A stretch of 59,632 bases of DNA, taken from a virus. Its lineage: Duplodnaviria; Caudoviricetes. A model generated the notes under the pieces. It was not told the origin of the DNA. It saw nothing but the letters and a program-made list of their open reading frames with translations, and searched no databases. The stretch's first letter is position 1. Each line of letters begins with the position of its first letter. Shown here in pieces: positions 1-59,632 of the stretch. The stretch is taken from IMG/VR virus record IMGVR_UViG_3300027819_000013, positions 1-59,632 of that record, one strand, 5' to 3'. The position numbers and the translations under genes are program-made.

Positions 1-156
1 ACGCCGGTTCATGGAACTAGCTGACCTGCCACAAGCGCGCTTCGATGCCTGGTGGGCCATGTGGACGCGCGTGAACCCGAAGGCCACGCCTGCCAAGTAC
101 AGTGCGGCCATGGCGCGGATCAGGGCAGAATGCGGACTACCAGGAAAGGAACCATC

Positions 157-525
157 ATGAAAAAAATCGCGCTACTCGTAATTGTTGCAACGCTCGCCGG
201 CTGCCAGGTCGCGCCGATCAACCTGGATTACTCCCTGATTGATGGTAAGGGCGTGAATTACTCGCAGTACGAGTCCGATTACGCGGACTGTGCTCGGCTT
301 GCCGACCAGACCAACGTCGGCGAACGTGCGGCCGGCGGCGCGGTCTTCGGTGTGCTACTCGGCGCTGTTGTCGGGCACGTACTCTGCGGGCGCAGTTGCG
401 CTGGCGCCGGTGCCCGTGGCGGCTTGGTCGGCGGAACGGTCGGCGCTACGTCCTCGGGCGTGCAGGAGCAGCAGAATGCGCTGCGGGCGTGCCTTGTTGG
501 GCGCGGATACAAGGTGATCAGATAG
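157..525 (+). CDS. Glycine-zipper lipoprotein
   Basis: MKKIALLVIVATLAGC lipobox, GAVFGVLLGAVVG/GGLVGGTVG glycine zippers, and CLVGRGY C-terminal motif. Confidence 0.7.
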   Translation: MKKIALLVIVATLAGCQVAPINLDYSLIDGKGVNYSQYESDYADCARLADQTNVGERAAGGAVFGVLLGAVVGHVLCGRSCAGAGARGGLVGGTVGATSSGVQEQQNALRACLVGRGYKVIR

Positions 526-528
526 GGC

Positions 529-557
529 TTGACTTTCCAAAATGACAAGTCCAGAAT
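529..557 (+). promoter_or_regulatory. Putative sigma70 promoter
   Basis: TTGACT-17 bp-CAGAAT directly after the lipoprotein stop, upstream of a structured non-coding leader. Confidence 0.4.
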
Positions 558-871
558 ACTGCCGTCCGTGAATGAATCCGGGCCGAGTGTGATAGCTCGA
601 AAGGCCAATGTGAACGCCCTTACAAGGGGCGGGTGGCGGTTCGGTTCAAGTTGCATTGGCCCCGATTATCACCCGGCTCCCGTTCCCTGTAAGGGCGTTT
701 TCCATTTCCGGACCGAAGCGAGAGAAAAAGCTCGAACGGCCGCGCGACCTTTTCAGCTTTTTCTTTCCCTTCCTTTATGCCTTCCTGCCTCACCGGCAGC
801 TTACTTCTATCACGGGGGTAAGGGGGGACTTGCCTTTTCCTTCCCTTTGTTTTTCAGAGGATGATTGAAAC

Positions 872-1135
872 ATGGGACAAGTAGTGAAGATATCAGAAAT
901 AAACGCGGCGCTTTCTGATTGGGAATTATTCTGGGAAATATACCCCAAGCGCAAAGCGAAACTCGACGCCATGAAGGCATGGAAGCAGACCGAGAAAATT
1001 CGGCCCTGCATAGAAGAACTTCTCGCCGCGATTCAGGAACAGGAAAAATCGAACGACTGGATACGTGACGGCGGGCAATATATTCCACTGCCTGCTTCTT
1101 GGCTTCGCGGCGGACGTTGGATGGATGAGGATTGA
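872..1135 (+). CDS. Short phage replication-initiator-type protein (C-terminal-domain-like only)
   Basis: FWEIYPKRKAKLDAMKAW and YIPLPASWLRGGRWMDE motifs typical of phage replisome-organiser C-termini. Confidence 0.6.
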   Translation: MGQVVKISEINAALSDWELFWEIYPKRKAKLDAMKAWKQTEKIRPCIEELLAAIQEQEKSNDWIRDGGQYIPLPASWLRGGRWMDED

Positions 1136-1136
1136 C

Positions 1137-1346
1137 GTGAGCCAGAACGAAACCATCCTGGAAGCCCTGCGCCGCGGAGAGGTCGTCACGCCGGCGCGGG
1201 CCTTTGAACTTTGCGGATCGTATGCCTGCCACTCTCGCATTGCCGAGCTTCGTGAACGCGGCCATGACATTCGCTGCACGGTTAGGCGGAAAAATGGGCG
1301 GAAGTTTGGCGAATACTCGCTCGTGAAAACGGATCCGTTCGCATGA
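1137..1346 (+). CDS. Winged helix-turn-helix DNA-binding protein
   Basis: SQNETILEALRRGEVVT...SRIAELRERGHDI pattern; GTG start inferred. Confidence 0.65.
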   Translation: MSQNETILEALRRGEVVTPARAFELCGSYACHSRIAELRERGHDIRCTVRRKNGRKFGEYSLVKTDPFA

Positions 1347-1518
1347 CCGACCGCATCATCGTTGACCGCATGTTCAACGCCGGCACGGAGAGCAAGCCTG
1401 TCTATAGGCGCTTGCGCTACATGGTGAGCGGGCAAAACCTGCGCGATAGTTTCGGCGACGACTCGGCGCATGAGGTTGCCGTGAAAAAGACGGCGGAGAT
1501 GTTGAAAAAGACATCGGT

Positions 1519-2220
1519 ATGAAACGGCAGCCAACATTTGCTACGGAAACTGAACTCTGCGCCGCCTTCTTGGCGTGGTTGTCTCGCTACCCGGAGTGGA
1601 CGCCTTATGCCGAAACAGAGGGTTGGGATATCTTGCTCGCTCACGCCGATGGAACCCAAGTCGGAGTTCAGGCCAAGATGAAATTTAATATGGCCGTGCT
1701 TCAGCAAACCATTGAATCCGGCTTGGGGTGGAATGCGACTGGGCCAGACTATCGTGCTGTGTTGGTGCCAGACGATTGCGGGATCAGGAACATTACGGAT
1801 GCATTGGGATTGACGCTGATTCGTCCCCGCAATAATTGGAACGAGAGCTTTGAGTTTGATCCGGGTTTCGGCGATTGCAGTTATGCATGCTGGCACTTCA
1901 GCAACCCAGAGAAACGGCATCCGTTACCGGCCTATATTCCAGATGTTCCGGCCGGCGTCCCGAGTCCGTCTACACTATCAAAGTGGAAAATTGGGGCCTT
2001 GGAGATTTGCGCCGTTTTAGAACTTCGCGGGTTCGTTACGCGACAGGATTTTAGACGCGCCGGAATTGATCACCGTCGGTGGGTGCAGGAATGGCTTGAT
2101 GCTGTGCCGGACAATGCTGGAGCCTGGAGATTGCGTGAAGGGGCACCTGTATTCAGCGTGTTGCACCCAATAGTCTATCCAAAGATACTCGCCGAAGTTC
2201 GCGAAAGACTTGTCATATGA
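1519..2220 (+). CDS. Phage hypothetical protein (possible PD-(D/E)xK-like N-terminus)
   Basis: 233 aa ORF coupled to neighbours; E...WDILL...GVQAK motif. Confidence 0.5.
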   Translation: MKRQPTFATETELCAAFLAWLSRYPEWTPYAETEGWDILLAHADGTQVGVQAKMKFNMAVLQQTIESGLGWNATGPDYRAVLVPDDCGIRNITDALGLTLIRPRNNWNESFEFDPGFGDCSYACWHFSNPEKRHPLPAYIPDVPAGVPSPSTLSKWKIGALEICAVLELRGFVTRQDFRRAGIDHRRWVQEWLDAVPDNAGAWRLREGAPVFSVLHPIVYPKILAEVRERLVI

Positions 2221-2765
2221 TCCGCTTGTCACCAGCCGAATTTGACGCGCATCAAAAGCGCCTAGCCGAGATGAAGGCACGCGCAAACGTGACGACGCAC
2301 GTCTGTAGCGACGAGGAAGTGCTGGGGTTCGGGCAAACAGGGGTCCAGGGCGCCGATCGTAGACGGGTTGATGCTGGGCCAGCCGGGAGGATGAAGGCTC
2401 CCCAGAACGCCCCAAAGAGCCGCCAGCGGTCAAAGCATGGGGCGGTCAAGACCGTAGTGGACGGCGAGCGCTTTGATTCCAAGCTGGAGATGAACGTTTG
2501 GCAGGCGTTACGCCTGCGGGAGATCGCCGGACAGATCCGAAACCTGCGCCGCCAGGTCAAGTTTAGCCTGTTCATGACCGGCGGCGAGCATTACGGGATC
2601 TACACGGCGGATTTTGTGTTTGACGAGAGCGGAGACGCCCGTCAACCGTGGCGTCGTGTAATAGCCGACGCAAAATCTCCACATACCCGTACGCTCCCGG
2701 CATGGCAGAAGGTCAAATTATTGATGCAAAATAATCATGGTATCTACGTGCGTGAGTTGCCATGA
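2217..2765 (+). CDS. DUF1064-family putative endonuclease
   Basis: KHGAVKTVVDGERFDSKLE, LRRQVKFSL, YTADFVF and DAKS motifs. Confidence 0.8.
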   Translation: MIRLSPAEFDAHQKRLAEMKARANVTTHVCSDEEVLGFGQTGVQGADRRRVDAGPAGRMKAPQNAPKSRQRSKHGAVKTVVDGERFDSKLEMNVWQALRLREIAGQIRNLRRQVKFSLFMTGGEHYGIYTADFVFDESGDARQPWRRVIADAKSPHTRTLPAWQKVKLLMQNNHGIYVRELP

Positions 2766-2992
2766 CAACGATCAGCGTCTGCAAGTTCCCTGATGCAATG
2801 AGCGATTGGTGGGAACATCATTTAGCCGAGTTTGAGGCGGATGGTCGAAGGGATGCCGATCTAGGCACCTACAGTCCGCCGTGGGCGAGCGAAGATGATG
2901 ACCCTCAAAACCAAGATGAAAACCTTGCTTATCGCAAAGGGTTTGACGCGCGTCGTAGGGAATTGGGTGATGCGTTTAAGTGGGTTTGCTAG
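2762..2992 (+). CDS. Hypothetical protein
   Basis: ORF coupled to its neighbours in the nin-like operon. Confidence 0.5.
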   Translation: MTTISVCKFPDAMSDWWEHHLAEFEADGRRDADLGTYSPPWASEDDDPQNQDENLAYRKGFDARRRELGDAFKWVC

Positions 2993-3463
2993 ATGACCAG
3001 GCCGACCTACCAGACCCGCAAGATCCGCTTGGCCAGCGAGCTACAGCGCGAGACCGCCCTGGCCATGATCCAGCATGCCCCGCTTGACCCGGACAAACCG
3101 CTGGAGCTGGTGCTGCGCGAGGAATCGAAGGTGCGCGCGCCAGACCAGAATGCCGCCATGTGGGCTGGTCCGCTGCGGGACATTGCCGAGCAGGCGTGGT
3201 ACGGCGATCCGCCGCGGCAGTACAGCGAGAAGACCTGGCACGAGACGTACAAGCGGCTGTACCTGCCTGAGGAATTCGACGCCGAACTGTGCAAGGAAGG
3301 CTACCGAAAATGGGACTTTGACCGCGACGGCGAGCGCGTCCTGATCGGGAGCACAACGCAGCTCACCGTCAAAGGCTTCGCTCAGTATCTGACGCAGGTC
3401 GAGGCGGACGGCGCCGGGATGGGCGTCGAGTTTCACGCACCACCCGTTAGGCAGGCGGCATGA
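2993..3463 (+). CDS. ninB: NinB/YbcN-family recombination accessory protein
   Basis: RAPDQNAAMWAGPLRDIAEQ and GSTTQLTVKGFAQYLTQVEA motifs. Confidence 0.75.
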   Translation: MTRPTYQTRKIRLASELQRETALAMIQHAPLDPDKPLELVLREESKVRAPDQNAAMWAGPLRDIAEQAWYGDPPRQYSEKTWHETYKRLYLPEEFDAELCKEGYRKWDFDRDGERVLIGSTTQLTVKGFAQYLTQVEADGAGMGVEFHAPPVRQAA

Positions 3464-3732
3464 AAGTCCTCTGCACCGAGCGACGCTGCGGCTGGCATGG
3501 CTTGGAGGCCGAAGTATTGCAAGCAGCAAACCCGTTTGATGTTGATGATCAAATCAACGGCTGCCCAAAATGTCATTCGGTGGATTCGATTGTTGTTGCC
3601 TGCGATGAGCCGGATTGTTGGCAGCAGTCCACTTGCGGTACGCCGACGCCGAGCGGATACCGCAATACGTGCGGAAAGCATGTACCGAAAGCCTCCGATG
3701 CGCTGGCGCAGTTGGAGGGTCGCACGGCATGA
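3460..3732 (+). CDS. Cys-rich hypothetical protein
   Basis: Multiple CxxC-type pairs; ATGA-coupled. Confidence 0.5.
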   Translation: MKVLCTERRCGWHGLEAEVLQAANPFDVDDQINGCPKCHSVDSIVVACDEPDCWQQSTCGTPTPSGYRNTCGKHVPKASDALAQLEGRTA

Positions 3733-3898
3733 GCGCCATAGAGCGCGCCTGGAACTGGCTGCGCGGCTACCGTTTCTACTGGCAAAACGGAACGATGGAA
3801 TGCAGTCCGGGAACGTGCCCCTATCCTGTTAGATGCGACTGGAGTGTCAAGGCGTGCATCAAAGCCGGGTACTGTGGGTGTGATGAGAAGGACAAGCG

Positions 3899-4189
3899 GT
3901 GAGCAAGATCACCGCCAGCGCACGCGGCATGGATTGTCGTATTCGCATTCCAACGGTGTGCAATCACGATAATTCTACGACGGTATGGTGTCACGCAAAT
4001 GGAAGCGCGGCGGGGAAGGGAATAGGTCAAAAGAGTCACGATTTACTCGGGGCATATGGATGCAGCGCTTGCCACGATGTTGTTGATCATCGGGCTACGT
4101 CGCCGTTTTCACGTGATGAGGTAAAGCTGATGTTCCACGAAGGACATCAACGAAGTCTAATTATTCTGATTGAAAAGGGGCTGGTATGA
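3899..4189 (+). CDS. DUF1364/YbcO-family putative nuclease
   Basis: SARGMDCRIRIPTVCNHDNSTTVWCH...GAYGCSACHDVVD. Confidence 0.85.
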   Translation: MSKITASARGMDCRIRIPTVCNHDNSTTVWCHANGSAAGKGIGQKSHDLLGAYGCSACHDVVDHRATSPFSRDEVKLMFHEGHQRSLIILIEKGLV

Positions 4190-4258
4190 CTCGAAACGCA
4201 GTCGGGGCGCGGGAGGTGGCGGCGTGAATCCTTGGCGCGAGCGGCGGGAGATTGGGAA

Positions 4259-5173
4259 ATGATCGTGCATGTTGTCTCGATGAGCGGCGGCAAGGACAGC
4301 ACGGCGACGGCGCTGGTCTGTCGGGAACTGCATGACCATATGCAGATTGCCTACGCTTTCGCGGACACCGGAAATGAACATCAAATCACCTACGATTACT
4401 TGGACTACCTGCAACAGCGCCTCGGGATCACTATCCTGCGCCTGCGCCGCGACTTCACCGCCGAGATTGCGCACCGCCGTCAATGGTTGCAGGAGAACGG
4501 AGAGGCGCGCGGCTACACGCCGGCCGCAATCGAGCGCGCGCTGTCCGTACTAATTCCGAGCGGCAATCCGTTCCTGGATCTGTGCATGTTCAAGGGAAGG
4601 TTCCCGTCCCGTAAGGCGCAGTTCTGCACGCAGTTTCTGAAAACTGAGCCGCTGGTCGAGTACCAGATGGGCCTGGTCGATGACGGCTTCATTGTCTGGT
4701 CCTGGCAGGGCATCAGGGCCGACGAAGGCGGTCGGCGTGCGTTCGCCAAGCCATTCGAGGAAATTGGCGGTGGCATGTTCATCAATCGCCCAATCCTACG
4801 CTGGAAGGCGGCTGATACGTTCGATGCCATGCACGCCGCAGGCGTTGAACCGAATCCACTCTACAAGCTCGGCATGGGCCGTGTCGGCTGTATGCCGTGC
4901 ATCAACGCGAATAAGTCGGAAGTCGGCGAGATTGCGCTCCGGTTCCCGGAACAGATTGAACGCATCATGGAATGGGAGCGGCTGGTAGCGGCGGCGAGCA
5001 AGCTGGAGGCTGCGTCATTTTTTACGAACCCAGATCGGGAGGCGCACCTGAATAAGCGCGGCATCATCAATATCGTGGAATGGTCGAAGACAACCCGAGG
5101 CGGGATGCAGTTTGACTTGCTGGCGCCGAAGGAATCAGCGGCATGTTCATCCTCATACGGGTTGTGCGAATGA
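4259..5173 (+). CDS. Phosphoadenosine phosphosulfate reductase family protein
   Basis: SGGKDS PP-loop, ADTGNEH, FCTQFLK, RVGCMPC and a C-terminal CSSSYGLCE. Confidence 0.85.
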   Translation: MIVHVVSMSGGKDSTATALVCRELHDHMQIAYAFADTGNEHQITYDYLDYLQQRLGITILRLRRDFTAEIAHRRQWLQENGEARGYTPAAIERALSVLIPSGNPFLDLCMFKGRFPSRKAQFCTQFLKTEPLVEYQMGLVDDGFIVWSWQGIRADEGGRRAFAKPFEEIGGGMFINRPILRWKAADTFDAMHAAGVEPNPLYKLGMGRVGCMPCINANKSEVGEIALRFPEQIERIMEWERLVAAASKLEAASFFTNPDREAHLNKRGIINIVEWSKTTRGGMQFDLLAPKESAACSSSYGLCE

Positions 5174-5562
5174 GTTTCTTCCTGTCCTCCTGTCCGCGGT
5201 GCGGGTCCAGGCTCGAGGTCGTGACCGAGGCGCAAAAGGTCGCGTTCCAAATGGTTTGCATCGAGCTCGAGCGGCAATGCGAGTGGCCGCCGGACTCAGG
5301 CGAGCACATCGACGTAGAGCACTGGAAGCAGTTGATGATCCTAGCCTACGAACGGGAGCATGCGCGCGAGGCCAAGATCCTGCCGGCGCTCGACGGTGAC
5401 GGGTGGGACGTGGTGTTCAAGCGCTTCTCGCGCCTGGAAAAGCAAGAGGGGTCAGAGGTCCTAGCGTTTGCGAACGCCTGGGCGGCCGAGCACGGCATCA
5501 CGAGGAAGCTGTCGGCGCGGGAGAGACGACGCGAGAAAGACCCGGAGGCCTGCGGTGGGTGA
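5170..5562 (+). CDS. Second, divergent NinB-like protein
   Basis: WKQLMILAY...ILPALDGDG...EVLAFANAWAAEHG resembles the NinB/YbcN core. Confidence 0.55.
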   Translation: MSFFLSSCPRCGSRLEVVTEAQKVAFQMVCIELERQCEWPPDSGEHIDVEHWKQLMILAYEREHAREAKILPALDGDGWDVVFKRFSRLEKQEGSEVLAFANAWAAEHGITRKLSARERRREKDPEACGG

Positions 5563-6442
5563 GAAGACTTCCATTGCCTGGACGACCAGCACGCTGAACC
5601 CGTGGATCGGTTGCACCGAGGTCGGGCCCGGGTGCGACAACTGCTACGCCCGCGAGCAGGACAGCCGCAAGCGCTGGGACCACGGCAAGACGCATTGGGG
5701 CGCCGGTGTGCCGCGCTACCGCACCAGCGAATCGAACTGGAAACAGCCGCTCGCGTGGAACCGGAAGGCCGAGAAGGATGGCCTACCGCATCGCGTGTTC
5801 TGTGCCTCGCTCGCTGACGTTTTCGACAATGAAACGTCGCAAGCGTGGCGGCAAGATCTCTGGCACCTAATTTTGATGACGCCGAATTTATCTTGGCTGC
5901 TAGTGACGAAGCGCATCGGCAATGTAGTGAAAATGATTCCTGGAGTTTGGCTTGATGGATTTCCATCACACATCCGTCTGCTCATCACCGTCTGCAATCA
6001 GGAGGAAGCCGACCGCGACATTCCGAAGCTGCTGGCGCTGCCGTGTAAGAACGGGTTGTCGATCGAGCCACAACTTGGTCCCGTAGATTTGCGCAACGTA
6101 GTGATGCCTGATGGCGACAGCCTTGGAATTGGCCTATTCAGCCACAGAGAAGGACGCGGGATTGAGTGGTGTATACAGGGTGGAGAGAGCGGCTCTGCGG
6201 CACGACCGTTCGATCTGGCGTGGGCGCGCTCGACGAGAGATCAGTGCAAGGCGGCCGGAACAGCATTTTTCTTTAAGCAGGCTGGCTCATGGCCTTACGA
6301 CTCTCTCACCGCGTGGAAGATGCACAACATGCGGGAGCACCCGCACCCTGAGGACCTGGGCAGGATGCGCTTCAAAGACCGTGCCGGTGCCGACCCGTCC
6401 GAGTGGCCGAGCGATTTAAGGGTGAGGGAATTGCCGGAATGA
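5555..6442 (+). CDS. DUF5131 (Gp37Gp68) family protein
   Basis: TSIAWTTSTLNPWIGCTEVGPGCDNCYA, RVFCASLADVFD and GGESG...FFFKQ. Confidence 0.9.
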   Translation: MGEKTSIAWTTSTLNPWIGCTEVGPGCDNCYAREQDSRKRWDHGKTHWGAGVPRYRTSESNWKQPLAWNRKAEKDGLPHRVFCASLADVFDNETSQAWRQDLWHLILMTPNLSWLLVTKRIGNVVKMIPGVWLDGFPSHIRLLITVCNQEEADRDIPKLLALPCKNGLSIEPQLGPVDLRNVVMPDGDSLGIGLFSHREGRGIEWCIQGGESGSAARPFDLAWARSTRDQCKAAGTAFFFKQAGSWPYDSLTAWKMHNMREHPHPEDLGRMRFKDRAGADPSEWPSDLRVRELPE

Positions 6443-6627
6443 AAACGCTCGCCATAAAGATCGAGCAGATCGACGGCCTGCGCGATACCAGCGACCTGAC
6501 GCCATGGGAAAACGAGTTTGTGACCAGCATCGTTGAGCGCCTGCCGGCGAATAAGGACACGCGCGGCTACAGCGCGAAGCAGGTCGAGATCATCGAGCGG
6601 ATTTGGGAGAAACACTTCTGTGGTTAA
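6439..6627 (+). CDS. Hypothetical protein
   Basis: ATGA-coupled small ORF (DLTPWENEFVTSI). Confidence 0.55.
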   Translation: MKTLAIKIEQIDGLRDTSDLTPWENEFVTSIVERLPANKDTRGYSAKQVEIIERIWEKHFCG

Positions 6628-7084
6628 ACGATTCCATGACCTGACTGGGCATAAGTTCAATCTCTTAACCGTGGTTGCTTATGCCGGCACAAACAAGCAT
6701 CGGTTTGCCGAATGGCGCTGTCGGTGCGATTGCGGTAATGAGGTAACGGTTATGGCTGGATCGTTGAAATCTGGAAACACTAAAGCGTGCGGATGCCTTC
6801 ACAAAACGCATGGAATGTCTGAGCACCCGCTATATTCGGTCTGGGGGCAGATGAAAGAGCGGTGCCAAAAACCGACGAATCAAGCCTACAAGAATTATGG
6901 TGGGCGCGGCATTTCCGTATGCGAGAGGTGGGAGAGCTTTGAAAATTTTCTTTTTGATATAGGGATTCCACCTAAAGGTCTGACGTTAGAACGCATGGAC
7001 AATGATGGAAACTACGAACCCGGTAATTGCAAATGGGCAACACGTTCAGAGCAGCGAGCAAATCAACGAAAGCATTTCGCATGA
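6620..7084 (+). CDS. HNH homing-type endonuclease
   Basis: WRCRCDCG, MKERC...YKNYGGRGISVCERW and LERMDNDGNYEPGNCKWAT; lower GC than flanks. Confidence 0.85.
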   Translation: MVKRFHDLTGHKFNLLTVVAYAGTNKHRFAEWRCRCDCGNEVTVMAGSLKSGNTKACGCLHKTHGMSEHPLYSVWGQMKERCQKPTNQAYKNYGGRGISVCERWESFENFLFDIGIPPKGLTLERMDNDGNYEPGNCKWATRSEQRANQRKHFA

Positions 7085-7359
7085 GCGCTGCCTCAAAGCG
7101 CCATATGGAGCGCGTAAGGCGGTTGCCGTGCATTGCCACGTTGATGATTGAGGGGCAAAGCGTGCCGAGCGAAGAGTTGCACCACGCCGAGAGTGTGCGC
7201 GATGAGCTATCGGATTTTCTAATCATACCGCTGTCTTGGCGGTATCACTCGCGAAATTCTCCTATTAGCATTCATGCGTTGTCCAGGCGTGGCTTTGAAC
7301 GGCGCTACGGAATATCGGAACTGAAGATGTTGGCCAAGGTGCAGGAGTTGCTGGCATGA
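7081..7359 (+). CDS. Ref/DUF968-like HNH-type protein
   Basis: HMERVRRLPCI...ELHH...IIPLSWRYH...FERRYG. Confidence 0.55.
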   Translation: MSAASKRHMERVRRLPCIATLMIEGQSVPSEELHHAESVRDELSDFLIIPLSWRYHSRNSPISIHALSRRGFERRYGISELKMLAKVQELLA

Positions 7360-7553
7360 GTAAATCACTACTCGACTGGAAGGCAGACGAGGCCAGCAAC
7401 CTCGAGTTGATGCGCCTCACCACAGAGCGATGGCATCGGCAGGGCTTGCTCAAGCAGCCCGAGGACGTGCGTATTCACGCCGCAAAGCAGCTGACCGACC
7501 CGAGCAAGCGCGTGAACAGCACGGGGCGGCCAAGGAAGGCAAATGCGGGTTGA
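7356..7553 (+). CDS. Hypothetical protein
   Basis: ATGA-coupled small ORF. Confidence 0.45.
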   Translation: MSKSLLDWKADEASNLELMRLTTERWHRQGLLKQPEDVRIHAAKQLTDPSKRVNSTGRPRKANAG

Positions 7554-7985
7554 TCTGGATTATTTACTCAAGAATTGGGGCAATTGGGCGCGATTACGGC
7601 CTCGCTACGGGCATTGCTACTCGATTGAGCATAAGTCCGCTCCCCCCAATGTTGGTGGCCTGTAGGCCCTAGAATCGAGGTTCATGAGGGTTTTGGGCTG
7701 GACGTGGAAAGGGTGATGCGGTTTGTACCCGGTTTGCACCGAGAAGGCTTAGTCTGTCACTATGTCTTTCGGATGCCGCAGCGCAGCATATGCAAAGAAT
7801 TGGTGATTCCTTACAATACTTGGGGCCGGGTATTGGGAGATGCACAACTAATTGTGGAAAACCTATTGACACGTCAGGGTTTCTTTGAAAGAATCTCAAT
7901 TAATTCGGGAAAGCCGGTGCGTTTAGCCGCGACCATTGTGGACCTTACGGGGTTCGCTTTGTCTCTCGAAACAAGCCTCGCCTAG
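7543..7985 (+). pseudogene. Antiterminator-Q-like late regulator, split by a 1-nt frameshift near 7636-7648
   Basis: Frame A gives MRVDLDYLLKNWGNWAR...SIEHK and stops at 7663. The -1 frame continues RSPQCWW...LVCHYVFRMPQRSICKEL (HTH-like). It lies at the end of the nin region before the packaging genes. Confidence 0.5.
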
Positions 7986-7998
7986 TCGCGGGGCTTTT
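7973..7998 (+). terminator. Rho-independent terminator-like hairpin
   Basis: AAGCCTCGC-ctagtc-GCGGGGCTT ending in a short T run. Confidence 0.55.
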
Positions 7999-8056
7999 CA
8001 TTGGGCGAGCCTGAAAAAGGCGTAGTGCGTGAAAGACGCATAGCCCACCCAACAAT

Positions 8057-8127
8057 TGCGGGCGGCGCTGGGCGCTGCCGGGACTCATAACCCTGGTTTG
8101 CACGGTCCAAATCCGTGGCCCGCTACC
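8057..8127 (+). tRNA. tRNA-Met(CAT)-like element, initiator-like and degenerate
   Basis: Acceptor GCGGGC/GCCCGC with a 1:72 mismatch, anticodon loop CTCATAA flanked by GGG/CCC, and T arm CACGG-TCCAAAT-CCGTG. The D arm is shortened and there is no encoded CCA. Confidence 0.6.
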
Positions 8128-8433
8128 GACCTCCCTGCCGACGTGTCTCCGTACTCCTCGGTGATGCGCGGTTGCAGACGCTCACCTCCACCGCGAGCGC
8201 TGCCTTGCCGCGCACCGACCCCACTTGTTGGGAAGCGCGGCTATTTTATTGCGGCTGGCCGGAACGGGAGTCGCTCCAGGCCGGCAACGCGAACGCGGAT
8301 ACTCGCGCAGATGCTCGAGGCCCAGCCTACAGAGGCTATCTGGGGGATCGGGTGCAGTGCAGGCGCAGCGGTCGCTTACCGATGAGGACCGATGGCATAA
8401 GACTATGATAAATAACACTCTATTGAGGATGTT

Positions 8434-8709
8434 ATGGCAGGTTTAATCGGGAATGCAGTCGGCGGATTCGTGGCACCAAAAAAAGTTGCCGGTGACACGG
8501 CGAATAGTCCGTGGTCCTATACGCCACCAGCGAACCTATTTTCCGGCACGCCAGTACTCCAGCCTGCCCCCCCTCTCTCATCAATACCGCCAACCTCTCC
8601 TCCTACTGTGGATCTGGGTGTGCCACAGCCAAGCGGCCCGCCGCCGCCGAGCATCACGCGAGACCCCGTGACCCCGCTTTTGATGATCGTAAATGTTTTG
8701 AAGAAATAA
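8434..8709 (+). CDS. Pro-rich hypothetical protein
   Basis: ATG preceded by GAGG; low complexity. Confidence 0.45.
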   Translation: MAGLIGNAVGGFVAPKKVAGDTANSPWSYTPPANLFSGTPVLQPAPPLSSIPPTSPPTVDLGVPQPSGPPPPSITRDPVTPLLMIVNVLKK

Positions 8710-8781
8710 GGAGCCAGTGCAGAAAACGCTTTTCTTGAGCATTGATTTGGTGCAAAATTGTGGGCGCGAGAGGTCGAAAAT

Positions 8782-9102
8782 ATGGCTGGGAAAAAAGGTA
8801 TGCATGCGAAACGCATTCGCAGCCCCGCGATGATTGAGACTTTTCGGGCAGGCGTGCAAGTGACGCTAATCCGTGATCGGTTGAATAAACAAGCGCTTGA
8901 TCAAATTAAAAAGAAGGTGAAAGGTGCGGATGGGAATGTTGTTGAGGTTCCTGTCTACATGTCCAAGGCCGCGCTTAAGGCTGCGGAGATTCTTTTAGCT
9001 CGGTGCGTGCCGACTGTCAGTTCGGTAGAGATGACTGGCAAGGACGGCAGTCCGATGCAGAGCCATGTTACGTTCTACCTGCCGAAGAATGGGCGCGACT
9101 AA
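8782..9102 (+). CDS. Putative terminase small subunit
   Basis: Directly upstream of TerL; C-terminal SVEMTGKDGSPMQ motif typical of TerS. Confidence 0.65.
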   Translation: MAGKKGMHAKRIRSPAMIETFRAGVQVTLIRDRLNKQALDQIKKKVKGADGNVVEVPVYMSKAALKAAEILLARCVPTVSSVEMTGKDGSPMQSHVTFYLPKNGRD

Positions 9103-10555
9103 GCTCCGCACGATTGCTCGCGAAGTTGCGCGAGTGTTCAAGCCGCAAGAAGGCCCACAAGAACTTTTTCTTTCCTCTCCCGCCGACATTGTCATTTATG
9201 GCGGTGCTGCGTTCGCAGGGAAAACTTTCGCGTTGTTGATGGAGCCTGTGCGGCACATTAATAATCCATTGTTCTACGCTGTGATCTTTCGGCGCGAAAC
9301 TCCACAAATCACAAATCCTGGTGCGTTGTGGGATGAGTCGATGAAGCTGTATCCGCTCATCGGGAGCAGCCCTGTGCGCGGGGAGTTGGAGCATCGGTTT
9401 GCTTGTGGGTCGAAGATTAAGTTCGCTCACTTGGAGCAACCCGACGATGTGTTCTCGTGGGACGGGGCGCAGGTGCCGTTCATCGGGTGGGACCAGTTGG
9501 AGCACTTTGAGAGGTCGCAGTTCTTTTACATGCTCTCGCGCAATCGGTCGGACTCTGGGGTGGCGCCTTACATGCGCGCGACGTGCAATCCGAACGTGGA
9601 CTCCTGGCTTGCGGAGTTCATTGCGTGGTGGATCGATCCGGACACGGGTTATCCAATTCCGGAGCGCGCAGGGAAGATTCAGTGGTTCATTCGTGATGGC
9701 GATGTTGTGGTGTGGGGAGATTCGCGAGAGGTGTTGATTGAGCAGAGCGGAGATCCAGACTCGGATCCGAAGTCGGTGGCCTTTGTGCCTGGGAATATCT
9801 TCGATAATCGAATCGGTATGGCGAACGATCCTAAGTATCTGGGTAACCTGAAAGCACTGGGTCGTGTGGAGCGTGAACGGTTGCTCGGTGGCAATTGGAA
9901 GATTCGCCCGGCGGCAGGACTGCTATTTCAGCGTGAATGGTGCCCGGCGCTGGATATGGCACCAGAGAGCGCGTTTGAGGCTGTTGTGCGTGGGTGGGAC
10001 CTGGCGGCAACGCAAAAGACTGAGGGCAACTCCCCCGCATGGACAGTGGGCGTGAAGCTGGGCCGGTATCGTGGGACGAAGCGCTACTGTGTACTCGATG
10101 TGCGCCGCGCGCAAGTGAGTCCCGCGAAAGTTGAGGAATTGATTCTGCGCACCGCACAGGGCGACGGGCGCTCGGTTCAGGTGGCAATTCGCCAGGATCC
10201 AGGGCAGGCGGGCAAGGCGCAAGTCGCGACGTTGGTGAAACTGCTCGCGGGATTCATGGTGCATTCCTCGCAGGAGTCTGGAGACAAGGCGACGCGCTTT
10301 GGGCCGTTCTCGGCACAGTGCGAGCACGGGAACGTGGACGTGCTGCGCGGAGTGTGGTATGACACGTATTGCACCTCACTGGAAGCTTTCCCTGACGGGA
10401 GGACGAAGGACGACGCGGACGCCTCGTCCTCGGCGTTCGAGCGGCTCACACAGATCAGCGGCCCTGTTGACGTGGAGCAGGGGTCCGAGGTCGCGGAGTC
10501 CGTGGCGTTGAGCGAGGGCGATGGATCGCCTTGGGGCATGTATGGGAATGCGTGA
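9089..10555 (+). CDS. terL: Terminase large subunit
   Basis: Walker A GGAAFAGKT, ATCNP coupling motif, RGWDLAAT nuclease motif and KDDADA. Confidence 0.95.
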   Translation: MGATKLRTIAREVARVFKPQEGPQELFLSSPADIVIYGGAAFAGKTFALLMEPVRHINNPLFYAVIFRRETPQITNPGALWDESMKLYPLIGSSPVRGELEHRFACGSKIKFAHLEQPDDVFSWDGAQVPFIGWDQLEHFERSQFFYMLSRNRSDSGVAPYMRATCNPNVDSWLAEFIAWWIDPDTGYPIPERAGKIQWFIRDGDVVVWGDSREVLIEQSGDPDSDPKSVAFVPGNIFDNRIGMANDPKYLGNLKALGRVERERLLGGNWKIRPAAGLLFQREWCPALDMAPESAFEAVVRGWDLAATQKTEGNSPAWTVGVKLGRYRGTKRYCVLDVRRAQVSPAKVEELILRTAQGDGRSVQVAIRQDPGQAGKAQVATLVKLLAGFMVHSSQESGDKATRFGPFSAQCEHGNVDVLRGVWYDTYCTSLEAFPDGRTKDDADASSSAFERLTQISGPVDVEQGSEVAESVALSEGDGSPWGMYGNA

Positions 10556-12371
10556 AATGGAGACAGTCATGGCTGAACGCACGTTGTTGCGACGCTTTGC
10601 GGATGCGCTATGGCCGTTCGGTACATCGCGCTCGGAGCCGCTGATGCCAAAGCGCTCGGATTTGGTACGCGGGGATGTGTTCGTCGATCCCTCGCGGCTG
10701 TTCGGTGGGCGACTCTCGACGCCATATAATCCGTCGGTGCTTGTGACGCGTAAGGGCATGAACATCTTCGACCAGATGAAAGTGGACGAGCAGGTGAAGG
10801 CAGCGCTGCTGTTCAAAAAACACGCAGTGCTTGCCGCGGGGTGGGAGGTGATTTCGCCGGGCGACCAGGACGAAGATTGGGAAGTCACGGAGTTTGTGCG
10901 TGACGCGCTAACAGCGGTCCCGGGCGGGATGAATCGCGCGCTGCGTGCGGTGATGCTCGGTATGGATTATGGCTACTCGATCACCGAGAAGGTCTACGAG
11001 GAGCGCGAGGGCAAGCTGTTGCTTGCGCGGCTCATCTCGGCGAAACCGCACTACTTCGATTTCGAGGCCGACGGGCACGGGCGTGTGCTCGCGCTGCTGC
11101 AGCGTTACGTGCCGGGCGTCGAGACGAACGAGAGGGCGTTCCCGCCCGACAAGTTCATCGTCTATTCGCACGAGAGCGAGTTCGAGAATCCGTACGGTCG
11201 CTCGGATCTGGAGGCGGCGTATCGCGCGTGGTGGACTAAGGACAACGCGTATAAGTGGCTCGCGGTGATGCTGGAGCGCTACGGGATGCCGCCGTTGTTT
11301 TTGCTTTACAACACGAACGCGTATCAGGGCGCTGAGGTCACGAAACTGAAAAGCATCGTGAAGAACATCCAGAACGCCACACTCGGGTTGATTCCGCGCG
11401 GGAACAAGGACGATCTGGAGTTTTCCTCACAGCAGCTCGCCGCGCAGTCGAAAGACGTGTTCCTCGCGGCGCTCGCGCGTTTCGACGCGGATATTGCGAA
11501 GGCGCTGCTCCAGCCATCGCTCACAGGGTTCTCAGGCGAGGGCGGCGCCGCGGAGAATCGCGGCTCACTCGCGCGCTCGAATGTGCATTGGAAGGCATTT
11601 CTGTATGTTGTCGGCGAACTCCAGAGCGCCGTCGCGACGGCGATCAATGAGCAGCTCGTGCGTCCGACATGCGATTTGAACTTTGCGGGGTTGAAGTCAT
11701 ACCCAATTTTTCGCTTCGCGCGGCTGGATGATGAGCTGCAGGTAGAACTATTCAAGACTTGGGCGGAACTCGTTGCGGGCCGCGTGGTCAATCAGATCCC
11801 CGATGATGAAACGCATATCCGCTCGGCGCTTGGGTTCCCGGAGAACGAGGATCCGGAGGAGCTGAAGCAGCTTAAGGAATCGAAAGAGAAGCCGAAGGCG
11901 CCCGAGGAAGTTCCAGAGGAAGAGCAGACCACCGAGATGCGCCAGTTCGCTGAGGTAGCGGATGGGACGTGGATACGCACTGCGGAGGGGGAGGTCGTGT
12001 GTTTGGCGCAGTGGGACGAGTCGAAGCACCCGCGTCGCCCAACAGGGACCGAGGACGGCGGAGAGTTCGCGCCAGCCAATGGGCCAAAATGGAAGTCTAC
12101 TTCTAAGGGCAAGTCAGTAGATGAGTTAAAGAGCCTGGAGCGCGCCGCATGGGATGCTGGAAGTGCAGCCTCTATGAAAGCGATTGAGTTGAAGGATCGA
12201 TACAATCAAATCAAATCTGAATTTCGGGAAATATATGGAAGGGCTGGGGATAATCGGCCGGAGGTGTGGGGAGCTCTAATAGAGTGGCAAAACGCTGACG
12301 CAATAAGGAAGAGCTTTGAGCGGCAAGCTCGTGAATTCAGAATGGCCGCTAAAAAGTTGTCTGGTAAATGA
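10548..12371 (+). CDS. Portal protein (Mu gp29/DUF935 family) with C-terminal extension
   Basis: Follows TerL; YGYSITEKVY, ENPYGRSDLEAAY, LERYGMP and GSLARSNVH motifs. Confidence 0.9.
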   Translation: MREMETVMAERTLLRRFADALWPFGTSRSEPLMPKRSDLVRGDVFVDPSRLFGGRLSTPYNPSVLVTRKGMNIFDQMKVDEQVKAALLFKKHAVLAAGWEVISPGDQDEDWEVTEFVRDALTAVPGGMNRALRAVMLGMDYGYSITEKVYEEREGKLLLARLISAKPHYFDFEADGHGRVLALLQRYVPGVETNERAFPPDKFIVYSHESEFENPYGRSDLEAAYRAWWTKDNAYKWLAVMLERYGMPPLFLLYNTNAYQGAEVTKLKSIVKNIQNATLGLIPRGNKDDLEFSSQQLAAQSKDVFLAALARFDADIAKALLQPSLTGFSGEGGAAENRGSLARSNVHWKAFLYVVGELQSAVATAINEQLVRPTCDLNFAGLKSYPIFRFARLDDELQVELFKTWAELVAGRVVNQIPDDETHIRSALGFPENEDPEELKQLKESKEKPKAPEEVPEEEQTTEMRQFAEVADGTWIRTAEGEVVCLAQWDESKHPRRPTGTEDGGEFAPANGPKWKSTSKGKSVDELKSLERAAWDAGSAASMKAIELKDRYNQIKSEFREIYGRAGDNRPEVWGALIEWQNADAIRKSFERQAREFRMAAKKLSGK

Positions 12372-13342
12372 TTCCTCTCGCCATCGCTCTCCCTTCCGGC
12401 CGCGTCGCGCGGCTGGTGGCGTTCGCTCAGGATGGGGCCGCATGCTGTCTCCTCGCCACCGCCGACGCTGAGGGTCGGGTCACGCGGTTCGCGCTCGGGG
12501 CCGCGGACACTGCCTCGCTTCGCGCTGAGCTCGACGCGCTCGAATCCATCAGCAAGGTTGAGCTCGCCGCCGAGCTGCGCCGCGTGCGCTCGGATCTCGC
12601 CGCGAAGCTGAAAATCGCGAAGTCTCCGCGTGCGTTCAATACACTGCCGCGTCGCGCTGAGGTTGAGGCGGCGGTGCAGGGGATGCTCTCGCGCGCAGAG
12701 GCCGCGGGGAAGGCGGCAATGATCGCCGAGGTCGGAGCACCAGGTGAGTATGCTGCCTCTTTCACCCCTGTCGCCGCCGCGCGTTGGCTCGCGCAGGCCG
12801 CGTTCTGGATCACGGATGTGCTCGCCGACGATCTGCTCGGTGAGGCGCAGCGCATCCTCGTCAAGGGACTAAAGAACGGTACCGCTACCGGCGAGCTGAT
12901 GCGCGAGCTGTGGGAGGCATTCGTACCGTATCTGGGCGGGGAGGTCGGTGGCAAGGTGGTGAGCGCGCACCGCTTGGAGACCATCGTGCGCACGAACACT
13001 ACCACTGCCTACAACCACGGGCGGCTCACTGCGGCGCTCGACCCGAAGCTCGCGCGATTCGTGGACGGCGTGCGGTACTCGGCGATCTTGGATGAGCGTA
13101 CCACAGAGGTTTGCAAGCTCTTGCATGGTAAGGTATTTCTCACCCCAGCGGGGGCGAAACAGCACGGCGGCGGGGATCAGACTGCGGCACTGGAGGCGTT
13201 ATTGCCCCCAAGACATTTCAATTGCCGCTCGATCATCCACGCGAAAGTCGTCGGCTCGCCGATTCAGCCAGAGGACATAATCACCGACTTTGAGATCGAA
13301 CGCGCAAAGGAGTTGTCCGGCGCGGGGTTCATGCAGCGATGA
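12368..13342 (+). CDS. Minor head protein (MuF/SPP1 gp7 family)
   Basis: RLETIVRTNTTTAYNHG, YSAILDERTTEVC and PPRHFNCRS. Confidence 0.9.
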   Translation: MIPLAIALPSGRVARLVAFAQDGAACCLLATADAEGRVTRFALGAADTASLRAELDALESISKVELAAELRRVRSDLAAKLKIAKSPRAFNTLPRRAEVEAAVQGMLSRAEAAGKAAMIAEVGAPGEYAASFTPVAAARWLAQAAFWITDVLADDLLGEAQRILVKGLKNGTATGELMRELWEAFVPYLGGEVGGKVVSAHRLETIVRTNTTTAYNHGRLTAALDPKLARFVDGVRYSAILDERTTEVCKLLHGKVFLTPAGAKQHGGGDQTAALEALLPPRHFNCRSIIHAKVVGSPIQPEDIITDFEIERAKELSGAGFMQR

Positions 13343-13788
13343 TAGAATTGCTTATTGTCGCGCTCGCGCTATGGGTGACGTTTAATTGGCTGGCGCCGTG
13401 GACTCTGCTTGTGCGCGCGGAGCCGATGAGCCTTGGGCGCGTGTCGCAGGACGTGGCCGCGCGCGCCGCGCAGCTCGGAGTGCGTCTGTACACACAGCGG
13501 TTGCTGCGCCCTGGAGGGTTCTCGGTGCTCGCGTGGCCACAGCGGATCGTGGTGTTCGACAGTGCCTCGCTCGCTTTGACGCCGGCCCCAGCCCTGCGAT
13601 TTTTGATCGCGCACGAGCTGGGGCATTGCGCGCTCGGGCATGTGGGAGAGCGATGGCTGCTCGTGGTGAGTGGGGCAATCCTGTTGCCCGTGGCGCGGCG
13701 ACGTTTGGTCGCAATGGAGCGCGAGGCGGACGCCTACGCCGAGGCGCTGACTGGGGTGCGGGCGGATGAATTCTATGTGCGGCGATGA
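13339..13788 (+). CDS. Membrane zinc metallopeptidase (M48-like)
   Basis: N-terminal transmembrane segment, IAHELGH (HExxH) and EREADAYA. Confidence 0.75.
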   Translation: MIELLIVALALWVTFNWLAPWTLLVRAEPMSLGRVSQDVAARAAQLGVRLYTQRLLRPGGFSVLAWPQRIVVFDSASLALTPAPALRFLIAHELGHCALGHVGERWLLVVSGAILLPVARRRLVAMEREADAYAEALTGVRADEFYVRR

Positions 13789-14066
13789 TCATCTCGCGCC
13801 AAGATCCGAATACCCTCGGTTGGCTCGCGCCGCGCATGGCGTTCGATGTGGTGATAGAGTGTGTAGCCGAGCAATCTGTGCTACAGCAGCAGCGCATGCA
13901 ACTTGGGGCCGGATGGTACTGGGATCGGCTGACGCACTCATTGGTGCGTCCTGCGCATTGGCGAACAGCGGAAGAGCGAGGAGATATCGATGTGTCGCTT
14001 CGCGGGGTGGTCGAGTTGTCGATGGTAGATCGCGTAGCGCTGGGCTTCGCGCAGATGTTATTTTGA
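13785..14066 (+). CDS. Hypothetical protein
   Basis: ATGA-coupled ORF. Confidence 0.5.
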   Translation: MIISRQDPNTLGWLAPRMAFDVVIECVAEQSVLQQQRMQLGAGWYWDRLTHSLVRPAHWRTAEERGDIDVSLRGVVELSMVDRVALGFAQMLF

Positions 14067-14085
14067 TGAAAAGGAGAATTAACGC

Positions 14086-14268
14086 ATGAAGATGTTGCTT
14101 GAACGAGCCGACGCTCTCGTGGCCTCGACCAAGGACTGGTTCACCGGCAAGGAGCGCGAACTTCACCGCGAGCAGGCGGAACTGTTGCAAGAGCTTGCCC
14201 AGAGAGTTCATGCATTGGAAGCGAGCGTCGAGAAGGAAGATGTGTATCATCGGATTGGGTTGCCATGA
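14086..14268 (+). CDS. Hypothetical protein
   Basis: AAGGAG RBS; coiled-coil-like. Confidence 0.55.
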   Translation: MKMLLERADALVASTKDWFTGKERELHREQAELLQELAQRVHALEASVEKEDVYHRIGLP

Positions 14269-15059
14269 GTCGACTTTCGGTGGTGCTGCCGTTGTTTGCG
14301 CCGACGCTGTTCCTGCGAGCGCTCGCGGAGTTTTCGATTCGTACGATGCGCCTGCACGCGGATGATCCATCTTATGAGCTGATTGTTGCAGAAGCGGGTG
14401 GGGATCATTTCGCGCGTTATGAAGCGCACAATTTGATTGTGCAGCCCGAGACTGCGATCGACCGATACTTGGGCTTCCCGCAGCCGATCGGCGGCATTCG
14501 CGAGACCAACGCGGCTATTGATGCCGCTTCCGGCGAGTTCATCGTTTCTACAGGCTCGGACGTGATTGTGCCGAAGGGGTGGGACACAGAACTTTTGCAC
14601 GTATTTGAGGAACGGCCCAAAGATTGCGGAATAGCGAGCTTGTCAGCGTTTGAGCCGGGAGCGACGATCGGCCCGCGCGAGAAGCTCGATATGATCGTCG
14701 AGGGGATGTTCTCGCCGTTCAATATGTTTCGCAAGGGGTGGCGCCTGGATGAAGCGTACAAGCGCATCTACCAGGACTCGGACCTCGTCATGCGCATGTA
14801 CGAGCAGGGGCTGCGCGCCTACCGCAGTTGTAGGTTGCACGTACATCACCTGGGACAGATGACCACCGCGGTGATCGGACCGTCGGTGGGGCACGACCTG
14901 GCGCTCGCGCAGGACGAACGGCTGTTCTACCGTCGCTGGGGTAAATCGCCACTGGCGATGTTCGCGATGATCCGCTCGGGGCAGTACACCTACGGCAACG
15001 AGCACGCCTCGTGGACGAAATCGATCCGCTTGCACTATAACGAGAACACACCGGAATGA
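14265..15059 (+). CDS. Glycosyltransferase family 2 (GT-A fold)
   Basis: LSVVLP, YELIVAE, NAAIDAASGEFIV, GSDVIV, YQDSDLVMR and VHHLG. Confidence 0.8.
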   Translation: MSRLSVVLPLFAPTLFLRALAEFSIRTMRLHADDPSYELIVAEAGGDHFARYEAHNLIVQPETAIDRYLGFPQPIGGIRETNAAIDAASGEFIVSTGSDVIVPKGWDTELLHVFEERPKDCGIASLSAFEPGATIGPREKLDMIVEGMFSPFNMFRKGWRLDEAYKRIYQDSDLVMRMYEQGLRAYRSCRLHVHHLGQMTTAVIGPSVGHDLALAQDERLFYRRWGKSPLAMFAMIRSGQYTYGNEHASWTKSIRLHYNENTPE

Positions 15060-15228
15060 AAGCGGAGTCATCGCAGCCGGTTCTTGTTGAAGAGCAGACA
15101 AGCATTCGCGTCGAACGGTGCAAGCGTGTTGGAGTATTTGGCCAATGCGAGCTGTTCGAAGGTCACAAAGGACTGCACCGGAACTATCGCGAAGAGTTTA
15201 TTCAGATCGACGTTGGGACGGGTCCGCA

Positions 15229-15915
15229 ATGAGCGTGAATCGCTATCCACGCCCGGTGCGTGATGTACATCAGATCGAACTGACGACGCGGTGCAATATG
15301 CGCTGCCGTTATTGTCCTAGTCCGCAGAAACTGCGTCCCCACGAGGACATGGTGTGGGAAACGTACGAGGCCGCGCTCGACCTCGTCAAGTTCTACGCGC
15401 GGCAGGGCACGCAGACCGAGTTGTCCCTGACTGGGATCGGCGAGTCGCTCATGTATCCGCGCTTCCTGGAAGCGGTGGCGGCGGCGCGCGTCGCGATAGG
15501 GCCACAGCGGGCGCTAGTGATAACGACGAACGGCATCCTGCTCGACGACGTTATGGCTCAGTCTCTTTCGAAGTTCGCGCCACAAGTCTATGTATCGCTG
15601 CACCGTCCCGAGAAGGCCGGTCCCGCAATCGAGGCAGCGAAGCGCGCCGGGATCTTCAAGGGTTCGAATCCCGCGCCATCCATCTCCGCCTTCAACTGGG
15701 CGGGACAAGTGAAATGGCATGTCTCCGCACCGAGAACGCTATGTGATTACTTACGCCTGGGGTGGGCTGTGGTGCTGGTAGACGGGCGTGTGACCACGTG
15801 CTGCTTGGATGCAACTGGAGACGGCACTTTCGGTACGGTGTGGGACAATCCTGAATCATTGTGCATGAGCCCGTGGAAGCTGTGTGAGTCGTGCCACATG
15901 GAGGTGCCGCGGTGA
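15229..15915 (+). CDS. Radical SAM protein with SPASM/twitch-like C-terminus
   Basis: IELTTRCNMRCRYC, GIGES, ITTNG, DGRVTTCC and LCESC. Confidence 0.85.
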   Translation: MSVNRYPRPVRDVHQIELTTRCNMRCRYCPSPQKLRPHEDMVWETYEAALDLVKFYARQGTQTELSLTGIGESLMYPRFLEAVAAARVAIGPQRALVITTNGILLDDVMAQSLSKFAPQVYVSLHRPEKAGPAIEAAKRAGIFKGSNPAPSISAFNWAGQVKWHVSAPRTLCDYLRLGWAVVLVDGRVTTCCLDATGDGTFGTVWDNPESLCMSPWKLCESCHMEVPR

Positions 15916-16199
15916 ACTGCTCGAAGTGCGGGGTGGAGGCACAGGTGGTTGACGTGGGTTCGGCTTCGGGGCGCAAGACGTTCCGCTGTCCCCAGTGCGG
16001 CGCGCGGTGGCGCGAGAAGAACGCCGCGGCCGTGGCGCTCGGTTCGCTGGGCGGCAAGGCGCGAGCGGAATCACTCTCCGCGGAGGAGCGATCTGAGCAG
16101 GCCGCGCGCGCGATCACCTCCCGCTGGAGTGCTGAGAAGATGCGCGAAAACCCAATCGTTAAAGGGGCACGAGGCATTCTTAGCGGTAAGAAGTTTTAA
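15912..16199 (+). CDS. Zn-ribbon plus basic low-complexity domain protein
   Basis: CSKC...CPQC followed by AAVALGSLGGKARAESLSAEERSE. Confidence 0.55.
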   Translation: MNCSKCGVEAQVVDVGSASGRKTFRCPQCGARWREKNAAAVALGSLGGKARAESLSAEERSEQAARAITSRWSAEKMRENPIVKGARGILSGKKF

Positions 16200-16229
16200 T
16201 TCTCCCGTGCAGGGTCAATAATTGTCGTT

Positions 16230-17744
16230 ATGCCATACTCTTCGGGTAAGTTCCCTCCGTCTTGGAAGAATCTTGATGCTTCGATGCGCTCGAAGGCAGT
16301 CGAGGTTCTCAACGCCCTTTTAAAAGATGGTATGGCTGAGGGCAAGGCGATCCCAATCGCGTTGTCTCGGGCGCGTGAATTTGTGAAGAATCACGCTGCG
16401 ACGCCGACGATGGACGAATTGATGGCGAAGTGCAAAAAAGATCATCCTGACTGGACTCCAGCGCAGCACAAGGCGTGGGCCGAGGAGCAGATGAAGAAGC
16501 ACAGCGAGTATGCCGAGCAGCACACGAACGCGATCCGCGGCATCGAGGTGTTCGCCGCTGGCACACACAACGGCGACGTGTACACCGAGGCGGACCTCGA
16601 CGAGATGGTCCGGGCACACGGTGAACTCGATTTCCGCCCGGCGCTCAAGGTCGGGCACACGAAAGACTCCCCCGGCGCCCCGGCCTACGGGTGGGTGCGG
16701 AATTTGCGGCGCGTCGGTCAGAAGCTCGTCGCCGATTTCACCGACATGCACGACTCCGTCGTGGATGCTATTCGTAAGCGCGCCTATGACCGAGTCTCCA
16801 GCGAGGTGTACTTCAACCTAAACCGTGGCGGTAAAAAGTTCGGTCGCGCGTTGAAGGCCGTCGCGCTGCTCGGGGCGGATGTGCCGGCGGTCGCGGGACT
16901 TGTGCCATTGCACAAGGTGGAGTTTGCTACCGACGGCGAGTTCGAGAAGTTCACTACTGCGCACGAGGCCGCACTCGACGTGCCGCAGCAGGCAGTGTTC
17001 GAGTGCCTCAACGAGCGCGCCAGCGCGCTGATCCGAGAACTTGTTCAGAAGGAGCACAGCATGAAGACCGCCAAACAACTGCAGGAAGAACTCGACGCGC
17101 TGACCGAGCGGCTCGACGCAATCGGGCGGGACGGAGCCGACGACAAAGAAAAGACTGCCCAAGTCAAGGAACTGTCCGAGGCTATTACCAAAGTTAGCGC
17201 CGAGATCAAGGCGCTTACCGCTGCCGATGAGACCGAGCGCACCGAGATGGCCGCAACACTCAAGGCATCCAACGAACGCATCGCGCAACTCGAAGCCGAC
17301 GCGCGGCGCCGCAGCGTTGCGGAGAAAGTCGCCTCGATCCGCGTGCCGGCGTTCCGTCCCGGGATGGAGGCGGTCTATGCCTACGCGCTGACTCACGCTG
17401 CGGAGAAAGTGCGCGTTTATTCCAAGGACGACAAGGGCAACGAGCGCTCCGAGGAGAAGACCCTGGTCGAGATCGCCGACGTGTTCGTTGCGCAGATCAA
17501 CTCTCAGGCCGAAAAACTCTTCAAGACTTATACGCGAGTGGACGGCATGAACCGCGAGGAAGGCTCGCTCGACGATCCAGCCGAAGATCCGGGCGTCGCG
17601 ATCGATCGTAAAGTGCGCGAGTACATGGCGAAAAATCCGACCGTTAAGGACTACGAGGTCGCGATGGACGCCGTGCGCACGATCGAACCGGAACTGTTCC
17701 GGCGTTATACCGAGGCGGCGCAGGCCCGCGCGAGCGCGCACTGA
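16230..17744 (+). CDS. Prohead protease/scaffold (Mu gpI-like) with small N-terminal helical domain
   Basis: IEVFAAGTH, LKVGH, PAYGWV, YDRVSSE and LKAVALLGADVPAV; coiled-coil C-terminal half; located upstream of the capsid genes. Confidence 0.85.
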   Translation: MPYSSGKFPPSWKNLDASMRSKAVEVLNALLKDGMAEGKAIPIALSRAREFVKNHAATPTMDELMAKCKKDHPDWTPAQHKAWAEEQMKKHSEYAEQHTNAIRGIEVFAAGTHNGDVYTEADLDEMVRAHGELDFRPALKVGHTKDSPGAPAYGWVRNLRRVGQKLVADFTDMHDSVVDAIRKRAYDRVSSEVYFNLNRGGKKFGRALKAVALLGADVPAVAGLVPLHKVEFATDGEFEKFTTAHEAALDVPQQAVFECLNERASALIRELVQKEHSMKTAKQLQEELDALTERLDAIGRDGADDKEKTAQVKELSEAITKVSAEIKALTAADETERTEMAATLKASNERIAQLEADARRRSVAEKVASIRVPAFRPGMEAVYAYALTHAAEKVRVYSKDDKGNERSEEKTLVEIADVFVAQINSQAEKLFKTYTRVDGMNREEGSLDDPAEDPGVAIDRKVREYMAKNPTVKDYEVAMDAVRTIEPELFRRYTEAAQARASAH

Positions 17745-17777
17745 TCATCGTTCCAGAGATCAATAAGGAGGCATGAA

Positions 17778-18245
17778 ATGAAACGTTTATTCGATTTGAT
17801 CGCGGGGTTCGTCCGGTCTGCGCAGGCTGCATGGGCCGAGTTCGGTAATCAGTGGACGGTTCCCGGTCTGTCGGCTGCGGCTGATCTGTCCGGGGCCAGC
17901 GGCGGCGACAAGCAGTACATCGTCGTGCGCATGGCCGCAGCGACCACGGTGAACATCTGCTCGGAGGTGCTGGTATCCGGGGCGCTGAAAAGCCCGGTGG
18001 GCGTGTTGCAAAATAAGCCCAAGTCCGGCGAGGCAGCCACAATCGCCTACATGGGTCTGAGCAAGGTGCGCGGCGGCGGCACAGTCACCGCCGGGGCCTT
18101 CATCGCCCATAACAGCTCTGGGATGGTGGTGGATGCAGTCTCGGGGGACGTGGTTTGCGGTCGCGCGCTGGAGACCGCTACAGCCGCAAACGAACTCGTC
18201 ACCGCGCTGCTGTTCCCGCCGGTGAAATGGGGTTCGGTAGCGTAG
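17778..18245 (+). CDS. Capsid cement/decoration protein (DUF2190-like)
   Basis: AAADLS...QY, GVLQNKP, GLSKV and GRALETATAANE; position before the major capsid gene. Confidence 0.75.
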   Translation: MKRLFDLIAGFVRSAQAAWAEFGNQWTVPGLSAAADLSGASGGDKQYIVVRMAAATTVNICSEVLVSGALKSPVGVLQNKPKSGEAATIAYMGLSKVRGGGTVTAGAFIAHNSSGMVVDAVSGDVVCGRALETATAANELVTALLFPPVKWGSVA

Positions 18246-18277
18246 CCAACGACATACTCTCAACAGGAGATCACAAT

Positions 18278-19297
18278 ATGAAACGCAACCCCATCAGCTT
18301 CATCCTGCGGAGCGTCGCGGCCTACGTCCAAGCGGCACTCGCTGCGAATCTCACCGGGCGCGACGTGCATATCGACGTGCCATTGTCGAACATCGCGGTG
18401 CAGGCATTCTCGGCTGGAGAGTTCGTTGGACCGCAGTTGTTCCCGGTTGTCCCGGTTGGCAAACAGTCCGATAACTACTACACGATCACCAAGAACACCT
18501 GGTTGCGCCTGCCGCAGTCTACGCTGCGCGCGCCGAAGACCTCGCCACGGCGCGTTGAGTTCGACGTGTCGAGTGATCAATACTTCGCGCACAATTACGC
18601 GCTGGCCGGCGAGAACGCGTTCGAGGTGCTCGCGAACGCGGACAACGCGCTGTCGTTGCGGGCGCGCACCACGCGCAAGGTGGTCGGCGACCTGATGGGC
18701 GACATGGAGGTGCGCATCGCCAACAAGGTCACCTCCATCACTAACATCGGCAGCGGTGTCTCGCTCACCGGCCCGAACAAGTGGTCTGACTATGTCAGCT
18801 CCGACCCCATCAGCGACGTGAACACCGGGCACGCTTTCATCCGCAACAACACCGGGGTGATCGCGAACACGCTGCTGATCGATTACGACAGCTACCAGAT
18901 TGTGCGGCGCCACCCGGTGCTGCTCGACATGTTCAAGTACACTCAAGGCGGACTTTTGAACGATGCAGAACTCCGCGAGGTGTTCCGGGTGCAGAGGTTG
19001 CTGATACCAACGGGCATCCGCAATGCGGCGTTGGAGGGCGGCACGGCGTCGATCGTGAACATCTGGGGGAACAACGCGCTGCTGTGCTACGTGGCGCCGA
19101 CCGCTCCTGGGATGGACACCGTCACGTTCGGCCTCGGCTTTCAGTGGCGTTCGCCGGATCTGCCGGCGCCATTCGTCACGCGCGTCTACAACGACCCCGA
19201 TCCGGGCAAGAAGACCGAGATCACGGAGGTGGGGTACTACCAGGACGAGAAAATCGTTGCGGCGCAACTGGCCTACTTGGTCGGCGCGACGCTGTAA
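18278..19297 (+). CDS. Major capsid protein
   Basis: DVHIDVPLSNIAV, LFPVVPV, KWSDYVSSDPISDV and TFGLGF; AGGAG RBS; position in the head module. Confidence 0.85.
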   Translation: MKRNPISFILRSVAAYVQAALAANLTGRDVHIDVPLSNIAVQAFSAGEFVGPQLFPVVPVGKQSDNYYTITKNTWLRLPQSTLRAPKTSPRRVEFDVSSDQYFAHNYALAGENAFEVLANADNALSLRARTTRKVVGDLMGDMEVRIANKVTSITNIGSGVSLTGPNKWSDYVSSDPISDVNTGHAFIRNNTGVIANTLLIDYDSYQIVRRHPVLLDMFKYTQGGLLNDAELREVFRVQRLLIPTGIRNAALEGGTASIVNIWGNNALLCYVAPTAPGMDTVTFGLGFQWRSPDLPAPFVTRVYNDPDPGKKTEITEVGYYQDEKIVAAQLAYLVGATL

Positions 19298-19325
19298 TCG
19301 TTCATCAACCAACAGGAGCTACGAA

Positions 19326-19550
19326 ATGCTTCGTGAGATCACCAAGCAAGTCGGGCCGCGCCTACGGCCTGGCGATGCCCACGATTACCCGCTTGCGGTC
19401 TGGCAGAAGATCGCCGCTGATGCCAAGCGGCTTAACTTCAAGGAGTTCCCGTCCTTGGACGCTTTTTCCAAGGCGATTGCCCACAATCCGGCGTTGCAGT
19501 CCCCGCTCAAGGGGCGGCTGCGCCGGCCACAGCAACGGCTCGGCGCTTGA
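19326..19550 (+). CDS. Small hypothetical protein after the major capsid gene
   Basis: AGGAG RBS; basic C-terminus. Confidence 0.55.
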   Translation: MLREITKQVGPRLRPGDAHDYPLAVWQKIAADAKRLNFKEFPSLDAFSKAIAHNPALQSPLKGRLRRPQQRLGA

Positions 19551-19583
19551 CCGAGAGAGCATGATTTAACGAGGAGCACCACC

Positions 19584-20225
19584 ATGAAACTGAAGCACCT
19601 GGCTCTGGCGGTCGCGGCGGCGTTCGCGACCTTTGCGCAGGCTTCGCATGCGCGTACACCAACGGAGACGCTGTTTCGGCCGCTGATGCGCGGTCCGATC
19701 ATGACCAAAGCGGGGTCTGCCGCTAATCAGTGGGCGGGCCGCACGACGATCTCCTCCGGGTCGGCCTCTCAGGTGGTGTCTACTACGCAGGCGAACTCGG
19801 ATTCGCTGATCTCGCTGGTGGCGCAATGTACGATGCCGGCGGCGTACGTGGTGCATGGGCAGACGAGCTTTGCGAACTCCGCGGCGGCCTCTGCGACAGC
19901 GTCTACATCTGCCGTCTACAGCGGCTACGCGATCAACGTGTCACTGCTCACCGAGACCTCGGTCGTCTCAGCGGGCGCCGGGATCAATGCGCCGCTGCGC
20001 ATCAACTCCATCGTGGACGGGGTGAGCTTCGCCATCTCTACCTGCAACTCGAACCCGCTGGGCTTCGCCACTGCGGTGGCCAACTGGGAGATCCCTCGCG
20101 CGGACGTTTCGCGGTTGCGCGTGAACACAATCAACCCCGGCAACTATTTCGTCATCGGGTGGGCGGACAACGTCGCGCGGCCGATCGACGTGACGGCAAT
20201 GTGGGAAATTCGGCGTAGTAGCTGA
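19584..20225 (+). CDS. Ser/Thr/Ala-rich putative virion protein
   Basis: GAGGAG RBS; beta-rich composition; head-module position. Confidence 0.6.
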   Translation: MKLKHLALAVAAAFATFAQASHARTPTETLFRPLMRGPIMTKAGSAANQWAGRTTISSGSASQVVSTTQANSDSLISLVAQCTMPAAYVVHGQTSFANSAAASATASTSAVYSGYAINVSLLTETSVVSAGAGINAPLRINSIVDGVSFAISTCNSNPLGFATAVANWEIPRADVSRLRVNTINPGNYFVIGWADNVARPIDVTAMWEIRRSS

Positions 20226-20539
20226 TGAGTCGCGTTCTGTACTCGGTGGTGGTCTCCGGCGCCGCGATTGGCCCAGACGTGGATCTGCGCGAGGGGCAGT
20301 TGGGCGCGGTGCACGTGCCCGTGGTCACGAGCGCGGACCTATACGTGCGCGGAGCGTTTAACACCACCAGCGCGAACTTCGGTCGGCTCTTCAACGAGTA
20401 CGGCGCTGTGCGCTTCCCGACCGGCGCTGGGTCGTGCGTGGCGCTGTGGCCAATGGGCGAGCTGACGCCCCCCTACGTGCGATTCGAATTCTCCGTCGCG
20501 CAAACCGACAACCGTACGCTCACCGTTCTGAGGTACTAG
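20225..20539 (+). CDS. Putative small virion protein
   Basis: Coupled ORF; beta-sandwich-like pattern. Confidence 0.55.
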   Translation: MSRVLYSVVVSGAAIGPDVDLREGQLGAVHVPVVTSADLYVRGAFNTTSANFGRLFNEYGAVRFPTGAGSCVALWPMGELTPPYVRFEFSVAQTDNRTLTVLRY

Positions 20540-20544
20540 CCGCC

Positions 20545-22506
20545 ATGCGGCTGCACGCTCTCAGGCGCCGATCGCTAGGACGCGGGGCGTTGCGCGGGCG
20601 TCGCTTGGCGGCGGAGTTACGTGTACTGCCGATCTTCGCCTGCCGGTTGCAGGCGACGCTCGTCCCCGAGCGCGCCAACGGTTCGGGCACGCCCACCTTC
20701 ACCCGCGCCAGCACGGCGTATCAGACCGACTTCGAGGGCAAACTCAATCTCGCGTTGAGCGGGGAGGCAAGAGTAGGGCAGGGGGCGAGGCGGGTTGCGA
20801 ATTTTCTCACGACGCTTTCTGCGAAATCTGAGGATCTCACTGCAACTGGTGGATGGGGAGTTGCCAGCGCGACATCTACTATTGATGCGGCTGATTTCCC
20901 AACAGGGACAACTAAGTCCACTAGCGTTACCGCTTCTGCTCAATTTGGTGGAGTGACCATTGCTAACGCGTTAACTATAGGTAAGACATATCGTTTCAGG
21001 TACTGGGCGAAAAGCGCGGTAGGCGGCGAAGTTGTTTGGGTTGGTGATGGTATTGGTACAGGAGGAATTGATAACGTAGTAACGACTGTTTGGCAATTGT
21101 ACGCATCGCCAGTGATTGTTGCTGGTAATGCGACACTGAAAGTTGGAATCGGAACAGTTGGTGGCGGAACAGTGAAATTCTCTGGAATTCAGCCAGAGGA
21201 TATTACAGGCCAAGTCAACCAGAACCCCTCCGAATACGTCAGTGTCGGGATTCTCTCCGCGCCTTTCCACGGCGCGAACGTAGATGGCGTCAAGCTGTTC
21301 TCCACCCTGAACGGCAACACGGTCGCAAGCAATGTCGTGACCGAAGCCACCGGAGCGCACATCGACTCCAGCCAAGCCGCCGCAGCAGGCGGTGTAACTG
21401 CTGGCGTGGTCGATGCCTACGGGCCGCTAGGGTATCTGGCGGAGGGGGCGAGGACTAACGACATCCTACAATCGAACACCCTCGGCACGACGTGGACAAT
21501 CAGCAACGCAGCGGACATGAACGCCGTCGCTGCCAATGCTTACGTCTCCGTCGATGGCACGACCACGATGGACAAGTTGCAGCCCAAGGCTACGACTGCG
21601 GTTCACAGTCTTGATCAAGCCTTCACGTTCACGGCGGCGAAGTACACCACGGCGGTTGACCTACGTTATGTTTCTGCAACCCCGCAGCGGTGGGCTGCGC
21701 TGATCCTGAACGACGGCACAACGACATGGGGGGCCAGTTTCGACTTGTTGAATGGCGTGGTCGGCGCGGTATCTGCTGGTGCCACATCGGGCATCGAAGC
21801 GACAGCACAGGCGAACGTGTACCGAGTATGGGTAACGAACACGGCCAATGCTGCGGCTGCTGCAGGTACGGTGAAAATTAGTCTCAACGCTACGGATACT
21901 GCAACGTTGGAGAGCGCAGCACGGGCAGGAACGGAAACGCTTGGCGCCGGAATGGTGCAGCATGAGGTCGGGACATTCAAGAGTTCGCGGATCACTACTA
22001 CCACCGTCGCTGTCGCCCGCAACGCGAGCGTGGATCAGTACGTCAGCGCGGGGAACATTCCCGCTTCGAATAATGACTTCGTGGTCTACGGTGAGAGCGC
22101 GTTCAATCCTGTACCGACAGCAGCGAGTTACTTCCTGTGGGCGTCCTACGTCGATGCCGATAACTACACGGCGGTACTGTGGGATGGTACGAATCTCATC
22201 GCTCGCAAGCGCATCGCCGCCGCCAACCACGACGCTATCATCGCGTTCACACCGACAGCCGGGATCGCGTTTAAGTGGGCAGCACGGTTCACGTCCACAA
22301 TAGGTACGGACATATTTTTGAACGGCACGAAAGGTACGAACGACGCGACGAATACCGCTTGCCAGATAGGGGCGAATTTCCAATGGAGTGCAGATGGTAA
22401 TGGGGCGAATCAACCGTTTGGTACTTTGCGCAATACACGGATATTCGACCGTCCGCGCTTCACGCAGGTGCTAGTGGACATGACGACCGACGGACTCATG
22501 CGGTAA
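20545..22506 (+). CDS. Fibre/spike-like virion protein with probable carbohydrate-binding/LamG-like domains
   Basis: TFTRASTAY, GYLAEGARTN and ITTTTVAVARNA motifs typical of phage fibre proteins; Thr/Ala/Gly-rich. Confidence 0.65.
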   Translation: MRLHALRRRSLGRGALRGRRLAAELRVLPIFACRLQATLVPERANGSGTPTFTRASTAYQTDFEGKLNLALSGEARVGQGARRVANFLTTLSAKSEDLTATGGWGVASATSTIDAADFPTGTTKSTSVTASAQFGGVTIANALTIGKTYRFRYWAKSAVGGEVVWVGDGIGTGGIDNVVTTVWQLYASPVIVAGNATLKVGIGTVGGGTVKFSGIQPEDITGQVNQNPSEYVSVGILSAPFHGANVDGVKLFSTLNGNTVASNVVTEATGAHIDSSQAAAAGGVTAGVVDAYGPLGYLAEGARTNDILQSNTLGTTWTISNAADMNAVAANAYVSVDGTTTMDKLQPKATTAVHSLDQAFTFTAAKYTTAVDLRYVSATPQRWAALILNDGTTTWGASFDLLNGVVGAVSAGATSGIEATAQANVYRVWVTNTANAAAAAGTVKISLNATDTATLESAARAGTETLGAGMVQHEVGTFKSSRITTTTVAVARNASVDQYVSAGNIPASNNDFVVYGESAFNPVPTAASYFLWASYVDADNYTAVLWDGTNLIARKRIAAANHDAIIAFTPTAGIAFKWAARFTSTIGTDIFLNGTKGTNDATNTACQIGANFQWSADGNGANQPFGTLRNTRIFDRPRFTQVLVDMTTDGLMR

Positions 22507-22530
22507 TTTTTTCAATTAACGGAGACCTAC

Positions 22531-25500
22531 ATGAAGATAGGCAAGACGAAGTTCGACATTCTGCTCGCGGTGCCAGGCATGGCATTCAACGGCGAGACGT
22601 TCGAGCGGCTTTCGATCGGTGGCTCGGAGAGCGCTGGTTATTATATGGGCCGAGCGCTCGCCGCGCGGGGGCACCGGGTGACGGTGTTCTGCGGCACAAA
22701 AGAGCCGCAGCGCTCGAAGGACGTGGATTACCTCCCGATCGAGATGTTTCGCGCGTACGCGGAATACACCCCGCACGACGTGTGCATCGTGCAGCGCCTG
22801 CCGGAACTGCTCGGTGGACACGTGCGCTCGCGATTCACAGCGCTGTGGTGTCATGACCTGGCGCTTGGCCGTTCGGAACCGGCGGTGAAAGGGGTGGCTT
22901 GGAACTATGACAAATTGTTCGTGCTCTCGGAGTTCATGCGCGACCAGTATAAGCGCACGTACTCCGTGCCGAACGAGCTGTTGCACTTGACGCGCAATGG
23001 CGTCGATTTGGCTACCGTCGAGCGAGCGCGCGCCGCGTTGCCGGCTGACGCGGCGCGCAACCCACTGGCGATGGTCTACGCGGCGCGTCCCGAGCGGGGA
23101 CTCGATGTGCTGCTCGCTGAGATCATGCCGCGCATCCTCAAAGTCGAGCCGCAGGCGCGGCTCTTCCTCGCCACGTATGACAACCGCGTCGATCATCTCG
23201 CGGACTTCTACGCGCATTGCAAGACGCTCGCGGATCGCTTACCGCAGAATGTGCAATACCTCGGGCATCTGACGAAGGAGCAGTTGTATTCGACGCTGCT
23301 CTCTGCAGGAGTGTATGTATACCCGGTGCCGAGCAAGATTGTGCCAGATTTCGATGAAATATCATGCCTCGCGGTGATGGAGGCACAGGCATGCGGGTTG
23401 CCAGTCGTTACTTCCGCTCGCGGGGCGTTGCCGGAGACGCTGGCGCCAGAGGCGGGCGCCCTGATCGGTGGCAAGGTGCATACGGCAGAATATTACGACG
23501 CCTTCGCGGATGCGGTCTTGCGGTTGATGCGCGACCCCGCGGCGTGGCGCGCGGCGTCCGCCGCCGGGCTGGAGCGCGCGACGCAGTTGGACTGGGCGGG
23601 GGTGGCCGAGGACTGGGAGGCGCTATTCGAGCGTGAGATTCGGCTGCACAGTTATGATCTGGCGACGATGGCAAATCATTTCTGGCGCCGCTCGGATATT
23701 TATGCGGCGCGTGAATGCTTACGGCGCTTGCCAATAGGTGACGAGAAAAGCCGTCATGTGCGTGAGCGCATCTCGACGGACTGGGCGTTCCTGGATCAGC
23801 CGGATGGCTTTCGCGAGCAATACGAGCGGATCGGCGGTACACACGACGCGCGTGTCATAGACTGGTCGTTGCAGGAGCCGCGATATCGCGTGTTCGACCA
23901 GTGGCTGACGAAGCATGCGGAGTCGGTACGTACTGCGCTGGACTACGGCTGCGCCCATGGCGGTTACGCTGTGAATCTGCTTAAGGAACACCCCGAGCTG
24001 CGCGTCACGGGCGTGGACATCGATGCGCACGGCATCGAGATGGCTTACGCCTTCGCCGAGCAGCGCGGGGTAGCGGATCGTTGGCGCGGCGTGGTCGGGT
24101 CTCATGAACGGCTTTCTGATTCGATGTTGTCAGAGATGATCGAAGAGTATGACGTGGCGATCGCGCAGGAAGTGCTGGAGCATGTGCCGGACCCTGCGGC
24201 GGTACTGCGCGCGCTGGAGGCACGGGTGCGCGACGGAGGGTACGTATATGCAACAGTGCCATTTGGACCATGGGAGTACACCGATTACAGCCGCTACCCG
24301 CACCGTGCGCACGTCTGGGAGTTCGATCAACATGATCTGCACGAGTTGCTGGACTGTAAAGGGGCTACTGCGGAGGTAACGATCTCGGCGATGCCTTACG
24401 GGCATGAGCCAAACACGGACGAGTCGCTCGGGTGGTGGGTGATCGAGTATCGGGTGACGCCGGAGACGCGTGGGAGGCTCGGCGCGATCGACATGGAGCG
24501 CAAGCTCTGGCTCCAGCGCCCACGCCAGACGGTGTCTGCGAACATTATCGCTGGCCCAAATAGCGAGGAGACGCTGCACTGGTGTCTGCGCGCGCTGGAA
24601 CACGTGGCGGATGAGGTGCTGGTGGCGGACTGCGGGCTGTCGGCTGAAGCGCTGCGTGTGCTCGGTACGTACGACTCGCGTCTTCGAGTGGTGCCGGGCG
24701 TGGATCCAAAGACCGAAGGGTTCGAGGCACCGCGTAACCTCGTGCTGGGGCAGGCAACGCAAGATTTCGTGCTATGGGTGGACACCGACGAGAAGCTCCT
24801 GCAGCCCGAGCGGCTGCACAAATATCTGCGGCGCAATGTGTTTCAGGGCTACTCGATCCGGCAGCACCACTTCGCCGTGGATACGGCATTCGAGCCCGAT
24901 CTGCCGGTGCGGCTGTTCCGCAACAATGGCAAATTGCGTTTTTATGGTTGCATCCACGAGCACCCCGAGAGCGACATCAACGAAGGTCCGGGTCGCATCA
25001 TCGTGCTCAACGATGTGCATATCGCGCACAACGGGTACCTGATCGAGAGTGGGCGACAGCGGCGCTTTGAGCGCAACTACCCGCTGCTTCAGATGGACAT
25101 CCAGAAGTATCCCACGCGCAAACTTCAGAAACATTTCATCATGCGCGACAACATGCTAATGTGCAGTTACGAACTGAAACAGAACGGCGGCCGCATCACG
25201 GAATCAATCTTGCAGCGCTGCCGCGAAACCATCGATCTATATCGCGAGCATTTCTTGGGTAAGGGTCACTTCACGAACTCCGATCCGCTGCAATATTATT
25301 CGCAGGCGGTCGGACTGCTTGCCTCGACGACCGGGGAGGGAATCGATTTCGCGTTCCAAATGGCGGCGGATAAGATGGATGCCAGCGGCAAGTTGAACGG
25401 CGTCGTCAAGGCGCGCTTCGCCAACATCGAGGACGCGCAGGCGGAAATCATGCACCGCGTGCGCGACGTGGCCGAGCCATACAGCAGGGCGTACTACTAA
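22531..25500 (+). CDS. Tri-domain GT4 glycosyltransferase - SAM methyltransferase - GT2 glycosyltransferase
   Basis: GT-B: IGGSE, ERGLDVLL, EISCLAVMEAQACGLPVV. MTase: LDYGCAHG, EVLEHV. GT-A: VDTDE, IHEHP, HNGY. Confidence 0.9.
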   Translation: MKIGKTKFDILLAVPGMAFNGETFERLSIGGSESAGYYMGRALAARGHRVTVFCGTKEPQRSKDVDYLPIEMFRAYAEYTPHDVCIVQRLPELLGGHVRSRFTALWCHDLALGRSEPAVKGVAWNYDKLFVLSEFMRDQYKRTYSVPNELLHLTRNGVDLATVERARAALPADAARNPLAMVYAARPERGLDVLLAEIMPRILKVEPQARLFLATYDNRVDHLADFYAHCKTLADRLPQNVQYLGHLTKEQLYSTLLSAGVYVYPVPSKIVPDFDEISCLAVMEAQACGLPVVTSARGALPETLAPEAGALIGGKVHTAEYYDAFADAVLRLMRDPAAWRAASAAGLERATQLDWAGVAEDWEALFEREIRLHSYDLATMANHFWRRSDIYAARECLRRLPIGDEKSRHVRERISTDWAFLDQPDGFREQYERIGGTHDARVIDWSLQEPRYRVFDQWLTKHAESVRTALDYGCAHGGYAVNLLKEHPELRVTGVDIDAHGIEMAYAFAEQRGVADRWRGVVGSHERLSDSMLSEMIEEYDVAIAQEVLEHVPDPAAVLRALEARVRDGGYVYATVPFGPWEYTDYSRYPHRAHVWEFDQHDLHELLDCKGATAEVTISAMPYGHEPNTDESLGWWVIEYRVTPETRGRLGAIDMERKLWLQRPRQTVSANIIAGPNSEETLHWCLRALEHVADEVLVADCGLSAEALRVLGTYDSRLRVVPGVDPKTEGFEAPRNLVLGQATQDFVLWVDTDEKLLQPERLHKYLRRNVFQGYSIRQHHFAVDTAFEPDLPVRLFRNNGKLRFYGCIHEHPESDINEGPGRIIVLNDVHIAHNGYLIESGRQRRFERNYPLLQMDIQKYPTRKLQKHFIMRDNMLMCSYELKQNGGRITESILQRCRETIDLYREHFLGKGHFTNSDPLQYYSQAVGLLASTTGEGIDFAFQMAADKMDASGKLNGVVKARFANIEDAQAEIMHRVRDVAEPYSRAYY

Positions 25501-25501
25501 T

Positions 25502-26005
25502 ATGAGTGTCCAGTCGCTTTCTTACACATCGGTGACGCGAGTGAACTCCGCGTTTCCGATGATCACGTCGGTTTCCAACATCACTAGCGGCGTCGTCGCC
25601 CAATACGCGGATGACGCCGAGGCGGAAATCGACGCGCGGATCAGCGCCCGCTACGCGTTGCCATTGGGCGTGACGTGTCCGATCCTGGTGGCAATTGCGA
25701 CCCGCGAGACAATCTACAACATCGCCACGCAGCGCGGGCTGGTGCAGTTCCCGCCCGCGCAGCAGGGACGTGCGCCGCTCTATCAGCGCCACTTAGATGA
25801 CCAGAAGCTCCTGGAGGCGATCGCCGACGGCAGCGTGCAGCTCGTCACGAGCTCAGGCGCCGTGATCGCGGCGGATACCTCGCAAAAGCAAATCTACAGT
25901 ACGACGATGGACTACGTGCCAACCTTCAGCGAAGGCAGCCAGGTGGATCAGGTGCAGGATCAGGACAAACTCGATGATGATCTCACGAACCGAGGGCTAA
26001 CGTGA
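25502..26005 (+). CDS. Head-tail adaptor (Mu gp36/DUF1320-like)
   Basis: AEAEIDARISARYALPL and LLEAIADGSVQL. Confidence 0.8.
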   Translation: MSVQSLSYTSVTRVNSAFPMITSVSNITSGVVAQYADDAEAEIDARISARYALPLGVTCPILVAIATRETIYNIATQRGLVQFPPAQQGRAPLYQRHLDDQKLLEAIADGSVQLVTSSGAVIAADTSQKQIYSTTMDYVPTFSEGSQVDQVQDQDKLDDDLTNRGLT

Positions 26006-26538
26006 CGACAATCAATTTGGATACCGTGATCCGACGCGCGGATCTCGACCGGCTGCTGTCGGTTCTGGAGCCGAGCGCTGTGCTCGGCGTCATCAAGTTG
26101 CGACTGCTGGAGTTCGTTCATGAGAGCTTTGAGACTCGGGGGCGTGGAGGTTGGAAACCTTTGGCCATGTCGACTCTCGCTCTGCGGATGCGCGGAGGTG
26201 ATGTGCCGCTGCAGGACACCGGGCGATACAAGCAATCGTTCGTCAGCGAATCCGACAACCAGACCCACGTCGAGGTGGGGACTAGCCTGAAGGCGGCGAG
26301 CGGCGTGCCTCTCGGGCCGATTCACGAACACGGCACTGGGCCGTACACGATCCGTGTGAATCGAGCGCGCGTGCTCGCGGCGAAGACGCGCGCTGGAACG
26401 TGGATGATTTTCGGGCGCGAAGTGCGACATCCTGGAATCCCGGCACGCCCCGTGCTACCAACGGTACGCCAGGCCGAAGACGCTTTGAAACCAACACTGG
26501 AAGGTATGTTGGAGCGGACGAAAGATGGCGGCGATTGA
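26002..26538 (+). CDS. Virion morphogenesis/neck protein (Mu gpG-like)
   Basis: WKPLAMST, LQDTG, VGTSL, IHEHG and IPARPVL. Confidence 0.8.
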   Translation: MTTINLDTVIRRADLDRLLSVLEPSAVLGVIKLRLLEFVHESFETRGRGGWKPLAMSTLALRMRGGDVPLQDTGRYKQSFVSESDNQTHVEVGTSLKAASGVPLGPIHEHGTGPYTIRVNRARVLAAKTRAGTWMIFGREVRHPGIPARPVLPTVRQAEDALKPTLEGMLERTKDGGD

Positions 26539-26977
26539 CTACATTGGAATCTTGTCTTCGCTGAAAACGATCTTCGAGGCGGACTCGCGCACCTCTACGG
26601 CGCGCGTCTACGTCGAGGAAGATCCGCAGTTCGGGATGGCTGACGCTGGTCGAGCGATCGTGCTGACGCTGGTCAGCCGGGCGCCGTTCGCGGGTCAATC
26701 CATCGCCGCGGGCAAGCGTACACGTTATCTCGCGCGGATCGGGGTGTGGAGCATTGGGTTCGACGTGGAATCGTTCAACGCGGCATGCCAGAAGCGTGAT
26801 GCGTTGCTCGCGCAGGTGGAGCTTGTGCTTATGGACAATCGCACGATTAGTGGCAAGGTCACCGCTTCACAGCTCGAAGGCGGGGAGTTTATGAGTGTAC
26901 GTAATCCAGGGGAAAATGTTTTTTGCGCTGGAGCCGAGACGGCGGTCAGCGCGGAAGTGGCGGCAATCAACACCTAA
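26525..26977 (+). CDS. Putative tail terminator
   Basis: Size and position between the neck and tail tube genes. Confidence 0.55.
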   Translation: MAAIDYIGILSSLKTIFEADSRTSTARVYVEEDPQFGMADAGRAIVLTLVSRAPFAGQSIAAGKRTRYLARIGVWSIGFDVESFNAACQKRDALLAQVELVLMDNRTISGKVTASQLEGGEFMSVRNPGENVFCAGAETAVSAEVAAINT

Positions 26978-26993
26978 AGAAGGAGGCATCATC

Positions 26994-28028
26994 ATGAAAA
27001 GACTCGATCGAATTTACTGGATCACGTTGTTGCTTGCGCCGTTTGTGCAATGGGGGCTGCGGCTCCAGGCGCTCTACGCGCAAGGGCATCTCGGTTATAT
27101 CGGCATCGCGAAGGAGGCGGCGTTTGGCACCGCGGTGGCCGCAACTGATTACTTCGAGATCATGTCGACAAATCTCACGGAGTCCATCGATCGGTTCCCG
27201 ACGCGCAACGCATTTGGCGGATTCTACGAGCCGGACGATTACGCGGGTGCGCGGCGTGTTGCCGGCAACCTCGTAATGTTTGGACACCCAGTGTCGTTGG
27301 GGCTTTTGCTGAAGGCCGCGATGAATACAATCAGCGGTTCAGCGGTGCTGTCCGGGTTTCTGCATACATCACGATTCATCACGGTGAAGAGCGATTTCAG
27401 CAATCTGATTGCGGGACAGCCGCACACGCTCGAAGTTCATCACGATGTGACCAGCTCGCATCAATTCATAGGGGCTGTGTGCAATCGGTTACAACTCTCG
27501 CTCGCGCCGAACCAGGATCTGCGGGTCACGGCGGATTGGATTGCGCAGGCAGGCGGTCTGATCGCGAAGACCTCACCGACATTTCCGGGGTCGCCGACTG
27601 ATCCGTTTACGTTCGATTCTGCATCGCTCTCTATTGGTGGTTCAGCTACGGCGCGATGGGAGGCGTTCAACCTCACGGTGGACAACAATTTCGACGGCAT
27701 TTTGGCGTTGAACGCTAGCAATCAAATCATTCGTGTACGCCGTCGTGGTCCACAGACGGTACGAATCTCCGGTGTGTTGGACTTCATCGACGTGGCCGAA
27801 TACTTGGACTTCAAGAACCAGACCGAGCGTCAGATTCAGATGACGCTGACGCGAGCGAATAGTTTCCGACTGTTGATTGATGCGCCACGATTTGTCTACA
27901 CGACGTTCCCGACCGGCATCCCGGGACGCGATCGATTGACGGTCGGTGTGGACGGTATCGCGCGATATAACACCACATCCGCAGTGGCGATTGACATCGG
28001 ATTGACAACTACCAAGTCGAATTATTAA
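26994..28028 (+). CDS. Tail tube (major tail) protein
   Basis: YIGIAKEAAFGTAV, FNLTVDNN and ISGVLDF; AAGGAGG RBS; precedes chaperone and tape measure genes. Confidence 0.8.
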   Translation: MKRLDRIYWITLLLAPFVQWGLRLQALYAQGHLGYIGIAKEAAFGTAVAATDYFEIMSTNLTESIDRFPTRNAFGGFYEPDDYAGARRVAGNLVMFGHPVSLGLLLKAAMNTISGSAVLSGFLHTSRFITVKSDFSNLIAGQPHTLEVHHDVTSSHQFIGAVCNRLQLSLAPNQDLRVTADWIAQAGGLIAKTSPTFPGSPTDPFTFDSASLSIGGSATARWEAFNLTVDNNFDGILALNASNQIIRVRRRGPQTVRISGVLDFIDVAEYLDFKNQTERQIQMTLTRANSFRLLIDAPRFVYTTFPTGIPGRDRLTVGVDGIARYNTTSAVAIDIGLTTTKSNY

Positions 28029-28055
28029 TTCATCAACCACAAGGAGCGATCTGCC

Positions 28056-28397
28056 ATGACGAGCAGCAAATCTGTAATGCTGAAGATTGGGGAAGAATTA
28101 ATTGATATCACCAATTTGTCATCATTTACCATCGGCGATAAGAAGGAACTGGCGAAACTCGGCATCAATTTCGCGAAGATTGCGGATATTTCCCCCGATG
28201 ATGAGGCCAAGTTGATTGGATTCATTTTGCGCAAGGTGCGCCCGACCACGACTGATGTTGAAGTGGACGCGCTGCCAATCAAGGTGGGACAAGATGTATT
28301 GCGTCACGCAGTCAACCGCAGCGCGGAGATTGACAGCCCTTTATCTCCTATCTCCACACCGTCGGATGGTATTACGGGTGGGGAGTTCGCGAACTAA
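28056..28397 (+). CDS. Tail assembly chaperone (G-like)
   Basis: Lies between tube and TMP; carries a slippery heptamer near its 3' end. Confidence 0.75.
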   Translation: MTSSKSVMLKIGEELIDITNLSSFTIGDKKELAKLGINFAKIADISPDDEAKLIGFILRKVRPTTTDVEVDALPIKVGQDVLRHAVNRSAEIDSPLSPISTPSDGITGGEFAN

Positions 28398-28540
28398 ACG
28401 CGCTATCTCAATCTGAGATACGGGAATTATATCGTTTGATCAGTGAGGAGCTGGAACGTAGCGAAAAGCTTGAGCGTTTGAAGCTCGATTATTTAGCGAA
28501 TAAAATTCTCTCCGGTATCTCGCAGATGTTCCGAGGATAA
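28337..28540 (+). other. Programmed -1 frameshift site (C CCT TTA, 28337-28343) and T-like extension of the tail chaperone
   Basis: X XXY YYZ heptamer in the correct phase; the -1 frame is open to TAA 28540 (ISYLHTVGWYYGWGVRELNALS...). Confidence 0.8.
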
Positions 28541-28546
28541 GAGCAC

Positions 28547-31159
28547 GTGGACGTATCCATCAAGGCGGTGCTTCAGGGATTTTCCGAGGCTGTGCGTGGC
28601 TTTGGAGAGTTGACCGATGGTACGAAGGAATTAGCCAAGGCAACCACTGTCTTGTCTGATGATCAGAAGCGTCTTAATGAGAATTACGCTCGGTCTGAAG
28701 AGGTGATGTCGCGCAAAGCGGCGCAACTTCAGAAACTCAAAGACCATACCGAAGAGCTGGTCAAAAAGTTTCAAGATCAAGAAGCTATAGAGAAGAGCCT
28801 GGACAGTATCGGATTGCAGATCGGCGACATGATCGGCGGTAAGATTCTCAAGTATGTCTCACTCACCGCTGCTGTTGGTGGGTTGTACTCTATATTTAAG
28901 CAAACACTTGGGGCAGAGAAAGAGTCGATTGAAACGGGCCTTCGTCTAGAGGCAATGCTGCAATCAACAGGCTCCACTGCCGGATTCACGAAAATTAAAC
29001 TTGAGGAGATGGCCACTGCGCTTGCGGCATCTACCAGATTTGATGATGAGGGAATAAAAAGCGGCATGTCCCTGATGCTCACATTTGGGAATGTGCAAGG
29101 GGATGTGTTTACGCGGTCCTCAAGACTTGCACTCGATTATGCAGAGTTGATGAAGACGGATGTGACGAGTGCGTTCCGTCTCATGGGACGCGCGTTAGAA
29201 GATCCGGTGTCTGGGATGGGACAGCTTGGGCGTGCGATTGGAAATCTAAGTCCAGAGCAAAAAAGATTGATCAAAGATCTTCAGGATACCGGCGATGTGA
29301 TTGGTGCACAGAATGCTTTATTAGATATATTGGAGGGAAAATTCGGCGGACTTGCGGAGAAAATGGGGCAGAGTTCCGTGACGGCGTCTGATCGATTGAA
29401 GAAGTCATGGAACGAGTTGTTGGAAGAGATGGGCCGCACTGGTGGTGTTACGGATCGTGTGGCTTCAAAACTTGACTGGATTACGAGTAAGTTGGTGGTG
29501 GCTGCATCGTGGCTAGTCACACCAACCGTTGGTGCGCAAGCTCTAACCGTCGCTAACTTACAACGCCCTGAAACATTCGATGCGAATATGTCGGAGCCTA
29601 ATACTTTTACTGAGGAGGGACTGGCTGCTTGGTTGAAACTAGAAGAACGCAAACAAGAAGCGCGGGATGCCGCTGCTCGGCGTGCTCCGAAGATGGGGAG
29701 TCGGTATTCCGAGGCGCAGACTTCGATGAAGGAAACAGTCAATGTTTTGCAACTTGGCGCTGCGGATGCGAGTGAGGCGTGGGATGATTTTTACGCTGGA
29801 TGGGCGCAGGCAGCGCAGGGCAATGCAAAACTCCAGATGCACATCAATTCCGAGTGGACCGATGCCATCAAGAAGCGCGAAGAGGATACAGAAAAGGCCG
29901 CGGAAAAGGAAACACGAATTCGCGAGAAACAGGCTCGCGATCAAGAGCGGGATCTAGGCATCGTCACCGCTGCGGAGGAACGATATTACAATCAAGGGCA
30001 GGCGGGGCTTCGGAAGTTGCAAGATGCGGTCTCCAAGCAAGCTAATGATGAGATCCAAAAGATTCGTGAGACCGTGTACGTAACTCGCGATGAGCGAATC
30101 GTGGCTTTGAAAGAACTGGCTAACAGCGAAGAATATGCGGGGCTGAAGGGCATTAAGGCGCAGCAGGATATTCAAAAAGAATTACGTCATACCAAGACGG
30201 ACGCACAAGCATTTTCCGAGGATTTGGCAAAAATCTTCACATACAACGTACCGCAATCAATTTTGAAAACCGTCGGAACGATCAAGGGTGATCTTAGCAC
30301 AGCAATTTACGATATCGTCAGCGGTAATAAGTCGCTTGGTGAGTCGTTGGAGAGTTTTTTCAAGGGCGTCAGTAATTCTATTCTTAAGATGCTGGCAGAT
30401 ATTGCTGCCAGTGAGATTATGAAATGGATATTTGCCGGTTCGCCGATGGGCGCGATGCTTGGCATAGGATCATCGGTGGCATCTGGGGCGGCTAGCGCGG
30501 CTGGCGGCACGGGGGTGCTAGGCAGCATTGGCAGTGGCATCTCTGGCTTATTTAGTGGAGGAAGTGCCGCGACTACGGTGGGCGGTGGTTTGGCTGCAAC
30601 TGGGACAGGGGCCGCTGTCACTGGAGCCGGGACAACGACTGGTGTCATTGGCGCTACTTCTGGATTTGCCGCGGCTGCGCTTCCTTTGGTTGGGGCTTTT
30701 GCTGTGATCATGGGATTGGATAGTCTTTTTGGTGAGGATGATGACCCTATCGCATTGGCGAAACAACGGGCTGAAGCTGCCGCCGATCAAGATGCTTTTT
30801 TGCGGGCAAATCCATGGTCCTCCAATGAGCCAGGGGCATGGTTCCAGGATTTTAGTATGCGCGGACAATCCACGATGAAGCCTCCTGGTATTTGGCCTTC
30901 CAAAGAAGCTCTGGATGATGCTTACAATGCATGGGCAATGACTGTGAGTATGACATCCGGCTATGCCACTGGGACAGATATGATTGTCACGCGCCCCACG
31001 GTATTCACCGCAGGTGAAATGGGGACTGAGCGCGTAACCGTGGTGCCACTTGGTGGTAGCAACAAGAGAGGGGACGGTGTCTCGATCACAATCAACGGCC
31101 CGGCGATGTTTGATGAGTATACGTTTAGGCTCTTTCAGCGCATGATTCTGGGCACCTGA
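28547..31159 (+). CDS. Tape measure protein
   Basis: 870 aa, helical and Ala/Gly-rich; MGRALEDPVSGM; C-terminal GYATG...AGEMGTERV. Confidence 0.9.
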   Translation: MDVSIKAVLQGFSEAVRGFGELTDGTKELAKATTVLSDDQKRLNENYARSEEVMSRKAAQLQKLKDHTEELVKKFQDQEAIEKSLDSIGLQIGDMIGGKILKYVSLTAAVGGLYSIFKQTLGAEKESIETGLRLEAMLQSTGSTAGFTKIKLEEMATALAASTRFDDEGIKSGMSLMLTFGNVQGDVFTRSSRLALDYAELMKTDVTSAFRLMGRALEDPVSGMGQLGRAIGNLSPEQKRLIKDLQDTGDVIGAQNALLDILEGKFGGLAEKMGQSSVTASDRLKKSWNELLEEMGRTGGVTDRVASKLDWITSKLVVAASWLVTPTVGAQALTVANLQRPETFDANMSEPNTFTEEGLAAWLKLEERKQEARDAAARRAPKMGSRYSEAQTSMKETVNVLQLGAADASEAWDDFYAGWAQAAQGNAKLQMHINSEWTDAIKKREEDTEKAAEKETRIREKQARDQERDLGIVTAAEERYYNQGQAGLRKLQDAVSKQANDEIQKIRETVYVTRDERIVALKELANSEEYAGLKGIKAQQDIQKELRHTKTDAQAFSEDLAKIFTYNVPQSILKTVGTIKGDLSTAIYDIVSGNKSLGESLESFFKGVSNSILKMLADIAASEIMKWIFAGSPMGAMLGIGSSVASGAASAAGGTGVLGSIGSGISGLFSGGSAATTVGGGLAATGTGAAVTGAGTTTGVIGATSGFAAAALPLVGAFAVIMGLDSLFGEDDDPIALAKQRAEAAADQDAFLRANPWSSNEPGAWFQDFSMRGQSTMKPPGIWPSKEALDDAYNAWAMTVSMTSGYATGTDMIVTRPTVFTAGEMGTERVTVVPLGGSNKRGDGVSITINGPAMFDEYTFRLFQRMILGT

Positions 31160-31160
31160 C

Positions 31161-33446
31161 ATGGCAGAACCAGTCTACACACTCGGCATTGAATTACAGA
31201 CAGGTTCATACACCGATGTGACAACTCGTGTTGAGCGCGCGTCTTGGGGGCAGACGATCGTTGACATGTTCAATCCACCCGCTGTAGGACGCGCAATATT
31301 TGTGTTGGCGAACGATGACGGCGCCATGAGTCCGCGGGTGAATTCTTCATTTCAGCCGGGGCGCAACATCCAGTTAACAGTGGTGTGCTCATCAATTCAA
31401 TATTCCCTGTTCACTGGGCGCGTCACTGACATTTCGTTGCGTTCGCACATTGGAGCGCGCACCACAATTGTTGAAGCCGAGGACGACTGGGTGCGTCTGC
31501 GTGATGTGAAATGGACGACGAAATTATATTCCGGAACGAACGCAGTAAGCTTGTTCACGGAACTTATGAGCATGTCGGATGTGCGCTCATTTCAGGTGGA
31601 CACTGTCAACATCACCAGCGATCACAATCTAGGCTATATCTGGTATCGGGATATGCCAGCGGTGGATGCGCTCAACGAATTTGTGTCCGCTGGTAACTAT
31701 CAAATGCTCGTGGACGGCGCTGGCACATATCAATTGCGGGGACGTAATTGGAGCCGATTCGATACCAATAGCACGCCACAGTTCGATGTCAGTAGTTGGG
31801 CGGCGATGTTCCGATCCTCGATGTCACGGAACACTGTCTACAACCGCATCAAGATCAGCGGTCAGCAGCTCGTGGCGGCGCTGAATCCGGCCACTGTTAT
31901 CTACATGCCACCGGCCATTACGGGCTATGATTCCGCGATTCCGATCTCTGCCGGATTATCGAAGGGATTCTGGTTCACGTATAGCGATCCTTTTACGCCG
32001 AATCGTTCAGAAGTGCCAGTATATTCGATGGTGTCGATGGTCGCCAGCCAGGACTGGTATTTCTCGGCTAATAATGACGGCACTGGAGCGGATTTGACCT
32101 CCGGATGCACCGTGACGGCGAGCTTCTTCGCTGCCTCTGGTGTGACTACGTACACAAACAATAACGCTGTCACAGCGTATTTAGCTCGCTCTCAGGCGCG
32201 TGGGTATTTATTGCAGCCGACTGGTGATTTGGTCGCGCAGATCGACATTGCTTCCAGCCAGACGCGATTCGGTCTGCATGTGTTCACAATGTCTAACCGT
32301 ATTCTGCAGTGGCAAGCGAACGAATACATCGGTTCATTGGCGACGCATATAGCGAGCGATCGTAAGGACGGCATGCACACTGCGCAACTGACGCTACAGA
32401 ATCAGTTCTGGGTGCAATATCTGAACAACTCTCTCGGTAACATCATCTTGGTCATCGATCCATTCTCAGGACCGGACACAACGTGGCGCACCCGTGGCAC
32501 TAATCACCAACTGGATATGACGAAGGGATTATTGCACACCACTGTCTATGATCTCGATACGCCACAGAGTCCAATGGGTTGGGGAACCCCAGTAGAGGTA
32601 AGTGCGTTTGGGTTATTTTCCAAAGGCACTGCTGGCGGTGGCACAAATAAATATACATATCATACAGATGCCGTTACCACCGGCACTGACTTAAGTGCTT
32701 CTGTTGTGACCCTAGATGCTGCCGCCGGGAATTCGACGTTAGGTTTGTTTGCGGGGGGCATTGTAGGGGGTTCGCATTCTGCTAGTACACGTAAATATAC
32801 ATATTCCACTGATGCTGTAGTGGCGGGAACAAATCTTAGCGCAATACGCAGCAATCATGCCGCTGCGGGAACTTCAACCGTTGGATATTACGGGGGCGGT
32901 TACGACACGGTGTCTTTTCTCAAATCCGTAACGAAATACACATACAGTGGTGATACCGTATCGGCTGGGACGGATTATCCTGGCACCTCGACACGGAGAT
33001 TGCATGCGGCAGCCGGTAATGCAACACGAGGAATTCATGCTGCTGGTAATGATGATTCGGGAACCCCCATCATCGCTACCACGGTAAAATATACATATAG
33101 CGGGGATACGACAGCGGCAGGAACATCGTTGGCTACTGCACGGAATCAACATGCGGCGTCTGGTAGTGAGACGATCGGATACTTTGGAGCGGGGGCACCT
33201 GGGCTACTCGCATCTGTGGAAAAATATACTTATGCCAGTGATGGGGTTGCTGGTGGTACGAATTTGTTGTCCGCTAAATCGCAGCTCGCTGCGACCGGAA
33301 CTAAATCTGTTGGCATTTGGGGCGGCGGTGTGACTGATGAAACGGAGAAGTACACGTATTCCAGCGATGCTGTGGCTTACGCTACGTTGCTTAGTATACA
33401 ACGACAACAATATTCTGCATCATCATCATTACCTGGAGGGTTTTGA
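31161..33446 (+). CDS. Tail tip/hub protein with C-terminal six-repeat (Kelch-like) domain
   Basis: Follows TMP; LANDDGAMSP and LFTGRV; six KYTY-x-x-D repeats. Confidence 0.7.
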   Translation: MAEPVYTLGIELQTGSYTDVTTRVERASWGQTIVDMFNPPAVGRAIFVLANDDGAMSPRVNSSFQPGRNIQLTVVCSSIQYSLFTGRVTDISLRSHIGARTTIVEAEDDWVRLRDVKWTTKLYSGTNAVSLFTELMSMSDVRSFQVDTVNITSDHNLGYIWYRDMPAVDALNEFVSAGNYQMLVDGAGTYQLRGRNWSRFDTNSTPQFDVSSWAAMFRSSMSRNTVYNRIKISGQQLVAALNPATVIYMPPAITGYDSAIPISAGLSKGFWFTYSDPFTPNRSEVPVYSMVSMVASQDWYFSANNDGTGADLTSGCTVTASFFAASGVTTYTNNNAVTAYLARSQARGYLLQPTGDLVAQIDIASSQTRFGLHVFTMSNRILQWQANEYIGSLATHIASDRKDGMHTAQLTLQNQFWVQYLNNSLGNIILVIDPFSGPDTTWRTRGTNHQLDMTKGLLHTTVYDLDTPQSPMGWGTPVEVSAFGLFSKGTAGGGTNKYTYHTDAVTTGTDLSASVVTLDAAAGNSTLGLFAGGIVGGSHSASTRKYTYSTDAVVAGTNLSAIRSNHAAAGTSTVGYYGGGYDTVSFLKSVTKYTYSGDTVSAGTDYPGTSTRRLHAAAGNATRGIHAAGNDDSGTPIIATTVKYTYSGDTTAAGTSLATARNQHAASGSETIGYFGAGAPGLLASVEKYTYASDGVAGGTNLLSAKSQLAATGTKSVGIWGGGVTDETEKYTYSSDAVAYATLLSIQRQQYSASSSLPGGF

Positions 33447-34066
33447 AGATGCACGCAAAAACGAATCGGCTTAATCATGATTTTCAAATTTTGTATTTTC
33501 TTGTCGGCGCGTGCTATACACCAGATGGTGCCTATGCGCTTCTGTGTGATTTGCGAGAGGGGCGCGAAGACGCTCTTAAGCAACACCAAGCTAATGTGTT
33601 GCGTCGGAGCGCACAACGATTGCGCGCGGAAAGAAAAATACAGAGTCGCGATGAAGCAGAACGGTTAGAGGGTGAAGCTGATATCGCTGAGTTGAATGGG
33701 GGTAACGATACTCTTACACGGTGCGTTAATGGTGCTCAAGCAGAATTGGCGTTCATAAATCTATGCATTGAACGAATACAACAATTCCGTCGGTTTAAGG
33801 ATTTACCGGATGCTGAAGCACATGAAAAAGCGCAATGCGACGAGTGGCGCGAAGAACTTATATCGCGAGCAGAAAATTTACTGTTGTCTGGCGGAATGAT
33901 TCCCGCCGATCAATTGGTGGTTATGCGTCAACACCCGGAGTTTGAGTCTGCGATCTGGCCTGCAATCCAACAAATAAAGTCAAAAGGGACAGTCGCCGCT
34001 CCGCACCGGAATCTTGTGAAGTTGCTTGGTTTTGAAGATAAAGAAAAATTAAGGATTGTCAAATGA
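33443..34066 (+). CDS. Hypothetical coiled-coil protein
   Basis: 207 aa ORF coupled to the tail tip gene. Confidence 0.6.
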   Translation: MKMHAKTNRLNHDFQILYFLVGACYTPDGAYALLCDLREGREDALKQHQANVLRRSAQRLRAERKIQSRDEAERLEGEADIAELNGGNDTLTRCVNGAQAELAFINLCIERIQQFRRFKDLPDAEAHEKAQCDEWREELISRAENLLLSGGMIPADQLVVMRQHPEFESAIWPAIQQIKSKGTVAAPHRNLVKLLGFEDKEKLRIVK

Positions 34067-34602
34067 ACTACATCTTTACGCAGCAACCGGATGGGCGATA
34101 CTTGCTCACCACGTCCGAGGCTCCGCCCACTGTGCCGCCTGTCGTTGTACCGTTTCCGCCGCCAGTGGCGCCGCCTCCACCTTCAACGCCTGCCGGTGCG
34201 TGGCCATTGCAATCTACTCAGCTCTGGCCGGTCCCGCCGCTTCGTGGCTCGGTTATTTCAGTGCCGTTCGTCGCCGATGTGGCTCAGTACCCGAATGGGT
34301 TTCTGCTGCAAGGGGTAGATGAATCAAACGGTCCGGCGAAGGATTATGTCGTCAGCACATCTCAAGGATCATTCGTGCCGCTGAACGCCAATGCTGAACA
34401 GCTCGGAGCCGGGAATGTAATGGGACCGATCTATATGCGCTGCGGTCCGGCGCGGCCGCGGATTTGGTTCGGCCTACCTTTGCCATCGCTCGACGTGCCG
34501 ACGACGCCGGGAAAAACCTATTGGATCAATGTCCGCGCCAGCGATGGCTCGGGCGCCGTGGTGAACACGCAATTCGTGTGCTACGCGAGGACTGACAACT
34601 AA
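34063..34602 (+). CDS. Hypothetical protein with Pro-rich linker
   Basis: ATGA-coupled ORF. Confidence 0.55.
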   Translation: MNYIFTQQPDGRYLLTTSEAPPTVPPVVVPFPPPVAPPPPSTPAGAWPLQSTQLWPVPPLRGSVISVPFVADVAQYPNGFLLQGVDESNGPAKDYVVSTSQGSFVPLNANAEQLGAGNVMGPIYMRCGPARPRIWFGLPLPSLDVPTTPGKTYWINVRASDGSGAVVNTQFVCYARTDN

Positions 34603-34619
34603 CAACGCCGGAGAACAGC

Positions 34620-34979
34620 ATGGAAGAAAACGATCTCCCTGCCGATTATCCTTTGAAGGATTCCACGATGGAAAACGAAAACAGAAGGAAGTGGCACGTC
34701 GGCAGGGAGATACCAGTTGCAACACTCCTTGTCCTCGTCATGCAAACTGCTGGTGTCGTGTGGTGGGCAGCGTCCACGTCGGCCAGAGTGGACTACATGA
34801 AAGAGGCCGCCGTTACATCGCAGATCGTGCAGGCCGCCATCGACCGCAGGCAGGACGATGACTCTCAACGTTCCGAAGCGCGCATCATCGTGCAGCTTGA
34901 CCGGATCAACGCGAAGCTGGACATGCTCACGGAAAAGAGCGGCTGGACGCTGGGACAAATGCGGAGAAGTGGCGGATGA
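34620..34979 (+). CDS. Single-TM membrane protein with coiled coil
   Basis: IPVATLLVLVMQTAGVVWWAAS hydrophobic segment; GGAG RBS. Confidence 0.55.
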   Translation: MEENDLPADYPLKDSTMENENRRKWHVGREIPVATLLVLVMQTAGVVWWAASTSARVDYMKEAAVTSQIVQAAIDRRQDDDSQRSEARIIVQLDRINAKLDMLTEKSGWTLGQMRRSGG

Positions 34980-35115
34980 ATGCCAATGAATGGCGTGCTG
35001 CCATGAACGACAGGGAGCGAAACTTTCTAAGCAAGGGCATGGGCTATGTCGTGGCTGCGTTGTCCACGATTGCCCTGATCCTTACGATTGCATCAAAAAT
35101 CACCGGAGGTACACC

Positions 35116-35259
35116 ATGACACTCGCGCTTGTAATCGTTGCCTGCATTCTGTTCCTGCTCGCCGGGGTCAATGTACCGGCAGGAGCTCGCGCAAACTGGA
35201 TCGGCCTCGGGCTGTTCTTTTTTGCATTGAGTGGGATATGGAATCAGATCCTAAAATGA
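35116..35259 (+). CDS. Small two-TM membrane protein
   Basis: GGAGG RBS; MTLALVIVACILFLLAG...WIGLGLFFFAL. Confidence 0.55.
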   Translation: MTLALVIVACILFLLAGVNVPAGARANWIGLGLFFFALSGIWNQILK

Positions 35260-35882
35260 ATGCTGGTATATATCAGATCCAAAACTTAGTTAACTGGAAA
35301 AGATATATTGGCAGCGCCATAGATATTAACAGGCGTTGGGGCGAGCATAGGAGAAGGCTGCTTTGTGGCACGCATGTCAATAAGCATCTTCAGTCTGCGT
35401 GGAACAAATATGGTAGTGCGCAATTTTCGTTCAAGACACTTTTAATATGCACTCCAGAACAGCTATTAATTTTTGAGCAGATATGTTTTAAGGCACTAAA
35501 TCCAGAATACAACAAAACACCCACCGCTGGCTCCAGCTTTGGCTATAAGCATTCAGAAGAAACAAAACAGAAATTGAGAAATATGAAATTAGGCGTGAAA
35601 CTTTCTTATGAAACTAGATTAAAAATGAGTCGGTCATCTATAGGGAAACGCAAAACAAAAGCAACGAAAGAAAAAATGAGCATTGCCGGAAAATTAATGC
35701 GGGAGCGAAACCTCGCTAATTTACAAGTGGCTCGCTTTGCTCCAAGCAGAAAGGGGGTACCACTATCTCTTGAAACGCGCGCAAAGATGAGCGCAAAAGC
35801 CAAGTTAAGACCAGATTCATATTACGAAAAAATGAGATCCGGGAAAGCGGCATATCTAAAACGAATGGAGGTTGTTCTATGA
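35256..35882 (+). mobile_element. Free-standing GIY-YIG homing endonuclease with NUMOD3-like repeats
   Basis: GIYQIQN...YIGSA, HLQSAWNKYG and HSEETKQKL/ETRLKMS/ETRAKMS; markedly AT-rich. Confidence 0.9.
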
Positions 35883-35928
35883 GAACTTTCTTCTGGGCGC
35901 TTTCGACAATTTGGTCGCAGATACTGCG

Positions 35929-36099
35929 ATGATCAACTCCAAGTTCGAGGTCTACCGCACACGCACCGGCCAATTCCGTTGGAGACTTCGCGCCGGCAAT
36001 GGCGAGATCATCGCGCATGGCGAGAGCTACAAGCGACGCATCGACTGCATGGCTGCGATCAAGCTCGTCAAGCAGTCGGATCTTGCGAGCGTCGAATGA
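35929..36099 (+). CDS. DUF1508/YegP-family protein
   Basis: KFEVY...GQFRWRLRAGNGEIIAHGESY. Confidence 0.85.
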   Translation: MINSKFEVYRTRTGQFRWRLRAGNGEIIAHGESYKRRIDCMAAIKLVKQSDLASVE

Positions 36100-36239
36100 C
36101 ACATGAAACGAGAGCCAAAATCGCCGCTACGTTCTCGGACGTATTGGTGTGGCTGAAGGCGCACCCGCGCGTGGTTCACGCTGCGGGCTGGCTCGTGCTC
36201 GGGTTCGTGCTCGGGTTCGTGCTCGGGAAAATACTGTGA
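36096..36239 (+). CDS. Small membrane protein
   Basis: C-terminal hydrophobic LVLGFVLGFVLG. Confidence 0.45.
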   Translation: MTHETRAKIAATFSDVLVWLKAHPRVVHAAGWLVLGFVLGFVLGKIL

Positions 36240-36241
36240 GC

Positions 36242-36268
36242 AAAAAAATACCCCGCCGAAGCGGGGCT
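36242..36268 (-). terminator. Rho-independent terminator for the minus-strand gene
   Basis: Minus strand CCCCGC-TTCG-GCGGGG followed by TATTTTTTT. Confidence 0.8.
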
Positions 36269-36271
36269 AGG

Positions 36272-36634
36272 TTATGCGGCTTGACTAAGCTGCGGCGGTT
36301 GTTCGTGAGCAGTGCCGAAGTTAGGCTGTTCAGTCAATGCTCTAAAGCATCCTTCCCACGAGTCTCCGCAGGCTTTGATAGCGTTGAACATGCCCATTTC
36401 TATTTTCCCAATGCAGAACCGATAGTGCAAAGATTCAGATTGAAGCCTATCAAGTTTCTTGCGATGCTCTTTGCGAAGTTCTGGAGTTTTGCATTGTTCA
36501 CGCAACTCTTTGAATGCCGTTCTGGCTATCGCCCGCGCTTCGTGCGAACTTGGCCAAGCAGGCCCGTAATCTTTCACGGTGGCATTCTTGCCAAACAACT
36601 TTATGGCCTTGCGTAGTGCTTGCGTGCGATTCAT
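36272..36634 (-). CDS. Hypothetical protein, isolated reverse-orientation gene
   Basis: GGAGG RBS, own terminator and AT-rich upstream region. Confidence 0.7.
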   Translation of the reverse strand: MNRTQALRKAIKLFGKNATVKDYGPAWPSSHEARAIARTAFKELREQCKTPELRKEHRKKLDRLQSESLHYRFCIGKIEMGMFNAIKACGDSWEGCFRALTEQPNFGTAHEQPPQLSQAA

Positions 36635-36759
36635 GTTTCCTCCAATGTTAAAGATCGAAAGTGTGAGCTGTCCTCACACTTTAAGTATAGACAATGCAAT
36701 TTTGCGAAATCAGTTTGTACAACGAACCATCAATGAGTTACCCATTTTGGTGCATTGAA

Positions 36760-37074
36760 ATGTTTGAGAAAAAAATAATTAAAATATTTCTTGCGCTGTT
36801 TTTTGTGTTGTTGCTGCTGACGGCCTCGCTCGCCTCTGCCGAGCCGCTCGCGCAGATCGAGCGCGACGGCGTGCGCATCGTGATCTACTCGGATCCGTGC
36901 GAGTTGAAAGAGCGTGTGGTGAACTTGCCGCGTCGCGCCGAATGGACAGCACTGGGCAGGGTGTTTCAAGGCTGCTGGACACTATCGCCACTTGGGATCG
37001 TCGTGCTGTTCTTCGACGACCTGACCGTCACGGCGATTCCGGTATCCATATTTTCTCAAGTAAGGGAGATTTGA
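36760..37074 (+). CDS. Secreted hypothetical protein
   Basis: Signal-peptide-like N-terminus ending ASA; start uncertain. Confidence 0.5.
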   Translation: MFEKKIIKIFLALFFVLLLLTASLASAEPLAQIERDGVRIVIYSDPCELKERVVNLPRRAEWTALGRVFQGCWTLSPLGIVVLFFDDLTVTAIPVSIFSQVREI

Positions 37075-37076
37075 CA

Positions 37077-37442
37077 ATGGGCTTGACCACAGACCCGAAA
37101 GACCCCGCACTGGGCCATGGCAGCGACGACAAGCCGGTCCCGATGAACGAAAAATACCTCGTGTTGAGCGACGAGGAATTGGCCAAAGGCTATGTGCGGC
37201 CGTTCCGCAATAAGTACATTCATGTCGGCATCGGCGGTCATGAGACCGACCCGAGCGACGCATCTAAGCACGGAAGGACTGGGAACGCCTGTGGTACTGA
37301 AACAGCGATGGGCTATCAGCTATCGGCTACATATGCCCGCGACCCGAAATTCTATGGATCGACGTACTGCGTGGGCTGCCGGATGCACCGGCCTGTTGCT
37401 GAGTTCATCTGGTCGGCGGATGGTCAGGTAGTGGGGTCATGA
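37077..37442 (+). CDS. Hypothetical protein (CxxC)
   Basis: GGAG RBS; TYARDPKFYGSTYCVGC. Confidence 0.6.
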   Translation: MGLTTDPKDPALGHGSDDKPVPMNEKYLVLSDEELAKGYVRPFRNKYIHVGIGGHETDPSDASKHGRTGNACGTETAMGYQLSATYARDPKFYGSTYCVGCRMHRPVAEFIWSADGQVVGS

Positions 37443-37684
37443 CTCCCAGCCAAGAAGAATACAAAGCCGACATGCTCAAGATCTGGGCGTGGCTGCGGGC
37501 TAAATTCCTTCTCGTAACTGCCGCTATTTGGGACTGGCAGATTGCTCATCCGGTACTGAGTAAGTGTGCGGCCTGTCTGATGATCGGCCTCATTCTCGGC
37601 CTGATCGCCGGCTGTGCGTCATTCGATCACGTCTACTGGTGCCTGCAATCGTCACCCGGTAACGGCGGACCGTTCTGCCCATGA
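37439..37684 (+). CDS. Small membrane/lipoprotein
   Basis: Hydrophobic segment ending LIAGC. Confidence 0.45.
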   Translation: MTPSQEEYKADMLKIWAWLRAKFLLVTAAIWDWQIAHPVLSKCAACLMIGLILGLIAGCASFDHVYWCLQSSPGNGGPFCP

Positions 37685-37703
37685 CATGAAAGGAGAACCG
37701 TAA

Positions 37704-37970
37704 ATGAAAGACAAATTTAGGATGGTTCAGTGGCTGCTATTCGCGGCATTTTTCTATGCACTCGCGCTCCTTGCCTTCGGATCACAACCGCAACTGCAAA
37801 CTCTGTGCTGGAAATTGGGCAATGTAACGGTAGCCGGCTTCGTCGGTTACAAGTTGGATATCCACGCGTTCAAATCGGTCTGGAAAGGAAACACAGGCTC
37901 CGACCTATGGCAGATTCGGCGCGCGATCGTGATGGCGGCGGCGATGCTGGCGGTGTCGACGGGACTATGA
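37704..37970 (+). CDS. Putative holin
   Basis: Two or three TM segments; WKLGNVTVAGFVGY and RRAIVMAA; directly upstream of the endolysin. Confidence 0.75.
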   Translation: MKDKFRMVQWLLFAAFFYALALLAFGSQPQLQTLCWKLGNVTVAGFVGYKLDIHAFKSVWKGNTGSDLWQIRRAIVMAAAMLAVSTGL

Positions 37971-38653
37971 GGCTCGCCGTTCTCCTGATGCTCATGCTCG
38001 CTGCGTGCGGTGAGAAAGAGGAGCCTCCGAGTGCGGCGCTCCAGCCCGTGCCGGTCGTCACGCCCACGCCTACGCCAACGCAGACGCCTGAACCATCACC
38101 GACACCATCCCAGGTCCCCGCGGTCGCGCTGAAGTACCGGCCGGATCTCACCCGTGAGGCGCACTTCACGCTGGGCCTGCGCGCGCCGATCGACTACCTG
38201 GCTGGACAGATCCACCAGGAGAGCGGATGGCGCGCTGGCGTGACGGCGTTCGACAACGGCCGTGGCCTCGCGCAGTTTATGGATCCGACCGCCAAGTGGA
38301 TCGCCGAGCGCTACCCGGAACTCGGCGAGCCGCAGCCCTATGATCCGAAATGGGCAATTCGAGCGATGGTGCGCCTGGATGGGTTTAACGTCGGCAAGGT
38401 GCTGGCCGACGGCGAATGCGATCGGTGGGGTGCAGGGCTTAAGGCATACAACGCTGGCCTTGGCTACGTGCAGCGTGCGCAGAAGAGGTCGCCTGCGCCC
38501 GGTCGCTGGTTCGGCGCGACCGAACTGATCAACGCCGGCCAGAGCACGCAGAATTTCGAGGCGAGCCGGATGTATCCACGTTGGATCATCTTCAAGCACG
38601 CGCCGAAATATGCAGCTTGGGGGCGCGGCGTGGACTGCGGAGGTCGGGCATGA
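37967..38653 (+). CDS. Endolysin, SLT lytic transglycosylase, with lipoprotein-type signal
   Basis: QIHQESGW, GLAQFMDPT and AYNAGLG; LAAC lipobox plus PT-rich linker. Confidence 0.85.
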   Translation: MRLAVLLMLMLAACGEKEEPPSAALQPVPVVTPTPTPTQTPEPSPTPSQVPAVALKYRPDLTREAHFTLGLRAPIDYLAGQIHQESGWRAGVTAFDNGRGLAQFMDPTAKWIAERYPELGEPQPYDPKWAIRAMVRLDGFNVGKVLADGECDRWGAGLKAYNAGLGYVQRAQKRSPAPGRWFGATELINAGQSTQNFEASRMYPRWIIFKHAPKYAAWGRGVDCGGRA

Positions 38654-39294
38654 AATATCAGCGCGGCGTTATCGCCGTAATCTGGCTGTACTTGCTGGCC
38701 GCTGGCGCGGTCGTTGGAGGACTCTATGGCATCTACGCTTGGATCGATCACACGTTGGAAACGTCCGCAGGCATCGTCCGTGGAAAAGAAATCAAGCAAG
38801 CCGAGTGGGCTGATGCGAATCGGCAAGCGCAGAAAAAAGCGGCCGACGAAAGGGTCGAGCGTGATCGAATCGCCGCTCAGCAATCCAAGCAACTTGCGAT
38901 TGCGCAGGATCGCGCCCGTGATGCTGATGCCCGATGGCGTGCAGCGCGAACAGCAGCCGCGCGTGCCGGAGTGCCGCTCGTGGTGGAGAACTGTGATGCA
39001 CCGCTTCGAACAGTACCTGAAAGCGCATCTTCTGCCGGCGCTGGTCTTAGGCTCGCTACTTCCCTTCGTTTTACTGCTCAGTTCGTGCGCGAGTATGACT
39101 CCGCCTGGACAGACCAAGCCGGACAACCCGTTTTCTCAGATTCCAGTGGATCTGCTCAGGCGCCCGGCACCGCCAGTACAGTTGGCCCCGACGACATCCT
39201 CATTGTCCACGCCGAGAACGCCAGCCGATGCTCGGCTAACGCTCGGCGGATGAATGCGTTGATCGATCTCATAGAAAAACTGCGTGCTCGTTGA
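38650..39294 (+). CDS. Rz-like inner-membrane spanin
   Basis: N-terminal TM segment, Ala/Arg-rich coiled coil, follows the endolysin. Confidence 0.7.
   Translation: MKYQRGVIAVIWLYLLAAGAVVGGLYGIYAWIDHTLETSAGIVRGKEIKQAEWADANRQAQKKAADERVERDRIAAQQSKQLAIAQDRARDADARWRAARTAAARAGVPLVVENCDAPLRTVPESASSAGAGLRLATSLRFTAQFVREYDSAWTDQAGQPVFSDSSGSAQAPGTASTVGPDDILIVHAENASRCSANARRMNALIDLIEKLRAR
38996..39253 (+). CDS. Rz1-like outer-membrane spanin embedded in Rz (+1 frame)
   Basis: Hydrophobic leader ending LSSC and a Pro-rich mature part; fully nested in the Rz-like gene. Confidence 0.65.
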   Translation: MHRFEQYLKAHLLPALVLGSLLPFVLLLSSCASMTPPGQTKPDNPFSQIPVDLLRRPAPPVQLAPTTSSLSTPRTPADARLTLGG

Positions 39295-39527
39295 ATCCTG
39301 CCAGCGGGAAAGAGAAGACGCTTGAGAGTCTACCCTAACAAGTTCGGTCGCCTGCTGCTACGCGAGGGCAATTACGGGGTAAATCTACACGGAGTGTGTG
39401 TCGTGAGACCGCCTGGGCGCAACAGCGAATTTATCGAATCAGAGCGCGCAATAATGCACGACGACGATACCGTGAGCGTCACGTCTGGTTCTGGGCTCAT
39501 CTTGGATCACGGTCAATGGAGGTTAAA

Positions 39528-39980
39528 ATGAACACGAAACGAGCAGTGGAAGACACGCGCGACTTGGAACGTCGTATCGAGGCCGTCGTAACGGCATTCA
39601 GAGCCGAGACGCAGATAGACTTACCCACGGGGTACTTGGCACTCACCGCTGAGACCGGGGACCGCAGGGACACAGTTGATGGTGATTTCGCATGGTGGTG
39701 CACTCGGCACGAGGCCGTTCTGGCTCAGCACGGACTCTATACCGAGCATCCAATCGGCACCGTGATTCGGGCGTGGACAGACGGGGGCGAGCCTTGGTGC
39801 CGACTGACTGTGCGGGCACCTGCGTCGCACCTGCGTATTTTCTGGGCCGACGATCGGGCACGGGCTGATTGGCAGGTGTTCCGCGATACGGGGCATGTTC
39901 CAGGAATGACGTACGCGGCCTGGGCGGCGGAGGCGCGAAAAGATACAGTCAAGAAGAAAGCTAGCCGCGATGAGTTATGA
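39528..39980 (+). CDS. Hypothetical protein, last gene of the rightward arm
   Basis: GGAGG RBS; converges with the leftward arm. Confidence 0.55.
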   Translation: MNTKRAVEDTRDLERRIEAVVTAFRAETQIDLPTGYLALTAETGDRRDTVDGDFAWWCTRHEAVLAQHGLYTEHPIGTVIRAWTDGGEPWCRLTVRAPASHLRIFWADDRARADWQVFRDTGHVPGMTYAAWAAEARKDTVKKKASRDEL

Positions 39981-40047
39981 GTCGTTGTTGCTGTGATATC
40001 CAGCCAAGACTTTAGCGGTCAGCAAGAAATACAGAATGCCGGGTATA

Positions 40048-40980
40048 TTAAGCGTTTCTCCATGGCGTTCGATCCATCGGCATCCCGCGGCATGTTCGCA
40101 CCAGTTCGCATACGCCATCATGCAAGGCATTCGTCGGTCGCCAGCCAAGTGCCTCGATCCTGGCATTGGACACGACATAATCACGCTGATCAGGATCGGC
40201 ACCAGTCGTAGCGACGAGGATCTCGCAGCCGGGAACTTCTGCACGCACGACCTCAGCGAGCTGGCGCTTGGTCATGTTGGCGGCGGTGTTGCCGACATTG
40301 AAGATGCGCCCGTGGAATAACCGTTCGTGTTGCAGCGCGAAGAGAAACGCCGAAGCCGCGTCACGTACATGCAGAAAATTGCGTCGAAATTCAGGTTCAA
40401 ACAGCACAATCGCTCGATCGCGCACGGCGCGGTAACAGAAATCGTTGACTAGCAAGTCGAGCCGCATGCGTGGCGAAGAGCCAAACAGCGTCGCGAGCCG
40501 CAGCGAGACGCCACGCGGGTGTGTGAGTACGGCGCGCTCCGCCTCGACCTTCGTGCGACCGTAGAGTGAGACAGGCATCAGTGGCGAGTCCTCAGTACAC
40601 AGGCTACCACCCCCAATCCCGTAGCCAGAATTTGTGCATGGAAATAGAATCGTCTGGTCGCGCGACACTTTACCGATCAAATCTTCCACCGCGATGTGAT
40701 TCAGACTGACTGCGGTCACTGGGTCCAGATCGCATGCCGGCGCGCCGACCAGCGCGGCGAGCGGGATGATGACATCGTACTCGCGCGCGCGGCGCAGGGT
40801 GGCGGTGCTGCGGGCATCATCGCGAATTACTATGAGGTTGCGCCTGTACATATGAGCTATGAGGGATGGTATCCCATGCAAAAAGGTATCCACCACTGTG
40901 ACTTGGTAACCGACAGCCAGCAACGCCGGCACCAACACCGAACCCAGGTATCCGCCGCCGCCTGTGATGAGAATGTTCAT
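40048..40980 (-). CDS. NAD-dependent epimerase/dehydratase/reductase (extended SDR)
   Basis: ITGGGGYLGS, YGRTK (YxxxK), RLATLFG and RNFLHVRD. Confidence 0.9.
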   Translation of the reverse strand: MNILITGGGGYLGSVLVPALLAVGYQVTVVDTFLHGIPSLIAHMYRRNLIVIRDDARSTATLRRAREYDVIIPLAALVGAPACDLDPVTAVSLNHIAVEDLIGKVSRDQTILFPCTNSGYGIGGGSLCTEDSPLMPVSLYGRTKVEAERAVLTHPRGVSLRLATLFGSSPRMRLDLLVNDFCYRAVRDRAIVLFEPEFRRNFLHVRDAASAFLFALQHERLFHGRIFNVGNTAANMTKRQLAEVVRAEVPGCEILVATTGADPDQRDYVVSNARIEALGWRPTNALHDGVCELVRTCRGMPMDRTPWRNA

Positions 40981-42170
40981 CTCAGCACCTCAACTAATCG
41001 CCCAATTTGCACGGTGAGATCGACTGGGTGATTGCCGACGAACAGGCCACAATGATGGGCGTGCTGAGCGTGTGGCAATCCGCCTGGAGCACACCAGTTG
41101 TAGAGGCGCGCGGACGGGTGCTCAGTGAGGCAACCACCTGTGATCATGCGGTACTCTATACCCGCACCATGCATCCTGCCAGCGGCCTCCTCGCGCTCTG
41201 CAGTGTTTTTGAACACGAGCGTGAACCCGAACGGAACCGGATACGTGTCTGATAGACTGTGCTGGATCATGATGTCGCGGTGGATCTCACCGAATTGCTC
41301 CAGAAATACGACCCAGTTCTTGATTCGCGCCAGGTTCATGTCGTTCAGACGGCGTAACTGCACGCGGCCTACAGCGGCGGCGAGCTCGGTCGGCCGCAGG
41401 TTGTAGCCTGGCAGCACGAACTGGTAGTCGCCCGGAGCATTGGGCCGTGCGCGCAGCTTCGAATCGTCAGGCAGATTGCGCGCCCAGCCGTGAGCGCGCA
41501 GGCACACTGCCAGTTCGTGCAGCTTGTCGTCGTCAGTGACCAGGAAGCCTCCCTCGCCGGTGCTGATGTGATGGCTGAAGAAGGTCGAAAATGTGCCGAT
41601 ATGCCCGAATGTTCCGCAGAATCGGCGCCCTATCCGCGCGCCCATCGACTCGCAGTTATCTTCGATAAAGAATATGCCGCGTGCATCGGCAATTTGGCGC
41701 ATTGTGTCTACAGGCGCCGGATGTCCGAGCACAGAGCAACCGACGATGCCGACCGTGTTTTCGCGAATCGCGCCTCTCGCGCCGTTCGTTGTGGCGTTCA
41801 GCGTTTTCGGGTCCACGTCGATCACTCGCAAAGCGAACCCGTACTGGTTTAGCGGCGCGTAGGTCGTCGCCCACGCGATCGCTGGAACGACGACTGTGAA
41901 TGCGCCATCCTCGTATGGTCCTCCGCCACAGTAATCGAATCCATGAACCATTCGCTGATGACATACCGCAGCGACGGCGAGTAGGTTGGCCGACGACCCG
42001 GAGTTCACCATGATGGCGTGCTTAGAGCCAACGTAGGCCGCGAACTCGCGCTCGAAGGCGGCGACCTCTTCGCCCATCGTTAGGTGTCCTGAATTGATGA
42101 CGTGGTGCGCGGCGGCACGCTCCTCGTCACCCCAAGTGTTGACTGCCAGCGGCCAGAATGGGGCGCTCAT
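40977..42170 (-). CDS. PLP-dependent DegT/DnrJ/EryC1/StrS-fold enzyme, ColD-like NDP-4-keto-6-deoxysugar 3-dehydratase
   Basis: VNSGSSANLL, EDNCESMGA and SHHISTGEGG (His at the usual Lys position). Confidence 0.8.
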   Translation of the reverse strand: MSAPFWPLAVNTWGDEERAAAHHVINSGHLTMGEEVAAFEREFAAYVGSKHAIMVNSGSSANLLAVAAVCHQRMVHGFDYCGGGPYEDGAFTVVVPAIAWATTYAPLNQYGFALRVIDVDPKTLNATTNGARGAIRENTVGIVGCSVLGHPAPVDTMRQIADARGIFFIEDNCESMGARIGRRFCGTFGHIGTFSTFFSHHISTGEGGFLVTDDDKLHELAVCLRAHGWARNLPDDSKLRARPNAPGDYQFVLPGYNLRPTELAAAVGRVQLRRLNDMNLARIKNWVVFLEQFGEIHRDIMIQHSLSDTYPVPFGFTLVFKNTAEREEAAGRMHGAGIEYRMITGGCLTEHPSARLYNWCAPGGLPHAQHAHHCGLFVGNHPVDLTVQIGRLVEVLR

Positions 42171-43150
42171 GGCTCATTTACCAGCACGTGCGTTCCTCGC
42201 GGCGCGATGCGGAATCTAACGCATGGCGCACCGATGTGTTGCTCGAAGTGTTTGCGCTTTTCCGGCGGCACGAAGAACAGCAGGAACCCTCCACCCCCGG
42301 CGCCGCATAGCTTCCCGCCGAGAGCGCCGAGCGATAGCCCGTGCGAGTAGAGGCGGTCAATCTCGGGGGAGCTGATCTCTGGGTGCAAATCGCGCTTTAT
42401 TCGCCATGAGTCATGCAGTAGATCTCCAAGGTCGTTTAAATTCTCGTTGCGCAGCAGATGTAATCCGGCGCTGGCAGAGCGCGCGAGTTCATCGAGCAAT
42501 GCGGCGTTCGGCGCGACGCGAGCAACCTGTTTAGCAGCCATGACATGAGCATGGCGCATAGTGCCGGAATACACGAGAACTAACGAATCTGTCAGCTTTC
42601 CGAGGCGTTCCGACGACATTACCACTGGATGTATCGTCCATCCATTGGCTCCAAATCTGATAAAATTCATATTGCCATGCGCGGTCAGTAATTGATCCTG
42701 GTATCCGACGGCTTCGCCAATTACATTGCGTTCGGTATAGATAGCATCATTGGCGAGCGCGGCTGGAGTAACAGTTAGTTCATGCGTCCCAGAGTGCAGG
42801 CGTAGCGCATGCAGCAACCCGACGACGAATGCTGACGATGCGCCGAGTCCGCCGCCGGAGGCGAGATCACCTGTGCAGACAATCTCCAGCGGTTCATTGA
42901 TGTTCAGGCGCTGCAGGCAACCGCGCACGGCCGGATGCTGGATCTGATCGATCTCCATCACGTCCTCGATCTTGGAATACACGATGCGATACCGCGGCCC
43001 CTGGCCTGGAGGCATACGCTTGACGCCAATATAGACGTATTTATCTATCGCCATCCCTAGCACGGCGCCCTCGTGCGTCAAGAAATGTTCTGGGTAATCG
43101 CTGCCACCCCCAAACAGGCTGACGCGGTACGGGGTGCGGGTGAAGATCAT
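42167..43150 (-). CDS. GHMP kinase, HddA-like (heptose-7-phosphate 1-kinase family)
   Basis: RTPYRVSLFGGGSDYP, GLGASSAF, GYQDQ and GGKLCGAGGGGF. Confidence 0.85.
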   Translation of the reverse strand: MIFTRTPYRVSLFGGGSDYPEHFLTHEGAVLGMAIDKYVYIGVKRMPPGQGPRYRIVYSKIEDVMEIDQIQHPAVRGCLQRLNINEPLEIVCTGDLASGGGLGASSAFVVGLLHALRLHSGTHELTVTPAALANDAIYTERNVIGEAVGYQDQLLTAHGNMNFIRFGANGWTIHPVVMSSERLGKLTDSLVLVYSGTMRHAHVMAAKQVARVAPNAALLDELARSASAGLHLLRNENLNDLGDLLHDSWRIKRDLHPEISSPEIDRLYSHGLSLGALGGKLCGAGGGGFLLFFVPPEKRKHFEQHIGAPCVRFRIAPRGTHVLVNEP

Positions 43151-43731
43151 GGCTTCCACCTTCTCGCCAGCGCGTATCCCTCCGGCGTCCCCACGTCGAG
43201 GAACCCGGCCACGAACACGTTGCGCATAGAGTTGAACGCCTCGACGTTTAACCATCGCGAAAAATCGGTTTCTGTCGAATGAGCGAGCAGCTTCAGAGCG
43301 TTTGTCCCGAGGATCGTCGCGCCGGCCGGCAGCGCTCCGACCCGCGCGAGCAACACGTCGATTGTGCTCAGTTGTGCCCAAGTATTAATCAGTTCCGAGA
43401 GATCGTAGAGCGGTAGCGTGTCTCCGTTCAGCACGAGAGCATAGGGTGCAATCGCTGCATTGCGTAGCGCTGTCGCCGTACCGCGTGGCTCCCCGTGCAG
43501 CACGAGTAGGTTAGGCCGTAACAGGCTCGCTTGTCGCAAATACGTTATTATCTCTTCGCTCTTGTATCCAGTTAGTAGATGTATGCGTCGCGGGCGTAGC
43601 TTGTGAACGCGTATGAGGATGTGGTGCAAGATTGGCAAGTCGTCGCCGAGCGGCACCAGGCACTTCGGCCCGTCCCACAGCCCTGCGAGCCGCGTGCCGT
43701 ACCCGCCGCAGAGGATAGCGATGTCCATCAC
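43147..43731 (-). CDS. Sugar-1-phosphate nucleotidyltransferase, HddC-like
   Basis: ILCGGYGTRL...PKCL, LNGDTL and FLDVGTPE. Confidence 0.85.
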   Translation of the reverse strand: MMDIAILCGGYGTRLAGLWDGPKCLVPLGDDLPILHHILIRVHKLRPRRIHLLTGYKSEEIITYLRQASLLRPNLLVLHGEPRGTATALRNAAIAPYALVLNGDTLPLYDLSELINTWAQLSTIDVLLARVGALPAGATILGTNALKLLAHSTETDFSRWLNVEAFNSMRNVFVAGFLDVGTPEGYALARRWKP

Positions 43732-44051
43732 TTCACCGCTTCTAATCTTGTTGGAATGTCCAGTGCTGCGTCGCGACGTTGGGCCACCTCCTCAGGAGTT
43801 TCTAGTACCAGGATGTTGGCCTGAGCGGCTCCGCGTAGCCAGACTGTTGTGCACGTGATTTTCTCATTCTTCAAGTTTGGGTCACAGGTGTTCCATGCTC
43901 CGTAGGCTCGATTCACAAGGGCGATGCACCATGGGTCAATGTAAACCGATGTAGGTTCACCATTGCACACTTCAACATTTCCGATTGATGTAAGGCGCAC
44001 CATCTTTGGACTCCAAGGTTTGTTCTCAACCGTCATGTCGTGACCGCTCAT
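43728..44051 (-). CDS. Hypothetical protein
   Basis: ORF coupled between pathway genes. Confidence 0.5.
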   Translation of the reverse strand: MSGHDMTVENKPWSPKMVRLTSIGNVEVCNGEPTSVYIDPWCIALVNRAYGAWNTCDPNLKNEKITCTTVWLRGAAQANILVLETPEEVAQRRDAALDIPTRLEAVK

Positions 44052-44947
44052 CGTACGATCTCCTTCACAAAAGTTTTAATTCGCTCTGCATTTGGTGGCA
44101 GTACATCCATCCCAGGCCCGAACCCTGCTGTGCGGTCAGGTAGCGCGAGCACACGCATTCGCGCGCTGGTAAGCGTGTGGAGCTGCTGCGCGATGTCGGA
44201 GGCCACGCCGCTTGCGTAGTCGTCGTCGAGGACGATGCCGCCGAACTGCGTCCACTCAAGATCAGCACTAACATCATCGGAAATATGAAACTGCTTCAAC
44301 TGTGAGATATGACAAATGCCAACAACAATCCCCTCGTCAACTAACTCCGCCGCAGCCTGCAGCGCCGTGAAGCGCGTTATTGAAATCGGGAACAGCATGA
44401 CATCAGCGCGCGAGCGGGTGTGAATTCTATGCGACGGAAGCTCGGCATCGTTTTCGTACGCGCCGCGGTGCTCGGACAGGTAGACAGGATCGTCTCCCGC
44501 CATGAACTCGTCGTACGCCGCGCGCCACTCGCCCGGCGTCATCGGCGCGAACACCTTCACGCCCGGCATGCGCGTGAACAGCGAGTGGTGCGAGGAGCCG
44601 GAGGTCGGCCCGATTCCGCCCTCCATCGCGATCGAGCGCACGAGCAGCGGGCACGATCGGCCCCATAGTGCTTTGGACTTGGCGGCGTAGTTGACGATCA
44701 TTGCAGCATTGAGGTGCTGAAACCCTTGATATCTGACGACGTATATCGGGCGGCGCCCAGCGAGCGCCGCGCCGACGACAAACCCGGAATTGGCGACGTC
44801 GCTCATCGGCAACTCGGTCATGTCATGGCGCTCAGGCAGTGTGCCGCCGACCCAGCCGACAGCAGTTAGGTTTTGCCCCATGACGAGGTGGCCGGCGTCG
44901 AGGTGCCGCGCTGTCAGCTCGCGGATCGTCTCGCGAAGAGTTGTCAT
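44048..44947 (-). CDS. ThDP-dependent enzyme, E1-beta/transketolase C-terminal-like subunit
   Basis: GAALAGRRPI, IVNYAAK, GSSHH, PMTPGE and DPVYLSEHR. Confidence 0.85.
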   Translation of the reverse strand: MTTLRETIRELTARHLDAGHLVMGQNLTAVGWVGGTLPERHDMTELPMSDVANSGFVVGAALAGRRPIYVVRYQGFQHLNAAMIVNYAAKSKALWGRSCPLLVRSIAMEGGIGPTSGSSHHSLFTRMPGVKVFAPMTPGEWRAAYDEFMAGDDPVYLSEHRGAYENDAELPSHRIHTRSRADVMLFPISITRFTALQAAAELVDEGIVVGICHISQLKQFHISDDVSADLEWTQFGGIVLDDDYASGVASDIAQQLHTLTSARMRVLALPDRTAGFGPGMDVLPPNAERIKTFVKEIVR

Positions 44948-45134
44948 TGTGCCAGTGTCCTGCTGCACGGTTTATGTGGGAATCCGCAATTACAACTCGT
45001 ATAGGTATCATTACGTTCACCAGCACACGGATAGCTGCCATCTGGTTTAAGGTAGACAACCATGCCTTTGTGCGGGTTGCTGTTGATGAACACGTACTTT
45101 CGCCCTTGTTGATCTTGAAAAACTGCGCCCTGTT

Positions 45135-45944
45135 CTATACCCATGCTTCCCTCGCAATGGTTTCGGCGCGTAAGTGGACCTTCGTCACCTCGCCCGGGTG
45201 GAATTGCCTGGATACCTCCGCGTGCCGGTCGAACGCTGGGCCGTCACTGCCAGCGCCAGAATGCCAGCGTAAGCGAGTAGTGCGGACGTTGATTAACAGG
45301 GGCCAATCTTCAATATGAGATCGATGGTTATCGTAACTCAACATTTTGTATAACTGAGCCGGATCATCTGTTGTGTTATCCGCGTGCATACCAAATCCGT
45401 GCGCCGCGTCCACAATCTCCCAACTTCGCCGAATCTTCGTTTTTGTCAGTATTGACAGTCCGTTGTCCTCGACTACGAACAGGATCGGCAGCCGCTGCGT
45501 CGCCGCCCAGCCGAACGCCGCGAGCGCGTAGTCCTCCTCGGCAGCAGCATCCCCGAGAAAGCACACCGTCGGTCGCCGATTCCCGTAACAAGCACCCACG
45601 GCAATCGGCACCTGCGTGCCGAGCAGCGCGTCGTGGCCGTAGATGTTGGGCGCCTGGATGCAGTTACTGCCTTCCATGCCAAACAGGATCTGGCGCACGA
45701 GTTCCGCCGGATCATTGCCGAATGCGAGGTAGACGGAATGCGCACGGTGCTGCACAAAAATCTGCGGTTCTATCTTGTGGTCCTCGCACCATGTGGCAAT
45801 GGTCGCGGCGGCATACTCTTGCCCTGTACTGAGGTAGACCGGACACTTGACACGACCCGCGCGGATCTGGCGCTCGCACTCCTCCTCGAAAGCGCGACAA
45901 AGCGCGGCTTTTTCGTAGACGCTAGTGAGGAAATCAGTCGTCAT
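45135..45944 (-). CDS. ThDP-dependent enzyme, E1-alpha-like subunit
   Basis: CRAFEE, YLSTGQE, GDAAAEED...EDN (ThDP motif) and RWHSG. Confidence 0.85.
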   Translation of the reverse strand: MTTDFLTSVYEKAALCRAFEEECERQIRAGRVKCPVYLSTGQEYAAATIATWCEDHKIEPQIFVQHRAHSVYLAFGNDPAELVRQILFGMEGSNCIQAPNIYGHDALLGTQVPIAVGACYGNRRPTVCFLGDAAAEEDYALAAFGWAATQRLPILFVVEDNGLSILTKTKIRRSWEIVDAAHGFGMHADNTTDDPAQLYKMLSYDNHRSHIEDWPLLINVRTTRLRWHSGAGSDGPAFDRHAEVSRQFHPGEVTKVHLRAETIAREAWV

Positions 45945-46146
45945 TCGCGACCTGCCACAGCATTACGACAAGCGCGAAGATTACGAGCGGAAAACTGATT
46001 AATAGCGTCGCCAGAAAGACCGGCATTGCCACGATATAACCAATGAACCGCAGAACCCCTGCCGGCAGCAGCCAATCGATCGCTTTGATCGGCCAGAACA
46101 GAACAGCGAGGCAGCCATCCACAATCATGTCGCTCGTTAGTTTCAT
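45934..46146 (-). CDS. Small membrane protein
   Basis: Two hydrophobic segments; ATGA-coupled. Confidence 0.45.
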   Translation of the reverse strand: MKLTSDMIVDGCLAVLFWPIKAIDWLLPAGVLRFIGYIVAMPVFLATLLISFPLVIFALVVMLWQVANDD

Positions 46147-46676
46147 TTGCCGTCCCGTGCGACGCGGATCGCCTCGGCCACCCATTCGCCCAAGTGGCGG
46201 TAATGTGGTGACGTGACGAGGTTTCCGTCCGTGACGACCGGAGCATCGACGTACTCAGCGCCCGCATTCTCAACATCTACCGCGAACGCCGGATAGATCG
46301 TGACGCGCCGCCCCTTCAGCACCTTCGCGGAGATGAGGAGCTGCACGCCGCTGCACATCGCCGCGATCGTGATGCCGCGCCGATTGGCCTCGGCGATGAA
46401 GTCGATGACGCCGCCGTTCTGGCGCAGCTTCTCCATAGCCTTCACGCCACCAGGCAATACGAGCAAATCGATGCTGTACGAAAGATCGTCTGAACGCAAG
46501 CTCAGATGTGACTCGATATCTGTGCCTAGAATACCGCGCACCTTTCCGCGACCGACATCTGACGCTATCAATGGCGTATTGATAGTACCTTTGGCTGCTT
46601 CTTCGAGTAGTCGGTAGTATGGGTAGATGACTTCCTGGTCTTGATACCCGGTGTGTGTGATGATTATGGATACCAT
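46143..46676 (-). CDS. DJ-1/PfpI family protein
   Basis: QDQEVIYPYYRL, LPGG, AMCSG and VDAPVVTDGNLVTS. Confidence 0.85.
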   Translation of the reverse strand: MVSIIITHTGYQDQEVIYPYYRLLEEAAKGTINTPLIASDVGRGKVRGILGTDIESHLSLRSDDLSYSIDLLVLPGGVKAMEKLRQNGGVIDFIAEANRRGITIAAMCSGVQLLISAKVLKGRRVTIYPAFAVDVENAGAEYVDAPVVTDGNLVTSPHYRHLGEWVAEAIRVARDGK

Positions 46677-47305
46677 ATCGTGCTCTTCCTAATCAACAAA
46701 AATTGTGAATCATGAATTGGTTTGAACTGGTGCCGCATGCAGGCAAAGGTCGCACCATCCACCGCATCACCAGGTGGCAGTAGTCCGCGCTCCAGACCGC
46801 CGCGCAATACCACGAAGATACCTGTCTCATTGTCATAGTAAGGGCAGGCTATATCGCTGACAAACTCCAAAGTGCAGCCAGCGAAGTGTTCTATACCGCC
46901 GTTCCGCCACCATGCAATTGGCTGAAAACATGTCTCGTCGAGCAGTTCGGTAGGCTGCTCCAGTGGCTCAGCGGCGCGACCGTAGCTGTCTTCCATACGC
47001 ACGATGTCCGATTTTGCGTCGGGCGCCTCGACTTCTAGCAATATCGCATCGTCAAGTGCGTGCGTCGAATGGAACCGACCACGGAAAACGTTAAGCTTAT
47101 CGAGCCCAATCATTCTGCGAGGCGAGTCTCTAATAAAGGACAGGTCGACCATGCCAGACAGTACAATGAAGGCTGTATTCTTGTGTGGGTGCGCGTGAAG
47201 TGAAGTTCGTTCCCCTGCGCGGATTTCTAACACCCAAATGGCGACGTGCTCGTTGCGAAACGCGCAGTACTCGCGCCCCCACGGCTTACGGACGATGCCG
47301 GTCAT
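46664..47305 (-). CDS. Cupin (mannose-6-phosphate isomerase C-terminal-like)
   Basis: KPWGREY, TSLHAHPHK, FHSTH and DIVRMEDSYGR. Confidence 0.8.
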   Translation of the reverse strand: MTGIVRKPWGREYCAFRNEHVAIWVLEIRAGERTSLHAHPHKNTAFIVLSGMVDLSFIRDSPRRMIGLDKLNVFRGRFHSTHALDDAILLEVEAPDAKSDIVRMEDSYGRAAEPLEQPTELLDETCFQPIAWWRNGGIEHFAGCTLEFVSDIACPYYDNETGIFVVLRGGLERGLLPPGDAVDGATFACMRHQFKPIHDSQFLLIRKSTIWYP

Positions 47306-47805
47306 TCGAACCTCTCCGAGCGAGGCAGTTTATTCTGAACACGGCGGATTCCGTTATATGGCAATGCATATGGTTCTTCAGCGAACTGGAGTGAGCTGAA
47401 CGTTGGTGAGTACGGGAGGCGTTCGAGTTGTGCCATTTGGAAATCAGCCGCATCCTGATTGATGATCTTCAGTACCCTCTCCAATACTTGGGTGCCGGCG
47501 CCGCTGCACATTGATTGGTCTGATGAGAGCGCGTCGCCAAGTTCCTGGCTGATGCTGAAACCGATCCGCTCCCACATTGGCTTCTCGATGGTTAGCAATG
47601 AGCCGTTCGACCCCATAATCGTCGAAAATGTTTTGATGTGTTCTCTCTTGACAAAAACCGAGAAGAAATAATTGCTTGTTGTCCACGATTGCACAGAGTC
47701 GGCCAACGGGGCCACTTCGGCTTCTGCCGCAGCAAGCACAGCTGTAGGTAGCGCGGCGACCGCGGTAGCGCCGAGCAATGATTGCAAGAATTCGCGTCGG
47801 TTCAT
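47302..47805 (-). CDS. Hypothetical protein with twin-arginine-like leader
   Basis: MNRREFLQSLLGATAVAALP. Confidence 0.5.
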   Translation of the reverse strand: MNRREFLQSLLGATAVAALPTAVLAAAEAEVAPLADSVQSWTTSNYFFSVFVKREHIKTFSTIMGSNGSLLTIEKPMWERIGFSISQELGDALSSDQSMCSGAGTQVLERVLKIINQDAADFQMAQLERLPYSPTFSSLQFAEEPYALPYNGIRRVQNKLPRSERFE

Positions 47806-47810
47806 TTGTG

Positions 47811-48176
47811 TCACCACCCAATTGGAAAAGGATAGATCCTTCCATCCCCGCAATCGAAAGCGCGCGCCAGCGGTGCGTTTTCAGGATGTGACCAGCCAGC
47901 CATGTGTTTGCGCTCGTGCATCTCGCTACACTCGGGGTATGGGTGCTGCTTGCTGATTTGGATTATGCCAGTTTCACGATCCGCGCAGCCATAGTAATCC
48001 TGTGATGTGGCGCCGCCGCAGATAACTGCGTCGACGTGGATGATTGCGCGAATGGGGACTGGATCGGAATCTAGCACCCAGTAGGGTGTCGAAAAACAAC
48101 CAGCCAAGATCAGCCCACACAGCACCGCTGCAAGGAAGCAGGCGATCCACCAGAGAATGGCGCGGAGGAGAGTCAT
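47811..48176 (-). CDS. Small lipoprotein with HExxH motif
   Basis: LILAGC lipobox; MHERKH. Confidence 0.55.
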   Translation of the reverse strand: MTLLRAILWWIACFLAAVLCGLILAGCFSTPYWVLDSDPVPIRAIIHVDAVICGGATSQDYYGCADRETGIIQISKQHPYPECSEMHERKHMAGWSHPENAPLARAFDCGDGRIYPFPIGW

Positions 48177-49687
48177 CGGCGCTCCCCCAACAGATTTCGT
48201 TTCGGTTGACCAGCAATCAACATGCGCTCAACTTGTTGCGCGGCAGGCACCCCGAGTCTATCGATAAGCATGGCGCTGTATTCCGGGCGCGAGAAATAAG
48301 CAATAAAGGCGTCATCGCGGAACGCTAGTACTTCAGCGGCGGTAAGCGTCGCCGTCGGTAGTGGCAGGCACTCCGTGGCATGCTGCGAGTACCCGATCCA
48401 GCCGCAGGGATTGTTCTCTGGCAGCCATTCCGGGTGCTCGCGCGATACTTGCATGTGAAGCGCGGAACCAGGGTACGCCATCGCGCAGTAGAAGTTCGCC
48501 CACTCCGTGTTCAGCGCGCAGGCGAGGTCGAGCGTCTCGCGCATCGACTCGCGCGTGTCGTCGGGTAGGCCGAAAATGTAGTTGGCGCCGACGCAGATGC
48601 CTGCGGCTCGAACACCAGCGACCGCGGCGAAGATGTCTTCGGTGCTGAATCGTCCCTTTTCGACGCCGTCGCGCACATGCTTGCTGCCGGATTCGATCCC
48701 CAGGCCCAGCCAGCGAAACCCTGCGCTTCGCATCATGGCTAACATATAATCGTCTTTCACGGTGTCGATGCGGGCGTAAGCCCAGAGATTAAGATTATCG
48801 AAACTCTTATTCGCAGCCCGACATTGAAGAAGTAACTTACAGATCCCTTTTACTCGTGCCGGGTTCAGCGTGAACATCTCGTCAGGGATCTTAATGTTAG
48901 TGATGCCGTAGTCGTTCACGAGTCGCGCGATTTGGCCGACGACGTTCGCAGCCGACCAATAACGCATGCGCGGGCTGGCGTCATCGAATGGGGCCTGAAT
49001 GCAACAGAACTCACATTTGAACGGGCAGCCGAGCGAGGTCTGCACGCTGGCGTAGCCGCCTTTCGGATCTCCAGTCCATAGGTGCCAATTATGCGCACGA
49101 TACTGCGTCATGTCGAGCAGCTCCCAGGCTTGGCAGGGGAGTTCGGTATCGAGATCGATGATATTCGGTGCCGCAGCCTGTGTGGTTACCCCGGGACGAC
49201 GCCACAACCCAGGAACATCACTCTCAGAAAGCAAAAGATTTGGATACAATGCCACTAGAAGCTGCTTGATGGTACGCGGCCCCTCTCCTTGACAGACGTA
49301 ATCGAATGGTTCCTCGCGCAGGGTCTTCTTCGGCAGCGCCGAAGGATGCGTACCGAAGGCGAGTATCGGCGGGGGCGGGGAGAATGTGCGCCGAACTATC
49401 TGTGCGACGGCACTCGCCGCTGGCAGACACTGCGTTGAGGCCGAGGGTTGTTGGCCGTAGATCGAGAAGGCGATCAGTCGCGCCTGCGCATTGCCAACAC
49501 GCAGAGCCGTCTCCTCAACAGTCAACCCTTCCGCCTCGGCGTCGAGAATCTGCACACTAAAACCAACATTCAACACAGCGCGGGCGATCAGCCCCGCCCA
49601 CACAGGCGGCTCAATCGCTGCGAATTCGGTCAACGCGTCATAGACGCGTACGCGCGAAGGGGCGTTGACGAGTAAAAGGTCAAGCAT
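48173..49687 (-). CDS. Cobalamin-binding radical SAM enzyme (class B methyltransferase-like)
   Basis: N-terminal B12-binding-type domain (GTHPSALP, CQGEG), TSLGCPFKCEFC, LGIESGS and YIFGLPDDT. Confidence 0.9.
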   Translation of the reverse strand: MLDLLLVNAPSRVRVYDALTEFAAIEPPVWAGLIARAVLNVGFSVQILDAEAEGLTVEETALRVGNAQARLIAFSIYGQQPSASTQCLPAASAVAQIVRRTFSPPPPILAFGTHPSALPKKTLREEPFDYVCQGEGPRTIKQLLVALYPNLLLSESDVPGLWRRPGVTTQAAAPNIIDLDTELPCQAWELLDMTQYRAHNWHLWTGDPKGGYASVQTSLGCPFKCEFCCIQAPFDDASPRMRYWSAANVVGQIARLVNDYGITNIKIPDEMFTLNPARVKGICKLLLQCRAANKSFDNLNLWAYARIDTVKDDYMLAMMRSAGFRWLGLGIESGSKHVRDGVEKGRFSTEDIFAAVAGVRAAGICVGANYIFGLPDDTRESMRETLDLACALNTEWANFYCAMAYPGSALHMQVSREHPEWLPENNPCGWIGYSQHATECLPLPTATLTAAEVLAFRDDAFIAYFSRPEYSAMLIDRLGVPAAQQVERMLIAGQPKRNLLGERR

Positions 49688-50158
49688 CACAATTCGTCCA
49701 GTTTTGAAATGGCCAATTGTGGGTGCCACGTATCGAAGGATCCGCACATGCAGGGATAAGAAGGTGGCTCTAATTTCATCATCCACTCCGCGTCACTTGG
49801 AGCTTGGCGACATAGTCGCAGAATTCTCGTTCCGTTTTCGGAAGCGGCACTTCAATAATCGAACAAAGTGCCCACCTATCAAATTCATCATAGGTGTCAC
49901 CACATTGAAACATCCCCTTGTCATTTACACGCCAATATCTTCCATGTCCCTTGAGATACCACCAACTATGATGGAATTGACCACTCCGGCCATGCCGAGT
50001 CAGACGAGCCTTGCGGCACCACTGACGCCACTGCTTGGGAAGCTTAAAATCTGTTAGATCACCCACCTTCGCGCTCCTTGCCGATGGCGGCGTCGAATTG
50101 TTCTCGCGCCAAGGCTTAGTCAACTCAGCAGCTTCTCGGGCGTTCAGGCTCACGTTGA

Positions 50159-50242
50159 TTACCCCGACCCCGACCACGACCCCGACCGCGACCGCGACCG
50201 CGACCAGCGTCTATAACGACATCGTTGTACGTTCAGGTTCAT
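50159..50242 (-). CDS. 27-aa Arg/Ser-repeat peptide
   Basis: ATG overlaps the upstream stop; MNLNVQRCRYRRWSRSRSRSGSWSGSG encoded by hexamer repeats. Confidence 0.5.
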   Translation of the reverse strand: MNLNVQRCRYRRWSRSRSRSGSWSGSG

Positions 50243-50496
50243 TTCAGGCGTCCGAAGCTCTCGATTGCATGGATTTGCACGTACCATTCATCAGGTAGGT
50301 CTTGTGAATCCTTCCACTTCTTGTCACCAAACGGGCCGGTTTCGTACACCACTGCCGCTTGTGTCAGCAAGACGTAGCTTTCATTGACGCCTGCCAGCTT
50401 GCCAGTGTAAATATAGTTAGCGCAGAACAAAGTTACGCGCTCGCCAAGCAGTTTTTCAAGTCCTTCACCAGCAACTTCTATTACGATCTTTTTCAT
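50239..50496 (-). CDS. Small protein, possible Sm/LSm-like fold
   Basis: GGAG RBS; LLGERVTLF...YTGKLAGVNESYVLL...YVQIHAIESF. Confidence 0.5.
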   Translation of the reverse strand: MKKIVIEVAGEGLEKLLGERVTLFCANYIYTGKLAGVNESYVLLTQAAVVYETGPFGDKKWKDSQDLPDEWYVQIHAIESFGRLK

Positions 50497-50721
50497 GGTT
50501 TCTCCATTGGTTTAATTACAGTCAGGCTCACGTCGCCTTCTTCCCCGCCCGGAACTTGAGATACGCGCAGGCCGCGCAGTTGCAAACCGATGAGTGACCT
50601 GCCGAGTACGCGGACATCGCTTCGCAGTGCGCTTCAAGTTCGCGTGCGAACGATGCCGGAACCAGTTCGTCAATGTCACCGTCCAGGCGCTCGTAGCGGT
50701 AGGTTAATTTGTCGGTCAGCA

Positions 50722-51309
50722 TTATTTCTTCCCCGCAGCGAGGGCGGCGTCGATGGCGGCGTCAAGATTTGGTTTTTCGTCTTGCGTCATACATAGTCGC
50801 CAATCATCCGTTATGCTGAAAGTCCAAAATGTTTCCTGCTTGCTCTCCAGGACTTTTCTTCCTTGTTTGTCATACGCAACCACTTCATCCCACGTTCTCG
50901 TTTCTCCAATGTATTCGACGTTATCGCGAAGCCACTGATACCTCTCCGCATCCCTTCCAATCTCCGCGCCCATGTCGCCGAGGTCGAGGGAGCGGATGGA
51001 GCCAATACGCAATAATTCACGAGCGCATTTCAGTGCAGCATCATCCCATTCATTGGCTTCCGTAACGCCGAAGTGTTCCCAAGAACTTGTCGTGGTCATG
51101 CGTTTGGCTATAGCTAATATCTCTGTATTGACCCGCAGCGCGGCAAGCTGGGCGAGGACAGAGTCGCGCTGTCCTTCTAGTTTGCGAGCGTGGTCAGCAA
51201 CCACAACTTCGCACGGGCCATCGTTTTGACTTTCGTAGTGATGCCAGAAAACGAGAGCATCCGTTTCAGGCGTAGGCACTTCACGCTCCGGGCGCGAGGT
51301 CATGTCCAT
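50722..51309 (-). CDS. Phage hypothetical protein
   Basis: RDAERYQWLR and LDAAIDAA motifs common in proteobacterial phage early genes. Confidence 0.6.
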   Translation of the reverse strand: MDMTSRPEREVPTPETDALVFWHHYESQNDGPCEVVVADHARKLEGQRDSVLAQLAALRVNTEILAIAKRMTTTSSWEHFGVTEANEWDDAALKCARELLRIGSIRSLDLGDMGAEIGRDAERYQWLRDNVEYIGETRTWDEVVAYDKQGRKVLESKQETFWTFSITDDWRLCMTQDEKPNLDAAIDAALAAGKK

Positions 51310-51536
51310 AGTCCTCGAAGTAGATGCTTAGGACTACTGTTAAGCGCCTTCGCCATTTGTTCAATAGTGTGTAACATGCAGCGCTGTTTCCCGTTCTCAA
51401 AATTCACAAGGCTGGTGCGGGTGAGGCCGCACGCTTTTGCTAAGTCTTGCTGCGTCATACCGATTGCCTCGCGTATGTACCTAACACGCATTCCGATGGC
51501 TGAATAGATAGTCTCTACCGGCTTTGCTGTGATCAT
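51300..51536 (-). CDS. XRE-family HTH regulator
   Basis: IGMRVRYIRE...MTQQDLAKACGLTRTSLVNFENG. Confidence 0.85.
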   Translation of the reverse strand: MITAKPVETIYSAIGMRVRYIREAIGMTQQDLAKACGLTRTSLVNFENGKQRCMLHTIEQMAKALNSSPKHLLRGLWT

Positions 51537-52321
51537 GAATTCCCCTCCTGCTCGGCCTTCCATTGGTCGTAGGCGACAACAGCAGCAGGCTTGTGGTGAG
51601 AGACAATTGTCCAGCCTTTCGCTAGCGCATCCGCGTGCCTCGTTAGATCCTCCGCCTTCGCCTGGAGCGCGGTGGCAAGGGATTCAAATGGTCGCAGGCG
51701 TTCAACCTCTCTGCGCATCCTGTCTATCCATCCGCCAGGACCGTTGTCATCAATCCAATCGCGGACATTGCGTTCCGCCTCCTCCCTCGCCTTGCGCTCG
51801 GCCTTAACTTCATCCTGTAATTGAGCGGCTCGCTTGAATGCTACGCCCCATCCGTTCTTTTGTTCCTCCGTTCTCGCATTCGCCTCGGCGAGCTGCTCAT
51901 CCAACGCCGCAATCCTATTCGCGCGCTTACCATCTGCGAGCGCGTGCTGTTTGCGCTCGTCGGTGAGCTGCGCATTCGCCTCCCTGAGTTCGGCTTCCTT
52001 GCTTGTAAGGCCGTTCTGTAAATCACGAACGGCAAACTTCAGCGATTCAATTTCCTCTTTGAGCGTGTCAATGTGTTGTTGCTGGAGTCTATATTCTTGG
52101 CCGCGATCTGCGCGAAGTTCGGCTTCCTTGGCGGCGAGAAGACGTTCGTGATCCTCAGTGCGAACGTAATCACCAGCGTCATCCCCAGGAGGATAGCGCT
52201 CGTAAATTGAGCGCTCAAAGTCTCGCTGCATCGTAGCTCGATCCTCTCTTTTACATTTTGGACAATCGTCATGTTTGTTGCTGTTCCATCGTCCGTGTTG
52301 CTGACAATATTCAAGACTCAT
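51533..52321 (-). CDS. Coiled-coil hypothetical protein
   Basis: Long charged heptad-like ORF. Confidence 0.55.
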   Translation of the reverse strand: MSLEYCQQHGRWNSNKHDDCPKCKREDRATMQRDFERSIYERYPPGDDAGDYVRTEDHERLLAAKEAELRADRGQEYRLQQQHIDTLKEEIESLKFAVRDLQNGLTSKEAELREANAQLTDERKQHALADGKRANRIAALDEQLAEANARTEEQKNGWGVAFKRAAQLQDEVKAERKAREEAERNVRDWIDDNGPGGWIDRMRREVERLRPFESLATALQAKAEDLTRHADALAKGWTIVSHHKPAAVVAYDQWKAEQEGNS

Positions 52322-52643
52322 GTTTAAGCTCCTTGGCGATGTCCTCGCAGAGACGTTCGGTTTCATCGCTCCAGTGCTTATTGAGGCGCACCAACGATTC
52401 GCGCAGCAATGCCTCCAGCCTCGCCTCTCTACGTGCGGAAGCGAGCAGGGCGGGAGCGACGTTCCATATTTTGCCTGCATGATCTGCCCATGTGAGCGGG
52501 GTTACTGTCTTTAGCAGCGCCTCCAGCGCGTCGATCTGGGCCGCAGACAGCACAGGCGCATGACTCTCCATCATGCTAGACGACTGCGCGGAGCCGGTAT
52601 CACTACGCGGCACCTGCGCCGCTGCGGGTTGATCTTTATCCAT
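52311..52643 (-). CDS. Hypothetical protein
   Basis: GAGGAG RBS; in the early operon. Confidence 0.5.
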   Translation of the reverse strand: MDKDQPAAAQVPRSDTGSAQSSSMMESHAPVLSAAQIDALEALLKTVTPLTWADHAGKIWNVAPALLASARREARLEALLRESLVRLNKHWSDETERLCEDIAKELKHES

Positions 52644-52647
52644 TTCG

Positions 52648-54249
52648 TTACTCCTCAGTCCCCGCAGCCATCAGCCCGAACATAACGCAGATCCACTCCA
52701 GGGCCGTCGCGTCGTCAACCTGGAATGCTACGGCTACCGCGTGAATGATCGCCGTATCCGAAGGAATCACCTTACCGGATGCCGTGAGCGTTACGACGGG
52801 TTTGATTGGAACCGCAGCGCCAGCCAGTTGGGCGGGATGCCCGGGCGCAGTGACGTTTGCCGGCTGGCTTGCGGTTTCCTTTGCCTGCTGCTCGGCGAGC
52901 AGCTTTGCGGCTTCTTCGGCGCGGATGCGCGATCGTTCGGCTTCTAGGCGTTTGACCTCGGAGGCGGCATGGTCGGCGATGCGGACCTTGACCAGCGCTG
53001 CGAGGTCGTCGGGTTCCTTTAGGACGATCTGCGCTACGTCGGCGAACAGGAATTTATACTCTGACCCGAGTTCGCGCAGCGTATTCAGGTTCAGGCCGAT
53101 GCGGTCGGCAATGGCGTTGGCTTCGATCTTGGCGCGGGCCAACTCGGTATCGACAGAATTGCGTAAGCTGGCAATCGGGTTCTTCCCGCCTCCTTTCCCC
53201 TTGATGGCTCCGGCAAAGTCGGCCGGGATCACAGGCATGTACGGCTTGCCCAGGCGCTTTGTCAGGGTGGCTACGTGAGCTGCGAGCATATCCTTACCGC
53301 CCTGCACAATCTCGAACCGGATGGATTCTTTGCGATTCTTGACTAACCTGGTGAGCATCAACCGCGTTGTGCGTGCCTGACCGGCGTACAGGGCCACGGT
53401 GCGGCGCATCTCGTCGATGCTGGCTGTCTGTGCCAGCGCCCCGGCTTCGGCTGCCTCAAGGGCTGTTTGGGCCTTTTCCAGCGTTTTGATCGCAGCTTCG
53501 GCATCGGCGAATTCTTGATCCGTGGACGGGTTTTGTGGCACCGCAGCAATAAACCTGGTCAGCTCGGCGCCGAACACCTTTAGGTTGTCAATCAGGCTGA
53601 TCTCGCCCTTGACCTGAATCGACAGAGCTGGGAGCTGCATAGTTGGTGCGGCGACGGCGGCAGGGATGACTTCGACCGGCTGATAGGCGGCGAGGTCAAT
53701 GCTGAACTGCGCCCAACCGGCTTGAATCCGATCGAACCATGCCTGATCCGGCTTGACGAACATATGCACGCAGTTCTCGGGCGTGCCGTCCGACACCATG
53801 AAAAGCACCTGCTCGGCGCCGGTCACGAGCATTACTTGCTGGCATTGCGGCTGGTGCTCGTCGGGCAGTTCGCCGCGCTTGACGGATGCCGCGAGGTCCG
53901 CAGAATGGAGCTTGTGCTCAAAAGCGAGTTCACCGCCCATCGTCAGGCCGTCGCAGGATGCCGACAGCGTGCCGTAGGAGTACGTCGCCGGGTACAGTGT
54001 GTCCCCGATGATCGCCTCGGCCATCGGACGCGCTGCTGCTTCGGCAGCGTGGCCGGCGTTGAACAGACTTTGCGTGTATGGGTCGACCTCCGGCGCGATG
54101 CCGGTCGCCTTCTGGCGCAGCAGCTCGGAGCGGGAAACGTAGGGCGACAGGCCGAGCATGGCCGCGGCTTCGCTCGCGCCTTGGTGAGTAAGGCGGAAGG
54201 CGTGCCATTCTGGGGACTGCTGATGTAGTTCATGCAGGATGCGGTTCAT
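52648..54249 (-). CDS. YqaJ-like viral recombinase exonuclease
   Basis: QQSPEWHAFR...ASEAAAMLG, SASCDG, FEHK and QCQQ. Confidence 0.9.
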   Translation of the reverse strand: MNRILHELHQQSPEWHAFRLTHQGASEAAAMLGLSPYVSRSELLRQKATGIAPEVDPYTQSLFNAGHAAEAAARPMAEAIIGDTLYPATYSYGTLSASCDGLTMGGELAFEHKLHSADLAASVKRGELPDEHQPQCQQVMLVTGAEQVLFMVSDGTPENCVHMFVKPDQAWFDRIQAGWAQFSIDLAAYQPVEVIPAAVAAPTMQLPALSIQVKGEISLIDNLKVFGAELTRFIAAVPQNPSTDQEFADAEAAIKTLEKAQTALEAAEAGALAQTASIDEMRRTVALYAGQARTTRLMLTRLVKNRKESIRFEIVQGGKDMLAAHVATLTKRLGKPYMPVIPADFAGAIKGKGGGKNPIASLRNSVDTELARAKIEANAIADRIGLNLNTLRELGSEYKFLFADVAQIVLKEPDDLAALVKVRIADHAASEVKRLEAERSRIRAEEAAKLLAEQQAKETASQPANVTAPGHPAQLAGAAVPIKPVVTLTASGKVIPSDTAIIHAVAVAFQVDDATALEWICVMFGLMAAGTEE

Positions 54250-55229
54250 TTTGTCACCTCGAATTCCGCCTTGCGCTTCTGGTAGATCACGTTCAATTCG
54301 CCGCGCTGCCCCTCGTCGGCGACACTGCGAATGAGATCAGCATCCGCGTCCAGAATGTCCTCGTCAGTCGCCTTCTGCAATTTGTCGGCGACGACGGCGA
54401 ACGTGACGGCATCCGGCACATCCTTCTTGATCACCGTGATCGTGGCCTTCTGCGCGTCGGACAGCACGCTCCTGCTGCTGACGGTAGCGATGATCTGTTC
54501 GGGCGTTTTCTTGCCGGACTTGATCAGTTTCGTCCAGGCCGGGAGGTTTTTGGCGAAGTCGGCTTCGGTGTAGGGCGGCGGGCCGGAGGGCTTCTGCGGC
54601 TCGTGCTCGATCACCGTGCCTTCATCCAACGGCTTGCCTTCCATTTCGTCGGCGGTCGGCGCGGCGCCAAGCTCAGGGAACGCCTTGCGCAACGCCTGCG
54701 CTTCTGCACACTTGGCGAGCTGCGCGAACGGCCGACGCTTCCACATCGCATTCGGGATTACGGAGTCGCGTTTTTGGGTCGCGTAGTTTTCCAGCCAGCG
54801 CTCATTCGCCGTGAACTCGACAATCTGCCCGGAATCCATGCGGCGCCGGACGGTGACGCGGCACCATTCCGGGTAATCGAGTGAGAATTCGCCGGCCTTC
54901 AACTGCTTCGTCGGGCCGTATTCCGGTTCAGTGATCCCGGCGTATTCCCCAGTGCGCGAGGCTTGCGTGCGGTACAGGCCGATGCCTGGCATAACCACGT
55001 CGCGCATTTCGTAGCCGTCGCCTTTCTTGACGCTGATCGGTACGATATGGCACGGCTTCTGCATCGGGTCAAGGCCGGCAGCTTTGCAGTAGCCGAGTAC
55101 TAGCTTAATGCTCTCCGGTTTTGCGCCTGGGTATAGGCTGTTCTGCAGGACGCTCATCAGTTCCTGCTCACTCATGGTGAGTGCTGGAACGCTGGCGCTG
55201 AGTGTTGCGGGTAACGCTTTGTCGTTCAT
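54246..55229 (-). CDS. bet: Single-strand annealing protein Bet/RecT
   Basis: YCKAAGLDPMQKP, GIGLYR and MWKRRPFAQLAKCAEAQALRKAFP. Confidence 0.9.
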   Translation of the reverse strand: MNDKALPATLSASVPALTMSEQELMSVLQNSLYPGAKPESIKLVLGYCKAAGLDPMQKPCHIVPISVKKGDGYEMRDVVMPGIGLYRTQASRTGEYAGITEPEYGPTKQLKAGEFSLDYPEWCRVTVRRRMDSGQIVEFTANERWLENYATQKRDSVIPNAMWKRRPFAQLAKCAEAQALRKAFPELGAAPTADEMEGKPLDEGTVIEHEPQKPSGPPPYTEADFAKNLPAWTKLIKSGKKTPEQIIATVSSRSVLSDAQKATITVIKKDVPDAVTFAVVADKLQKATDEDILDADADLIRSVADEGQRGELNVIYQKRKAEFEVTK

Positions 55230-56081
55230 TTCGCTTGCTCCTGTTCCTGTTTCGGTTCCACGAACGTAAATTCCACTTCAGGGATGCGTTCATAGTGGAC
55301 CCCAGTGACTGTATTAAACATGCCCGGCCATGTCTGATCGACATAAGCGAGCAACGCGGCCTCCACGTCTTTGCGATCAAATCCCAGTTTCATAGTGTGT
55401 CTCCTGTTGTTCGTTAGGTATAACCTGTAATTTCGGTTTCGCGGTCCTTGTTTTCGCTATGCGCTCGGCGTGGCAGCGGCGGCAAATCCTCAGATTGGAA
55501 TACGATGCCAGCGCAGCCATTGATGATGGTTTGTGTTCAGCTTTTCTCAGCCGACGCCACCGATGACCGCCTCCTAGCCATTTGGGAAGGGCGCAAATCA
55601 GACGTCCGAAGATCATCATTTGCATTCACACCCGGTACAGTATTGTTCGCCCGTAACCTTGCCGTAAATGAGACTCCAGCATCCCGCCATGCCGTCCAGG
55701 GCATTGGGGTAGCTGCACCAATCCGGTTGCATATATCCGACATCCTGCAAGCTGCGCCAAGTCATTCCTTCGGCGCACAGGCGCTTGAATTCACCCGGTG
55801 GCATCAGGTGGAAGTAGAGGCTCATCGCATCATCCATCCCCACGTGAGCTTTACAAGCTCAGTGAAGGTGACGTTATGGCCCGCTTCCACTTCGATGCGC
55901 GGTAAGGCCAGATTCGGCAGTGGGAGCAACGATCTCGGCTTGGCTTTGAATGCCGGATGATTGACGTGCAGCTCGCCCATTGCTTCGATCAACTCGGGCA
56001 CCGTCATTCGACGCCGATCTTCCTGGGTGAGTGATGCCCATTTCGACGTGCGTTCGATGGTGTGCAGAATGCGGGGATGGT

Positions 56082-56408
56082 TCATGATTTGTTGTCCCTC
56101 AGCGATTCGAGAAATTTGCGCTCGGCGCGGGCGAACTGAACGAGTTGTGGGCTGTCGGCGACGCGTTCGTGAAGGCCCCCGAGAAGATGGAATTGCATTG
56201 CCCATGCTTCATATGGCGTATTGCGACAATTATCCAGGCCGGTTTTTGTAGAGACTGGACACCCGGCACAAGATAAAGCGCGATTAAACTCCAAACACAA
56301 TGCGCAGTTGTCAGCGCCGATATCAGGCATTTCTCCGCATTCGATCTGCCGCCATTTTTCAATCGACAGTTCGAGCGCGGTGGCTGCGCGTTTGCTGAGC
56401 TTGGTCAT
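56082..56408 (-). CDS. Cys-rich hypothetical protein
   Basis: SIEKW...CALC...CAGCPV. Confidence 0.55.
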   Translation of the reverse strand: MTKLSKRAATALELSIEKWRQIECGEMPDIGADNCALCLEFNRALSCAGCPVSTKTGLDNCRNTPYEAWAMQFHLLGGLHERVADSPQLVQFARAERKFLESLRDNKS

Positions 56409-57879
56409 GGCTTCCTCGCTAGGCCGCGCCAGAATGTTCTCGCAGGAAGAGATGTCGGCTCTACAGCTTGTGCTTTTGTCTCAGTTACCGTGCTATTCCA
56501 AGTACGAAAACAGAATCTTTCGCCATTCCAGTATGAGAGCGCTGGCCCATTGACGAATTGATCGTCTACCTCGTACACGCCTTTATGCACCGGCGTAATC
56601 TCGGGCGGATACCATCCCGTTACTTTTCTTCTCATCGCGCCTCCTTGATTGCAATTTGTTGCCTCGCGCCATCGCTGTAGCGCATCGTCATCTGCTCGAC
56701 GCGAGGCTGACGCGATTGGACTTCGGTTAGGAGCTTGGCGTGCAGCTCGCGCTCGCTGTGCAGGAGGTAAGCCCAAGGTGCGCTTGTTACTACTGCTGCG
56801 ATGATGATTAGCCGCAAGGTGCGCCTCCACGCCGGATCAGCTTTCGGAGTCACGACGTAATTGCCGGAACGGCAATAGCGACCAGAGGGTAGGGTATAGC
56901 CGGTCATGAAATAAGCTCCATATCTTCGGATGCGTCAGCCTCGCCTGTGGTGCATGAAAAGCACATGCCACATCCTGCATATTTCCATTGTTTCTCGTCG
57001 CAGTTGCAGCACGTTCTGTCTTTGCGGTTTGCAAGCGCCGTGAGTTCCTTCAGGGAACGCGAGTCGCCGTATTCCTCTTTCGCCTGCTTCGGTGTGATGT
57101 AAGCGCCAAAGTTATTCATCACTCCTCATCATTGATCTTCAGCCCGATCGCATATCCCGCGATCAGGCACAGTACGATCACCACGCACACGCCGATCAGG
57201 TGCCAAGCGTCGAAGTCGGGGAGGGTCATTTGCTTTTCCCTGTACCGTGACTGCGCGCGATATACTTTTCCAGTTTTCGGTGCTGAATACGGCAAGAAAC
57301 AACGTCGTTATTCAAACCTTCGATGAATACGCTAATAGCTCCGCGCTCGTCGTACCACCATGCAGATTTGCCGCGCATTACCCACGCTTTTTTCGGACGC
57401 AGACTAATTGTCATTTGCGGCTCCTGGCGATGGCGGCGCGTATGCGCTGGCGCACCAGGCCATTCGTGTGCGCGATTGCATCTTCGGGGGATGTATCATT
57501 TGGATCGGCATCATCGTCGGTGTGCCATTCCAACATCTCGTATGCGTATTCGAGTGCAGCCAACAGTTCATCCCTCTGCTCATGCAGTTCGGCTAATTCG
57601 CAAATCACACAAAGCCCATCAACAATGTCGGATGTATGTTTAGCACATACGGATACGCGGTGATTCCAGCCAATAGCCGCATCACGTTCGGCCTTGAGTC
57701 GGCGAACTCGTCGGTGGCAACTGGGATGGCGTGATAGCGCGTCCTTGATTGCAGAACGCAATGTGGATAATATGGTCGCGCTTCTGGTGAACCACTCCAT
57801 GCTTCTGCGCACAAAGGCGTTCCGCCATAACCTACGTCGGGCGTGAGGCCGCAATGTGGACACGTTTCCTTCGCGGTAG

Positions 57880-58260
57880 TCATGTGGCACGCTTTGCAAG
57901 CATGGCGTCGGTATGTGGTACACGTTTAAGAGGGTCACCAGCGAGAAGAATGTCGGCGTACATGGCTCCTACAGAGCCTCGCAAATTGTAGCCGCCGATT
58001 TTTCCTTCGCGTAACAGCACACGCGCAAGCTGAATAGCCGCCTCTTCTTCAAGCGTCCAGTTGTTTGAGCGGGGCGGATCAAGGAAACGTATTGACTGAG
58101 GATTTTTGTTTTCAACAACACACAATCCATTCGCGCGTAACCGTGTAATGTCCTCCTTGCTCATCGTTCCGTTTTGAATAATCAACAACGGCATGCGCGG
58201 GAAAGCTGTCCCGCCTGTCTTATCGTTACTCACGCTGCCATCGGCCATGTCGCCCTCCAT
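57880..58260 (-). CDS. Hypothetical protein
   Basis: GGTAFP...DAMLAKR motif of phage early proteins; start uncertain. Confidence 0.5.
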   Translation of the reverse strand: MEGDMADGSVSNDKTGGTAFPRMPLLIIQNGTMSKEDITRLRANGLCVVENKNPQSIRFLDPPRSNNWTLEEEAAIQLARVLLREGKIGGYNLRGSVGAMYADILLAGDPLKRVPHTDAMLAKRAT

Positions 58261-58414
58261 TTCGTCATCGCTGATTCATACTCCCTCGCCTCTCGCCGCG
58301 CCTTCAGGAGTGAGCGGATAGCTGACCGGCGCGAGCAACTGACGCCGGAGAAGAAAAACGGACTCCGGTTCGCGGTCCAATGCCAGAGGTCTCCATCCTG
58401 TCGCAGCGTGTGCC

Positions 58415-58762
58415 TCATTCGTGAATCGCTCCCATTGCGTGCATCAACTCATGCCCGAGAATCGCCAGCGCTTGATCGTCAGACCACGACGATGGGGGGG
58501 GCGCGTAAATCATTCCGTTGACGTAGCAGCCCATGACCTGACCGCCTGACTTCTGGCCGGGACCGCACGCCTTGGCTATTTGCTCCTGGCTTGACCAATT
58601 CACGACCACGGCGACCTGTTGCATGGCTGGGCCAGTGGCGATTGGGACTTGAGCGCAGCCAGCGAGCAGGACGAACAGCAGAATCGCCACAGCAAGCCCG
58701 AGCGGCCGGCGTCGGTCCTCGCAAAACTCTGCCAAGGCTTCGGGTAGGGTGCGGTCGGTCAT
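58415..58762 (-). CDS. Small lipoprotein with HExxH motif
   Basis: LLAGC lipobox; ILGHELMH. Confidence 0.6.
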   Translation of the reverse strand: MTDRTLPEALAEFCEDRRRPLGLAVAILLFVLLAGCAQVPIATGPAMQQVAVVVNWSSQEQIAKACGPGQKSGGQVMGCYVNGMIYAPPPSSWSDDQALAILGHELMHAMGAIHE

Positions 58763-59149
58763 CAGCGCCCCCACAACAGGAATGCAGCCCACGCAAGTAC
58801 AGCTAAACGAATAATGAGACTAGCCGCATCAAATCCCACAGTGACAGGCGCGCGAAATCGCGGATGCTCTCCAGATAGCTCCGCTACAGTGACAATGGTT
58901 GCTAGAAATTCCAGCCAAAACACGATGAGGATGAATGTGCTCATGACCACAACCCCGCCAGCATCGCCCTCGGATCGTTGAGCAGCAGCGCGAGATAGAG
59001 CGCCAGCAGGAAGGCGGCGCCAACGTAGAGCAGCGCCCGGATGAAGCCTGAAACGGAGGGCTTGCGGTTGGGGGTCATGCGGCTTTCGCTTCGTCTTTCG
59101 CAGTCGTGTTTGCCATCTGCTCTCCCTCGTGGCCCGGAAGCGGGCTGAT

Positions 59150-59232
59150 GAGCAATTAACGCATAGGTCGGGAAGTCTTGTCAAGCGGTATTGCGCTTGA
59201 CAGCAAAATAATTTTGGTGGTAGGATTCTATC
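59150..59232. promoter_or_regulatory. Divergent promoter/operator region
   Basis: Palindrome TGTCAAGCG-N6-CGCTTGACA (59179-59202) gives a TTGACA on each strand; rightward -10-like TAGGAT at 59221. All genes diverge from here. Confidence 0.7.
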
Positions 59233-59233
59233 T

Positions 59234-59389
59234 ATGAAAGAAAAAGAGGTGTTTCTGAAAGCGCTGGAGAAGCGTAACAGTGAAATTCGTCGGCTCGTTG
59301 CCACGATGTCTAAGGCTGCTGTTGCACGCAAATTTGGCATCAGCAGAGAGCGTGTGCGGCAAATTGTACAAGCATCAAACGGCAAATGA
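59234..59389 (+). CDS. Small Cro-like HTH regulator (51 aa, not in ORF track)
   Basis: MSKAAVARKFGISRERVRQIV HTH; first gene of the rightward arm. Confidence 0.75.
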   Translation: MKEKEVFLKALEKRNSEIRRLVATMSKAAVARKFGISRERVRQIVQASNGK

Positions 59390-59574
59390 CCACCCCAAAA
59401 TCCCGCCGCGCCCGCGCCGAACCTCGCATTGACGACGTTATCCGCATGCTGGCGAATGCCTCGGTCCGTGCCCGTCCCTGTGTGCTCAAGGTGCGCAATG
59501 CGATCGTGGCATGCCTGAACGTGTGCTTCGCTGAACAGGATCGCCGGCGGGCGAAGCGCAGGAGAAGGGCATGA
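59386..59574 (+). CDS. Small basic hypothetical protein
   Basis: ATGA-coupled on both sides. Confidence 0.5.
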   Translation: MTTPKSRRARAEPRIDDVIRMLANASVRARPCVLKVRNAIVACLNVCFAEQDRRRAKRRRRA

Positions 59575-59632
59575 GAGGCTCCGTCCACTCCCCCGCCAAC
59601 TACCTGCGGGCCGCCCGACGTGAGCCACGCCG
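59571..59632 (+). CDS. 5' part of a small ORF that continues across the window end into 1..160 (circular junction)
   Basis: The ATG at 59571 overlaps the previous stop (ATGA). Joined to position 1 the frame stays open (MRGSVHSPANYLRAARREPRRRRFMELADL...GKEPS) and ends at TGA 158-160, overlapping the ATG of the next gene at 157. Confidence 0.75.
   Translation, partial: MRGSVHSPANYLRAARREPR

Follow-up and report, generated by a model that had tools for sequence, protein, structure and literature searches.

Short N-terminal sequences common to otherwise unrelated virion proteins have been described before. In phage 80alpha, the capsid and scaffold proteins carry non-hydrophobic leaders of 13-14 residues that are cut at an F|A site by Prp, a cysteine protease of the host that normally acts on ribosomal protein L27; in phage phi13, the Prp motif is also reported for the major tail protein (PMC5744158). 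One protease, distinct from the prohead protease, removes these leaders, and that study leaves the purpose of the cleavage unclear. In phage T4, a conserved capsid targeting sequence at the N-terminus of unrelated proteins acts as an address that is later cut off: it directs them to the scaffolding core within the prohead and is removed by the prohead protease (PMC3012670).

The locus described here has features of both systems. As with Prp, a short N-terminal sequence is common to non-homologous virion proteins, and we propose that one protease other than the prohead protease removes it. Unlike the Prp leaders, those found here are 15-47 residues long, resemble signal peptides and have another motif, and the enzyme that may cut them is a predicted zinc peptidase, anchored in the membrane and encoded by the phage. 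Compared with T4, the tag here is hydrophobic and is found on the shell protein, on surface-type proteins and on the tail tube.

The window, by which we mean the whole 59,632-nt stretch of DNA that was analysed, belongs to an uncultured phage and encodes four unrelated virion proteins with a common hydrophobic N-terminal leader of 19-28 residues: the small head protein, the major capsid protein, protein C and the tail tube protein (Table 1). An earlier sequence-only reading of this DNA gave correct positions for the four reading frames, for their N-terminal sequences and for the literal QAxxA strings. Its description of the starts, with a strong ribosome-binding site at each and no Met at the leader end, was also borne out. 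All four ATG codons follow a Shine-Dalgarno-like sequence at a distance of 6-8 nt (AAGGAGG for the small head protein and the tube, 6 nt upstream in both; AGGAG for the capsid; GAGGAG for protein C), and none of the four genes has an ATG at the leader end. In-frame GTG or TTG codons near the leader ends (codon 30 of the capsid; positions 27027, 27030 and 27045 of the tube) all lack such a site. A scan of 2237 candidate starts revealed no further real gene with a leader in the window. The alignment to phrog_1005 begins at capsid residue 27 (profile position 7) and that to PF18906 at tube residue 32; a family search with protein C (213 aa) gave no match.

Table 1. Coordinates of the leader-bearing virion proteins and of neighbouring genes in the window.
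Feature	Position	Strand	Remarks
Minimal M48/M56-like zinc peptidase (predicted), 149 aa, membrane-anchored	13339..13788	+	candidate leader peptidase
GT2-like glycosyltransferase	14265..15059	+	travels with peptidase; PF00535 weak, E 5e-4, below cut-off
Radical SAM enzyme	15229..15915	+	PF04055 E 2e-14
Zinc-ribbon protein	15891..16199	+	leader-clade-specific, travels with peptidase; zinc-ribbon Pfam matches below cut-offs
Prohead protease-scaffold fusion	16230..17744	+	phrog_976 E 2.4e-31, phrog_3894 E 3.9e-20, both 'head maturation protease'
Small head protein, leader, 19 aa	17778..17834	+	phrog_673; 'cement' in the sequence-only reading
Small head protein, mature part	17835-18245	+	begins AEFG
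Major capsid protein, leader, 25 aa	18278..18352	+	phrog_1005, lambda-E-like
Major capsid protein, mature part	18353-19297	+	begins TGRDVHID
Protein C, leader, ~23 aa	19584..19652	+	up to end of motif FATFAQASHA
Tail tube protein, leader, 28 aa	26994..27077	+	PF18906
Tail tube protein, mature part	from 27078	+	begins AQGHLGYIG

The leaders are add-ons, since all four proteins have leaderless homologues in sister phages. Of the best 120 capsid homologues listed, 114 have a leader, as do all capsid homologues above ~63% identity; more distant, leaderless ones begin M-x(0-10)-TGRD (IMG/VR loci except L001-L005, with a readable N-terminus). Among the best 120 tube homologues listed, 105 have a leader, 12 are leaderless with an N-terminus of the form M-[S/A]-QGHLG or M-[S/A/G]-QG, one is a fragment and two were not anchored by the search pattern. 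Leader-bearing homologues of the small head protein and protein C come from 19 and 20 distinct relatives, respectively. The leaderless small head protein begins M-AEFG (loci L003, L006-L011, L113, L116, L119 and L124) and leaderless protein C begins M-x(2-4)-L-E-x-L-F (L003, L006/7, L010, L113, L117-L121 and L126). These comparisons uphold the claim of the sequence-only reading that one common tag extends four unrelated high-copy virion proteins. No cultured relatives were found, and neither the tube nor the peptidase had a match in 50,697 phage records.

All leaders follow one layout: a basic start, a hydrophobic stretch, the motif [Y/W/F]-[A/V]-[E/Q/x]-x-x-L-[A/G], two or three further residues and the mature start. 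In 113 distinct capsid leaders, Tyr occupies position -10 in 84, Glu or Gln position -8 in 69, Leu position -5 in 88 and Ala position -4 in 86. The 105 tube leaders have Tyr or Trp at -10 in 90, Leu at -5 in 81 and Ala at -4 in 78 cases, and the motif ends three residues before the anchor in 97. When a matrix was derived from the capsid leaders only, 17 of 20 small head protein, 19 of 20 protein C and 90 of 105 tube leaders scored above the 99th percentile of a null distribution of 2219 other N-termini, with the motif in the same register in these three families. QAxxA, the motif named by the sequence-only reading, is literally present but is not the conserved register, as it mixes two: its Gln falls on the [E/Q] position in the capsid and protein C, and on the Leu position in the small head protein and the tube.

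Leaders of different proteins resemble each other more within a phage (mean score 30.5) than between phages (24.5), and 0 of 2000 label shuffles reached the observed within-phage value. In one locus (L099), two genes share an identical 52-nt run comprising the Shine-Dalgarno sequence and leader. Such concerted change points to one reader of all leaders.

The helical part of the leader varies in sequence and in length (16-47 residues in tubes) and the junction motif alone is fixed, a pattern that suggests a processing site more than a structural element. The common leader looks made for removal. The same variability argues against leaders that are kept as permanent N-terminal helices with a role in the particle or its assembly, for example in joining subunits, binding chaperones or contacting the membrane during infection; so does the fact that particles of the same kinds are built from leaderless homologues of each of the four proteins. 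Retention would be consistent with the AF2 model of the capsid protein, in which the leader is a separate helix (residues 5-21) on a flexible linker (residues 24-42, pLDDT <50), and has a parallel in 80alpha, where the capsid leader need not be cleaved and where assembly, not cleavage, is what requires the scaffold leader (PMC5744158). On balance, we consider permanent helices quite improbable.

Our preferred reading, to which we assign a probability of about one half, is that the leader is removable and is cut by the phage's own membrane-anchored M48/M56-like zinc peptidase. A host enzyme could be imagined instead. The leaders resemble Sec signal peptides in their basic start, in the small residues towards their end and, in many of them, in a hydrophobic core; host signal peptidase I would cut such peptides while some or all subunits cross or insert into the inner membrane. 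Lys or Arg is present within residues 2-6 of 113/113 capsid, 18/19 small head protein, 20/20 protein C and 4/4 tube leaders. The distinct capsid leaders have a median uncharged run of 14 residues (11-14.5 across the leader families) and a median best 10-residue hydropathy of 2.26. The motif end [A/V]-L-[A/G] fits the signal peptidase I rule of small residues at -3 and -1, and residues 1-23 of the window's protein C resemble a textbook signal peptide. However, the positive n-region is not matched by an extracytoplasmic passenger: capsid (phrog_1005) and tail tube (PF18906) proteins assemble in the cytoplasm, where they must meet DNA, terminase and the tail initiator. Many leaders are probably not Sec signals because their uncharged run is shorter than 10 residues (9/113 capsid, 5/19 small head protein, 4/20 protein C and 35/105 tube leaders; just 6 residues in the window's small head protein), and some seem too short or polar, the closest tube relatives having polar leaders of 20 residues. 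Nor are a fixed aromatic residue, a frequent Glu and covariation within a phage typical of general Sec signals. Export by this route is very unlikely. We know of no host protein that has the leader.

A Prp-type leader would match the N-terminal extension of ribosomal protein L27 and be cut at F|A by host Prp. The leaders here are probably of another type, as the motif [Y/W/F]-[A/V]-x-x-x-L-[A/G] is different from the F|A site (PMC5744158). The sequence-only reading had cited Prp as a precedent from which this locus departs both in its motif and in tagging the tail tube; the first point stands, but the second is no distinction, given the reported Prp motif on the phi13 tail protein. Another possibility is that the leaders are propeptides cut by the prohead protease-scaffold protein, and that the zinc peptidase has another role. 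The gene for this fusion immediately precedes those of the small head protein and the capsid, and capsid N-termini are commonly cut by prohead proteases (general knowledge; PMC5744158). Moreover, the Glu or Gln often seen at -8, preceded by an aromatic residue and Ala, is reminiscent of the Glu-specific sites cut by proteases of the T4 type. Against this, Glu or Gln at -8 is found in just the 69 capsid leaders mentioned and in 50 of the 105 tube leaders, and the prohead protease is equally present in 37/37 leaderless loci. The tagged proteins are not confined to the prohead interior and shell either: the tail tube, which is assembled outside the prohead, has the same motif, largely in register. 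We consider cleavage by the prohead protease unlikely.

The candidate peptidase is encoded in the same late operon as the leader-bearing proteins. Its match to PF01435 scores 23.8 bits (cut-off 20.3) and covers only residues 67-116. The HExxH motif (H92-E93-x-x-H96) is invariant in 19 aligned sequences and in 37 more distant ones. E127-x-x-A130-D131, invariant in the 19 sequences, is located further along the chain, on helix 117-138 of the AF2 model (pLDDT 93.4), as expected for the Glu that is the third zinc ligand in an ExxAD-type motif. The best Foldseek matches are to the membrane-plus-protease domain of BlaR1 (TMq 0.60-0.63; for 8exq_A, E 1.3e-3, probability 1.00 and TMq 0.60), followed by ZMPSTE24 (E 3.3e-3), and the best sequence match is selecase (E 0.0015). 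With HExxH, a third-ligand Glu, a score above the family cut-off and a matching fold, the 149-aa protein fits an M48/M56-type gluzincin whose zincin fold and active-site residues are intact, and is predicted to be a peptidase. The combination of HExxH and a Glu in an ExxAD helix is also found in the integral-membrane gluzincins BlaR1/MecR1 (M56) and Ste24/ZMPSTE24/HtpX (M48) and in minigluzincins such as selecase. The phage protein differs in its much smaller size, a single membrane helix plus ~120 residues, has no sensor domain and belongs to a phage head operon. BlaR1 is itself a membrane-bound protease with a cytoplasmic substrate. In the phage peptidase, Lys or Arg is absent before the membrane helix in 18 of 19 N-termini and the helix is followed by the consensus R-A-E-R/P-M-S-x-G-R, with two Arg and an invariant R34; by the positive-inside rule, this charge pattern would place the catalytic domain in the cytoplasm.

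A complex model of the peptidase alignment, capsid residues 1-60 and Zn scored 0.72, compared to 0.00 for the best of three controls. In calibration, the mark was reached by 58/80 solved complexes and 2/110 mismatched pairs, counts that apply only roughly to our own alignments with a ligand riding along. Between runs, at least 31% of contacts agree, and the pLDDT of the partner is at least 50. Leader residues 10-24, which include the motif, are modelled in contact with peptidase residues 16-26, 53-64, 72, 102-109, 123 and 126, among them the invariant N16, A19, R105 and W106. None of the catalytic residues H92, E93 and H96 takes part in a confident contact. The controls were ordinary proteins rather than hydrophobic peptides, and a hydrophobic helix may align to a membrane helix merely as such.

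The peptidase and the leaders co-occur at the level of the clade. The M48 gene was found in 5/7 leader loci with at least 5 kb of upstream DNA vs 0/37 leaderless loci; L102, one of the two leader loci without it, ends inside a gene that elsewhere comes after the peptidase. Of the M48 loci found in IMG/VR, 3/3 belong to the leader clade. Given that all close capsid homologues have leaders, the co-occurrence may reflect one acquisition rather than repeated independent association. In record G001 (completeness 59%), only the capsid has a leader, the tube, small head protein and protein C are leaderless, and no peptidase was detected; if the missing 41% does not hold the gene, this capsid leader is independent of the peptidase, which would favour the prohead protease. 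The zinc-ribbon gene tracks leaders better than the peptidase does (7/7 leader vs 0/37 leaderless loci) and the small GT2 about as well (6/7 vs 1/37). The leaders may therefore be linked to modification. Co-occurrence of leaders with glycosyltransferase and peptidase genes, a check suggested in the sequence-only reading, is seen for the small GT2 and the zinc peptidase, but not for the 989-aa gene of GT4-methyltransferase-GT2 type: it has matches in 31/31 leaderless relatives with sufficient downstream DNA and so does not depend on leaders.

The longest reading frame of the radical SAM enzyme starts at 15118, and homologues start near 15229. As regards the comparison with RiPPs made in the sequence-only reading, NCBIfam peptide-maturase models match this enzyme below their cut-offs and in the core only, and the gene is present in 7/7 leader and 8/37 leaderless loci.

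For the zinc peptidase as cutter, we infer the cleavage, its site, the topology and a membrane step as follows. The four proteins would be made as precursors whose leader, with its basic start, hydrophobic or amphipathic helix and motif, brings or holds the subunit at the cytoplasmic face of the inner membrane. The motif would dock in the cleft of the single-pass, BlaR1-like peptidase, its catalytic domain facing the cytoplasm, and cleavage near the junction would free an N-terminus close to that of leaderless phages. Unlike the prohead protease, such an enzyme could reach proteins outside the prohead, namely the tube and surface proteins. Membrane routing is plausible in view of the Lys or Arg at the start, the median uncharged run of 14 and the membrane-anchored candidate peptidase. 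Such a detour could hold back self-assembly, or tie assembly to modification by the peptidase-linked GT2. The interpretation put forward in the sequence-only reading, an address tag for the membrane or for glycosylation enzymes that is then removed, is partly supported as a whole.

In the literature we found no description of such leaders paired with a phage zinc peptidase. A more far-reaching and doubtful extension is a leader-guided maturation line, in which capsid, surface and tube subunits parked on the cytoplasmic side of the membrane would be modified by the clade-specific GT2, possibly together with the radical SAM enzyme, with a sugar pathway of the phage as supplier, before the BlaR1-like peptidase cuts the leader and so licenses assembly. 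If true, this would apply the logic of RiPPs to structural proteins, and would add a third kind of virion maturation protease to the prohead proteases and host Prp.

The four N-termini singled out by the sequence-only reading, those of the small head protein (its 'cement'), the major capsid protein, protein C and the tail tube, are present in the window as written, literal QAxxA strings included. The strong ribosome-binding sites it described are also there, with a ribosome site 6-8 nt before each of the four ATGs. Wrong start codons can be ruled out: as had been claimed, no ATG lies at the leader ends, the in-frame GTG and TTG codons have no ribosome site, and the leaders are kept in more than 100 homologues of two families. 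Family-like sequence begins after the leader, with PF18906 matching from tube residue 32 and phrog_1005 from capsid residue 27. The window is a complete virus record of 59.6 kb; its head operon is laid out in the table.

Table. Features of the window, in operon order, and of related loci. The last two columns give the share of leader and leaderless capsid loci with the gene, among loci with at least 5 kb upstream of the capsid gene (for the 989-aa gene, at least 5 kb downstream).
Feature	Sequence	Position	Leader loci	Leaderless loci
Terminase	window
Mu-type portal	window
MuF-like protein	window
149-aa HExxH protein (zinc peptidase)	window	13339-13788	5/7	0/37
GT2	window	14265-15059	6/7	1/37
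Radical SAM enzyme	window	15229-15915	7/7	8/37
Zinc-ribbon protein	window	15891-16199	7/7	0/37
Prohead protease-scaffold fusion	window	16230-17744
Small head protein (phrog_673)	window	17778 (start)
Major capsid protein (phrog_1005)	window	18278 (start)
74-aa protein	window
Protein C	window	19584 (start)
104-aa protein	window
Large protein	window
989-aa GT4-methyltransferase-GT2	window	22531-25500	6/6	31/31
Neck genes	window
Tail tube (PF18906)	window	26994 (start)
Tape measure	window
Homing-endonuclease-like ORF among distal tail genes (phrog_314, E 1.6e-29)	window	35088-35882
Holin (phrog_1528, E 4e-14) overlapping start of endolysin-like ORF (phrog_669, E 3e-38)	window	37704-38653
Leaderless tail tube	G001	C1:39403-40359
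Protein C relative, leader ending L-[A/G]-C	L108	11203-11937
Protein C relative, leader ending L-[A/G]-C	L102	11290-11913
52-nt repeat before small-head-protein gene	L099	4424-4475
52-nt repeat before capsid gene	L099	4942-4993

Alignment with homologues confirmed the leaders as N-terminal extensions, and leaderless forms of all four proteins exist. Among the best 120 of 591 capsid homologues, 114 carry a leader of 17-45 residues, one is a fragment and five have no leader; these five are at 62-63% identity, and one has a different, longer N-terminus. In IMG/VR, only L001-L005 among 80 capsid loci have a leader; where the N-terminus of the others can be read, it is M-x(0-10)-TGRD. No capsid match among 50,697 phage records reaches 60% identity, and among the 40 matches listed the alignments start at query residue 24-29. 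The tail tube and the HExxH protein had no match in these records, and therefore no cultured relative. Two short contigs, L082 and L083, carry near-identical capsid and small-head-protein genes and were binned in a Sulfuritalea and a Gemmatimonadaceae MAG; as host hints these are weak and mutually conflicting.

Leaderless small head proteins begin M-AEFG, and forms with a leader were seen in 19 distinct relatives. Protein C has a leader in 20 distinct relatives and lacks one in loci L003, L006/7, L010, L113, L117-L121 and L126. Neither protein matched NCBIfam or Pfam, and the ESM Atlas returned only sub-threshold leads for protein C (0.89; K1-lyase_C in 18-45% of cluster members). The 120 best tube homologues comprise 105 with a leader of 16-47 residues, 12 starting M-[S/A/G]-QG, two that our search pattern did not anchor and one fragment. 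By hand we formed 19 capsid-tube pairs, inferred to come from the same phage because their longest contigs are of equal length; both proteins have leaders in 16 pairs and the capsid alone in three. Two fragments (P0023 and P0268) were left out of the counts, and so were strings in leaderless small head proteins that resemble leaders (MTTAAS... and two others).

The sequence-only reading took QAxxA to be the shared motif. This string mixes two registers, Q being at -8 from the mature start in the capsid and protein C and at -5 in the small head protein and tube, and we dropped it for a family-wide register based on capsid and tube profiles and matrix scores. Aligned on the mature start, capsid leaders (n = 113) feature Y at -10 (84), A at -9 (63), E/Q at -8 (69), L at -5 (88), A at -4 (86) and L at -1 (98); tube leaders (n = 105) feature Y/W at -10 (90), A at -9 (66), E at -8 (40), L (81) or Q (18) at -5 and A at -4 (78). 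A matrix built from capsid positions -13 to -4 exceeded the 99th percentile of 2219 other N-termini (6.9) in 17/20 small-head-protein, 19/20 protein C and 90/105 tube leaders. In the small head protein the best match of this matrix stops two residues short of AEFG; in 97 of 105 tubes it stops three short of the QG anchor. An earlier 10-wide matrix with capsid-specific junction residues did not recognise the other families. Scanning 2237 candidate starts revealed no further real window gene with a leader. The N-terminus of the holin, which forms an ordinary lysis pair with the endolysin-like ORF, has a moderate score (8.8) because it is hydrophobic, nothing more.

The leaders resemble signal peptides to varying degrees, and signal-peptide predictors would label these capsid and tube proteins as secreted. 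Lys or Arg occurs within residues 2-6 in all 113 capsid leaders, whose uncharged runs have a median of 14 residues. The run is shorter than 10 in 9/113 capsid, 5/19 small-head-protein and 35/105 tube leaders; it is only 6 in the window's own small-head-protein leader, and the closest relatives of the window tube (84% identity) have polar 20-residue leaders. That the leaders are signals for host Sec and signal peptidase I seems to us very unlikely. Given that the hydrophobic runs differ and some leaders are polar, what stays constant is the junction motif; the greasy part varies. Most protein C relatives, and the small head protein in one subclade, have L-[A/G]-C at the leader end, with a conserved Cys directly behind the motif that resembles a lipobox. 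A lipoprotein signal was rejected: Glu stands 5-6 residues before the Cys, a spacing at which the PROSITE lipobox rule excludes it, and none of the window's own leaders has a Cys. A Tat signal was also rejected, as no twin-arginine motif is visible.

In the AF2 model of the capsid protein the leader forms a helix (residues 5-21), followed by a low-confidence linker (residues 24-42). The leaders might thus be a structural helix that is never cleaved, a reading we regard as rather improbable. The leaders change in concert within phages: the local score between leaders of different proteins averages 30.5 within a phage vs 24.5 between phages (36 and 695 pairs), and none of 2000 locus-label shuffles reached the within-phage value, in a test that is inflated by phage relatedness. 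By this comparison, leaders of the different protein families co-vary with lineage. L126, for instance, has an unusually short leader bearing YAER-x-LAL on its capsid, small head protein and tube alike. In L099, 52 identical nucleotides precede the small-head-protein and capsid genes (14 nt upstream with the Shine-Dalgarno sequence and 38 nt of leader coding), which suggests that ribosome site and leader were recently copied from one gene to the other within the genome.

Which genes accompany the leaders was determined in non-redundant loci (171 reduced to 120 by removing duplicates with identical capsid C-termini). L045 was taken out of the leader loci, which fell from eight to seven; its 15 polar residues were a false leader call by the automatic classifier. 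The peptidase is also present in L001, which has 4.8 kb upstream. One of the two leader loci without it, L102, is on a contig cut inside GT2, the gene that follows the peptidase elsewhere. The other, L003, is record G001 (57 kb, 59% complete), which gave no profile match, while the window copy scored 2.5e-67 in the same search; no small GT2 was found in G001 either. This is the one phage with a longer, two-part capsid leader and a leaderless tube, small head protein and protein C. Three contigs (97,843, 45,553 and 43,953 nt) may represent further phages of this kind, with a leader on the capsid only. All three peptidase loci found in IMG/VR belong to the leader clade, and the search for more distant ones gave a single weak partial match, on a 218-kb contig, that told nothing further. 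The zinc-ribbon protein, which has a basic Ala/Arg-rich tail, follows the leaders more closely than the peptidase does. Since every capsid above ~63% identity has a leader, most of the co-occurrence could stem from one acquisition. The proposed correlation of leaders with glycosyltransferase and peptidase genes holds for the peptidase and the small GT2, but not for the 989-aa gene; matches to the latter in all leader and leaderless loci with sufficient flank make the structural-operon glycosyltransferase a trait of the wider phage group. Because GT2 and the peptidase travel together, the leaders may be linked to modification enzymes.

The HExxH protein matches PF01435 (23.8 bits vs a gathering score of 20.3), and its HExxH and E127-x-x-A-D motifs are invariant in our alignments. 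Among solved structures, the minigluzincin selecase is closest to it in sequence (E 0.0015). The top fold matches of the AF2 model (pLDDT 93.4) are the membrane-plus-protease domain of BlaR1 (TMq 0.60-0.63, probability 1.00), then ZMPSTE24, selecase, Ste24p and HtpX. There is a single N-terminal membrane helix, with no Lys or Arg before it in 18/19 aligned sequences and arginines after it, from which we infer that the catalytic domain faces the cytoplasm. The family is small: 1.84 billion proteins yielded 47 representatives at E <= 1e-10.

We modelled a complex from the peptidase alignment, capsid residues 1-60 and zinc. The score was 0.72 vs 0.00 for the best of three controls, which included no hydrophobic decoy. 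In a calibration that is only roughly valid for custom alignments and a ligand, the mark was reached by 58/80 solved complexes and 2/110 mismatched pairs. Across runs, contacts agreed to at least 31% and partner pLDDT was at least 50. Leader residues 10-24 are predicted to contact the peptidase at the end of its membrane helix (residues 16-26), on strands (53-64 and 72) and at residues 102-109, 123 and 126; on the AF2 model these frame the cleft bounded by the strand edge, the Glu helix and the helix that follows HExxH. The confident contacts do not include H92, E93 or H96.

The account that needs the fewest assumptions has a single phage factor, able to reach both head and tail proteins, reading one removable tag, with the membrane zinc peptidase as the best candidate for that factor; we give this a probability of about 0.5. 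In textbooks the assembly of tailed phages is cytoplasmic, and the known maturation cuts are made by the prohead protease within the shell and by the host protease Prp in staphylococcal phages. The window does encode a prohead protease, fused to the scaffold, and the leaders are found on the tail tube as well as on head proteins; we consider it unlikely that this protease cuts them.

Compared with known systems, a single removable tag comes closest to Prp processing in phage 80alpha, where the capsid protein and scaffold share an N-terminal sequence cut by Prp for a purpose given as unclear; that motif is also reported on the phi13 major tail protein (PMC5744158). The T4 capsid targeting sequence (PMC3012670) is a second analogue. 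In mycobacteriophages, phage glycosyltransferases glycosylate capsid and tube proteins of the virion, according to work cited in PMC11600133. Our search of titles and abstracts found no account of capsid and tube proteins with signal-peptide-like leaders, nor of a phage M48-like leader peptidase.

The leader clade is large and uncultured; its capsids form at least 114 clusters at 90% identity, chiefly from groundwater and soil metagenomes. In this clade the shell, the tail tube and two other head-region proteins share a single signal-peptide-like tag, and the clade carries its own membrane zinc peptidase. If our account is true, this would be a third route of virion maturation, beside the prohead protease and Prp, and would provide a small, portable tag-and-cutter pair for testing. 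Study of the tag may reveal how high-copy subunits that self-assemble avoid premature polymerisation or are routed past modifying enzymes.
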